In this document: positions 1-64,000 of the stretch, piece by piece
Layout: every line of letters starts with the position of its first letter
Position numbering within the stretch: the first letter of the stretch is position 1
Notes under the pieces: model-generated
Told to the model about the DNA's origin: nothing
What the model saw: only the letters and a program-made list of their open reading frames with translations
The model's database searches: none
Origin: Octopus vulgaris
Taxonomy: Eukaryota
Direction of reading: 5' to 3'
DNA: 64,000 nt
Assembly: GCA_951406725.2 (NCBI GenBank)
Contig: OX597822.1
Coordinates: forward strand, 42,594,001 to 42,658,000
Program-made: the position numbers and the translations under genes

Positions 1-65
1 ATAATGCAAGTTTATGAATGCACACTGTGTACTTGTATGTGTGTGTGGAGATATATATATACATA

Positions 66-868
66 TAGGGGTTGGACAAAATAATGGAAACACCTAGCAT
101 CATAACATCATAATTTTGAAATATCAATAAAACCGTCAAAAGCTTGTTTATTTTTATGCTTTTTGTGTGATGCTTAATATGTTTTGCTAAAATTGCTGTT
201 TCTTTTCAGATACCATCAGGAAAAGTTAATGAAAATTCATTAAAATGACAGATCTATCGAACTTTCAAAGAGGTCAAATTGTTGGTGCTCATATGACAGG
301 GGCTAGCCAACGAAAACAGCCAAAATGTATGGTGTATCAAAAAGTACTGTCTGGAAAGTAATGATGGCCTTTGAGAAAGAGGGAAAAACCTCCTCATTGA
401 AACCAAACTATGAAAGAAAACCAAAACTTTCAGATAGGGACTGTCGGGCTCTTACATGAATTGTTAGAAAGTATTACAAAAGTATAGCTCTCAAAATTAC
501 TGCAGAGCTTAATGACCACCCCAAGAACTCAATTTCCACAAAAACTGTTTGCTGGGAGCTGCACAAAGCTGGAATTCACGAGAGGGCTGCAATCAGAAAA
601 CCACTACTTTCAAAAACAAACATTGCAAAGCATTTAGAGTGGAGTAAAAATCTACAGAATTGGTCCCTAGAGCAATGGAAGAATGTTATTTTCTTGGATG
701 AGTCATCCTTTAACCATATTTCCAACCACCAGTCGATTATACATGTAGAAACAGCCCAAAAGAAACATTTGACCCAGATTGTCTCCTTCCAACTGTTAAA
801 CATGGAGGAGGATCTGTGATGATCCGGGGATGCTATATCTTGGAAATCTGCCGGCTCAATGGTTTTCA
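66..868 (+). mobile_element. Decayed, 3'-truncated Tc1-family DNA transposon
   Basis: Tc1-like end GGGGTTGGACAAAATAATGGAAACAC. Disrupted transposase from ATG 245: MTDLSNFQRGQIVGA..., AAIRKPLLS, WKNVIFLDESSF, PTVKHGGGSVM, with a stop and frameshifts. Confidence 0.88.
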
Positions 869-948
869 ACATATTTTATATGTAAATGTATGTACATATT
901 ATATGCATATACACACATGAATATATGTATATTGATAGATAGAGAGAA

Positions 949-1194
949 TTTTGTTAAGGTTATTTTCACAGATATTCTATAAAAATTATAGCCAGCACTG
1001 ACTTTTGCTATAACATTTCATATGGAGATGTGAGATGTAAACAAAAAATGAGATCGAAGACAAAAATGGGTAATGAGTGTTTTTGTGTTTGATTTCATTG
1101 TTTGTTTACATCTGACATCTCAATATGAAATGTAGCAAAAATCAGTGCTGGTTATAATTTCTATAGAATATCTGTAGAAATAACCTTAACAAAA
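949..1194. repeat. Fold-back repeat (~95-bp arms 949-1045 / 1101-1194); related shorter copy near 28790-28930
   Basis: Arms are reverse complements, e.g. TTTTGTTAAGGTTATTT / AAATAACCTTAACAAAA. Confidence 0.85.
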
Positions 1195-1265
1195 TAATGT
1201 AAAGAGCACTGCTAACACAGCAGAATGTGGTTTTGATTTATGAAAATATTCAGTATACTTTATAG

Positions 1266-1661
1266 TGTAGCGAGGCACAAAGAAGCCAGCACCATTCTGA
1301 AGCAACAGTGAGATCTCGCCTGCAACCATTGCCATACATGAAACAAAAACAAGATCTCGCCTGCAACCATTATTTAAGGAAAGACAACGACATTTCCTCC
1401 CTCGTTCTCCTCATGCTGACGCCGAGCAAAACTTTGAAGCCAGGAGCTGACAGCGGACTATTGTCCCGCTGTGATACCACATGCATTGTCTCCAGAGGTT
1501 ATTGAACCTCACGTGTATGGAAGAGAAGGCTAACTACACACTGCTGTGAAGATGGTTACTGAAAGCAAACCCCTTGTACGAAGCACCTGTGAATAAACGG
1601 TTATTGAATTTACTCTGCCTGAGAACTTCATTCTTCGTATTTCCAGCTCCTTGAATCAACA
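1266..1661 (+). mobile_element. Possible solo LTR
   Basis: TGTAG...AACA ends, AATAAA near 1592, internal 20-bp duplication AGATCTCGCCTGCAACCATT, CpG-richer than the flanks. No clear target-site duplication. Confidence 0.35.
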
Positions 1662-1888
1662 GAATAATTATAATGGAAGAAGAAGATACCCCAAAAGTAT
1701 CATAAAAACCTTCCTTCCATTATAAAAATATACTGTGTTTGCATAACGAAATACCAATAACTTACAAATCATTAATAGAGAGATAAATATCATTTAGTTT
1801 TCTGTCCACTCATTGTAATAAAAAAAAAATAAAAGAGATAAAAGCGTGTAATGGAAAAAGAGTGAAGGAAAAACATGCGTTAACTGAC

Positions 1889-2006
1889 CCCTCTGTGTAA
1901 CGCCGTCCGTCCATGGATGTCTTTGTTGTTTACTATAGCACCTGATGTGATGAGATTTAACACAGCATCTACGTGGCCATTGGCAACAGCTAACATCAAC
2001 GGTGTT
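1889..2006 (-). CDS. ANKRD28: ANKRD28-like exon K: (R)TPLMLAVANGHVDAVLNLITSGAIVNNKDIHGRTALHRG
   Basis: Acceptor tttcag and donor gtcagt; 118 nt, phase 2->0. GRTALHRG matches the family. The gene continues beyond position 1. Confidence 0.94.
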
Positions 2007-2081
2007 CTGAAACACAACCACAATAACATAACTTTTTACTGTCGTACCACTGAACAACATCAACACTGATTTAGGGGTCTA

Positions 2082-2115
<34 letters not shown>

Positions 2116-2134
2116 CATCATCATTATTATCATT

Positions 2135-2565
2135 AAGGTGGAGAGCTGGCAGAATGTTAGTATGTCAGACAAAGTGCTTAGCGGTATTTTGTCTGTCTTT
2201 ACGTTCTGGGTTCAAATTGTGCCGAGGTTGACTTTGCGTTTCATCCTTTTAGGGGTTGATAAAATAAGTGCCAGTTGAGCACTGGGGTAACTGTCATTGA
2301 CTGGTCCCCTCCTCCAAAATTTCAGGCCTTGTACCTATAGTAGGAAAGGTAGCGAGGCGGCAGAATTGTTAGCATGCCAGAGAAAATGCTTGATGGCATT
2401 TTACCTGTCTTTACATTCTGAGTTCAAATCCTGCCCTTGTCATCTTTGCTCTCATCCTTTCAAGGTTGATGAAATAAGTACCAGTTGAGCAGAGCACTGG
2501 GGCTGATGTATTCAACTAGCCTCTCCCACAAAAGATTTCAGGCCTTATGTTAATAGTAGAAAGGA
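2135..2565 (+). mobile_element. Two tandem copies of tRNA-derived SINE family B (head AAGGYGGCGAGCTGGCAGAA)
   Basis: B-box-like GGTTCAAAT, body TTTCATCCTTT..GGTTGATAAAATAAGT.CCAGTT; follows an (ATT)n tract. Many other copies in the window. Confidence 0.8.
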
Positions 2566-2796
2566 TTATTATTAAATGGTAGGAAAGAAGAAATATAATG
2601 GGAAATATTACTTTAAGGGACGAACTATAGAGAGTGGATATTGATTTTTAAAAATTATGTTAGGAGTAGGGCCCATGGCCTTCACAAGTCCCCTTTCCCC
2701 ACCTCCCAATCTGGTGAGACTAGAATTACAGTTCAGGGAGTGCTGACATGAGGATTATGTGGGTCATAAAAATAGATATCTAAGAAGGCAGACGAA

Positions 2797-2972
2797 GGTA
2801 GATATTTAAGGATTAGATACTTAAGGGTTAGATACTTAAGGGGTAGATACTTAAGGGGTTGATACTTAAGGGGTTGATACTTAAGGGGTAGATATTTAAG
2901 GGGTAAATATTTAAGGGGTTGATACTTAAGGGGTTAATATTTAAGGGGTTGATATTTAAGGGGTAGATATTT
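2797..2972. repeat. ~16-bp minisatellite (AGGGGTTGATACTTAA)n
   Basis: About 11 near-identical tandem units read directly. Confidence 0.9.
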
Positions 2973-3082
2973 AGAAACAAGATTATTGGCCAGTAATTGG
3001 ATATGATAATGGGGTATTTTTTAAATCAAAATGAAGGGTTGTTTATAATGTCTATGGGAAGGGGGGAGTAGCAGTAACCTAC

Positions 3083-3170
3083 CTTTCGTTGTCATCTGTA
3101 CAATCGACTATGCAACTATCCTCTGCAGCATGTAGCAGTACCCGTAGACATTCCGTGTGGCCATTGTATG
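3083..3170 (-). CDS. ANKRD28: ANKRD28-like exon J: (A)YNGHTECLRVLLHAAEDSCIVDCTDDNE(R)
   Basis: Acceptor tttcag and donor AAG|gtaggt; 88 nt, phase 1->2. Confidence 0.93.
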
Positions 3171-3669
3171 CTGAAAGTAGACGCACAGCACATTTTATCA
3201 GTTTAAAAGGTTGTAATATAAAAATGAGTAGAAGGTGACTAGCACCATACACACACAAATGGCTGTCATAGATATACACACACCCATCAATACATATATA
3301 CTCACATATGTCCTCATTTTAAAGGACCCTTTTCAATGCTTGCATGGCATGATGGGTTGGGCAGAGTTTAAGGTAAAATCTTTCTATAGCTGGATGCTCT
3401 TCCCATCACCATCTCTTACCTGTTTCCAAGCAAGGTAATATTTCCTCAAGGTCAGAAATGTTTGCATAGAATATCGGAAAAGAATGGTATTCATTTACAA
3501 CAATGACAATGTCAAGACATGGAGATACAAACATACACACACAAGCAGTCACATATCCCCAGACACAACAGTATATAATTAATAATATCAGGGTAATAAA
3601 GATTTTAGAAATTTTTACTACCTGTGGCCTAGCGTGTAGAAAAATTAGTCAATAGACTATACATTATTC

Positions 3670-4003
3670 ATATAAATACAGTGTACATTTAAACACATAA
3701 GAGGTATCCATCACAGGATTCCTTGCATGCTAGAAGGAACAGCTAAAGTCCAAACCACTATTAGGGATAAAAACTCGAAGGGAATGAAAAATAAAAACAT
3801 TTGCCATCTATCTCCTGGACAATGGTTTCTGACTTTTTTTTAGCAAATAAAATAATTTGCTAGGCGAAGTCTTCATCAACAGGTACATATAAGTACGAGT
3901 TTTTATCCCTAATAGTGGCTTGGACTTTAGTTGTTCCTTCTATCGTGCAAGGAATCCTATGATGGACACCTCTTATGTGTTTAAATGTACACTGTATTTA
4001 TAT
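3670..4003. mobile_element. Fold-back element (108-bp arms 3670-3777 / 3896-4003) with a hammerhead-like motif in the spacer; probably Penelope-like-element (PLE) derived
   Basis: Arms about 90% complementary. Spacer on minus: cctg-TTGATGA-agact...agtca-GAAAC-catt-GTC-cagg. Confidence 0.7.
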
Positions 4004-4416
4004 ATATGTACACACACACACACACAATACATTAACTATCTAACTTATTAGAAGCCATGCTCATATATATATACACAAACACAAACTGATAAAACAGTTG
4101 ATTGACACAATACAATGATTGGCTTTTATATACACACACCATGGTAATACTGGTTGTTTCACATACACAATGCATTGAATGCTTGTCATATACAAATGTT
4201 ATAGTAATATACTGACTAGCTATCATACATGTATACATACACACATACATGCATGCATGTATGCATATACACTGGCTGTCTCACACACACACAAACGCAC
4301 TGCTTGTAACCATGTCCTGTCTGTCTTATGTATACTTTGTACCTTAATCCAAAAGTTCACTAAAAAAAACCCTACAACAACAACAACAACAGTAAAGTGA
4401 GTGATGACAGACTGAC

Positions 4417-4542
4417 CTGCACTGTGAAGGGGGGTCCTGCCAATCACTGAATCGTGGACCGCTATTCCAGCTCGGTTTTGTAATAAAATATTTACACATT
4501 CCGTATGACCCCGAAAACACGCCAGATCTAACATGGTGCGAC
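4417..4542 (-). CDS. ANKRD28: ANKRD28-like exon I: (G)RTMLDLACFRGHTECVNILLQNRAGIAVHDSVIGRTPLHSA(A)
   Basis: Acceptor ctacag and donor CAG|gtcagt; 126 nt, phase 1->1. Matches the family segment GRTPLDLAAFKGHVECV. Confidence 0.94.
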
Positions 4543-5126
4543 CTGTAGGAGAGTGGGAGGAGTGAAAGAGAAAGAAAAAAACATAATCATAAGACACATA
4601 GGAGGGACTGCGCAGGGAGCAATTTAGGTTGGACAGTTCATGATGATGATGATGAATGGGGGGGAGGGCAAAGCAGACTTTTGAATTAGTTTGATGAGAG
4701 ATAGAATTTATGTGTGTGTGTATGTGTGTGTGCATGAGCATATATGTAAATACATAGTGTGTGAGCATGTGTTTCTATATATCACCATCATCATCATCAT
4801 CATTTAACCCTTTAGGGTTTAGATTTCTCTCAAATTTATTCACGTTGTTTTGAATTACTTGTGCCTTGTCTCAAAGCTTCAAGATTTTGATGGTGTGATT
4901 ATTTACCTTTAGAATGACATTGTAGGGTAGGTGTGAGAGGCTGAATCACATAAGTTTGAACATAAAACAAGGATAATATTCTGGCCAGATATGGCTGGTT
5001 TAAACACTAAAGGGTTAACATCCATTTGCCATGATGCTGGCATAGGTTGGATGGTTTGACAGGAGTTGGCAAGGCCAAGATCTTACCAGACTCCATTGTC
5101 TGTTTTAGTGTGAATATATATATATC

Positions 5127-5165
<39 letters not shown>

Positions 5166-5571
5166 CCCCACAGCCAAGATACTGTATGAATAGCCACTGT
5201 CCTACACCTCTGCAGGGTGGTTAGTGTTCAGAAGGGCATCCAACTGTAAAAAACCCTACCAAAACAGACACAGAAACCTAGTGCAGTCTTCTGCCTAGCC
5301 ACTCCCTGTCAAACCGTCCAGTGGATGTTAAATGATGATGATGACGAAGAAGAATTGGTGGTTCTTTTTGCCTTGGTTCAAAGCAGCATCCTTGACAGAA
5401 TATAAAGACAAAAGTGAAAAGCTATCAATCTAACATGAAGACGATGCTACCGGCCACAAGGCTGTGCCATTTTAGAAACTTAATGCTATAATTTCTGACA
5501 TTACACACTATCATCATCATCATCGTTTAACGTCCGTTTTCCATGCTAGCATGGGTTGGCCGGTTTGACCA

Positions 5572-5623
<52 letters not shown>

Positions 5624-5629
5624 TCAAGT

Positions 5630-5956
5630 AAGAAAATGGAGAGTTTAAGTGGATATAAATTAATCTATTAACATATTGTTAATTAAGCCTGCAATTATTT
5701 CAATTTACGCTCAATACAAATTACAAACCCATAGAATAAAAAATCTGCATTTTAAAGATTTTGGTGAATCTCAATTGATCAACATGCAGTTCCTTTAATG
5801 TCCATTGGCCCTGATGATATTTTACTCAAAATGTTCAAAATGCCAGCATTTTAATCCATAGGTTTGTAATTTGTATAGAGTGTAAATTGAAACAATTGTA
5901 GGCTCAATTAAAAATATGTTAAATTAATTTACAACCATTTAAACTTCCATTTTCTT
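5630..5956. repeat. Older fold-back repeat with a degenerate CTGATGA hammerhead remnant at 5811
   Basis: Complementary arms AAGAAAATGGA...TACAAATTACAAACC / GGTTTGTAATTTGTA...TCCATTTTCTT. Confidence 0.65.
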
Positions 5957-6084
5957 AATAATATTCAATATTTATAATATACCTACCTATATTGAAGAGA
6001 TATTTCTCAACAATATAAGGTATTAAACCAGTGTAACTTGGATGAAATCACCCCTTTAAGGGGTTAATATATCTTCGCAGTGAC

Positions 6085-6137
<53 letters not shown>

Positions 6138-6214
6138 GAGATAGTGGTACAACAATGCACTAATATTTACTGGAAATAGCAGTCGATAATATACAACGCT
6201 ATAGTAAAGCTTCA

Positions 6215-6271
<57 letters not shown>

Positions 6272-6360
6272 GGCAAAAATGTTGCTGGTGGCGAACATAA
6301 AAAATTTCATCTAACCTGTAGGAAGAACATTAAATAAATGTACAACCCAAATATGGATAA

Positions 6361-6433
6361 TCTAGGACCTAGGTTTCGAGCTTTCCAAATTACGTTTGTT
6401 GGACGTAAATTTGATTAGTTCTCATCTGCTAGA
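6361..6433 (-). ncRNA. Type-I hammerhead ribozyme motif with one core substitution (CAGATGA)
   Basis: tctag-CAGATGA-gaact...agctc-GAAAC-ctag-GTC-ctaga: 5-bp stem I, long stem II, palindromic ACCTAGGT stem III. Confidence 0.75.
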
Positions 6434-6667
6434 TTCACTTAGACAAAATCTCAAATGTTGCTACACCATTGCCAGTATTTACTCGTCTGAAACACCTCGA
6501 CATTAACAGACCGAGAACAGTGAGAAAGTTTTGAAAGAAAAAGTTATTAAATAGTGCAATACAGTAGTATTGCTTCCTAATAAAAAAGCACCATCAGGTT
6601 AAACTTGGACATACGACAGTTTAACATAATCACAACAATATATATACATATATATGTATGTATGTAT

Positions 6668-6717
<50 letters not shown>

Positions 6718-6720
<3 letters not shown>

Positions 6721-6993
6721 GAGGCGCAATGGCCCAGTGGTTAGGGCAGCGGACTCGTGGTCGTAGGATCGCGGTTTCGATTCCCAGACCAGGTGTTGTG
6801 AGTGTTTATTGAGCGAAAACACCTAAAAGCTCGAGGCTCCAGCAGGGGGTGGTGATCCCTGCTGTACTCTTTCACCACTCTTTCTTCTGTTGGCCTGCTC
6901 GCTTAGCCAGCAAGGTGGCGTCATTCGAAGGCTAAAACAATGCGAACACATTGTGACCAGCGATGTGTAACTACATCTGATGGACTGGTCGGT

Positions 6994-7000
<7 letters not shown>
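6718..7000 (+). mobile_element. tRNA-derived SINE family A inserted in a (TA)n tract
   Basis: A box TGGCCCAGTGG and B box GTTTCGATTCC; flanked on both sides by (TA)n. Related copies at 20743-21280 (composite) and 31733-32025. Confidence 0.85.
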
Positions 7001-7053
<53 letters not shown>

Positions 7054-7431
7054 AACTGTCATATGTCCAAATTTGGCCAAATGTGAGTTTTTGATATTTT
7101 ATTTTGCTTGCAATAGTCGGTTCTTTTGGTCAAACTATCCTATCTCCAGCTGCTTCAGATGAAAATTATCAAAGTGCAGTACAAATGTTTAGCATTTTTC
7201 AAAAGTGTAATGAGTCCCACATACGATAGTTTTGCAAAAATATTTCTGACCGAAAATATCATACATGTACAGAGTTACGATTTTATGCACCCAACAAAGT
7301 ATTATTGTTGAGCTGAAACTATTGCTAATGTAAAAAGAAATGGAATGGTGAAACTATTTTTTCGTTTTCTGGAAAAAACTCAATATTTTGGACTCACAAC
7401 ACTTTTGCATAATAGTAACGATATATATATT

Positions 7432-7770
7432 CTTTTATTCTTTTACTTGTTTCAGTCATTTGACTGCAGCCATACTGGAGCACCACCTTTAGTCAAACAA
7501 GTCAACCCCAGGACTTATTCTTTGTAAGCCTAGTACTTATTTTATTGGCCTCTTTTGCTGAACCGCTAAGTTACAGGGACGTAAACACACCAACATCGGT
7601 TGTCAACCGATGGTGGTGGGGCGGAACAAACAAACACACACACATATATATATGATGGGCTTCTTTCAGTTTCTGTCTACCAAATCCACTCGCAAGGCTT
7701 TGATCAGCCCAAGGCTATAGTAGAAGACACTTGCTCAAGGTGCCAGGCAGTGGGAGTGAACCTGGAACCA
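7432..7770 (-). mobile_element. tRNA-derived SINE family C (octopus OR/OK-like), partial
   Basis: Body TTTTACTTGTTTCAGTCATTTGACTGC.GCCAT.CTGGAGCACC...GGGCTTCTTTCAGTTT with an internal (CA)n/(TA)n tract. Confidence 0.8.
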
Positions 7771-8153
7771 TAGATGACATCCACGTAACTTGGCAGAGTT
7801 CAGCAAAAGAGATGAAGAGAATAGGTACTGCACTTAAAAAGAAAGTACAAGGGATCAATTTGTTCAAATAAACCTTTTAAGGTGGTGAATAATCTTGGTG
7901 GGATTTGAACTCAGCACATGGGAGTTTTCTATTCCAACAATTCTGCCAGCTTGCCACCTTAAGGAACAATTATCATAATGACTGGAATAAGTAAAAGATA
8001 AATCATAGGTCTGCAGGATCAGTGCTGGCCCTGGGTTAAACAACAACAGCGATTAAATTCTATGTGTCCTGTTTTGGCAGGTGTGTGGTGATGGTAGTGA
8101 TGAAGGTGGTAGAGCATGACTGAGTCATGAAAACAAAAGACAATCCAACTTAC

Positions 8154-8229
8154 CATTCATATCACAGATGTCGAGGTTAATTATGTAACCCAGCAGAACG
8201 TTCAATGCCTGTTCATGACCATTGTAGGC
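8154..8229 (-). CDS. ANKRD28: ANKRD28-like exon H: AYNGHEQALNVLLGYIINLDICDMN(G)
   Basis: (TTG)n tract ending tgcag, donor G|gtaagt; 76 nt, phase 0->1. Confidence 0.92.
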
Positions 8230-8779
8230 CTGCAACAACAACAACAACAACAGTAGCAATAATAAGCAGAAGAATAAAAACAAATGGACAGTTATATTAT
8301 GAAGAAGAAAGGAGTAGAAGGGCTACAGCATCATCATCGTTGTTTAGTGTCTGTTTTCCATGCTGGCATGGGTTGGACAGTGTGATTGAGTGCTGGCAAG
8401 CCAGGAGGCTGTACCAGGCCCCAATCTGATCTGGATGCCCTTCCTAATGTCAACCATTCTGAGAAATTAGTGGGTGCTTTTTACATGCCACTGGCACAGG
8501 CAACAATCATGCTCGAATGGTGTTTTTTACATGCCACTGGCACAGGCAACAATCATGCTCGAATGGTGCTTTTTACATGCCACCGGCACGGGAGCCAGTC
8601 AGGTGGCACTGGCAACGATCAGGCTCGAATGGTGCTTTTAAGGTGCCACTGGCATGGGACTAGTCAGGTGGCACACATTAAATAAAAAAAAAAGGAAAAA
8701 GCGGAAAGGAAGTGTGTCTAGATGAGTGGTTCTCAACCATGTTTTGCCTAGGGACCCCTTTGATTCCTAGTCTACTCTC

Positions 8780-9345
8780 CTATAAGGCACAAGGTCTGAA
8801 ATTTGAGAGAAGGGGTTTGGTTGATTACATTGCCCTGCCCAGTACTCAACTGGTACTTGTTTTATTGACACTGAAAAGACGAAAGACAAAGCTGATCTTC
8901 GTGGAATTTGAACTTGGACTGTAAAGATGGATGAACTGCTGCTAAGCATTTCACCAGGCATGCTAATAATTCTGCCAATAATAATAATAATAATCCTTTC
9001 TACTATAGTACAATGCCTGAAATTTGGCAGGAGGAATTAAGTTGATTACATCGACCCCGATGTGTAACTGGCACATATTTTATCAACCCTCAAAAGGATG
9101 AAAGGCAAAGATGACCTAAGAATGTAAGGACAGATGAAATACCGCCTTAATAATAATTATTTCAAATTTTTGCTGCAAGGGCAGCTTGGAGGAGGTGGGG
9201 GATAAGTCAATTACATCAACCCCAGCATTCAACTGGTACTTATCGACCCCGAAAGGATGAAAGGTAAAGTTGACCTCAGCGCAATTTGAACTCAGAACAA
9301 AGAGACGGGTGAAATACTGCTATGGGTTTCGTCCAGCGTGCTTAA
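8780..9345 (-). mobile_element. Three tandem SINE family B copies
   Basis: Repeated AACTGGTACTT.TTTTAT.GAC...AAAGGATGAAAGGCAAAG blocks separated by (AAT)n. Confidence 0.75.
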
Positions 9346-9383
9346 TAATAATAATAATAATAATAGTAAAAGTATTTACTTAC

Positions 9384-9449
9384 TGCCAGATGAAGAGGTG
9401 AATATGGAGCTCCAGTCCGAAGAAGGTCTGTAGCAGCTGAGTCTAGAAT
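9384..9449 (-). CDS. ANKRD28: ANKRD28-like exon G: ILDSAATDLLRTGAPYSPLHLA
   Basis: Long pyrimidine tract ending ctgcag, donor gtaagt; 66 nt, phase 0->0. SPLHLA starts the next ankyrin repeat. Confidence 0.9.
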
Positions 9450-10260
9450 CTGCAGGAGAGAGGGAGAGAGATGGAGAAAATCAATAAACAGAACAAAAAC
9501 ATTTTTCAAGTCTGGAGCTTATTCTATTAGTCTCTTCTGCCAAACTATTAAGTTGCAGTGGCATAAACAAACCAACACTGGTTGTCAAGAAGTGGGGTAT
9601 GGTGTGGAGACGACAAACACAAACACATACATATGGCAGGCTTCCTTAGTTTCCTCCTACCGTGAGGAATTGGTCAGCTTGGGGCTACAGCAAAGACACT
9701 TGCTCAGGGTGCTGTGCAGTGGGACTGAATCCAGAACCAAGCGGTTACAAAGTGAGCTACTTAACTGCACAACCACACCTGCACCTATCCTTGCTAATGC
9801 ACTAAAACAGAGCAACAATGTCAAAGTAGTGAGAATCAAGAGAGCTGCACCTGTTTTCTGCAAGAAGGATGAGGAAGGACAATACAGAAGTACAAACAGC
9901 AGATACTCAAAAATTCTGCATGGAGCTAATGACTACAAGGTATCAGTAAATTTGTAAGAGGTCCCCCCTCCCGTGTTCATCACTCACTGCATTCCCCTTC
10001 CTCTCTATCTCTCACTCTCCTTTCATACTCTTGTGAACTTCTCTACCCATTCACCCTGTCCAATCCTTTGTATGACTTGTATTCAAGTAACTTGAAGGTA
10101 CACCCTGACACACCACAATCTCCTCTCTTTCTTATCAACACCAAGATGCCCATACCTGTCTCTCTTATACTTTAACTTCCCCTCACTTGACATAAAGCCA
10201 CCCTTCCCAGCTCAATGCTACACTCCACCTCCATTGGTGGGTTTTGCCTTGTCAGTTACT

Positions 10261-10685
10261 TACTCTTTTACTCTTACTTGTTTCAGTCATTTGATTGTGG
10301 CCATGATGGAGCACTGCTTATAGTCGAGCAAATTGACCCCAAGACTTATTCTTTGTAAGCCTAGTACTTATTCTATCGGTCGCTTTTGCCAAACTGCTAA
10401 GTTACAGGTTGTAAACACACCAGCATCAGTTGTCAAGCGATGTTGGGGGGAACAAACATACACATACACATTATATATATATATACACACACACATATAC
10501 ACATATATATACACACATACAAATATATGATGGGCTTCTTTCAGTTTCCGTCTACCAAATCCACTCACAAGGCGTTGGTCGGCCTGAGGCTATAGTAGAA
10601 GACACTTGACCAAGGTGCCACATAGTGGGACTGAACCCGGAACCATGTGGTTTGTAAGCAAGCTACTTACCACACAGTCACTCCT
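10261..10685 (-). mobile_element. SINE family C, near full length
   Basis: tRNA-like head on minus (GTGACTGTGTGGTAAGTAGCTTGCTTAC...GGTTCAGTCCC). Further copies at 27830-28222 and 56915-57300. Confidence 0.85.
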
Positions 10686-11689
10686 CTAGTGCTTTTAACA
10701 TATAAAAGGTACCCTGTGAATTGGGCTGACTCTCCATCAGTTGCGACAGGTGTTACAGTTGATTCAATCAACAGAACAGCCTGCTCATGAAATTAACGTG
10801 CATGTGGCTGAGTACCCCATAGACATGCAAACACTCAATGTAGTTCTAGAGGGGATTCAGGTACAATTTATTTATGAGGTATGTATGTATATATGTAGTG
10901 GAGGTGCATGGCCTGGTGGTCAAGGTATCAGGCTCATGACCATAAGATTGCGAGTTTGATTCCTGGCGGTGCGCTGTGACCTTGAGCAAGACACTACTTC
11001 ACCCTGTGAAGTGGTTGGCATTTAGGAAGGGCATCCAACCCATAGAAACCATGCCAAAGCAGACACTGGAGCTTGGTGCAGCACTCTGGTTTGTGGGTTC
11101 CTGTTCAACCAGCCAACCCATGCCAGCATGGAAAATGGATGGTGAATATTGGTGTGGTGATTTATGTCCCCAAACTGCAATGAGAAAGCAACCTGCTAAC
11201 TCTATAAACATGATCAGCCTGGATTGTTGATCTGATGATGTCTTGGAGAAGGCAATATGAAGTGGGCACATGAAAAGAAGTGACACAGAATATGAAGGAC
11301 CAAGAGAATTGCATAAGGAGGCATGAGGATGGGAGTGTACAGTGCTTCCAGTTGAGGTGGACAGTTGTGGGTTTGTAGTTAGATTCACAATGTCCTGCCT
11401 GGCTGACATGAGGTTAAGGAAAGACAGCAAAGCAATGATTGGCAAAACTGAGAAGGAAACAGAAAATGTTTCATCACAGATATAGCAGATACGTGGAAGA
11501 GAAGGACCAAAGCTGAGGGTAAAGAATAAAATCCCAACCAATCATCATCATCATTTAATGTTTGTCTTCAATGCTGGCAAGGCCAGGTTCCATTGTTTGT
11601 TGTGGCATGGTTTCTACAGCTGGATACCCTTCCTAATGCTAGCCACTTTACAAAGTATACTGGATGCTTTCTATACAGCTTCACCACCG

Positions 11690-12085
11690 GCGTCTTCTAC
11701 GTGGCTCCACCACTGGCATCTTTTACGTGGCTCCACCACCGGTGCCTTTTACATGGCCCCACCACCAACGCCTTTTATATGGCCCTACCACTGACGCCTT
11801 TTATATGGCCCTACCACTGACACCTTTTATATGGCCCTACCACCGGTGCCTTTCACATGGCCCCCACCTCTGGCACCTTTTACATGGAACCACCACCGGC
11901 GCATTTTACGTGGCTACACCACCGGCACCTTTTACATGGATCCGCCATCGGCACCTTTTACGTGGTTCCACCATCGGTGCCTTTTACGTGATATCACTAC
12001 TGGTGCTTTTTTTTTTTACACGGCACCAGCACTAGTGCTTTTTACGTGGCACCATCACTAGTGCTTTCTTTTTTACATGGCACCA
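11690..12085. repeat. ~22-bp minisatellite (CCACCGGCACCTTTTACGTGG-type) expanded inside a SINE/LINE-tail family
   Basis: Many tandem degenerate units; the same motif appears in fewer copies at 8470-8670 and 19990-20185. Confidence 0.85.
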
Positions 12086-12779
12086 TCTTGTAATAAAACA
12101 AAATAGTCGCAACATGGTTGGAAACCTTACATATATATATATAATCCGCCTCATTGTTTTTATCTCTGCTTTTCCACGCATGCATGGGTCAGAAAGGTCT
12201 TTTCTAACACAGTGTCTTGCCATTTATTACATTCCTTTGTCATCTCCTTGGCAAAGTTCAACATTCTGAGATCAGCTTCTACAATTCTGCCCATGTCTTC
12301 CTTTGCCATAGCTTCTTTTTACCCATCTATTATTATCCATCATACATGTCCATATCAGATCAATCAAACACACCATATCCAGTTCCTCTCATACACAGTT
12401 TATCTATCAGTTAATCTCTACCATGTTGTCCATGCACACCAAACATTACACATCCAGTGAAAGATGCTGGTTTTGTTCTCTCTCTGTCTGTCAATCCTTA
12501 CAAACAAACAAAAACACAGACTGCTAGGATTTTCAAAGTGAAAAGGAAAGTAATGTACGTCTTTCAAATCCAGTGCATTAGCAGTACAGTAAAAATATGT
12601 AAAACATTCCAAAACGCACTCCATCTGAGATTCTTGAAATGAATATGGGCACACACTTGGTTGTATACAACTACAAAGACACATGTGGAAAGTAATGACA
12701 CACACATATATACATATGCACAACACATAAGTACTATAGAGTCATAATTGCACAGAACACAAGCACAGGTGCATACACC

Positions 12780-13105
12780 TAAACATATATACACAATACA
12801 TACATACATGCATCTATACATACAAAACACACACATAAACACAAAGATACACACAACACATACACACACACACAGAACACACACATGCACATGACACACA
12901 CAACACATACACACACAGCAAACACATACACACAACAAACACACACACATACACAACATACATACATACATTCATACACAACACATACATACACAACACA
13001 TACATACACAACAAACACACAAACAAACACACACAACACCAAAGTACTAAAGAATCCTGTTCCTACAGAAGTACACACACACACACACACACACAGACAC
13101 ACACT
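12780..13105. repeat. Cryptic (CA)n/(CATA)n microsatellite
   Basis: Low-complexity AC-rich tract; source of several spurious ORFs. Confidence 0.9.
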
Positions 13106-13809
13106 AACCCAGCCACATTTTTACAAATGCCAGGAAATATCTCAACTCAAAAATGTCCAGTCACTTTGCTAGGGATTGGCTTGAGCTCCATGAAGAAGAA
13201 CTCAGATAAATCTCAAGGCAAACACACATACATACATACACGAGCCTCCATCCAGTTTCGGTCTCTAAAATCCTAGTGACAATGTAGTGGTCAATGTCAG
13301 GCAATGATAAAAGACAGTTGTCCAAGATGTGACACAGTGAGATCAAACCAGGGACCATGTGGCAGTGGAACTCATTTCTCAACAACTCAACCATACTTGC
13401 ACATATGTATTCTACAACAACACACATGTGCATAGATTCAATCAGTGCTTGTTAAATACAGAGAGAAACGTGTGTCGAATAACATGTGTATGTATACTAA
13501 TGTGTATATACGCATTCACACTTCCAAGGATACCATTATACATGCACACATGCAAGTGCATCATGCGTTCACACATACAAAAGTACATGCAAATATAAAG
13601 ATTCAACACAAACATCAGTATACATATACACGTGTTTGTGTATATACGTGTGCATATATATATATACACACGAGAGGTATTGGTATCCAGAAGACCCAAG
13701 GTGGCAGGTAAGGGTATGTAAGTGCTATAGAAAGACCATAGTTAAACTTTCGGTTCAATAATAATACAAGTGAGGAGTCTAATGTGGGTCTTGTATGAGC
13801 ATGCATATG

Positions 13810-14935
13810 TTAAAATGAGACAACAAAATCAAGGCTGTGTGGAATTTATAGGACATTTATAAAGCAGAAGTTAGTCTTAGATCTGTTTCTGGGATATTAG
13901 GGATATCCCTTCATCACAGACGATGTGCGATGGTTAAATAGAGGGAAATATTAGAGTTCAATATAAGGAGTGGTTTTGGGAAAGGATGGAAATAAGAAGT
14001 AGAAAGGGAAATAGGAGAATGAATGTAGAAATAAAAATGTATAAAGATGTTATTGTTGCAGTTCCATTATCCAAGGAAAGCAGTTGGTAGAGGTGGAAGA
14101 AATGCTTCCTATCCATGGTATGTAAATTCCAATGGGAGTTCATATTTTGTCATCACAAATGGAAAGTGTGGAGACATAGATTCCATGTGCTGTTCATTCA
14201 AAGGGGTCCACATTTTCCATTTGTGATAACAAAATATGAACTCCCACTGGAATTTATATACCACGGACAAGAAGCATTTATACCCATTCTACACACCACT
14301 TTACTTTTTATTTCTACATTCATTCTCCTATTTCCCTATGCACTTCTTACTCTCACTCTTTACTCTTTTACTTGTTTCAGTCATTTGACTGCGGCCATGC
14401 TGGAGCACCGCCTTTAGTTGAGCAACTCAACCCCGGGAATTATTCTTTGTAAGCCCAGTACTTATTCTATCTGTCTCTTTTGCCGAACCGCTAAGTAACG
14501 GGGACATAAACACACTCGCATCGGTTGTCAAGCAATGCTAGGGGGACAAACACAGACACACAAACCCACACACACATATACATATATATACGACGGGCTT
14601 CTTTCAGTTTCCGTCTACCAAATTCACTCACAAGGCTTTGGTCGGCCCGAGGCTATAGTAGAAGACACTTGCCCAAGGTACCACGCAGTGGGACTGAACC
14701 CGGAACCATGTGGTTGGTAAACAAGCTACTTACCACACAGCTACTCCTGCGCCTAAATTTCCTTCCTTTTCCAAAATAACTCCTCATATCGAACTCTAAT
14801 AATTCCCTCTATCTCACATTGCCTCTAATGAAGAGATATCCCTAATATCTCATGAACAGCTATAAGACTAACTTTCTCTTTATAAATGTCCTGAAAATTC
14901 CACACAGCCTTGGCTTTACTGTCTCATTTTATTTA
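13810..14935. mobile_element. Large fold-back element (loop ~14173-14206), a degenerate hammerhead in each arm, right arm split by a SINE
   Basis: 13810-14172 pairs with 14207-14349 plus 14755-14935. Hammerhead remnants at 13874-13921 (-) and 14821-14868 (+). Confidence 0.75.
14350..14754 (-). mobile_element. Young full-length SINE family C nested in the fold-back arm
   Basis: CpG-rich, complete tRNA-like head AGGCGCAGGAGTAGCTGTGTGGTAAGTAGC on minus. The interrupted arm resumes on both sides. Confidence 0.88.
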
Positions 14936-15027
14936 ACACACACACATGTATATAAAATGTACTGATCCACAATAGAAAATTCAACAAAAAAAGTACTCCA
15001 TCTGGTGAGAGATAAACATTATTTATT

Positions 15028-15285
15028 TAAAGGTCGCAATACATGTATTAAAGCGCTACTAATAGTTTCCTATGTTGAGAAATACTCAAACACATTGTTC
15101 AGATGTAATCCACATATCATAACGAACTAGAGAAATTGAATAAATTGAATAATTTTTACGTGTTTCTTCTATTATTCAATTTCTTTAGTTCGTTATGATA
15201 TGTGGTCTGCGCCAGAAGAACATGTTTGAGTTTTCTCAGCATATGAAACTATTAATAGCACTTTAATACATGTATTGTGACCTTC
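15028..15285. mobile_element. Fold-back element with hammerhead remnants in both arms
   Basis: Arms ~15028-15143 / 15171-15284. Minus: CTGAACA...GAAAC-tatta-GTA-gcgc. Plus: gcgc-CAGAAGA...GAAAC-tatta-ATA-gcac. Confidence 0.7.
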
Positions 15286-16704
15286 AATTTTATATATATA
15301 TATATATATGCACACACACACACATCAAAGCACATGTTGGAAATATTGATATAAATACAACTACAACAACAAGCTAAAACATATACACACATGCAAAAAA
15401 AAAAAATATATGCTCATACACACACCTAAGTAAGAATAAATGTGAATAGACACACACACACGAGCATAAGAAAGAAAATATAAATATCCAGACATACACA
15501 GCTAAAAAGCAATATATACATTAAAAATAATAAACATATATATATATATGGTAAATATAAATAATGGCATTGACAGAAAAACACATAAAATATATATACA
15601 TAGATCCCTCCATCCATATGCTTGCTTCTGTGTGTGTAAGAGAGATGTTTAACACTCATATGAATGTACAAGTTAACACATGTTTATGTGTGCTTATATA
15701 AGATAGAGAGATAGATATACCTTTTAGTATTAATGCATATATCTTTGTATGAAGATTCACAAATTCGCCTGAAGATAAGTACTATGTCAAAGCACATATG
15801 GAGATTGGGTGACTGCATGTATATACGAATAAAATTTAAACGAAAACGAGCAAAGAGAAGCGTGGCCAGTAGCATGTATTTGAACAATATAGACAAATAC
15901 AGATATGTCAAATACCATACAACATAAATTCCTAATACATTGAAGTTATCTTGATCGCCTGAGGATGTATCATAATTACAAAACGGCAATTAAGACCAAC
16001 TCTATTTGAGACGGGAAAATAATCCCAGGATTCAAAAAGTCTCCAATGTTGACATGCCACTAGGGAAAGAGGTCAGGCTTATTGTCTGGAGATAAGAAGA
16101 CAGCCATGGATATGTGTTTCTGACTCAATTGCCATCATTGTCAAGATAATTGTGCGACTTTATTTGCAGTAGTCAAGAGACTTAAACTTTTACCAAAACG
16201 AGAACAACACATTCCTGGCTAAGGCAGTTTGCATAATTCAAACAAATTGAGCTAAGAGAAACAATTCAAAGCAACTTGTGGTGTATATTTGAACAAACAA
16301 ATACAGGTATATCAAATATCATACAACATAAATACATCTGGCCTAGTTGGGAGTACAGCAACTCTTTGGTGCTGGTTCCACAATAAAAAATACACTGTTG
16401 GTGTTAGGAAGGACATCCAGGCATAGAAATCATAAACCAACTAAAACAGAGGCATTCAAGCAAAATAGGGTATTCCAACTTATCTAGGAGGGATGTAACA
16501 CTAGTTAGAAAGAAAGAAATGGCTTAGATCTTGATGAACCTCAACAACCCATGCCAGCATGGACAATGGACATGAAATCATTTTCACTACTACACACCAT
16601 TACGAATCTTACACACACCAAATTAGTCCTCTATACACACGGCCCATAATTCACTATCATACACCATTGCACATCTTAACACCATGTGTAAATTAAAAGT
16701 AAAA

Positions 16705-17045
16705 AAAGGACCCCTTTAGTAATGAATGACCATGGGATAGCACCTAGAAAGTTCCCCTCCGAGGTACAAATCTGGGCAAGGTTGTTTTATGGAAGGCCAG
16801 CTGTCGCCCACGCATACCAGTCTCTCTTCTCCATGCCATCAATGTTATCCAAGGGAAAGGCAAAGGCTGATACAGCTTGGCACCAGAGACGTCACAACTC
16901 ATTTCTACAGCTGAGTTAACTGGAACAGTGTGAAATAAAGGGTCTTGCTCAAGAATACAACACATGGTCGAGTCTGGGAATCAAACTTGCTACCTTGTGA
17001 TTATGAACCTCACATACTAGCCATTCAGCCATGCATCTTCACAAG
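16705..17045 (-). mobile_element. SINE with tRNA-like head on minus; second copy 18105-18440
   Basis: Shared body GCACCTAGAAAG...GGAAGRCCAGC...TTTCTACAGCTGAGTTAACTGGA..AATAAAG in both copies. Confidence 0.75.
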
Positions 17046-20000
17046 GATTATACACTATGTATAATCTTCTATAAACACTGCCCATCCTTTGCTACCTTAC
17101 ATTTTACACACTGTCATACATCTTACAAACACCACATATGGCCCTCTATAAATACTGTCCATAATTTGCAAACATAGCCTCTCACATACACACACACTAC
17201 ATATAGTCCCCTGCAGTCACTGTCCACGTTTCACTACCATACACCGACACACATCTTACACTCACTACATATATTTCCTCTATACACAATGTCCATGTTT
17301 CACTACCATACACACACTACATATGTCTCTACACTGACTACCATTATGTATTACTACTAAACACAATAACACACTATTTTCACCATATTTGCTGTTAGAT
17401 AAGTATCCAGAGTCTTGCCTACAACACTTTCCCACCCTAGTGATAGAACAGAAATTGAGCACACTTTAGCCAATGGACTGAAACTTGCCCCACTTGACCA
17501 TTATAATATGGTGATGTCCAATATCTTTAGACACATGGTTCGCTTTCAAAGTATTGATCGCCTACCTTTATATGAGAAGCTGGTTCTGTTACAGCTGGCA
17601 TGGAAGTGCAAGGGAGAAAGCTATACCAATATCATCATTCTTGTGGGTAAATGGCTTTGAAGAAACTTTGGAGCAAACACTTACAAGAGGTGTCAAACTA
17701 CATACCAATCATAGCACATAAAAAGCACCTGTGCTGGTGCCATGTACAAGCACCTGTGCTTTTTATGTGGCACATTCTTTAGCACTCCTACACAATAATA
17801 TTTAGACAATGAGTTAAGGCTTATAGTGAAAACTGTCACTGGTAAGGATACACAGCTCTATCACTGGAATAACTGTCACAACATGTACACCCCCACAGTT
17901 GAGAGAATGTCTCCAATTTGTAGATGTTCATCATGTCTCTATCATTCCTCCCCCTTTTGCTAGCATATCATACATACACAAATTGTATAGCATACACATT
18001 GATACAAATGTATACATGACATGTTACACATGCATTACATATGTGCACTTAGTACTGTCACTCCATATTTTAGCATCTCACACACAAACACTTTTATAGC
18101 TAGGAGACCTCTTTGGTTATGAATAACCATGAGATTGCACCTAGAAAGTAACCCTCCGAGGCACAAGTTCGAGCAAGGTTGTTTTATGGAAGACCAGCAG
18201 TTGCCTATGCATACCGGCCTCCTCTCTCTATGCCACCAGTGTTATCCAAGGGAAAGACAAAGGCCGATACAGCTTGGCACCAGTGATGTCGCAACTCATT
18301 TCTACAGCTGAGTTAACTGGAGCAATGTGAAATAAAGTGTCTTGCTCAAGAACACAACATGCAGCCCGGTCCGAGAATCGAACTCACAACCTCATGATCA
18401 TAAGCTCAACACTAACCCCTGAGCCATGCGCCTTTACAGCTAGCATGTCAACACACGCATACCTTTATAGCTAACATGTCAACAAACACACACGTACCTT
18501 TATAGTTGGTTCCCACCTCTCTCTAACATACACAAACTATTGACTGGAGATGCAACTGGTGTGGCTACCATAGGTTAAACTCATCTGAATGTAGCCAGGG
18601 GCAAAGTGCTAGTGTTAATAGGGGCAATGGATTTAAAGGTTTCCTTTTCAAAACCAGTACAGTCTATATCTGGTTGACTTGTGGTTGGGATAGAAAATAT
18701 TTGCCCAAGATGCAGCACAGTGAGACAACCTAGAGCCATGCAATGTTAAAGTAAACTTTAATTACACAGCCATGTCTGTATCTAACGAACACTTCAAATG
18801 GTTACAGTTTCATTAACCAGTGAAATATACTGGATATGTTGGTGTAATATTGATCCATGAAAAATAATCTGGAACCTTGTAAAAAAATAAATAAAGTAAA
18901 AAAAAATCTCACAGAAAATACTGATTTCAAATTTTGGCCCAAGCCCAGCAATTTTTTTATGGGGGGAGGTATGTTGATAACATTGACCCCAGTGTCCAAC
19001 CGGTACTTATTTTATTGACTCCGAAAGGATGAAAGGTGAAGCAGACCTTGGTGGAATCTGAACTCAGAATGTGAAGACAGATGAAATACCTCAAACGGTT
19101 TTGCCTGGCATGCTAATGATTCTGCCAGCTTGCCATTTTACTTGCAGAAGATATTAAAAATTACAGTTATGTTTTATTAAGTACATCATCACGGAGAGTT
19201 GATTCTCATAGAAATGCATGATTACATACATGCACCCACTTACACATATAGGCACATGTGCACACACACATACACACACAATTTGCACCTCCACACAAAT
19301 TTAAAGAAATCATAAAACAGAAGAGAGCTAGATGCTTCCTGCTTTGCAGAGTACTATACATTTTTACTGGAGGCTGATTATTATTACATGTGTCCATTAC
19401 AATTTAAAATGATGTCAATACACAGCTCATCAGGCAATTTGGTGCAAATTTTTAAGTTTCTGTGATTAAACATTTTTAATGATATAATTTATAAAAAAAG
19501 GAAGAAAAAATTGTGGGAAATTTGACTGGCGACTGTTGGTGCTGCCACCTACAGTTGCTTTTGTAGTGAGAGAGTTTACTAAGAAATAGAAGGGTGGCTG
19601 AAGTTTCCCTTTAAGGGGAGAGAACTGCTCAGGATGTATAATTTTTTATTTTAGCATTATTATTATCATTACAAGGTCTTTTTCTTTGTCTTTCACTCCT
19701 ATGTTACAAGAATGTCTGTAGTCATGAATTAAATACGACTGTGTGCATCTGCTTAACTGCTCTAATGGTAATTAACATGTAAACCTTTAAAAAAGAATTT
19801 AGAAGTGGCCTTGTGTAAAGAAACCAATCATCATCATCGTTTAATGTCCGTTTTCCGCACTAGCATGGGTTGGACGTTTCGACTGGGGTCCGGAAAGCCA
19901 GGAGGCTGCACCAGGCTCCAGTCTGATCTGGCAATATTTCTACAGCTGGATGCCCTTCCTAACGCCAACCACTCTGTGAGTGTAATGGGTGCTTTTTACG

Positions 20001-21558
20001 TGCCAGGGGAGTCTGGCAGCGGCCACGATCGGTTGGTGCTTTTAATGTGCCACCAGCATGGAAGCCAGTCAAGGCGACACTGGCATCGGCCACGCTCGGA
20101 TGGTGCTTTTTACGTGCCACCGGCACAGAAGCCAGTCGAGGCGGCGCTGGCATCGGCCACGTTCGGATGGTGCTTTTTATGTGCAGAGTATGACAGAAAT
20201 CATATGTATTTTGTACATATTACAGTTTAAAAATCAGGTCATTCCACAGCATAGACTATGAATACTGTGGCAGGCCACACAAAGTAGTGTTTATATTTCA
20301 TATATGCTATTATCATATGAAGGCAAGAAGAGTTATTATTAAAGGAGGAGGTTGCTAATTTTATTGTAATTTATAAGACATTAAAAAACAAATTTTTTAA
20401 AAATCAAGAAAAATATATATCATTGATATGTCAAGATTTCATTGATAGAGCGTCATTATGATATCTAAGAAGGTATTTTTACTTGTGTGGGCAGGAAGAA
20501 ATTAATTAATAATGATTATTCATTTGGTGTTAGGAAGGGCATCCAGCCATTGAAACCATACCAAAGAAGATATTGGGGGTTAGCATAGTCCTCAGGTTCA
20601 TCAGCTCCTGTCGAACCATTCAGCCTATGCCAGCATGGGAAACAGATGTTCAACTATGATGTCTTATGTTTTAAAATCAATGTTATTTCTGGCATGTATA
20701 AAAAACAGAAACATTTTACTATGTCTAAACAATGCCAACTATGAAGGCGTGTGGGTTAGTGGTTAGGGTGTCAGCATCATGATCATAAGATTGTGGTTTC
20801 AATTCCTGGACCGGGCAACGCGTTGTGTTCTTGAGCAAAACACTTCATTTCACGTTGCTCCAGTCCACTCACCTGGCAAAAATGAGTAACACTGCGATGG
20901 ACTGGCGTCCAGTCCAGCTGGGGAACACATACACCATAGAAACCGGGAAACTGGGCCAATGAGCCCGGCTAGGCTTTAAAAGGGCGCAGTGGAGGCGCAA
21001 TGGCCCAGGGGATTCCCGGTCGGAGGATCGTGGTTTCGATTCCCAGACAAGGCGTTGTGTGTGTTTATTGAGCGAAAACACCTAAAAGCTCCTTGAGGCT
21101 CCGGCAGGGGGTGGTGGCGACTCTTGTTGTACTCTTTCGCCACAACTTCCTCTCACTCTCTCTTCCTGTTTCTTGAGAAACGCTGTGATGGACTGGCGTC
21201 CCGTCCAGCTGGGAGGAACACATATGCTACAGAAACCAGGAAACCAGGCCCATGAGTCTGGCTAGGCTTGAAAAGGGTGACTTTTTTGTTTTTTTTGCCC
21301 ACATAAACACTTAAATATAATGACGTCTCACTCATGGTTCCCAAAATATAATACATATTTAAATTTTTATTTAAAATTTGGGTTATTTAACTTCAGGCTG
21401 GAGCCTAGTGCAGCCTTCTAGCTTGCCAGCCCTCCGTCAAACAGTCCAACCCATGCCAGCATGGGAAGCAGACATTAAATGATGATGATGATTTAGATCA
21501 TAATGAAGTTAGAGTCAACTCCCTTTAACAGTGATCTTGTGTCCTCAATTCAGAAATA

Positions 21559-22038
21559 CAGTATTCCCTTGACTATCGCAGGCGTTACGTTCCAAAATCC
21601 TCTGCCATAGGTGAAAATCCACAAAGTAGAAACAGTACTGTATTGTATATTTAAAAAAAATAATTTTTATATATTCATTTTATTATAAATGTAAAACAAT
21701 ACCACATACTTGCCTTCTAAATTTCATTTGCCACACAGTGTGCGGGATTCTTTGTTTACTTATCTCTGGTACACTACGTATTTTCTTTTAATATATTTTA
21801 ATTAATGTGTTACACAGTGCAGTACTGTATTGTATTTCTATTTATTAATTTTTAGGTGTGAAAATGCTTATTTTATCATAGAAATAGCTAAAATCTAAAG
21901 TAATATAAATATCTATCGGTTGTAGAAATCCACAATATTCTGAGGAGTCCGCAATATAAATTTACATATGTTAGCCAGAAAAATCTGCAATGTACTGAGG
22001 GCGTGATTGGTGAACCACAATATGGTGAGTGATTACTG
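21559..22038. mobile_element. Non-autonomous pogo/Tigger-like DNA transposon
   Basis: TA|CAGTA.TC...GATTACTG|TA: terminal inverted repeats with a TA target-site duplication; no ORF. Confidence 0.7.
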
Positions 22039-23517
22039 TATAAAATATGTTCAATTTCCTTCCTTTCTAAAAAGGTTTCTTTGTATAAAATTACAATGAC
22101 ATTCTTTCTTAGATTAACATATTAATTACACATCAAACATATGCACCCATCCATGATTCCTGATTAACAGCAACCATAAAAAAAAAAAACTCAACTCAAC
22201 TCAACTAAAAAAGTAATTTTATCAGAATATAATATACAACGGTACAAAATTTACCTGATGAGCCTTGTGTAGGCAAAACTTCAAGTTATAATATGAATAG
22301 ATAATATCTGGCTTTTAATAAATAAAAAAATGCACACCAATATGTTCTTCAGAAGCTAATGATTCACTGGTACTACTCAGAGTTTCTTGCAGTGTGCGAT
22401 CTTATAGGTGACAAAGGATTATACAGAGCTTTTTGCTGCCTGACAGAATGCACATAATAAGCAACTCTGAATAGTAACTAAATAAATCAACATAAAACTG
22501 AATAAAAATATACTCTACTAAATGCATTGAGTACTCTTTTCTCTGTTTGTACATCCAAATAGATTTTTGAAAGTTTGCCTGAAAAATTGCTGAGTATCAA
22601 ACTGGAGTAGTGGACAGATCCTAAAAATTACACACACACACATGCACATACAGGTACATACACACATGTACACACAGGTACATACTCATGTATAAAGGTG
22701 TTTAAATATAAATATGTGTATGTTCAGTTACAAATGTTTGAACATGTATGCATGTGTGTGTGTGTGCAGACTAAAGTGGAATGTAAAGTATGATGATGAT
22801 GATGATGATGATATATACCAGTGATATCTGCAGAATAGAGAGGTCATGAGGGAGTCGGGGGGCGAAATATTAATAAATGATATAAATTGTAGATAATTTA
22901 TATAAACAACAATGAAGATAAGATAAGCAGCAACAACAACAACAACAGCAGCATCAGTAATAACAGCAGCAACAGCAACAACAACAACAACAAGCAAAAG
23001 CAGTGACAACGCCGAAAGCAGAAGCAACAACAATAACAACAACAACACGAAGATACATTGCCAACAAGAACGAAAGTAATGACACCAATGATGACAACGT
23101 CAATGAGAGACGACAACAACATCGAAAACAAAAAAAAAAAAGCAACATCGACAAGAACAACAACAGCAGCAAGGTAGATGGTGCCACCAGCAGCAGCAGC
23201 AGACGACAATAACAAGAAAATGGAGTTGCAGTGAGAGTAAGTTAGAAAGCAGAAGCTTGTAGCGTGAGTGGAGGAAGAGGTATAGGCCGTAAGAGGTGTT
23301 GGAAGAGGGAGAGCTGTCGGGAGTTGTTATTATTATTATTATTATTATCATTATTATTATTATAATTATTTCTTTTTTTTTTTTTTTTTGGTTGGTGAAG
23401 GGATCGATCGATTGATTGACCGACTGACTGGCTGGCTGGCTAACCGACTGACCGACCAATCGATCGATCAACTGCCTGACTGCGGCTCCCTGGACATCGC
23501 TCTTCGGCAGCACTCAC

Positions 23518-23610
23518 CTGCAATATAAAATGTATGTTCTCGATCCGGGTGGGTTGAGTAGGGTCAAAATGATAACTGTCAGTTTTAAGATGCCAAATCG
23601 TCCATGTGAT
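23518..23610 (-). CDS. Candidate alternative 93-nt in-frame exon of the ANKRD28-like gene (ITWTIWHLKTDSYHFDPTQPTRIENIHFILQ)
   Basis: Acceptor ttaacttgtctttag and donor CAG|gtgagt; 31 stop-free codons, phase 0->0 like the host intron. No homology recognised. Confidence 0.45.
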
Positions 23611-23887
23611 CTAAAGACAAGTTAATGGAAGATAAAAAAAATAATAATAGATGTAAAATTTTTTTTTTTTCTTCTTGATGGAAAAAAAATATTAAAATTA
23701 TGTGTGCATATATATGTATATATATATGTGTGTGTGTGTGTGTGTCTGTGGACATATACATACACACACATGCTATGTGAAAAGATATGTGTATATATAT
23801 ATATACACATATGTAAGCAGATATATATACATATATATATACACACACACATATGAACAGATATATATGTATGTGTGTGTACATACA

Positions 23888-23929
<42 letters not shown>

Positions 23930-24869
23930 CATATGTGAACATATATAATTGTTTTATATATATATATATACATATATATATATACACACACACATATATA
24001 CCATGTTAATAGATATATTTACGGTGTCTACAAACAGACTTACTCTGAGTTACATAAGTGTTATATTCCTGGAAATCTTGCCATAATATGGAACCTATTT
24101 TCCAATTGGCTTCCACACTATACAACCTAGGTACCAATGGATAAACTAGCTCCACAATACAAAATATTTCACATTAAAGCAAGATTTCCAGGAACACAAT
24201 GCTTCTGTAATGCAGGAGAGCTGTATTTGTGCATATATATAATATATATATATATATATACATACACACGCACCATGTAAACTGAATTAGGAAATGTAAA
24301 TATAATAGTCACTAATATTAGTAGGACCTTTGATGGTAGTAGTTTGGTGTGCAGCGACAGTAATTAGATTGGAAGAAAAAATACAATAAAAGAAGACCAA
24401 ATAAAAAGAAAAACCCAGAAGATCTGTAATGATGATCTGACACAAGATGGAGTGGAGATGGGTTGTGGCACTTAGACTTTAGATGGAAGTAGATTTCTTC
24501 CATCTTCACCTAAAGAATAAAGACGCCTACACCAACGAAAGAATCCTTAAAATAGACAATGGTTCCATAATTTTCCACACTTATTCCTCTTAATGTTTCC
24601 ATTTTTTTTTACTTATATAACAAATCCACAATAACATAAGGGTGGCAGAGATGGTGGTGGTAGTCTGCATTAGTTAGAGGTAATACAATAAAGTTTAAAA
24701 AAACAAAGAAAGGGTGTAAAAAAGAGACTCCTTTCTCAAATTCCCAAGACTCCTCTGAAATATGCTGTATTTCAGATGGTTTTGCTGAAGGAGGAAATAT
24801 TTAATATTTTGGAGCAGGTTTCCTCATTAGAGAAGAAGCTTTTAAAATAATAATAATAGCAAATTTATT

Positions 24870-25135
24870 GCATACTGTGCTCAGGTGCACTACAGCTCAT
24901 CAGGAAAAGTATCCCAAACTGCAGGAACAGTATATAGAACAATGTACAGAAAGTGAATAGCGAATGAGTTATTTAAAAAAAGAAAAAGAAAAAAAGGTGG
25001 GAGGACATCAGGTGTGCTGTTGGTGGAAGCCAGGAAGTCTTGGAAGATGTAGTGTCCTGACAGCAGCTAACAACTGATGTGGGTAGTTTATTCCATGCTT
25101 CAGCAACTCTGAGCATGAGAAAAATGTTTCCTAAA
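24870..25135 (-). mobile_element. CR1/L2-like LINE 3' end
   Basis: Translation FLMLRVAEAWNKLPTSVVSC fits the CR1 C-terminal motif F..RV...WN.LP..VV. Confidence 0.6.
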
Positions 25136-26683
25136 GCCAAGCGTGCTGTATTATTTTTTGATTTTCTAAGCAAGGAGTCAATGCTATCTCTTCTGAATAA
25201 AATAGAATATCTGTAGCAACATTCCCAAGATAAACTGGTGTAAAGCTGATATAATATTCCCCTGATGATTTGGTGCAACCAAGATACATTGGGGAATGTT
25301 CCATCAACTTGACTTTTACCCAAAGCATTATAGGCATTCCTGTTTTTGTCACCTGAAGAATTGCACATAGTAAGAAACTTTAAATAATAACAGTGAATCA
25401 TTAGCTTCTAAGGAATATGCGTGTATGTATTTTTTTTTATTCATTAAAAGCTCAAAATTGTCTATTCATTGAAGTTTTGCTGACACATGGCTCATCAGGT
25501 AATGTGAGGTAAAGTCTATGATCAATAACAGGTGGTCTATCCGAAGCAGCGTTCTCCAGATAATCTCTTGCTACTTGGATAGATAAGAAAGCAGTCCATT
25601 TAAAGTAATCATCCCCAGATGATCCAATGCTATCTGGATAGATAAGATGGCAGTCCATCAGCGGTGACATCCCCCACCCTGATGATCAAGTGGTAATTGT
25701 TCCACCAGCTGTGGGACATTAATACACAAATGATTGCAGGCCTGTTGGTGGCAGTCCAGTATCAACCCTACTTCCACAAACACATCATCATCACCACCTT
25801 AGCTTCTGTTTTTCTAAGTCATTTCTCTCATTCCAGATTCATCTTGTTTACCAGACCCAATACCCTCAAATGCAACTGTTTACTATTCTCACACACTACC
25901 CCATCTCCAATATTCATCTGCTGCAGCTATTCAGCTCACAGCAATCATATAATTAATTAATTGATGATGAAATTAGGATGGTAGAGCTAATCCTTTGCCC
26001 AGTTTAATATCACCACTTGGAATATGAATGCCTTTAACAAAGTAGCATGGGGTCAGCTTATGATGAGGAGAGGAGGTGTTGGAAGAGAATAGAATGAGGA
26101 AGAAGGAAGGAGAGAATGAGGAGATGGGGATCTGACTACTACCACCATTGGACGGTTTAAAATCTACAGGATAGTGAGAAAAAAAAAGGTAGAATGGCTA
26201 CTAAAATAGCATACATGGCATACTGTGCAGTGTTTTGTGTGTATCTATTGTTATGGTGGGTGTAATTTAGCCCCAGGTCAACCCTGACTGAGACCTATGA
26301 TCAAAAGTGCTCCAACAGTGACTATCTCACCTTTTTGTATATCAAGGCCTACATCATCTACATAGTTCTTCCACATTTAATACAGGAGAGTGTAATTTGA
26401 GTGAAATTTACCAGCTATTTCTAGCAAGTCAAACTACCAAATAAAGAAGACCTGTCACACAGTACTCTAAATATAGTGTTGCTGTGAAAATGAGGTTAAG
26501 CGAATCATCAAAACAATACGAGTGAGGGCTAAATTATCTCAAGGGGGTATTCAGCCTCATGGATAGACACCCAAGAGGGCCTCACATATGTGATATAGAG
26601 AAGTGGAAAACTGACAGATTGAGACTTTCAGAAATATTGAAATAATAATCAATAATAACGAAAGCAGTATTAATACCAAAAGA

Positions 26684-27027
26684 TAATATTTATCACCAGT
26701 TAAAAGTGGATGTTGGGTTAGAACGCAGGATACTGTGACAGTTAATTTGAGAAAACCAGAAACTCTTGTATGGACTTTCGGTGCATACAGGCACACTTGT
26801 TTATACTGCTAGTGGAAGATAATCAAGTGCTATCACAAAGAAGGCTCAAATTATGTGATTTGGTAGTCCTGGCAGGAGTGATAGTGGCTGATTATTTCCC
26901 ACTGGCGGTATAAACAAGGGTGTATGTACCAAAAATCCATATTGAGAAGTTCTGATTTGCTCATGGTACCTATTGCAGGATTCTGTATGTTAATATGACA
27001 TCCACTTTTAAGTGGTGACAAATATTA
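26684..27027. repeat. Fold-back repeat (~140-bp arms)
   Basis: TAATATTTATCACCAGTTAAAAGTGGATGT / ACATCCACTTTTAAGTGGTGACAAATATTA; inner arms CTTGTTTATAC / GTATAAACAAG. Confidence 0.75.
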
Positions 27028-29458
27028 CTTATTGAATTAATGTCCATAAAGAGTGGATCTGGTAGATGGAAGAGTGGATCTTGTGAGTGGATCTGGTAGA
27101 TGGAAGCTGAAAGAAGTCTGTCACAAGTGTGTGTGTTTATCCCCCATCACTGCTTGACAACTGGTATTGGTGTGTTTATGTTCCTGTAACTTAGCGATTT
27201 GGCCAAAGAGAACAATAGAATAAGCACTAGGCTTACAAAATAAGTCCTGGAGTCAATTTGTTCGACTAAAAAACAAAAACCCTTCAAGGTGGTGCTCTAG
27301 CATAGCTGCAGTCATATGACTGAAACAAGTAAAAGAATAAAAGAATATTCTACACAAGGCAGAATGTTTATGAAGAGAGTATGTATGCTATCAGGTTATG
27401 CTGGGTCTGAAGAGAAGACAGGGACACAATGATGGCTGCACGATTTCAAAGGTCACTTCACAATCAAACATTTTCTTAAACTTTCAGATTCAATAATTTT
27501 ATCAATCAACATTACACCCATGTTCAGGATATAATTTACTATTTTGCAAAAGTTATCATTGAAATGTTCAATGTCTGATTCCACTGAATGGCACATTGGG
27601 CAAAGTATCTTCTACCATAGCTTTGGATTGCCCAATGCCTTCTTAGTAGAATTTGGCAGAGAGAAATTGTGTGGAAGATCATCATTGATTGCTTGGTTAA
27701 TATCCCTACCATGGGTCAAATGCAATAATTTAAACCAGGTCCCCTTGGATTATGTTCCTCAAGAAGGGGATCCTCTAAAAACAGTGAAAGGCACAGCACT
27801 TCTTACAGGGACTAGACTATCTTTTAGCTTTTGCTTGTTTCAGTCAGTAGACTGTGGTCATGCTGGGGCACCACCGTGAATCTTTAGTCAAATAAAATGA
27901 CCCCAGTGTGTATTTTATAAGTCTGGTACTTATTCTATCAGTGTCTTTTGCCAAACTGCTAAGTTACAGGGATGTAAACACACCAACACCGGTTATCAAG
28001 CAGTGGTGGGGGACAAACACAGACACAAAGGCACACACACATATCTATCTACATACACACACAGAGAAACGATGGGCTTCTTTCAGTTTCCGTCTTCCAA
28101 ATCCAATCACAAGACTTTGGTTAGCCTAAGGCTATAGAAAACATTTGCCCAGAGTGCCATGCAGTGGGACTGAACTAAGAACTATGTAGTTGGGAAGAAA
28201 ACTTCTTATTACACAGCCACACCAGTATACACACACACACACAATACAAAAAAACAAAAACAACTCATCACAATCGTTCCTGATGACAGGCTTCTCATTA
28301 ACTTGCCAGCAACACCTAATTATGATTATCTTATAACAGACCACTGTCATAGGCTGTATAGGGAGGTGCACAATTAAGCTCAATCCAGGTTTGCTGAATT
28401 GTCACCACACTTCATAGATACAACAGTATGTTGTAAAGGTGTTCCCCTACCCAAACCACTGAATACACAACTCAGATATAATGGTGGGCCTAATGTAAAC
28501 CTAAGGGACTCACTACAGTTTAGTTTCTAGTCATGTTATTTTGGATTTTAAGCTTATCACAGTAATATCTTGTATGTAATACATACACACATGATATGCA
28601 TACATAACACTAAGAATGTAAACATACACATGACAAGCTTATTCTGTGCACATACATATCAATCGCTCATAAGGACACTGTATTTCCACATTCAACCCTA
28701 ATATACTGCTAAGTGTATTAAAAGCTTATGAGTCAATACTGTGTCCCACCTGTGTTAGCAGTGCAATCCAGTCATTTTTTCAAGTCATCTCTATCAGATT
28801 TTCCAAAGAAATTAGAGCCAGTACTGAATGTTATGTTTCATATACAAATATGTTTATGCAAGTAATATGACAGAAAAATAGTTAATAGGTGTATATGCTG
28901 GTTCTAATTTCTATAGAAAATCTGTAGAGGTGACTTTAAGGTAGCAGAGTCTATTTAAAGTAATGATCCCCAGATGACCTGACGCTATCTAGATAGATAA
29001 GATGGCAGTCCATCAGTGGTGACATCCTCCACCCTGATGATCTAGTGGTAATTGTTCCAACAGCTGGGGGACATTGAGTAGCCTACATTAATACACAAAT
29101 GATTGCAGGCCTGTTGGTGGCAGTCCAACATAGAAAAAATGATATACATATATTTTTAAATGATATACATAGCCACTACACACATTTTTTCTCTCCTTGT
29201 TTTTTTCTGTCTCCCTTTCTGTAGAAGAGCGTAGGCTCAAAACGTAAAAAACTTTTTCTATTCCTGAGCGTTATACTAATACATTTGTTTGTTTTGTACA
29301 CCACTTGTCTTCGTCTTTTGTTTTTTCGTAAACTCTCCCTATATATATATATATATATATATATATCCATTTGTATCAGGTCATTCCAAAAGTTATGTCT
29401 GAATAGTGTTCTATGTCCTCCTTAAGACAGTGATAAACCTCAATCTATAATGATTAGG

Positions 29459-29726
29459 AGTAAAGATTATTTGCCAATATAACATGGCAGTCTTGGTTTA
29501 GGACGAATGTCGCTGTAATTTAGCCCCAGGAGACATTGTCTCCAGCTGGCTATATGACACGATGTGTCCTTATATTTTTGAACAAGGGAATCTAGCACCC
29601 CCATCAAAAATATAAGGACACATCATGTTGTATGACCAGCTGGAGACGATGTCTCCTGGGGCTAAATTACAGCAACATTAGTCCTAAACAAGGACTGCCA
29701 TGTTATGTTGGCAAACAATCTTTACT
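29459..29726. mobile_element. Hairpin MITE (~120-bp TIRs, short spacer); 5'-truncated second copy at 30877-31077
   Basis: AGTAAAGATT...AATCTTTACT ends with near-continuous complementary arms. Confidence 0.8.
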
Positions 29727-32700
29727 GTTGCTGAATATCTCTCATGAGATTTAATAGTAATTTTCTATAATGATTAGTTTAATAAATAATAGTCAATACC
29801 AGTCATGAGATGTGGGAGAGGAGACTCCAACATGGAATATGATGCATTTATGCTTATATGAGAGTTTTTCATTATTCCTGGATGTTAGTAAGACTGGAAA
29901 AAGCTTCATCATTAGTAGTATACATGCCACATCAGATATAAGAAGCATAATTAGATTTCAGTCTGTAGGGTACACACACGCGCGCACACACACACACGTA
30001 AGTGTAGTTTACGGGTTTAAAACCATTGGATAGATTTTCAATCTGATGTTTATCTTATCAATTTTTTTTGTAGAGCTGCTAAGTTCTGAGACATGAGACA
30101 TGACAAACAATAACAGATTCAAACAAACACACATACACACACGAAGGGCTATACACCATATTCTGCTCACAAGGTATTTGGTTGACTTGAGTCCACAGTA
30201 GAAGACACTGCACAAGTGGCTATGCAAGGGCATCAAACCTGGAATCGATTGGTTAATAGTTTGGTCTGGAGAGAAGAAGGAACTGTTGTTAGAATCCGCC
30301 CAGGTCCTCCAAAGACCAGTGAAATCAAAGCAGGTGGTGGTGTCCTCTTAATTCCATGTTGACAGCTGTAGTAGAAACATGGTTAGGGAAGATATTTTAG
30401 TGGGGAGGGAGGAGGTGGGGGTGAGGGGTCGAATGGATAGACTGATTGATGTAGGGGTATACAATGTAAGTAAAGAGAGTGAAAGAAATGAGTGGAGAGT
30501 AGGTGGAGGAGTAGAGGCTACTGTAGTAGCAGTAGAAATGACAAATAGGAGACAACATGCCTATGGAGACAAAAGGTTGGAGTATGTTCATGACTTCATG
30601 TCACTGAATTGTGTGGTTATTTTTTTAGTGGGTGTGATTTAGGGTATAGCAATGTGTAGCAGCAGCACTGTACTTTTTGTGGGGGCAGTACTTCAAGCAT
30701 TCCTTCGGTATTGGTTTAGAGATTGTCAATAAGAGACAAGAGCACTCACCCTCTTTTTCAGCCTAGTCTCTTATTCTATATCATGAGGGAAGGTTGTGTA
30801 GGTGACTGACATCATGTACCAATATTCACCATAGTGAATCTCATTTGAACTTTAAATAGTGGGAGAGAGAGAGAGATCGTCTCCAGCTGGCTATACAACA
30901 CGATCTGTGTCCTTATATTTTCGAACAAGGGAGTCTAGCATCCCTACTCAGCTCAAAATTATAAGGACACAGATCGTGTCATATAGCCAGCTGGAGATGA
31001 TGTCTCCTGGGGCTAAATTACAGCAACATTCATCCTAAACCAGGACTGCCATGTTATATTGCCAAACAATCTTTACTACAAAGTACTGTTGCTGAATATC
31101 TCACGTTGTGAGATCTAAAAATAGTAATTTTCTAAATTCACTCCAGTACTTATTTTTTAAAAATCTGGTACTTTATCAATCTGTTTTGCTGAACTGCCAA
31201 GTTATGGAGACATAAAAAAACCAATACATACACACAAACTTTCATACAATTTCTGTCTACCAAAGTCACTCACAAGGCAGCTTGAAACTATTGTAGAAGA
31301 CACTTGTCCAAAGCGCTGTGCAGTGGAGCCGAACTCAAAACTGTATGACTGCAAAGCACACCTCTTAACTGTGCAGTGATGTCTGCACCCAACTCTGAGT
31401 AACAAGAGAGAAGATGAGAAACAAAACGAAACCCTGACAATCCTAGTTAACTGTTCAGAAGAACATCAAAACAGGAATACTAAATTACTGGATAAAATTC
31501 ATTAATGAACATTAGGGTAACAGTGGCAGAGGAAGACTGGACATTTACTGACCACTCCAGGTAAAAAGACCGCTGGGAAAGAAGGGGGAAGAGTGGGGAG
31601 TGAGAAAAAGAGATTTTGGTGAATTCTCTGAATAATCAAGAACTTGATGAGTAATTATGGAGATTTGTTCAGTTTGCACATATATGTATATACACCTAGA
31701 TATACATACATGTGTGTGCATGTGTGAGAGAGAAGGCATGTGGCCTAGTGGTTAGTGTATTGCACTCATATTCACAAGACTGTAGCTTCAATTCTCAGAC
31801 CAGGTGATGCATTGTTTCCTTGAGCAGAACACTTCATTTCACATTGCTCCAGTCTACTCGGCCGTAAATGAGTAACCCTGCAATGGACTGTGATGTTATT
31901 CAGGGGGAATGTTCGCCTGTCCACCTGGCCAGTGGTGTGGTAGCATTTAAAAGTTACAATAATGCAAGGAAGCACATTGTGACTAGTGATGAATAACATC
32001 TGAGAGTTTGATTGTTACAGTGTGATATATATATATACACACACATACATACATACACACACACATGCATGCACACAGAAATACATATACACACATAAAT
32101 GTGTACATCTATCTCTGTACATATAGATATGACTGTAACAGTCAAAGGTCAATACTTAAGGATTTTTTTTAGACAAGTTCGTACAAGGAGGGGTAACACA
32201 TGTAATTTCTGTAAGCAACCCACCCCTGCCCCATTCTCCATCTTCCACCACAAATAACATTGATGCACAACTTTGATATCTGGGGTGGGAAATAATTCTG
32301 AGGAAGGATTTTTTTTTTGAGTTCTAGGATTCATAAGGCCAGGGCTTGACCTGGTTTCCTTGGTATATAAGCAACTGGGTTTACAGCATACTCCTCACCC
32401 TGGATGGTATGCCAGTCCACTGCAGAGTTAACTTCCCAGCCATTGCAAGAACTCATTTACAGCGGAGTGGACTAGAACAATATTAAAGTGTGTTGCTCAA
32501 GAATGTAACATACTACCTGGTCTGGGAATCAAATCTACATTCTTATGATTACAAGTACAACACCCCAACCCAGTGATTCCCAAAGTGGGGCCTATGCCCC
32601 ACCAGTTGGGCCTATGCCCCACCAGTTGGGCCTGGGATCCAATTTTTTGCTTTTTTTTTAAGTGGGACCTGGAATTGTGAAAATCTTTTTTACATAGCAA

Positions 32701-35239
32701 ACATACTATACCTATATATTTCTTTATTGCCCACAAGGGGCTAAACATAGAGAGGACAAACAAGGACAGACAAAGGGATTAAGTTGATTACATCGACCCC
32801 AGTGCGAAACTGGTACTTTTATTTATCGACCCCGAAAAGATGAAAGGCAAAAATACCTATACTGAGCCTAGCCAAACCAATCCCTCCAACCAAGCATACA
32901 GTGTGAAGACTGTTTGCTACAGTATAGCACTATTCTAATGCTTTAGTATGGATATTTCTTTAAAGAAAGTGTATAATTATGAAATATTGAAAATAAAGTT
33001 TGTTTTTTTACTCCAACCAACGGTGGGCCATACATTTTTCTGGAAAGTTATGGTGGTCCTGGGGGTAAACAGATTGGGAAGCACTGCCCTAATTGCTAGC
33101 TTAGATACCCACACAGAGGAAAGATTAGATCCAAGTTATTTAGTGATGGATCTGAGAAAGAGAGGAAGAAAGACAAGTGTCTTTTGGGTGGGAGTTTGGG
33201 CTATATAGCTAGGTAGATGAGGAGAGGCTGCTGGAGTAGAAGTAGAGAGTAGGGAGAGAGGGACAGAGAGAGACAGAGAGAAAATGCAGTAGATCTGTAG
33301 AGCCAATGCATTAGTGATGGAACCATTACTGGTTTTACTGTGGATTGGATCTAGGGTGTGTGTGCGTGTGAGTGTGTGTGCGTGCGTGCATGCACACATG
33401 TGTACACATGCAACAACTGTAGCAATACTGTGCCATAAATAAGGGTGGTTCTGTAATGTGGGTGTAAGATATTTGTGTGTAATAGCAGCAGCACTGCCCC
33501 ATAGATCAAGCATGTCAAACCGCAGAGTCTCCATGGGCTGCATTGCCAACATATATGTTGGGGCTGCAGCTTTTTAAACGCAAATTTACAACAAAGATTT
33601 CTGTTGTATCAATTCTTTGTTATTAAGTAAAAGTCTTTTAAAGCCTTTTATTTGCTCATCAATAATCCAATTTTTATTCATTAAAATTATTTTCATTAAA
33701 AATTTTGGGGGATCTCCATTTTTAAACCAATGTGTCACTAGCAGTCCACACATGTTTGACATGCCTGCCATAAATGAGAGAGAAAGAGAGAGAGAGGGAG
33801 GGAGGAAGGGTGAGAGAAAGAGTGTGTGTGTGTGCGTGCACATTTTTTTTTGCGTATGTATAACAGCCATGCTATCCCTTAGGTGTGGATCCTAACTTTG
33901 CTTAAGTTTAAATCAAGGCTGTAGTATTCGTTGTGATGCAGATTGTATAAACAATATAGTGAGTTTAGTTGTGTATCGTCTACACAAAGAGACTGTTTCT
34001 TTCATGTATAGAGACTGTGTCTTTGTATTGAGGAAAAGCACAAGGTTTTCATGCCACCAGAGGAGATTTTCATAGACTCTGCTGATGGAGTCAGTGCTAT
34101 GTTTGATGTGAAGTTTTTCACTTATCCATGGATGACACTTATGTGCAGGATGTTAAGCAAAATGTAGTCTTGCCTGTACAAGTGTGGGATAAGAAATAGC
34201 AGTAAATATATTATTAATGAACAGAAGAGCACGGAAGACACAACGTTGTGTTGCACTGGAATTGATAGAAAGTGAAATTAGCTGTTGATAGTATTTTTCC
34301 AGACTGTATATACACTTGTTTATATTGACAATATATTTATATATAGAGATGCTGTATTTTGAATGATTTGCTTTGCTGTTGTCATCAGGTGCATACAGAT
34401 TCAAACCATATTGATAACAGGAACCTTAAGAATGAAGGATAAGAATATAATCTATCAGTACATGTATCAGTGGCCTAGAGCAGTGCTAGTCAAAGTGGTG
34501 GTCCGTGGGCCGGTGCTGGTCTATGGCCAGTTTCCAGAAAAGAAACATTATAAAAATGATTATAAAATGCTAATGTGATATTGTATTATTTGTTTACAAA
34601 ATAAACAGAAGATAAAAAAAGTCAACTTTTATTATATTCATTATATAGTTTCTGGTATAAATTAATATTACTAAGAAATATTACTGGTCCCTGGCACATT
34701 GGAAAAAAAAAACTGCTGGTATGCCACTTCAGACAGTTTGAGAAGCACTGGCCTAGAGGATAGGGACATAATTACTCTTAGTTTTAAAGAAAGGTTCTAA
34801 GTTCAAACATAGCTTGAGCTCATGTTGATATCCAAGAATAAGACACCTGATGACAACCAGGCATCAAACCATTTAAAATGTAATGTAAAAATATGTAAAT
34901 ATATTTGGATAAATAGGTGAAAACTAGATATGCTCAGTATAGAAAACATGTAATAAGGAATTGAACAGAAATTCCGAATTCTTCATCCAGGACTATCTAT
35001 CTATCTATCTATATATGCATACATCATCATCATTTAATGTCCCCCTTCCATGCCGTCATGGGTTGGACTGTACATGTATATATGTGTCAAGCCTAAATGT
35101 GTCTATGTGCATTACTATCTCCATATCAGCTCACTTGGTTTTCTTTTATTTATATGTAAATATATTTATATATGTAAATACATTAAAAAATGCGTGTAAA
35201 TATATTGTATATATAAACTGGAAAAATGAAGGTAATGAT

Positions 35240-35640
35240 CTGAATAATTATAATAACAATTCTTTGTTAAAATCTAATGTTCATATTCAGGAATGAGAAC
35301 CATTTGAAAATAATTATACAATGAACCAACTGAACAGTGATGAAGATATAAATATTGTAAATATACACTGGCAAATGATAATCTTGTAAGTTGACAAGGA
35401 GTTCAGTGAGGGATTTAGCCTGCAGGTAGATGTCCATCAGAGCTTGGTTTTCACCTATTATAATTATTCAGGCCATAACAAACGAGTTTAAGACAAGTTA
35501 TCTGTGAGAAATCCAGCATACTGACAACCTAGTTCCCATAGATATATCTGTTGAAGAATCAGAATAGATATTTCAAAGACAAGATAAGACTACTTTCATC
35601 TAGGAAGTGATCTTACTTGATATGTAGAATTAGAGTAGGT
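35240..35640 (-). mobile_element. Possible decayed Penelope-like reverse transcriptase fragment
   Basis: Remnants DISMGTRLS (like GxAMG), YIYNI (like YIDDI) and FSFLNMNI (like FLD) in the expected order, with stops. Confidence 0.35.
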
Positions 35641-35819
35641 TGGAATTTGATACAGTGTACTAAATGCTAACTCTGGAAGTATAAGTTATGTAGTGGGATC
35701 AGACAGAAGCTGGCTGAGAACCAGAAAAGGTAGACTTTATATGGGGCAAACAAGAAAGAGTAGTTAGCTGTAAGAGTACACATGAACTACATTTGAACTA
35801 CGTATCACCTTCTGAAAAG

Positions 35820-36380
35820 GCTCTCTAGAAGTAGTTGATAGCTTCTGTTATCTAAACGACCTAATTAGCAGTGAAAGTGGGTATTTTGGAAGCCTACTAG
35901 CTACAATAAGAACAGGCTGGAAAAAGTCCAAGGTTTATCACCTCTGCTGCAAACAAAGAGAGTCTTCTGAGAGAAGGGCAGAGGGTTCAACGTGTATAAA
36001 GTGTCGTGTTGTTTGGTCGAGAAACATTAGTAGTGAAGGAGGTGAATGTATGAAGGTTTGAAAGAAATGAGGTGAGCATGCTCTGCTGGATATGCAATGT
36101 TAGTGACTGTGACAGATAAGCACACATGAGTTGAGAGAAAACTCAGTAGGTACAGATATGTGATGCTGGGTTAAAGTGCCATATGATTCACATGGAAGGA
36201 ACTTGGTGAAGAAGTAGACAGAGAAAAACATGGGAAGAAGTGGTGAAAACTGATCTCAAGAGGCTGAACTTTATGAAAATGATGACTGATGACAAATGTT
36301 TGTAACAAGTGGCAAGATGTTGCACTGAGGAAGATTGTTCCAACTCATGCCAGCATAGAAAAATGGACATGAAATGATGA
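35820..36380 (+). mobile_element. RTE-clade LINE 3' fragment
   Basis: LEVVDSFCYL.DLISS...IRTGWKK followed by the CCATGCCAGCATRGAAA..GGAC tail common in this window. Confidence 0.65.
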
Positions 36381-36569
36381 TGTATGTTTAATATAAATAA
36401 ATAACAATAATGAATGTTTCATGTAATATATTTAAAACAATAAATCATTGAGTTTAATTACCCAGAGGCACCATCTGCATGAAAGCAATAGTTATGTTAA
36501 TAGTGTTAACATATTTAATGTAGTGAACATTAAAATTACTTTATCAAGTACAGTTTAATGTAGGTTTCA

Positions 36570-36600
36570 CTGAGGAGGTCTATTAAGACTGAAACATGTC
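36570..36600 (+). ncRNA. Hammerhead core intact, stem I not evident
   Basis: CTGAGGA-ggtct-atta-agact-GAAAC-at-GTC with palindromic ACATGT. Flanks do not pair. Confidence 0.45.
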
Positions 36601-37112
36601 ATAAGTTATCTCCTGTGTTTAGCGTTGTGGTGGTGATTGCGAGTGTAATAGGATATGGTCATAAATTCTTGAAGTTTAAAAGGAAATGAAATAACAAAAA
36701 TAATGATAATTAAAAAAAAAATCTAATAATGATTTCTTAGTGCAAGATTAGAAATTTATGGGCAGTTGGCACTAGTCAGCTGACCTAATCCCAGTATATA
36801 ACTGGTATGTATTTCATAATCATTGAGGCATGAAAGGAACTACTGCAAGTTATTGTTTTTGACCTTCCACCAATGCTAACTGATCAATTGTTTATAATAT
36901 TTTGTAACAAAGGAACAAGACCAGTGTAGGTTTTCTCCAAAACATTGTCTTAAGAAACCCCACCCCCTTAGATCCTGTATGCAAAGTTGGACCACCCATA
37001 AACTAATTTTGTGTTTAACGCTTATTATTATAAGTTCATATTGATCCAGATGGTCTTTTCTACTGAACCTAACTCCATAACAATAACATTTAGTTAAACA
37101 TCATTATTATTA

Positions 37113-37863
37113 TTAAGTGAGAGAGCAGTGCATGCCATCAAAGTGACACTGGGGTAAAATATACGAAGCCCAGTATAACCATCATGACTACCGGTCTGAT
37201 AAGGGTACACCAGACACATGCATCACAACCATATGTGTGTGTGACATGGTGATCTCATATCAAGATAAACAGCACATGACCTTGCAAGTGGTGCCCAGTT
37301 AGAATTTTCTTTAGGTCAAGTAGCTCACCATGCTCAAAAGGTCCTTGAATAAGGGTTGTTTAAGGATGTTGAACAAAACACCCATGTAATAAAATGGGCT
37401 ATAGCAAATATTCTGCTCAATACCACAGATTTGCTTGTCAGTTGTTTGACTTTAACCAGTTGAGCATGTCCCTTAATGGCTGACGATATATGTATCGCTG
37501 ATCACAAGCAGAAGTAGTGGGGGAACATCATAGCCATGTGTTCAGAGGGATTCTTTGGGGTTTGAATAATTCACCTTTGGAAATACAGGTGTTTCATTCA
37601 ACATCCTTAAACAATCCTTATTCAGGGACCTTTTGAGCGGGGTGGGTTACTCGACCAGAAGAAAATTCTAACTGGGCCCCACCTGCAAGGTCATGTGCTG
37701 TTCATCTTGATATGAGATGAACATACACCATGTGACACACACATGGTTGTGATGCACGTGCCTGCTGTACCCTTATCAGACGGGTAGTCACGATGGGTAT
37801 ACTGGGCTTCGTACATTTTACCCCAGTGTCACTTTGATGGCATTCACTGCTCTCTCACTCAAT
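37113..37863. mobile_element. Large MITE / fold-back element (~270-bp TIRs, ~200-bp spacer)
   Basis: AGTGAGAGAGCAGTG.ATGCCATCAAAGTGACACTGGGG / CCCCAGTGTCACTTTGATGGCAT.CACTGCTCTCTCACT. Confidence 0.85.
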
Positions 37864-37889
37864 AATGATGATGATAATAATAATAATAA

Positions 37890-38810
37890 TAATGGTTTCC
37901 AATTTTGGTACAATGCCAGCAATTTTGGGGAAGTTGGTAAGTCAATTACATTTACCCCAGTACTTAACTGGTACTTATTTTCTCAACCTTGAAAGGAAGA
38001 AAGGCAAAGTTGATCTTGTCAGAATCTGAACACACAATGAAAAGATAGATGAAACGTTGCTAAGTATTTTGTTCAGCATGGCAACGAGTCTACCAGCTTG
38101 CAGTTATATAATAACAATAATAAGGATTTCAAATTTTGGGGAAGGGGGTCTAGTGGATAATATCAACCCTAGCGCACGACTGGTACTCGTTTTATCAGGC
38201 CTAAAAGGGTGAAGGGTAAATCTGACCTCGGCGGGATTTGACCTCAGAATGCAAGGAGTCAGGAGAAATATTACTAGGTATTTTTCATTGAGTATCTAAT
38301 GATTCTGACAGCTCTTTATAATAATAATAATAATAATAATAATGATAATAATAATAATAATGGCTTTAAATTTTGGCACAAGGCCAACAATTTCAATGGA
38401 GGGCTAAGTCAATTACATTGAACCCAACACTTAACTGGTACTTTTTTTTTATCGACCCCAAAAGTATGAAAGGTAGTCGGCCTTGCTGGAAATTGAACTC
38501 AGAATGTTAAGACAGACACAATGCCGCAAAACATTTTGCCTAGCATGCTAACGATTCTGCCAGCTTGCCACCTTCATAGTAATAATAATGATGATGTTTT
38601 CAAATTTTTTGTCACAAGAGCAGCTTGGGGGTGGGGATTAAGTCAACTACATCGACCCCAGTGCGTAACTGGTACTTATTTAAGTGACCCTGAAAGGATG
38701 AAAGGCAAAGTTGACCTCAGTGGAATTTGAACTCAGAATGTAGTGACGGGGTGAAATACCGCTAAGCATTTCGCTTGGCATGCTAATGATTCTGCCAGCT
38801 CACAGCCTTA
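37890..38810 (-). mobile_element. Tandem array of ~4 SINE family B copies separated by (AAT)n; similar arrays at 40703-41290 and 49478-49950
   Basis: Repeated head-to-tail SINE bodies read directly. Confidence 0.8.
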
Positions 38811-38823
38811 GTAATAATAATAA

Positions 38824-38873
<50 letters not shown>

Positions 38874-39722
38874 CAAAATGAGCTACAAAATAAAAAAACA
38901 AAACCAAAAATTAAATCAATAACAACAAAAAGTTTAAAAATTAAATTTTAAATCATTGCAGAAAATAAAAATAAAAAAAAATAACCAGAATTAAAATAAA
39001 ATAAAACAAAATAAAAACAGCAAGCAGAAGAGAAAAAATAAAGAACACACAACTGTAACATGATCTCCCACTGAAGCCACAGCAATATCAAAGTGTTTTA
39101 TGAGATAAGCACAGTGGAAGGCACAAGCCCACAGCAAGATAGAAGCAGTAATAGATTCGATGCAGAGGAAAGATATAGATGACTAAATTGACCCCTACCT
39201 TCCCCTTCAGTGCATAAATAATATCTTTTTTTATCAACAGCAGATGAATAAAGGACAAAGGTGACCTCAGTCGAATTTGAACTCAGAAATGCAGTAGCAT
39301 GCTATTTTTTTTTTTAATTACTCAATGAAAGGAAGAAAGGTCAGAGCCTGGAACCTTCTCTATGGCATCAGAGATTGGTGCAAGGACGCTGTACTTTGAG
39401 AACCTGGTCTGAAAGTTTGCAACATAGAGGTCTCTGTTAAAGGCACAGAAAGGGGCAGGAGATGGTCATCGCGGGATTAATTTATTTGATCACACAGAAA
39501 ACAAGAACAATAGTCTTCCACACAGGTTCTTTTGAAAGAATTTTGCTCACATGACATTGATCAATCTTAGAGTTATTACAGATGATACCCAGCTAAGATG
39601 CTGCCACATGGTGAGATTGAACTCGAGACCATGCATTGTGAAGTGAACTCCTCCTCCAGTACTCTACCAATTCTGCTGCCCCACAGCCCGCAATAGCAAT
39701 AAGAAAACAGAACAAAGTCATA

Positions 39723-40292
39723 TATTGGGTTGTCCGGAAAGTTCAAGCCGATTTTTAAAGGAAAGAAAAAGGTCAATAAATACTTGCCATTACATTTTTA
39801 ATCAACCAAATATGAACCATTTTGTTGCACAATGCATCTCCATCTTTCCTTTAACTTGAAAACACCCTCTTCCCAGAATTGAGGTGGTTTCATGGCAAAG
39901 AATTCATCAAGGTATCTTTTTACGTCATCCAAGGAATTGAAATTTTTACCATTAAGACTATTCTGCAGAGACCTGAATAAGTGGAAATCTGAAGGAGCAA
40001 TATCTGGTGAATATGGAGGGTGGGATAACATATCCCAGCTGAGCTGCAGCAATTTTTGTCAGGTTCCCAAAGCATCAAGTGCTGAAAATGAACTTTCTTA
40101 TCTTCCATTTTAAAGGGTTACATAATTAACACAGGTTATAGCAACATAAACCTTCTTCCACGAAAAGATAGCTTAAACTGTACTCTAAATGGAGGTGTAG
40201 TCAAATCCTATTTTATGGGCTCAACCATGTTCTAAAATAAGTCGAAAGGTAAGCTACTATAAATCGGCATGAACTTTCCGGATAACCCAATA
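39723..40292 (-). mobile_element. Internally deleted mariner element
   Basis: TIRs TATTGGGTTGTCCGGAAAGTTCA / TGAACTTTCCGGATAACCCAATA. The ORF remnant HPPYSPDIAPSDFHLFRSLQ is the mariner YSPDL(A)PSD motif. Confidence 0.92.
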
Positions 40293-42098
40293 TTTCGAGG
40301 AAGACAATTTCTAACGGACACAAAACAACAAATTTGTGAGGAGTCACAAGTCATATAAATCTGTACCCTTAACCCTTTTGTTACAATATTTCTGTTGAAA
40401 TACACTGCTTCCGTTTCAACAAATTTTGAAAATAACAAAGAATTTATTAAGGTAACTTTGTCATTATCAAGCTGGTGTTTGGAAAATAAGAGAACATAAA
40501 ATTAAGATGGAATGTTTTAATTTAGACCACTTTAAAACAGGGAATCTGCATCATAGAACTATGGGTGGTTTCAGCGGAATTGGTATCAAAATGGTTAATT
40601 CTTGATATCAAAATGGTTAATTCTGCTGGCCGAGGACAGCTGACAATTTCCATCCCATCATAAATAAGCTGTGAGTTTTCATCACATAATAATGATGATA
40701 ATAATCCTTTCTACTATAGGCACAAGGCTTGACATTTTTGGGGAGGGGACCAGTCGATTACATTGACCCCAGTGCATAACTGGTACTTAATTTATCGACC
40801 TCGGCGGCATTTGAACTCATAACGTGATGACAGATGAAATACCGCTAAGCATTTTGCCCGGCATGCTAATGTTTCTGCCAGTTCACCATCTTGATAACGA
40901 TAATAATAATAATTGATTTCAAATTTTGGCACAAAGCCAGCAATTTTGGGGGAGGAAATGAGTTGATGTCATTATCCCCAGCACCCAACTAGTACTTATT
41001 TCATCAACCCCAAAAGGAAGGAAGGCAAAGCTGATCTCAGCAGAATTTGAACTCAAAACGTAAAGATAGATGAAATGCCACTAAACACTTTGCCTGGCAT
41101 GGTAACGCTTCTGCCAGTTCACCACCTTAATAATTTTTTCACTTAGGCACAAGGAAGGCAATTTTGAGGGAGGAGGAGGTGCTAGTTGATTATATCAAAC
41201 CCTGATACTCAAGTACTTTATTTTATTTATCCTGGGAGGATGAAAGGCAAAGTTGACCTCAACAGGGTTTGAACTCAGAACATAAAGAGTTTGACAATCC
41301 TCCACTTATGTTAACAATATTAAAGAAAAAAAATTTTTTTCCAACAGTGTAGTTATGAAAAGTTAAATGAGATTTGAACCTGCTTTGCCACACCACCTTC
41401 ACCATTATACATCCCTTTCTAAATCTTAATCATAACTTTAATAGCAAGCCAACCAACACCATCCAGTTCTTTCCAGAGTCCAATAGGTTCTTCTTCATCA
41501 CCCACAACAGAGATTGACACTGTCCCCCAATGATACTAGACCCTCACTGTCTAAAGATACTTGCACTGCTCACACATACACAGGGTAATATATGAAGTGT
41601 GAAGTTAAGAAGGACGTCAAGAACATCATAGACACTGGCAGTATATGGCATAGCAGTTACTGAGATTGCAAGAGTGACAAGAACTGGTTGAGAGGTCAAG
41701 GGTCAGAATAGAAAATACTCGTAAACAAAGATTAATACAACTATCTACTACTACTACACACACACACACACATGCATGTGTATACTTTCAAAAACAAGCA
41801 CACAGTCTTGTGTGTGTGTGTACTTACACATACATGCACACAGCCATACACAGATCCACAGCTACATATACTACACAGTTTAATCACATGCACAACAATA
41901 CAATTTGTACGCTACAACATACACTACTATTCAATATACAGACACTAGCACAGTTTACATGCATGCATACACACACACACATATATATATACATACATAC
42001 ATACATACATATATATATAGTGAAGTTTCTTTGTTTATTGTATAGGCACTACACATAAGTGCTCAGATAAAAGACCTGAGACGCCAAGGTATAAAAAA

Positions 42099-42699
42099 AA
42101 TGTTAAGGAGAATTTCAGACAGGTTCAACCGTTTATTTATGCATCTATTCTGCCATAGATCAATGCATATCAGTCTTTAAAATACATCAATGTATCAGTT
42201 GTTAAAATATTAAAAATTCATGAATACACAAATACATAAAAATCTAATATACATATATAAGTAGATGAGTGTCAATAGGTTAGAACGGTGTTGTAAAAAT
42301 TATTAAGAATAAAAGTATGCTCTTACAAAAAGGTGAATAAAATAAAGTCTTCCAAAGAGCGAATAAAAAAACATTATGGTGTTGAGGTTGGAATACTTCA
42401 AAAACAAATGTAAATAATCTGAGAGAATAAATAATGTTGGTAAGGTAAAATGATGGTAATCCTCTTACAGCTGTTTCAGGGGTACAGTAATCCATAGATT
42501 TTAAGGGTTGTTTTCATTCTGAAAATTTGATACTGCCTCCATCAGAGAGTATCTTATTTAGGATTTCACATTTTGTGCTATGCTTTAATATTTTAACAAC
42601 TGATACATTGATATATTTTAAAGACTGTTATGCATTGATCTATGGCAGAATATATGTATAAATAAATTGTTGAACCTATCTGAAATTCTCCTTAACATT
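42099..42699. mobile_element. Fold-back element (115-bp arms) with a hammerhead motif at 42462-42549 (-)
   Basis: Arms 42099-42214 / 42584-42699. Spacer on minus: ctct-CTGATGG-agg...cct-GAAAC-agct-GTA-agag. Confidence 0.75.
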
Positions 42700-44916
42700 G
42701 ATATATATATATATACATATATATATATAGGGAGAGTTTACAAAAAAACCAAAAGACAAAGATAGGTGGTGTACAAAACAAACAGATGTATTAGTACAAC
42801 TCTCAGGAATGGAAAAAGTCTTTTACGTTTCGAGCCTACGCACTTCTACAGAAAGGGACACATATACGTGCATGTATGTTTTACACATATAAATATTTAT
42901 AAATCACTAGTGTTGAAAGACCAAGGAAACATGGAGAGATATGGTGAAAACTTATCAGCATGCTGAACATCATCAACAAGGTGACAAAGGACTGCAACAA
43001 ATGGTGGAACTGCTGTGTTAGAGGAAGGAATCCATCTAACCCATGCAAGTGTGGTAAAAATGGACATAAAAATGATGATGATGCAAATGCATAAGTATCT
43101 GAGAGAAAGACTTCCGTAGGTTAGGATTAAAATTAAAATCCCAGAATAATATAAATTCAAGTAGTGAAACTGTGTGGTGGTGGTGATAGTTGAGTAGACC
43201 AAGATCAGTCCTGATCCAGCAGAGACCATTCAGTTGTTTACTTAGATGCAGTCTATCTAGGACTATGCTATCTAATGTGTTGCGTCTTTGTTTCAGACAG
43301 GTGGGGGTAGCATCGGCCACGTTTGGATAGTGCTTTTTATGTGCCACTAGCATGGGGAGTCAGTTAGGTGACCCTGGCAGTGACCCACACATAAATGAAT
43401 GAATGGTGCTTATCGTGTATCACCGGCACTGGTAATGGCCACAACTACAATTTCCATTTGATTTTGATTTACATGACTCAATAGTCTCCTTAAAAAAAAA
43501 AAAAAACTGATGGTTCATTAATGCCTCCTTGTATTAGAAATGATGTTACATGTTACTTTGGATTACAAAGCTTCCCTTAAAGATTTCGTACAACCAGTTT
43601 AGTATGTTTGACCATAACGGATTTCATCAGCATTGCTTCAACGTCTACTTTCTCATCTTTGCATGGATTTGGATTCATTGAGGTAGATTTCTACAGCTGA
43701 ATGCTTTTCCTGTTGCCAACCCATACTAGTTTCCAAGCAAGGTAAAATTTTCGCCCAGTCCAGACATGTTTTAGCAGAAGATAGCTAACAAAGGACAGCC
43801 ACTTACATGACTGCTATTTGTTTATAACAAAAATATCATGTGATGTCAAGATAAAAGAAACAGAAACAATACGCAACACATTAGTTTCTTTTAAGATTCC
43901 ACCTCTCAAATGTACCAATAAGGCTTTGGTCAACCTGAAAGGCAGCAAGCTGGCAGAAACGTTAGTATGCCGGGCAAAATGCTTAGCAGTATTTTGTCTG
44001 TCTTTACATTCTGAGTTCAAATTCTGCCAAGGTGAACTTTGCCTTTCATCCTTTCGGGGTCAATAAATTAAGTACCAGTTGCATACTGGGATTGATCTAA
44101 TTGACTGGCCCCCTCCCATAAAATTTCAGGCTTTGTGCTTAGAGTAGAAAAGAAAACCTGGGGCAAGAGTAAAAGACATTTTCTTAAGGTAGTGTGCAGT
44201 GAGATAGAACCTGAAACCACCTGGTTGTGAAGAAAACCTCTTAGCCAAAGGTCCATGCATACAGACTACTGTATTTGAATTTGGCACTGGCATGACATTC
44301 TACATGTAGTCAAGGTACTTAACTCTCAAGAGCCCAGTTCAATTAGCAGTAAGTAGTATTATGTAGAACACTTTATTACAGTATTGTGTTCATAGCTAGG
44401 GGAAGAATGGTAGAGGCAGTCTGCCCCATGTGGCACTGTTGAGTCTGCTGTAGGCAATAAGTATTTTTTATGGGATTCAGGGGCGGCAAACGGAAGGGCC
44501 ATCCCAGGTGGCACACACTCTAGATATGTTAGTGTACTTAACTGTCAGCAGTACAATCCACCTGTAGGGGCAACAGTGTAGTAGAACTCATTGCACCGAG
44601 AAATTTGATTACAAATATACAAAGCAAAGAGAGAAAACACAGACACAGAGCAATGTTTACACACAAGCACACACCGTAATGTGACTACATATACACAGTA
44701 ATGCAAACTTGTGTGAACACAGACATACACACATCCATCCATTTAATATGCAGAGAGTCATACTGGTATGAGCACTACACTGGCACACACACAAAATCTG
44801 TACTTCCATTATGTTCAGTATACATCATCTCTTCATAGATATATACACAAGAGAGATACACCAACAGGCACTTATGAGAGAGAGAAAAACAGATATAAGA
44901 TAACAGCAAAGGAGAA

Positions 44917-44963
<47 letters not shown>

Positions 44964-45639
44964 AAAGCTAAAATAAAATAAAATTTGAATACTGAACTGT
45001 ATGTCTTTATATGTAAGCATGTGTATGTGCTTGTGCATGCAACTGTGTATGTGTATATCAGCATCATTTCACATCAGCTTTCCATGCTGGCATGGGTTGG
45101 ACAGGTCATCATGTATTCAGTGGTACTGCTCACCCAGGTGGGTTGAGAACATCATCTTACTTGCATTTTCAATGGTTTCTATGACTGGATGTCCTTTCTA
45201 ATACCAACTACTTCATAGAGTGCACCAGTGCTTTTTTTTTTCCATATTATCAACACTAGAGAAGTAAAATGTCTTTGACAAAGCTAGATGCCCTTCACAA
45301 CTGCACAAAGGGGCCAAGTAGTAGAGTTTGTTCAGAAATCATGAGACCCTGGTTTCATTTGCTCTGCATGGAAAATTTGGAAAGTATTTTCTCCTATAAT
45401 TGCAGGTTGACCAAAACCTTAAAAGTGTCCATTTGATGAACTTGTCATCCAAAAGGCCAGTTTTGACACCTATCAAGTCACATGGATTCTACCTGAAGAT
45501 TATGTGATTGCATTAAGAGTACAAGTGTCTATGGAATACTCAACCACTAACACTATAGTGAACAGATAATTCCACTGATTGAATGACTGGCACACTTATT
45601 TGTTGTAATGCACCCCCACCATTAAATGCTGTAATAACT

Positions 45640-46375
45640 CATAAGGTGCATTTCTCCTGCAGTTGTCGAACCAGGAATATAGCATCAGTGGTGCTTCTAC
45701 GTGGCACAAAACTGAAAGCAGATTCTCTCCCTAATGAGATAGACTATGACACTTTCCGTGACCTTCATCAACTGGATCCAGCAGTGTGATACCCCTGTAG
45801 TTAATTCTATCTAAAGCATCACCATTACCCTTGTAGCAGTTGACTATGATGCTGCTATGCCAGTCATTGGGTATGAATCCATCATGAACTACCTGGTTTA
45901 CAATTCGGGTGACTAGGCCATAGCCCACAACACCAGATATTTTAAGCATCTCAGCAGTGATTCCTGATGGGCCAGAGGTTTTTCCTAGCTTCAAACCCTT
46001 AATTGCTTTATCTACCAGGAAGCTGTCTATTTTGATAGCTAGTCCTTCTACTAGGTCAACATTTGGCAGGCTCTCCTCCCATTCATTCTCCATGTTCAGC
46101 AGTCTTTCATAATGGCTTCTCCAAGCCTCTTTCTTTCCAAAATCATTAAAAGCAAGTAATCCATTATCCATGTGGACACATTTCTCTCTGGTGACATCAC
46201 AATTTTCTCTCACACACTGTCTTGCAATGCGAAATACTTCAGTTCTTTGGTCCTCACGTCGCTGACACTGGCAAACTTCTTTTCTGCTTCACCCTTGGCT
46301 ATGTATACCTGCCACCCAGCCTCCCTTTTGGCTACCTGGTACAGTTCCCTGCTACCCCCACCCTTCCAAGGTTGA
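45640..46375 (-). mobile_element. RTE-clade LINE ORF2 (reverse transcriptase N-terminal part) fragment
   Basis: WRSHYERLLN, GKTSGPSGITAEMLK, IPNDWHSSIIVNCYKGNGD..NYRGITLL are canonical non-LTR RT motifs; frameshifted. Confidence 0.9.
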
Positions 46376-46718
46376 GAAACACTGCTATAGAGGCTCAGAA
46401 ACTAACAATGCTTACCTCCCCTCAAATCACATGAAGGTCACAAGTATTTTGATAGCCACTTGATCACCAGTGGACAGCCTGCTTCAACATTGTATGACAG
46501 TCCAGTATCACATTGACATTATATTTAGAACTGATGTAACCTCCAGTTGTGGAGAGTGATTAACTATCATAAATGATACATGGTTAAGGTTTGTATAACA
46601 CATGGATATTTGAATTTACAAACAGGCTAAAAGTACTCAATACCAAAGTCGTGTTGTATTTTAATGTTGATCTTTACTAACAGTGGTAACTGAGTAATAA
46701 GTCATTTCATCACATCAC

Positions 46719-46749
<31 letters not shown>

Positions 46750-49697
46750 AAATATGGTATGCATATGTGTGACATTTAGAAACAAGATAATGTGCTGGAA
46801 AAAAATTAAGAAGATAACTGTGATATATTGATCAACTTAGGCTAACAACAATAGCAACCACAACAACAGCAACAATCACAATCACAACAGCAATACACTT
46901 GCATTGGACAGCCAACATGCATCATCTATGATATTTATACGGCACTCTGTTTCACAAACACACACGCCTACATGTGCGTCTGTGTGACTATAGAAGGTAT
47001 TTTTTGATGGAGTGTTGGAGTGATAGTAAGAGGTTAATAATTAAACTATGATACATGATATGTAGAAGGCAATGTGTGTGTGGGTTGAAAGAGAGAGTGG
47101 GGAAAGGGAGAGAGGTTTCGGGAGAGAGAGTGATGAGAGAGAGAGAAAGATGGAAAGTTGAGTGAGGCAGGTCCAGTGAAAGGTGCTGTATTTAATAGGG
47201 TAGTGTTGTACAGCTCTGTCACCAAAACCTAGCAAGATGTGTCAGGGCAAGACGAAGGTTTGGGGCAAGATGAAGGTTTGTGTCAAAACAGGCATTTCTC
47301 TATCAAAACCCTTTCTCCTCACCAATCACAGATAGTGAGCCTTCCACTATCATCTCTAGACTCAAGATCAGGAGTAAATGGAAGTTAACCAGACCACAAA
47401 GGAAAATCAGAAAATAAACAAATATCACCTAGGGGTCTCTAATAAAATTTTGCTTCGTCCACCCATTGAATATTTGCATATGAATAGTTGAAATACATAT
47501 CTACACAACTGGCCAGTTACCGTTTCCTATTATGAACTTTCAGATTATAACCTTACTGCATACTTTCAACATAATCTGCTTCATTTAATAGCCAAATACA
47601 CCACATCAAAATCTTTCCTGTCTTTAAACCAGGGACCAAATATGAGCCTTTCTACACTAATCAAACCTGCCCAATGTGACAACTAAATTTCCCATCAACA
47701 AACTATAAAAACTTTGAGCCACACAAGTAACCAGTGAGTGAACCTCTAAACGGCTGTTTCATTTACTCAACATACTAACCAAATACTTCCTGACCATTTC
47801 TCTATATATTTTCCTTCTCTTGTTCTTTCCTGTCTCACAAGTTACTTGACAACCTCACTAGTGCTAGTGGCATGGGGGGGAAAAAAGCACCCAATACACA
47901 CTGTAAAATGGTTAGCATTAGGAAAGGCATCCAGCAGTAGAAATCATGCCAAAGCTGACACTGGAGCTCAATGCAACCCTGTGGCTTGTATCCTGTCAAA
48001 CTGTCCAATCCATTCCAGTCTGGAAAGCAGACATTAAATGATGATGATAAATGTTACTGCTATGTCACCAAAATCTGGATCATTACTGCCATATCATCAA
48101 AGACTAGGCCTGAAGCTTCACCTGTACAGCCTTCCTGGCAATAATGTATTGACTCTCACTACCAACCAAATCTCAGAATTCTTTAGAAAGTGTGAGCCCA
48201 GGAGTAGGACTGATGCCTTCATCTAGATGCCTGGTTTCATTTACTCTTTCCTCTTTTACTCCTACTGGTTCAGCAGAATTGAATCTTGGCTAATTTTACC
48301 TTTAGGGTCCTTGAAGTACTTCAGCCACATGGTGGGCCAGTGCTAAATGAAATATGGATGATGCCCGGTGCCATGAGATCCACACTATCATATCAGAAAC
48401 ACAAACAGTGGGTTGAAATGGACAACCAATGCAACACCCACCACCACAAAACTAAAAGCAAGAACATCTTTGGCAAGTTGGTTGGTTGGTTAGCTGTTTA
48501 GCCCCAGGCTCACCCTGACCTGGTAGAACCATAACCAAGGTGTTCCAGCCAGACCATTCACTTTTGTTTTGTCCCCACCCCATTAATGTATCTAGGAGAA
48601 CATTATGTAAAGTGTCCTTCATGGTAAGTTGTGATTTGAGGAAGACAGCTGTTGTTTCTACTGAACCCACAGATGCTCTCTCTCGTCTCTGGTGTCTATA
48701 TTTTATGTAAACACACATTCTCTCTACTCCCACCCCACCACCTCCAAATCAACATGGCAGCTATTGTGTTTCTTCCTGGTGGATATAAACTACCATTCGA
48801 TTCATGTTATTTACAATGTGTCCCTGTCCACTGACTGTGGCATACTATAAATAATAGTAGGTGGTTGGGTGACCCCTTGGGTCGTGTGTAGGCCTTTATG
48901 TTTTGTATAGCACGTGTAATCTTTTGTTTCAGTCACTGGACTGTGGCCATGCTGGGGCACCACTTTCACGAATTTAGTTACACAAATTGACCCCAGTACT
49001 TATCTTCTGAAGTGTGGTAAATATTCTATCAGTCTCTTTTGCCTAACTGCTAAGCCTTGTGAATGGATTTCGTATACATGAGCTAAAAAAAGCCCACTAT
49101 GTGTACGTGTGTGCATGTATGTGTGTAACCTTGTCTAGATGTTATGTGATTGTTGTGAATGATGATGATGATGATCATCATCATCATCATACAACCAAGA
49201 TTATTCATTTCCACTCTTCTGTGAAAAACATGTCAGGCCATGGGATCTATTACTTTGCTGGGAAACAGGTGAGAGTGGGTAACAGGAAGGACATTCTTTC
49301 CAATGTGCTAGCATGCCGCTAACTATAATAATAATAATATACAGATATGTAAAATATTTACATATGCTGAATAGCATATGGGTTTGGGAGTAAAATATTT
49401 TCATATCTGTATATTTCAATACATCTCAATGCTTCTAAAAGAGCAAACTTTGTTTACATACATTGTAATAATAATAATAGTTTCAAATTCTGGCACAATG
49501 CCAATAATTTCGGAGTGGGAGGGAAGGGGTTCGTTGATTATATCAACCTCAGTGCTCAACTGGTACTTATTTCATTGACCCTGAAAGAACGAAAGGCAAA
49601 GTTGACCTTAGTGGAGTTTGAACCCAGAATGTAAAACCAGAAGAAATACCACTCAGCATTTTGTCCAGCAAACTAACAATTCTGCCAGCTCACCACC

Positions 49698-49729
<32 letters not shown>

Positions 49730-50971
49730 AATAATAATAATAATAATAATAATGATGGTTTCTGATTTAGGCACAAGACCAGTGATTTTAAGTGGAAAGT
49801 ATTAGCCAACACCACTGAATCCCCAGTACTTGACTAATACTTATTTTATGAACCTTACAGGGATGAAAGACAAAGTTGCCTTCAGCAGGATTTGAACTCA
49901 GAGCCAGAACAAATGCTGGAAGATATTTTATCTAATGCTCTACTGATTCAGCCAGGCACAAAATTTAAGAGAAAGACTATAGTCAATTATAATAAACCAC
50001 ATTTCTTAAAAATTGTGATAGAGGTCTTGGTCTCGGGACCACTCATATCTAGAAACTGAGGTTGGAGGTAAGCAAGGGAATGCTCCCTGTAGAAAATCCA
50101 GTTCCAAAAAAGGCCTCACGATAGCAAAGGAGAATGGACACCAGCTAGCCCAAAAGTTGGGGTGGGCTACACCTGCCTACCTTGGTTGCTATGGCATTCA
50201 TGTAGATCCAGCCACCCCAGTTAATGAGGACAAAACCTGATTTAAAACTGGATGATGATACCAGTAATTCACTTGTACTTATTAACTATGGAAGGAAGTA
50301 AGACAAAAATCAATCCCAAACAGATGTCAAGTCAAAATACCTAAAATAAATTCTGCAAAGAATTTGTCTGTCACTCCACCAATTCCATTTGATTTCAAAA
50401 ATATGATTCATATATGCAGACACCAAAGATAAGTAAAATGCCAAATATTTTCTCTCTCATTAGCAAATGATCTAAGAGGCACCACCTCACCAACTGACAA
50501 CCCTGTCTACACTATATTTTACACATCATCTTATGGGCCTCTTATCTCCTCACCACATGCGAGACACAGTGTTTTGTGGTCAATATACAGACAGAACCCC
50601 AGTATTCCTGTTTTGATGCACAAAAAGAAAAAAAAAAAGGAGAAAAATATTTTTCTTAAGTACAATTATTACAGAAAACTAATTAACTGTCAGGAACAAA
50701 TAATAATAATAATAACAATAATAATAATATTGTAATAATGTTGAGGAAGAAATACACAAGAACAATGGTGAAGTTACAATCAAGACGATTACAACAATTA
50801 TAACTACTACTACTACTACCACCATGACCACCACTACTGTTGCTGCTACTACTACTACTACAATTATTACTACTGATGTTATTGTTGAAGGGAAATGCTG
50901 CTGAGTAGGGATTATGATACAGATAGGAGATGAGACATGAAGAGACAGAGAAGAGACAGAGAAGAGAGATA

Positions 50972-51003
<32 letters not shown>

Positions 51004-51146
51004 GTGAGAGTGGTGGGGTTGTCTCTTCTTCATGAATTGGGATGTGTATCTTTCAAATGCGATACATTAGTCACTGGTGCAAAATTATATATCATCATCA
51101 TCATTTTCCATGCTTAAACGGACCAGACAGAATTTGCCTCTTGTAC

Positions 51147-51340
51147 TTACACTTTATATCTATCATGGCATCTGATGTGGCTTTTTAAACCAGACAATGT
51201 TTTGAAAAGACACCCACATAGATTGCATATCTGATTTGGATCACCAAGAGTTGCAGTTAAGTTCTGATTCTTGTGGATCTTAAAATGTCTTTTGTGGCCT
51301 CCATTAGATTTTGCAGACCTTATGGCATACACAGCATATA
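51147..51340 (-). mobile_element. Frameshifted pair of C2H2 zinc fingers, probably a LINE ORF2 C-terminus
   Basis: CCVCHKVCK(fs)SNGGHKRHFKIH and CNLCGCLFKTLSGLKSHIRCH followed by a stop; no TGEKP linker. Confidence 0.5.
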
Positions 51341-54184
51341 TACACACATATACATAGGTGTGGGTGGGCAGAGGCAGGTATACAGTTGCTTAGCATGAGT
51401 GGAATGTTCTTTTCATATCCTAAAAAGGAAATAGAGAAATGCAAAGAACATTCCACTCATATTAACCAATTGTATACCTACTTTTATGCACTTCTGTGTG
51501 TGTGTATGTGTGATTGTAAATAAATTTACCTGTGTATGTGTACTAAACATACATCTGACCTCAATGTGTACATAAATGTTCTGGTCAAACCACAGGGCAT
51601 AGATTCACCTGATTTTTGATGGTTTTTTTCTTGTAATGTATCCCCACAATTTACTAAAATTTCCTCAGCTGTCTGCCCTCACTAAACAAGCTTATGATGT
51701 TCAAAAGCATTCCAGATGTGACAATCTCATCTTTCATTTTAAGGATAGTACAGGGAGATTTAACATCTATTTTTAGTGGGTTGACTAATTCCATAAAGAC
51801 TTCCTTGTTGACTGTTACTACATGACAGGTCAATTTTGATTAAGCAGATTTGTGATCAAAAGGCATTCCAACTGCAATGATCTTGTCGTTTCTCAGGCAC
51901 AATATATCTAGGACTACATTATTCAATGTGTCCTTCCCTTTTTTCAAAGGTGGTAGGATGCACATGATTTCAAGAAAACCTGTTGGCTGTTTCTAGGGTC
52001 TCCCATGCTGGCCTGTGGTTGTAGGTAGTTTTAGTTCAGAGAGGGAGGTTCTGACATTCTGTTGGTTATGACGAGGGTTCCAGTTGATCCGAAAAACAGA
52101 ACAGCCTGATTGTGAAATTAATGTACAAGTGGCTGAGCGCTCCAGACATGCATATCCTTAACATACTTCTCAGGGAGATTCAGTGTGACATGGAATATGA
52201 CAAGGCTGGCCCTTTCGAATTACAGGTACAGCATGAAATAAAATGTCTTGCTCAAGGACACAACACACCACTAGGAATTGAACTCACCAACTTACAATTG
52301 TGAGTCAATTACTCGAACCACTAAGCTACGCATCTTCACCGAGAGGGAGACAGATGCTGGTTAAACAACTTCCTCTTCCTCCTCCTCCTTGACAAGCTTT
52401 GCCAAAAAGCTCCATCTGATCTGACCCCAATATTGAAGAGAAGGAACACACACAAACAAACAAGCAAATAGGCAGGAAACCGAGTAATCAAAAGCTACAT
52501 TCTGCCCGTCCTTCCTGCTTTGGAATATTTTGGCAATATATCAAGCTGTACACTTAGCCATCTACTTTTTGGCTGGTATAGTAGGCCTGACATACCAAAG
52601 AATTACCAGCTTATTATGAGTTACCATCATCATCATTATCCTTGCTGGTTGTGGAGTACCTCAACTCCACCCACCAAGCCCATTTTGTGCTGTATTTTCT
52701 TTTCGACCAGCGATCTGATTTTGTAATATATGTGTTTCTGAATCGCATATATATATTCTAGTTCACAATATAAACTACCACACCAATTTACAGCAATGGT
52801 TATCAACTAGGTTTTTCTTACGGACCCCTTTGATCCCTATTTATACTAGTCATTCAATATTTAAAAAATCTTTATGTATTTTTAATGATTAAATATTATT
52901 AGGCACTGTATTCAAAAATTGTTAAAATATTTTGTGTATCGTACAAGTATAACCAATTTATTAGTTACAAATTTTAACAAAATCTTACATGGACCCCAGA
53001 TGAGAACCCCTGATCTATAGCACAGATATTACTGGTGATTCCTGTGATACAAAACAAATATTGTATTCAGTCAGTACCACAGCAGTTACCAGCATTTCAT
53101 ATGCTAAAAAGTGCTAAAAATATCCATTATACTTCAATTTACGGATGTTTTAAAAGATATTTATTTATGAATTTTTGCTACAGATTATATTATATAAGCT
53201 TTAATAGCTTCTTTGTTACAAAAACTACTTTATAGAGAGCAGCATTCTAATAATGGAGATGACAGGGACTCACACCCTTCTGATATCCACGTTCTGTACA
53301 TTCCCTAAAATTTGAATAGTTTGAACTATAGTAAATCTGGGGCTCCATATAAAAAACATCACCAGTGACTCCTATGATGTGCAAAGGATATAGCTTGGGG
53401 AGTCATCAGTGACTCTCATGGTAGGTGAAGAGTTAATCTTATAGCATGATATTGCTAATTGCCTAAGTTTTCTATCAGTTTATCTGTGAGGCTCAATTTC
53501 TTTGGTTCTAATCAAGAATTTTCCTTCTGTTTTCATCAATCTTTTTCCCTGCCACAGGCATCTCTGTCACCACCCCATAGCATGTTTTCTCCCATCCTTC
53601 AATCATATCAGTTCAGCTGCTCCCTCTCTCTCTCTCAGCCCTTCACTGTCTTTCACACATAAACATTACACATTCAACAGACCACACACAACTAATTCCT
53701 CACCAGCATCCCTAATACATCTTGTGATGATCTTGATATCAAGCCATTACCGTTCTGTCTCAACAGTACACAACTGTCAGATCATACTTGACTCACTTCT
53801 CTCCAGCTTCCACAGATCTTAGGGGTCTTTCATTGTGTCTTGGGGAGTAGGACACTTCAATTTTACATGCCTCGAGTCAGAAGCAAGTTCTCAGGAATAA
53901 GAACCAGGTTATCTAGGCAGACTGGCAGCTTATTCAGGGAGGAAGGGAAGGGTGCTTAATACCACCAAAACCATAGCTACACACAAGCCCTTATGAAAAG
54001 GGAAGTTTCAAGAAATGGGCAGGAGAGCTTCAGTGACATTTTCATTTACCCACTCTCCCAAAACAGATCTGCTGAACTTCTGGCACACAGCAACAGAAAG
54101 TGGGGGGAAGGGGACGAGGGTGTCAAAAGTAAAAAAATTGTCTAGCGCTAGAGCAGAGTTTGTATAGCAGTAGTTCCTACTTAC

Positions 54185-54296
54185 CATTTCCAGAGCAAGT
54201 TTGTGGCCCTTTAGTGCCGCGTAGTGTACAGCGTTGTAACCATTGCGGTCCCGTAGACCAGGCTTGGCTTCATATTTCAATAATAGTTCCACAACT
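54185..54296 (-). CDS. ANKRD28: ANKRD28-like exon F: (K)VVELLLKYEAKPGLRDRNGYNAVHYAALKGHKLALEM
   Basis: Acceptor cacag and donor gtaagt; 112 nt, phase 2->0. Matches the family segment PGIRDKQGYNAVHY. Confidence 0.94.
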
Positions 54297-54744
54297 CTGT
54301 GTGAAGGATTAAAAAATTATCACGGATTAGCTACAAATAGATTCAACTGCCAATAGTTTCAATGCAAAATAACAGCAGACGTTTTTCTAACAAAAAAACA
54401 GAAAAGCTTCATTAACAAGAATAGCAGATGTTCTTCAGTGTAACCAATAAAAAATGGCCACTACCAAAACAACAGACACAATGTTCAAATCCCATCAGAG
54501 GCTTTGTTACTGTATTTTTGTCTCAAAGTCTAAGAACATTTACATTAGTTTATATACTTCAATATGCATGTAGCTGTATGTCTAATATAGTTGTACGTAC
54601 ATGTGTCATGTGCGTATGTAGCTGTGTGTCTATGGTTTCGTGTTTATGATTTTATGTGCATGTTTAAGTATGTAATTTTACATGTGTATGCAAGTTTTTA
54701 AGGTTATGTCTTTATAAACAATTATATATATATATATATATACA

Positions 54745-55500
54745 TACGTGGTCTGATCAATAAGTATCCGGACAGTTGCCGTAGTAATGAAGCTAAAGCA
54801 TGCAGAGTGAAGCCACTTGGCACAGATTGACCCTCAACTCTGCTGTGCATGCACATTAAGTTTTAACATACTAGCTCACTTCTGCTGTTTACAGCAGTGC
54901 TTGGATGGAAGATGTGTAGTGTGTGATTGTCACATCGACCGTGACGGGAAGTTGAGCAGAGAATCTGCATCAAATTTTGCTCAAAACTTGATGATACCTG
55001 CTGAGAGGTGTATGTGAAGTTTGCAAAAGGTTTTCAATTGTTCTTGACACAATCAAGGAGATATTGTGAAACTGAAACCCGAGTGTGTTTTTGGTCAGCT
55101 GAAAGCAGTTCTGGCACAAATTTGGCAGATGCACATCCCATACCCAAATCTTCAGTGATAATGGACTGAACTGAGCCATAACTAATCTGCACATCCTCTG
55201 TTAACTCACAGATGGTGATTCAACGATTTCCCCTCACAGCTGCATGCACATCTGTGATGTTTTTCTCAGTTCTGCTGGTTGCAGGTCTCCCAGAACGTTT
55301 GTCAATATCGACAAATGAAACAAAATATCGACAAATGAAAAAAAATAGCACTCAGCACGTTGTAACAGTTACATACAGTCTGACTGAACTCCACATGACA
55401 AAGTTTCATGAGTGTGTTGGACATGTCCATGGGTGTGTAGGACGTATCATTGGAAGCTAAGAGCAGACTGTTTCTAGCATCTGATGGTAGGGACACGCCC
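54745..55500. mobile_element. Rearranged mariner relic
   Basis: TIR-like TACGTGGTCTGATCAATAAGTATCCGGAC. EQRICIKFC on plus, then RSGRPATSRT...EDLGMGCASAKFVPELL on minus. Confidence 0.75.
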
Positions 55501-55602
55501 TACACGCACATGAAACTAAGTCATGTGGAGTGGATCAAAACATTATATACATGAACACACACACATAGAGAGAGAGAGAGAGAAAGTGTGAAGGAAACGT
55601 AC

Positions 55603-55743
55603 TTGGCATCAACATCAGCAGCAGAAGCAAAATGTAGGGCTGTGCAACCTTGCTTGTCTTGGAGGTTGATATCAACGCCTGCATTAATAAGAGCCATCAC
55701 ACACTGTTGGTGAACATGTGCTGCAGCATAATGGAGAGCCGTC
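55603..55743 (-). CDS. ANKRD28: ANKRD28-like exon E: (R)TALHYAAAHVHQQCVMALINAGVDINLQDKQGCTALHFASAADVDA(K)
   Basis: Acceptor gacag and donor gtacgt; 141 nt, phase 2->2. Confidence 0.94.
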
Positions 55744-55939
55744 CTGTCAACAGAAAACAAACGATTACATAAAACAGTAACAACAACATACATGTTAAGA
55801 TATATGTGTAAAAAGGTTGAATTTAGATTTGTCCTTTAATTTGGAGGTTTCCCAAAATAGAGATTTCTAATACTGATTCGTCATATTTTGCTGGTAGCTT
55901 ACAGGCATAAATTTGTAAATATGAAAATAATACTTGTAT

Positions 55940-56395
55940 ATGGTGTGTTGTGAATTTATGGAAAGAAATCCCATAAAACTCAACAATTTTGTCAAAAAAT
56001 GGAGGGAACGTCTCTCAAACCTCTTTTACTTATATTTTTAAACAACCATTACAGCTTTAGTTTTAGTTAATACCTAATTGGAATCACATCTCTTTTTCTT
56101 TTTCATAAGGATAAATACGAACCTCCCTAGATCCTATTCCACTATTTGCTTTCTCAAGTTCTTTGTAAAAATTTTGCTTATACCTCTTGCACTGAAGAGT
56201 AAAGTGATATATAATTAATTTAATTTAATTTAATTAATTCTGTTCAACCATTAATTTGCATGATTTTTATATCGCTGTATGAAACGATCGTCTGCTTGAA
56301 TTACAATTCTCTTATATATTTTAACATCTCTTCTCCATTTTAACAAAACTGTTGAGTTTTATAGGATTTCTTTCCATAAATTCACAACACACTAT
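55940..56395. mobile_element. Fold-back element (~70-bp arms) enclosing an intact hammerhead
   Basis: GTGTTGTGAATTTATGGAAAGAAATCC.ATAAAACTCAACA / TGTTGAGTTTTATAGGATTTCTTTCCATAAATTCACAACAC. Confidence 0.8.
56189..56295 (+). ncRNA. Type-I hammerhead ribozyme with intact catalytic core
   Basis: gca-CTGAAGA-gtaaagtgatata...tatatcgctgtat-GAAAC-gatc-GTC-tgc. Stem I 3 bp, stem II 12 of 13 paired, palindromic stem III ACGATCGT, predicted cleavage after C56292. Confidence 0.75.
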
Positions 56396-57132
56396 GTTAA
56401 TATATACAGATTAGACAATCAGCATGGGCAGTTGATGATTATAAAGTCTAGTAACTGATGGGAGATTGCTGTTAGACACTAAATCATCATTCTAATGTCC
56501 ACTTTTCCATGCTTGCATGGATTGGGCAGAATTTGTTGAGGCAGGTTTTCTATAGCTGAATGCCCTTTCTGCTCCCAACCCTTACCTGTTTCTAAGAGTA
56601 TAATTTCCTTATAACCAAACATGCTTTTCATGGAAAAATTGAGTCGAACAACATCACTTGTATGATGGTGATGCTTGTTTGCAATCGTTATGTCAAGACA
56701 AGGGTGCACACACACACACACACGCATGTTAATACACACACAGACACAACAGGCTACTTTCATTTTCTGTCTGCCAAAAACACTCATAAGACTTTGGTCA
56801 CCTGAGGGTATAGTAGAAGGCACTTCGAGCATAGTGGGACTGAACCCATGATCAAATGATTGGGAAGCAAGCCTTTTGACCACACAACCATGCCTATATA
56901 TATATATATATATTCTTTTATTTGTTTCAGTCATTTGACTGCAGCCATGCTGGAGCACCGCTTTTAGTCATGCAAATTGACCCCAGGATTTATTCTTTGT
57001 AAGCCTAGTACTTATTTCTATCAGTCTTTTTTGCCAAACTGCTAAGTTACGGGGACATAAAGACACCAGCATCAGTTGTCAAGCGATGTTGAGGATACAA
57101 ACACAGACATACAAACATATACACACACACAT

Positions 57133-57164
<32 letters not shown>

Positions 57165-57628
57165 CATACAATGGACTTCTTCCAGTTTCTGTCTACCAAA
57201 TCCATTCATAAGGCTTTGGTCAGCCTAAGGCTATAGTAGAAGACACTTGTCCAAGGTGCCACACAGTGGGATTGAACCTGGAACCATGTGGTTGGTAAGC
57301 CTATATATATCTATACACACTAATATGTGTATGAGCCTTATGCATATATGAATCAGCAAAAGATGTAAACATTTGAATTTTCCCTACTCTTGTCCACGCC
57401 AACAAAAGACCGCTTATCTGGCACTTTTGAACAAAAATACCTTTGTGGTATTTCTTCCGCCCGAGTCACACAGAGACTTCCTTACCACTGTCATCCTAGA
57501 AAATACAGTGGACCATGGACTGGCGCATTGGAAACCCATGACGAACGATGTTATTGTTCACAAAATGCAATGTGAATAAGTGTACAGTGAGAGAGAGAAA
57601 GAGAGAGAGATTGTGTGTGCATTCTTAC

Positions 57629-57697
57629 CTGCCTTCATTGTCCAAAGTCATTTCATTGGCACCGTATGACAGCAACAACTCAACACAGTCAACATTA
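57629..57697 (-). CDS. ANKRD28: ANKRD28-like exon D: (G)NVDCVELLLSYGANEMTLDNEG(R)
   Basis: Acceptor ctttgcag and donor AG|gtaaga; 69 nt, phase 2->2; continues the ankyrin frame. Confidence 0.92.
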
Positions 57698-57929
57698 CTG
57701 CAAAGAGAATAGAACAATATGGGGGTGGAGTAAGTGATTTGGTGAGGGTGGAATAGTAGAGGGGGCGGGGCAGAGGGGCAAGTGAGGGTGAAAGAGCAAG
57801 GAATTAGGTGCTGTGTGGAAGAGAGACCATTGTAGTTTTAGTCAAATAAAAACCAGAGAGAGACAGTTTAACCAATAAGCATTAAATATTGGTGGTCAAA
57901 ATCACATCCACACACCTATACTCACATGC

Positions 57930-58415
57930 ATTCACTTTGGTCACTCCCTGACCACATTTATACCCACTTAGTCACTTGTTGACCACATCCATATCCACCC
58001 ACACTGGTCACTTCTTGACCACTCACTGACCACACAAATACTCCCCAATTTGGTCACTCACTGATCATACATACCCACACACACCCAGATTTGGTCACTC
58101 ATTGACCACCTCCACCCACCACTCACTTTGGCTCTCCCTCACTGATCACGCCCATACCCTCCACTTTGGTCACTCATTCACCACATCCATAACCATCCAC
58201 TTCAGTCACTGATCCCCACCCTCTCATACTTTGGTCACTTACTGACCACACATACCACCTCCACCCAGATTTGGTCATTCATTGACCACCCCACCCACTT
58301 TGCCCCCTCTCACTGCCCACGCCCATACCCCCCACTTTGGTCACTAACCACAAATGCCTACTTCAGTCATTTACTGAGCAGGCACAAACACTCCAGCCAC
58401 TGACCATTGATCACT
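57930..58415. repeat. Degenerate minisatellite (TTTGGTCACTCACTGACCAC-type) filling most of intron C-D
   Basis: More than 10 imperfect copies. Confidence 0.75.
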
Positions 58416-58418
58416 TAC

Positions 58419-58571
58419 CCGCTAACAGCAGCAGCATGTAGACAAGTCCGGCCGCAATCGTCTGGCATATTGATATCGAAGTCAGCCATATGATTAAACA
58501 ATTTCTTCACACAGTCCACATAACCATTGAGGGCAGCTACATGTATAGGGACCATACCATTACAGCCAGGC
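58419..58571 (-). CDS. ANKRD28: ANKRD28-like exon C: (M)PGCNGMVPIHVAALNGYVDCVKKLFNHMADFDINMPDDCGRTCLHAAAVS(G)
   Basis: Acceptor ctcag and donor gtaagt; 153 nt, phase 2->2. Not in the ORF track; translated by hand. Matches the family segment GFDIDTPDDFGRTCLHAAA. Confidence 0.93.
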
Positions 58572-58669
58572 CTGAGTGGACGTCACCGACAGAAAGAAAA
58601 AGAGAGAGAAGAGATCAAGTTAGAGACAATAGTATCATCATCATTGTCAATGATGTTAGAATAAACAGT

Positions 58670-59240
58670 TGATTGGTGGTGGTGATGGCAGTGGTGGTGG
58701 TAGTACTAGCAGTGATATTAACGAGGATTCTTTAATGGCAATAATATTGGATAAAGGTCGTGATAACGATGGTGGTCCCAATGGTAGCAGTAGCAACAAA
58801 GGTGGTGGTAGTGGAAGTGATGGTGGGGGTAGTAGTGATGTTGCTTGTGATGGTGATAGTTATGGTGATGGTGATAGTTATGGTGATGGTGGTGGTGATG
58901 GTGTTGGTGGGAGTGATGGTGTTGGTGGTAGTGATGGTAGTGGTGATAGTGATGGTGATGGTGGTGGTGGTAGTGATGGTAGAGGTGATGGTGTTGGTGG
59001 TAGTGATGGTGTTGGTGGTAGTGATGGTGTTGGTGGTAGTGATGGTGTTGGTGGTAGTGATGGTGGTGGTGGTAGTGATGGTGGTGGTAGTGGTGATAGT
59101 GATGGTGATAGCGATGGTGGTGGTAATGGTGGTGGTGGTGGTGATAGTGATGGTGGTGGTGGTAGTGATGGTGTTGGTGGCAGTGCGGGTGGTGGTGATA
59201 GTGATGGTGGTGGTGATGAGGACAGAAACGGTGATGATGG
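58670..59240. repeat. Cryptic (GGT/GAT)n trinucleotide repeat
   Basis: Low-complexity triplet tract; gives poly-Gly, poly-His and poly-Val pseudo-ORFs. Confidence 0.9.
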
Positions 59241-59745
59241 TAATCAGGATAATAACGGTGTATATGTATGTAAATGTAATAGATTGAGTGTGTATCCCAG
59301 TTTTTTAAAATAGGGGCTACCCTATCCCAGTGTGTCAAGTATTTTTGTCAAGAAGGGGATCTGGCTGTAAAATACAGCCTTAAAAGTCTCCATCCAATCC
59401 ATGTTACCATGCAAAGGAGGCTGTGGAAATGATGACAATGATGATGGTTTGACATTCAATAAATATATGTTTGCATACACTCAGCGGGGGGAGAGAGAGA
59501 GAGAGAAAGATATTAAACTTTCACAAGAAGAGAAATGACAATGACTTCGATGTTTGATAGCTTTCGGCCAACTGTTTGAAAAAGGCTAACAAGCTGAAAC
59601 TTCGAACTTACTGTTAACCCATTTCTTGTAAAAGTTTCATAAAAATATAATCTACAAAAAGTATTGAGTTTAATGTTAAGTTGTTTTTATCATAACTTGA
59701 CCCAAGGGCAAACAATATACATGTGTGTGTGCGTGCGCATGTGTG

Positions 59746-59776
<31 letters not shown>

Positions 59777-59944
59777 ATATATGTAGATGTGGTTGTGTTG
59801 TATGAAGTTTGCTTCCCAACCACATGGCTCTGGATTCAGTCCCACTACATGCCACATTGGGCAAGGGTGCTCTACTATGCCCTTCGCCTGTCCAAAGCCT
59901 TACGAGTGGATTTGGCAGATAGAAACTGAAAGAAACCTGTTCTG

Positions 59945-60013
59945 TGTGTATGCATTCATGCATGCATGTATGTGTGTGTATGCATTTGTGTGTATGCATG
60001 CATGTATGCATGT

Positions 60014-60044
<31 letters not shown>

Positions 60045-60330
60045 CATGCTTGTGTATATGTATACATGTGTGCATGTATGTGTATGTATGCATGTATGTG
60101 TGTATATGTATGCATGTATGTGTGTATATGTATTCATGTATGTGTGTGTATATGTACGCATGTGTGTGTATGTATGCATGTATATGTATTCATATGTATG
60201 TGTGCATGTATATATATATGCATGCATGCGTGTATGCATGTGTGTATACATGTATGTGTGTGTGTGTGTGCATGTGTGTGTACACATGTATGCATGCATG
60301 AATAATGTGCGTGTGTGTGTATGTGTAGGT
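59945..60330. repeat. (TG)/(TATG)/(TGCA) compound microsatellite inside a plus-strand SINE family C copy (59780-60490)
   Basis: SINE head and tail flank the expanded tract. Confidence 0.8.
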
Positions 60331-60554
60331 ATGTTTATGTCCCTGTAACTTAATGGTGCAGCAAGAGAGACCAGGCTTTTGAAAATAAGAAAAGAAAGAA
60401 AGAGTTCTGGGGTCGATTCATTTAACTAAAATTCTTCAAGACAGTGCCCCAGCATGGCCACAGCCTAATGACTAAAACAAACAAAAAGATACACACACAC
60501 TCATATGTGCATGTGCATGTGTGTGTGTTATATAAATTAGTATGTATTACTTAC

Positions 60555-60669
60555 ATGTAAGAATTAGCTCCATTTTCCAGTAATGTATTAATCATCAGTT
60601 CATGACCATATCTTGCAGCAATGTGCAGCGGAGTGTTACCGTATTTATCACACGCATCTATCTCGCAAC
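60555..60669 (-). CDS. ANKRD28: ANKRD28-like exon B: (G)[37 protein letters not shown](M)
   Basis: Acceptor atacag and donor gtaagt; 115 nt, phase 1->2. Ankyrin consensus [15 protein letters not shown]. Confidence 0.95.
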
Positions 60670-61579
60670 CTGTATAAATAGAAAGCAGAAAATATAGGCT
60701 CAAATTACATTCAAATGTCATCTGCTGCCACCTCTTGTTCTTGTCTGTCTGTGTGTCGTTACATGTGTGTATGAGTGTGTGTGTATTTGTGTGTGTACAT
60801 GTGCACATCTATAATGCATGCATATTCTAATACATTTAATATATATTATATGCCATATTTTCTGGCATACAAATTGAATTTTCCAGGTCAAGGTTTACAG
60901 CCAAAAAAAGTAGGTTGACTTTTACACCAAGGTGACCTTGGGGGACCAAAAGTTTCCATGGGAATCGTAGCAGGATTTGGAAGGATAGTATGTAGTGTAA
61001 ACATTTCAACATCATCCCTATGACAACCTGTATGCTGGAAAAACTGTCACCTACAAGTGATAATTTGGTAACCTGTATCATGCTTTCAGTAATGGGTTTT
61101 AGGTGCTTATGTACTCTTGAGCAGACAGAGACACCTCAACTTTCCCATCCTTGACCTACTGAAACATGGAGGATATGACGGCTGGAAGGAGAGATCATGG
61201 CCCCAGCGCTTGGTGGTTCCTCTTCTTAGATGAATAGACTAGAGCAATGTGAAATCAAGTACCTTGCCTAAGGATACAACATACTGCTCAGTCCAGGAAT
61301 TGAACCCACAACTTCAAGAGTGTGAGCCTAATGCCCTAACAACCAAGCCACATATCTTCACACACAATTAGTATATAAATGATATACATGTATATATACT
61401 CATCTATATATGCAAATATGTATGTACATAAACATGTACCTAGAGAGGTGTGTATTGTGTATGAGTGGGGGTGCAGATGTGTGTCTGTGTGTGTGTGTAT
61501 GTGTTTGTGACAAATACATATTTGATCCTCTGAAGAGGAGGTGGTGGTAAAACAAATGAATAAAAATGCCAAACTTCAA

Positions 61580-61975
61580 TTTGGTTTTCATACCTATCCT
61601 CACCTATGGCCATGAATGTTGGATAATGACCGAAAGTGTATGATTGCAGATACAAGTGGCTGAAATGGGGTTCCTCCGAAAGATCTCTGAAGCAACATTA
61701 CTTGACATGTATAGCTCAGAGATCAAGGAGTCTCTCCTCAGGCTGAGTTTCTACTTGATCAGAATATAGCAAGAGAGAATCACAAGACTGATTCTTCAAT
61801 CCAAGCCAACTGGTAGGAGACCAGTGGGTGGACCAAGAATGAGGTGGTTGGACAATGTCCCATAGTCTCAATTGGTCACATTTGGGAATTCAACCAGAAC
61901 GGTCATGACGGATGTTTCTGATTGGACCTTATGGCGGAGGTGCCTGGGGAGTCTACCATTACGACCCTGCCAGAA
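61580..61975 (+). mobile_element. RTE-like LINE 3' fragment
   Basis: VFIPILTYGHECWIMT...QVAEMGFLRKIS and GRRPVGGPRMRWLD are typical RTE C-terminal motifs. Confidence 0.7.
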
Positions 61976-63208
61976 ATAGTAGATTGATATTTGTGTACAT
62001 AAACAAACACACTATGAATGCAGATGTGTGCATGTGTGTACATAGATGCATGTTTGCAAGTGTATATATACACATGCGTATATATGAAGTACGATATATA
62101 TGCAGTATGTTAGTGTAAACATGCTAGTAAGTGTGTATATCAGCACAAATATATTACACACACACACATTCATACACAAAATTTAAACCAAAACAAACAT
62201 TATGTTAATAATTAGCATGCTTCTAAATTTATGTGTGTATTTCAAAGTACGTTTATATATACGTCTGCAGATGTATATATGTGTATGTATATTTGTTTCC
62301 TTGTTTTACTTGAGTTTTTCTATGCTATAATGAGTTGGATAAATACTTATTGAAGATTTACTTTTTAGCCAGATGCCTTTCCTGTTGTTAACCCTTATTT
62401 GTTTTTCAGATAAAGTATTTTTTTTTCTATTGCATTAGTCTTCAAAAGTACAAATCTAGAGCATGACTTGTTAAAGTATGTCAACATGACATAACATCAC
62501 TTTGCTGAAATAGTTTCACAGAAACATTCATATACACATATGATAGTCTTCCATACAATTTCTGCCTACCAATTCCATTTGCAAGACATTGGCAGCGAGA
62601 GACTCAAGATACCACACTGAGAACTCAAAATCATGTTATGAAGTGCACGCCACGTTTACACAGCCATGTCTGTACCAATACATGCATATACACACAATGG
62701 GCAATTTTCAGTTTCTGTCTACCAAATCCACATACAAGACTTTGATCAGCCCAGGGTTATGGTAGAAGACATTGCTCAAGGTGTCATGTAGTAGAACTGA
62801 ACCTGAAACAATTATGGCTGGGAAGCAAATTTCTTAACCACGCAGCCATACTTGCATCTACATGCATACATCTTAAGTTATGTTTTACTTTTCAATACTG
62901 ACTGATCCCATTGCTCTCAAAAATGAGAAGGTCAGAGGGTCTTTAGAAATAGTCAGTTAGGTCTTTAACAAAAAAACAAGGGATGCCCCATAATTCAGGA
63001 ACCTCTGCATGGTCACTCATGTCCACAATAGGACATTTCTTGCTGAAGCAAACAAGGGAGCCTCCATGCATCACTCACCAACCATATACTATACCATCAT
63101 AGGGTCCTGCCAATCACACACACACAGTACCATTGTAGATTTCCTCAATCAAGAATCATTTGGGGGTAAGACAAAAACAATGAACCAACCAAAAGAGGAT
63201 CTGCTCAC

Positions 63209-63287
63209 CATACTCAATTAAGGTCTGTGCCCGAGTAAATCTGCCATGAAGGGCAGTCATATGAAGAGGGGTACGGCCATCTTGGCA
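63209..63287 (-). CDS. ANKRD28: Ankyrin-repeat PP6 regulatory subunit (ANKRD28/44/52 family), internal exon A: [26 protein letters not shown](G)
   Basis: Acceptor tttcag and donor G|gtgagc; 79 nt, phase 0->1. Closely matches vertebrate ANKRD28 [25 protein letters not shown] as I recall it. Assignment among ANKRD28/44/52 is not resolvable here. Confidence 0.93.
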
Positions 63288-63694
63288 CTGAAATGGAGAA
63301 AGGCAACAAGCGAAAAAAAAAAAAAAGAAAAAAGAAACCATTAATGTGTGAAGAAAAAGGCATGTGAAGGTCAGTGGCACAAGAGAGGGAGAGAGAGAAA
63401 GAAAATAAGAGAAAACAGAAAATGGGCATAAAAACATTATTATGAATATCAACAACAGTAATATGAAAAATTTAATTATAAAGAGCAGGGATAAAATTAT
63501 CTCAGCATTGTAACTAGATAGCTGAATATAGTGGTGGTTACTGTGAAAGTGGATACAGAAGGGGTTATTTCAGGGAAGTACTGCCCGTAGGGTCTATTTT
63601 GGTGAAAGTACAAACAGGAGCTGTTTTGGTAATGATACTGCTTGTAGGAACTATTTTGATGTGCCTGTAGGAGCTGTTTTGTTGAGAATACAAA

Positions 63695-64000
63695 CTGCAG
63701 GGTCTGTTTGGGCTACAGTACTGCTTGCAGAGGCCGTTTGGGCAACAGTACTGCCTGCAGGGGCTGTTTGGGTGACAGTACTGCCTGCAGGGTCTGTTTG
63801 GGTGACAGTACTGCTTGCAGAGGCCGTTTGGCAACAGTACTGCCTGCAGGGGCTGTTTGGGTGACAGTACTGCCTGCAGGGTCTGTTTGGGCGACAGTAC
63901 TGCCTGCAGGGTCTGTTTGGGCGACAGTACTGCCTGCAGGGTCTGTTTGGGTGACAGTACTGCCTGCAGGGTCCGTTTCGGCGACAGTACAGCCTGCAGG
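63695..64000. repeat. 30-bp GC-rich minisatellite (TGCAGGGTCTGTTTGGGTGACAGTACTGCC)n running off the window
   Basis: About 10 units, one of 29 bp; degenerate copies upstream from ~63575. Confidence 0.92.

What the first reader, a model, noticed from the sequence alone, without database searches (positions are those of the whole stretch)
23512..23625. In-frame 93-nt cassette exon that ends in a recursive-splicing-like AG|GT site
Seen on minus: ttccattaacttgtctttag|ATCACATGG...ATACATTTTATATTGCAG|gtgagtg. The 31 codons are stop-free in phase 0, matching the host intron, and would insert ITWTIWHLKTDSYHFDPTQPTRIENIHFILQ between two ankyrin blocks. The last bases (TTTTATATTGCAG) also look like a 3' splice site placed directly against a strong 5' site. 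Established: such juxtaposed AG|GT ratchet points subdivide long introns in Drosophila and vertebrates. Inference: either a lineage-specific alternative exon, or a recursive site splitting the intron into ~30.7 and ~14.1 kb, or both. An alternative first exon is also possible.
Basis: partly seen in the sequence, partly recalled or inferred. Interest (0 to 1): 0.75.

Follow-up and report, generated by a model that had tools for sequence, protein, structure and literature searches.

The report
Optional exon in octopus PP6 scaffold
This is a real 93-base exon that RNA reads show spliced into the message of a phosphatase-scaffold gene (ANKRD28/44/52 family) of what is probably an octopus, likely as an optional 31-amino-acid insert at a predicted flexible hinge, while the proposed 'recursive splicing' signal at its end looks like an ordinary splice donor.

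Summary
The exon is real; the recursive site is not supported. Window 23610-23518 (minus) is a single-copy, 93-nt, phase-0 exon in a 44.7-kb intron of an ANKRD28/44/52-family gene (PP6 ankyrin subunit). Raw RNA reads join it to the upstream exon (3 reads) and the downstream exon (4 reads); a depth reconstruction puts 2 reads across both junctions, which excludes a first exon. Contigs of two other runs end exactly where inclusion and skipping must fork, so it is alternative (indirect). 14 RNA-like runs of 5 organism codes hold its words. Its closing CAG|GTGAGT is the normal donor consensus. As an acceptor it scores below all 11 real acceptors, and 852 of 1291 intronic YAGs score as well. No upstream-exon-to-23517 junction was listed in 4 runs (low power). 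RNA that keeps the downstream intron carries the whole exon. The same junction holds a 9-residue insert in vertebrate ANKRD28, just before the only low-confidence linker in the main ankyrin stack of a predicted model. Verdict: an ordinary, lineage-restricted cassette exon with a mildly interesting parallel.

The parts
23518..23610 (-). Cassette exon X, 93 nt, phase 0/0, 31 codons
   Evidence: spliced reads; single copy
23611..23672 (-). Acceptor region of X: T-rich tract, TTAAC branch-point-like motif 15 nt upstream, 58-nt AG-free zone, TAG
   Evidence: use shown by F-to-X reads; branch point not tested
23512..23520 (-).
   Evidence: used as donor to exon G in 4 reads of X22; use as acceptor not seen
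54185..54296 (-). Upstream exon F (112 nt), ends in the outer helix of an ankyrin repeat
   Evidence: loose ends map to 54186-54196 and onward
9384..9449 (-). Downstream exon G (66 nt)
   Evidence: loose end equals its first 30 nt; contigs of X12 and X9 end 1 letter past its start
9450..54184 (-). Host intron, 44,735 nt, phase 0; position shared with limpet and probably vertebrate homologs
23440..23517 (-). Read-through of the donor: 25 more codons, then TAG; present in RNA that keeps the downstream intron
23373..23389 (-). A17 run 128 nt downstream of X, the longest sense-strand A run of the host intron; likely oligo-dT mis-priming site
   Evidence: A runs of 12 or more: 23670 and 23389 only; link to the X3 contig is inferred
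1889..63287 (-). Part of the host gene in the window: 11 constitutive exons of an ANKRD28/44/52-family gene

Best explanation
A 93-nt exon is spliced between exons F and G of the ANKRD28/44/52-family gene, and it is likely an ordinary alternative cassette exon that adds 31 residues at a predicted flexible hinge of this PP6 ankyrin scaffold. Steps: (1) shown - the F donor joins the X acceptor, and the X donor CAG|GTGAGT joins G; (2) shown indirectly - G has a second upstream partner, most simply F, so skipping coexists; (3) inferred - the choice is normal exon definition and splice-site competition, the 30.6-kb upstream intron is often removed first, and the F-X-intron RNA is the intermediate, captured by priming at the A17 run; (4) inferred - the insert lands in the last turn of an ankyrin outer helix just before a disordered linker, so it would lengthen or re-angle the solenoid or add a binding surface without breaking it; (5) untested - tissue or neural regulation, and any effect on PP6 assembly or substrates. 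The AG|GT is the donor consensus, not a ratchet point.
For:: X22 raw reads have 3 loose ends matching F and 4 matching G; the X3 contig joins F to X; a 10-read reconstruction reproduces every covered depth bin and places 2 reads across both junctions; the X12 contig (1373 nt, depth 47.3) and the X9 contig (299 nt, depth 7.2) both end 1 letter beyond G's start, where F versus X must fork (X versus unspliced would fork at 5 letters); extra depth over G's first bases (43-49 and about 10) matches branch contigs; 14 RNA-like runs of 5 organism codes hold 0.44-0.61 of 18 words (exon alone predicts about 0.37); frame open with and without X; fish ANKRD44 aligns across F|G without a gap; the skip linker is 23 residues against 25-26 in 24 of 56 confidently placed homologs; vertebrate ANKRD28-type proteins carry a 9-residue insert at the same junction (32 of 49) or lack it (17 of 49); in the model of carp ANKRD28 (P0164) the junction lies in helix 523-532, and 541-552 is the only pLDDT<50 segment between residues 151 and 990.
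Against: Read numbers are tiny: 10 reads in X22 (probably 3-4 fragments), 2 in X23, from about 6% of each run. No F-to-G junction letters were displayed, because SINE-like reads swamped; skipping rests on contig ends. The raw reads are of organism D, not necessarily the window's species. X3 has the F-X-intron contig at depth 21.8 and no depth on G or G2, which also fits a truncated terminal-exon isoform. The peptide was not found in any protein and no cephalopod full-length protein was among the 120 listed, so translation is not shown. The structure is of a fish homolog, not of this protein.
Confidence: 0.83

Rival explanations
1. X is mainly a composite terminal exon: in some tissues its donor is ignored, 25 more codons and a stop follow, and the RNA is polyadenylated in the intron, giving a scaffold that lacks the C-terminal half of its ankyrin repeats.
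For:: the X3 contig F-X-intron (depth 21.8) has no listed X-to-G branch; 5 X22 reads run through the donor. X3 has no depth on G or G2. X1-X4 hold more words than the exon alone.
Against: The 5 X22 reads share one start (probably one molecule). The X3 contig is only 376 nt and ends at or just past the genomic A17 run. The nearest AATAAA lies 1.67 kb and the nearest ATTAAA 1.2 kb downstream. All this fits 3'-tag libraries primed on pre-mRNA (mechanism from general knowledge; one search gave listings only). X-to-G splicing is shown in X22.
Confidence: 0.08
2. Dual use: besides acting as the donor of X, the AG|GT at 23518/23517 acts as a ratchet point (F spliced to 23517, donor regenerated, second step to G), or the X end acts as a regenerated acceptor after X-G ligation. 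Either route would produce the skipped mRNA in two steps.
For: Tandem CAG|GTGAGT in a 44.7-kb intron, one of only 2 YAG|GTRAGT on the sense strand against 0 on the antisense. A possible downstream donor TCG|GTCAGT lies 65 nt on, out of frame, like a cryptic RS-exon. Even very poor regenerated acceptors can work in flies when the EJC is absent (PMC8184009, passages).
Against: Tract score -6.1 bits against 0.4-6.8 for 11 real acceptors; 852 of 1291 intronic YAGs score as well; AG-free zone 19 nt against 23 to >198. No loose end at 23517 or 23453 in X22, X23, X1, X3; the X3 contig, which samples intron-retaining RNA just downstream, passes the site unbroken and comes through the X acceptor. One of the 2 sense motifs is simply the donor of X. 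G|GTVAG occurs within any 90 nt of this intron about 5 times in 100.
Confidence: 0.06
3. X is a low-level, non-functional exonisation (splicing noise) that happens to keep the frame.
For: The peptide has no relatives; few raw reads.
Against: Held by 14 RNA-like runs of 5 organism codes in assembled contigs, which drop rare variants; no letter differences listed in X22, X23, X1 or X3 (low depth); at least 4 of 14 reads at position 9417 of G come from the included form; single copy, no repeat origin seen.
Confidence: 0.03

Closest known systems
Conventional frame-preserving alternative cassette exons
   Same: GT-AG flanks, length a multiple of 3, symmetrical phase, both junctions in RNA, signs of skipping, insertion at a predicted flexible linker.
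   Different: Nothing in kind; this particular exon was not found in print or in the protein collection.
Vertebrate ANKRD28 9-residue insert (IASETPLDV-type) at the same junction
   Same: Same position relative to the ankyrin helix; in frame; present in some database isoforms and absent in others (32 and 17 of 49); absent from the ANKRD44 and ANKRD52 entries seen; begins with a hydrophobic residue, as X does.
   Different: 9 against 31 residues and no visible sequence likeness beyond the first residue. All 17 forms without the insert are UniRef entries and may be gene-model misses, and no vertebrate DNA was examined, so that it is a 27-nt alternative exon is inferred.
Drosophila intronic ratchet points ('zero-nucleotide' recursive sites with a downstream cryptic RS-exon)
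   Same: AG|GT juxtaposition in a long intron (44.7 kb); a weaker donor-like site 65 nt downstream.
   Different: Here the AG|GT closes an expressed, in-frame exon and is used as a donor; the acceptor tract is weak; no recursive junction seen.
Expressed RS-exons (Ubx m1/m2, mammalian RS-exons)
   Same: Short in-frame alternative exon within a long intron.
   Different: They regenerate a donor at the exon's 5' end (PMC8605326, introduction read); X begins with ATC, so F joined to X makes no GT.

Membership tests
Alternative cassette exon | Canonical acceptor and donor, frame and phase kept | tested here: met
   TAG| ... CAG|GTGAGT, 93 nt, both readings open
Alternative cassette exon | Both inclusion junctions present in RNA | tested here: met
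   3 reads F-X and 4 reads X-G in X22; 2 reads across both by reconstruction
Alternative cassette exon | A skipped form exists | tested here: met
   indirect: contigs of X12 and X9 end exactly at the predicted fork; F-G junction letters not displayed
Alternative cassette exon | Regulated (tissue- or stage-dependent) inclusion | not testable with these tools
   runs are coded without tissue; both lay calls used
Alternative cassette exon | Conservation beyond close relatives (squid, cuttlefish) | tested here: inconclusive
   5 organism codes hold it in RNA-like runs and 6 in large DNA-like runs (8 codes in all), all near-identical at the 31-mer level; no cephalopod protein retrieved
Drosophila-type intronic ratchet point | Tandem AG|GT in a long intron | tested here: met
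Drosophila-type intronic ratchet point | Acceptor half looks like a real 3' splice site | tested here: not met
   -6.1 bits against 0.4-6.8 (home-made model trained on the same 11 acceptors); 852 of 1291 YAGs as good; AG-free zone 19 nt
Drosophila-type intronic ratchet point | Junction reads from the upstream exon into the site | tested here: inconclusive
   none listed in 4 runs, but only 12 raw reads and 2 contigs; the tool lists loose ends from 3 reads and contigs drop rare forms
Drosophila-type intronic ratchet point | Saw-tooth nascent coverage | not testable with these tools
   no nascent or total-RNA run offered; the intron exceeds the 20-kb lay limit
Drosophila-type intronic ratchet point | Short cryptic exon with its own donor downstream | tested here: inconclusive
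   TCG|GTCAGT at 23452 (65 nt); chance about 0.05 per 90 nt; no read uses it
Expressed RS-exon (Ubx / mammalian type) | Donor regenerated at the 5' end of the exon | tested here: not met
   exon starts ATCACA; definition from PMC8605326
Alternative first exon | No upstream exon joined | tested here: not met
   F-X junction in X22 reads and in the X3 contig
ANKRD28/44/52 (PP6 ankyrin regulatory subunits), host gene | Best similarity to named family members, collinear across exons | tested here: met
   48% identity over 300 columns to Astyanax ANKRD44; most of the 120 listed hits are named ANKRD28/44/52; exon F has one match in G000
ANKRD28/44/52 (PP6 ankyrin regulatory subunits), host gene | Binds PP6c and PP6R in a heterotrimer | not tested
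   role taken from database names and an abstract start in the listing (PMC11462953)

The most novel reading that the evidence does not exclude
The end of this conserved coding exon doubles as a recursive splice site, so a mollusc makes its exon-skipped mRNA by two-step splicing through the exon's own donor: the first recursive splicing in a cephalopod, with the expressed exon upstream of the ratchet point instead of downstream, tuning the same PP6-scaffold hinge that vertebrate ANKRD28 tunes with its own small insert.
Probability: 0.06. Interest if true: 0.72.

Novelty: new member of a known kind. Interest (0 to 1): 0.3.

Why it matters
As it stands it is an annotation-level gain: a probable extra isoform of what appears to be the single PP6 ankyrin subunit of this genome. 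The one point of wider interest is the parallel with vertebrates: an unrelated insert sits at the same junction of ANKRD28, next to the scaffold's one predicted flexible linker. If both prove to be regulated exons, two lineages independently use the same ancient intron to tune PP6, which gives a concrete test (isoform-specific PP6 partners or substrates). The case also shows that an AG|GT at the end of an exon should not be read as a recursive site.

Tried and rejected
No listed holder is on record as RNA (14 are guessed RNA), so only the laid runs count as evidence. Protein search with the 56-residue natural frame that starts with X: 8 candidates, none scored (weak). Search with exon F: 3 short hits, the only named one a limpet fragment. 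The 1.84-billion representative search was swamped by general ankyrin proteins; 3 of the 150 listed were used as family members. The ESM Atlas gave only generic ankyrin clusters. No solved ANKRD28/44/52 structure passed E 1e-100. tblastn with 4 homologs found no ankyrin-like duplicate exon in the host intron above 24 bits, so no mutually exclusive partner was seen. The hairpin just downstream of the donor is not significant (z -1.7 and -1.4); all 61 Rfam matches in 22500-24500 are below their gathering scores and mostly on TA/CA repeats. No TGCATG within 290 nt upstream or 318 nt downstream. One search had one exon boundary misplaced; its acceptor scores were discarded and redone. One search was swamped by repeat-derived reads, so no direct inclusion level could be read; at least 4 of 14 reads (29%, 95% interval 8-58% if the reads were independent, which they are not) is a floor for X22 only. 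In one search, 66 of 122 rows were dropped because the flanks were not placed with confidence. Two look-ups of earlier scan notes returned nothing. Papers: octopus + recursive splicing 0; cephalopod + recursive splicing 1, in its reference list only; ANKRD28 + microexon 0; none of the 30 listed of 34 papers contains 'octopus'. bioRxiv 10.64898/2026.09.05.749416 includes an octopus and has no 'ankrd' in its main text, but its supplementary exon tables could not be seen and may list this exon.

Full report
Observation. On the minus strand 23610-23518 is flanked by a T-rich tract ending in TAG and by CAG|GTGAGT, is 93 nt long and reads as 31 codons without a stop. It lies in the phase-0 intron between exon F (54296-54185) and exon G (9449-9384), 44,735 nt in all, split 30,574 + 93 + 14,068. 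Eleven constitutive exons were mapped in the window; the spliced frame is open without the exon (381 codons) and with it (412). The 251 bases around the exon match once in G000, a 2.8-Gb genome, and the peptide has one real match, itself. The organism is probably an octopus; this is an inference from genome size and the limpet as closest named short hit (76%), not a tool result.

Host gene. The skipped reading aligns with Astyanax ANKRD44 at 48% over 300 columns with no gap at F|G, and a profile of the window's exons retrieves mostly proteins named ANKRD28, ANKRD44 or ANKRD52, the ankyrin subunits of protein phosphatase 6. Exon F matches once in G000 (a lower bound). The limpet fragment and two unnamed proteins run into unrelated sequence right after the F-equivalent, so the intron position is old.

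The exon is used. Fourteen RNA-like runs of 5 organism codes hold 0.44-0.61 of the 18 sampled words of 23480-23680, close to the share expected for the exon alone (0.37), and six large runs hold 0.72-0.94. Laying four runs on 23400-23720: in X22 (raw reads, about 6% of the run, 10 laid) 3 reads leave the exon's 5' end into exon F and 4 leave its 3' end into exon G; the loose letters map to 54186-54196 and equal the first 30 nt of G. A set of 10 read positions reproduces every covered depth bin and the median loose length; in it 2 reads span F, the whole exon and G. X23 has 2 partly fitting reads that end at the acceptor, too few for letters to be printed. The X3 contig joins F to the exon. An alternative first exon is thus excluded. 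These are few molecules, probably 3-4 fragments in X22.

It is probably alternative. Laying on 8100-9600 was swamped by repeat reads, but two contigs are informative: in X12 (1373 nt, depth 47.3) and X9 (299 nt, depth 7.2) the contig through G ends exactly one letter past G's start. F and X share one terminal letter, X and the unspliced intron share five, so a fork at one letter requires an upstream partner other than X or the intron, most simply F. Extra depth over G's first bases (43-49 and about 10) is what branch contigs would add. In X22, 14 reads cover position 9417 and at least 4 come from the included form. The F-G junction itself was not displayed, so skipping is shown only indirectly.

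The recursive reading. Ratchet points are tandem acceptor-donor sites followed by a short cryptic exon, and expressed RS-exons carry the regenerated donor at their 5' end (PMC8605326, abstract and introduction read); evidence normally comes from junction reads into the site or a saw-tooth, and poly(A) data have limited power (PMC6110457, passages). Here the AG|GT closes the exon, where AG|GURAGU is the ordinary donor motif (PMC8184009, passages); 3 of 11 constitutive exons in the window also end in AG. With a simple tract model trained on the 11 real acceptors, those score 0.4-6.8 bits, the true acceptor of X 1.2, and the proposed recursive acceptor -6.1; 852 of 1291 YAGs of the intron score at least as well, and its AG-free zone is 19 nt against 23 to over 198. 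No loose end was listed at 23517 in the four runs, and all RNA seen over the first bases of the downstream intron comes through the exon: 5 same-start reads in X22, the X3 contig at depth 21.8, and an unspliced 160-nt contig in X1. For the other side: YAG|GTRAGT occurs twice on the sense strand of the intron and never on the antisense, a donor-like TCG|GTCAGT lies 65 nt downstream (chance about 0.05), poor regenerated acceptors can work in flies, and the read depth is far too low to exclude minor use. I put recursive use at about 6%.

Read-through RNA. X3 has F-X-intron RNA but no depth on G or G2. Its contig is 376 nt and ends at or just past an A17 run at 23389-23373, the longest on the sense strand of the intron; the nearest AATAAA is 1.67 kb downstream. 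The simplest reading is a 3'-biased library primed on pre-mRNA whose upstream intron is already removed (inference). A true truncated isoform (25 extra codons, stop at 23442-23440) is not excluded.

Protein context. Between the GH of the repeat in F and the next PLH the skipped form has 23 residues and the included form 54; 24 of 56 confidently placed homologs (of 122 examined) have 25-26, and 19 have 35. The 35-residue class is vertebrate ANKRD28, which has 9 extra residues at the very junction that matches F|G: 32 of 49 ANKRD28-type entries have them and 17 lack them, both kinds occurring among carp entries and within one Sinocyclocheilus-named cluster. The forms without are all UniRef entries and may be gene-model misses. 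In an AlphaFold2 model of carp ANKRD28 (mean pLDDT 85) the junction lies in helix 523-532, and 541-552 is the only segment under pLDDT 50 between residues 151 and 990. The insert therefore likely extends a flexible hinge of the solenoid. The two inserts are not visibly related, so independent gain is the simpler reading; function is untested.

Verdict. A real, single-copy, frame-preserving cassette exon conserved among close relatives, a new member of a very common class. It was not found in the literature searches (listings only unless stated) or in the protein collection, but closed supplements and genome annotations not held here may already list it. Interest 0.3.

Noticed in passing
proteins P0164, P0284 and P0180, P0285 (without); Vertebrate ANKRD28 has a 9-residue insert at the junction that matches F|G; a search for ANKRD28 + microexon found no paper. 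It may be a 27-nt exon gained independently in the same intron.
   Followed up: partly
window 20873/20872, minus: A second CAG|GTGAGT in the host intron with a better tract (0.8 bits; 131 of 1291 YAGs score as well) than the reported site. It seems to lie in an interspersed repeat (recalled resemblance, not tested); no RNA was laid on it.
   Followed up: partly
window 23402-23472, minus: Imperfect hairpin of decayed tetranucleotide repeats about 45 nt downstream of the donor; z -1.7, not significant; Rfam match far below the gathering score.
   Followed up: yes
window 23363-23517, runs X3, X22, X1: RNA reading through the exon's donor into the intron; X3 has it at depth 21.8 but no coverage of exons G and G2: internal priming at the A17 run or a truncated isoform.
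   Followed up: partly
window 8300-9330: Short interspersed repeats in the G-G2 intron attract very high RNA depth (thousands of reads in X22), i.e. these repeat families are abundant in the transcriptomes.
   Followed up: no
window 9417: All 14 X22 reads and the X9 contig carry C>T (plus strand) in exon G while X12 does not: a species difference in a constitutive exon, whereas none was listed inside exon X (low depth).
   Followed up: no
window 11678-12087 and 20013-20184: A 26-nt minisatellite (about 12 copies) and a 67-nt tandem repeat (2.6 copies) in the downstream intron.
   Followed up: no
proteins P0265 (Cotesia) and P0226; Some insect homologs have a much longer version of the same linker (70 and 37 residues; flanks placed below the confidence cut), a further sign that this spot tolerates inserts.
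   Followed up: no
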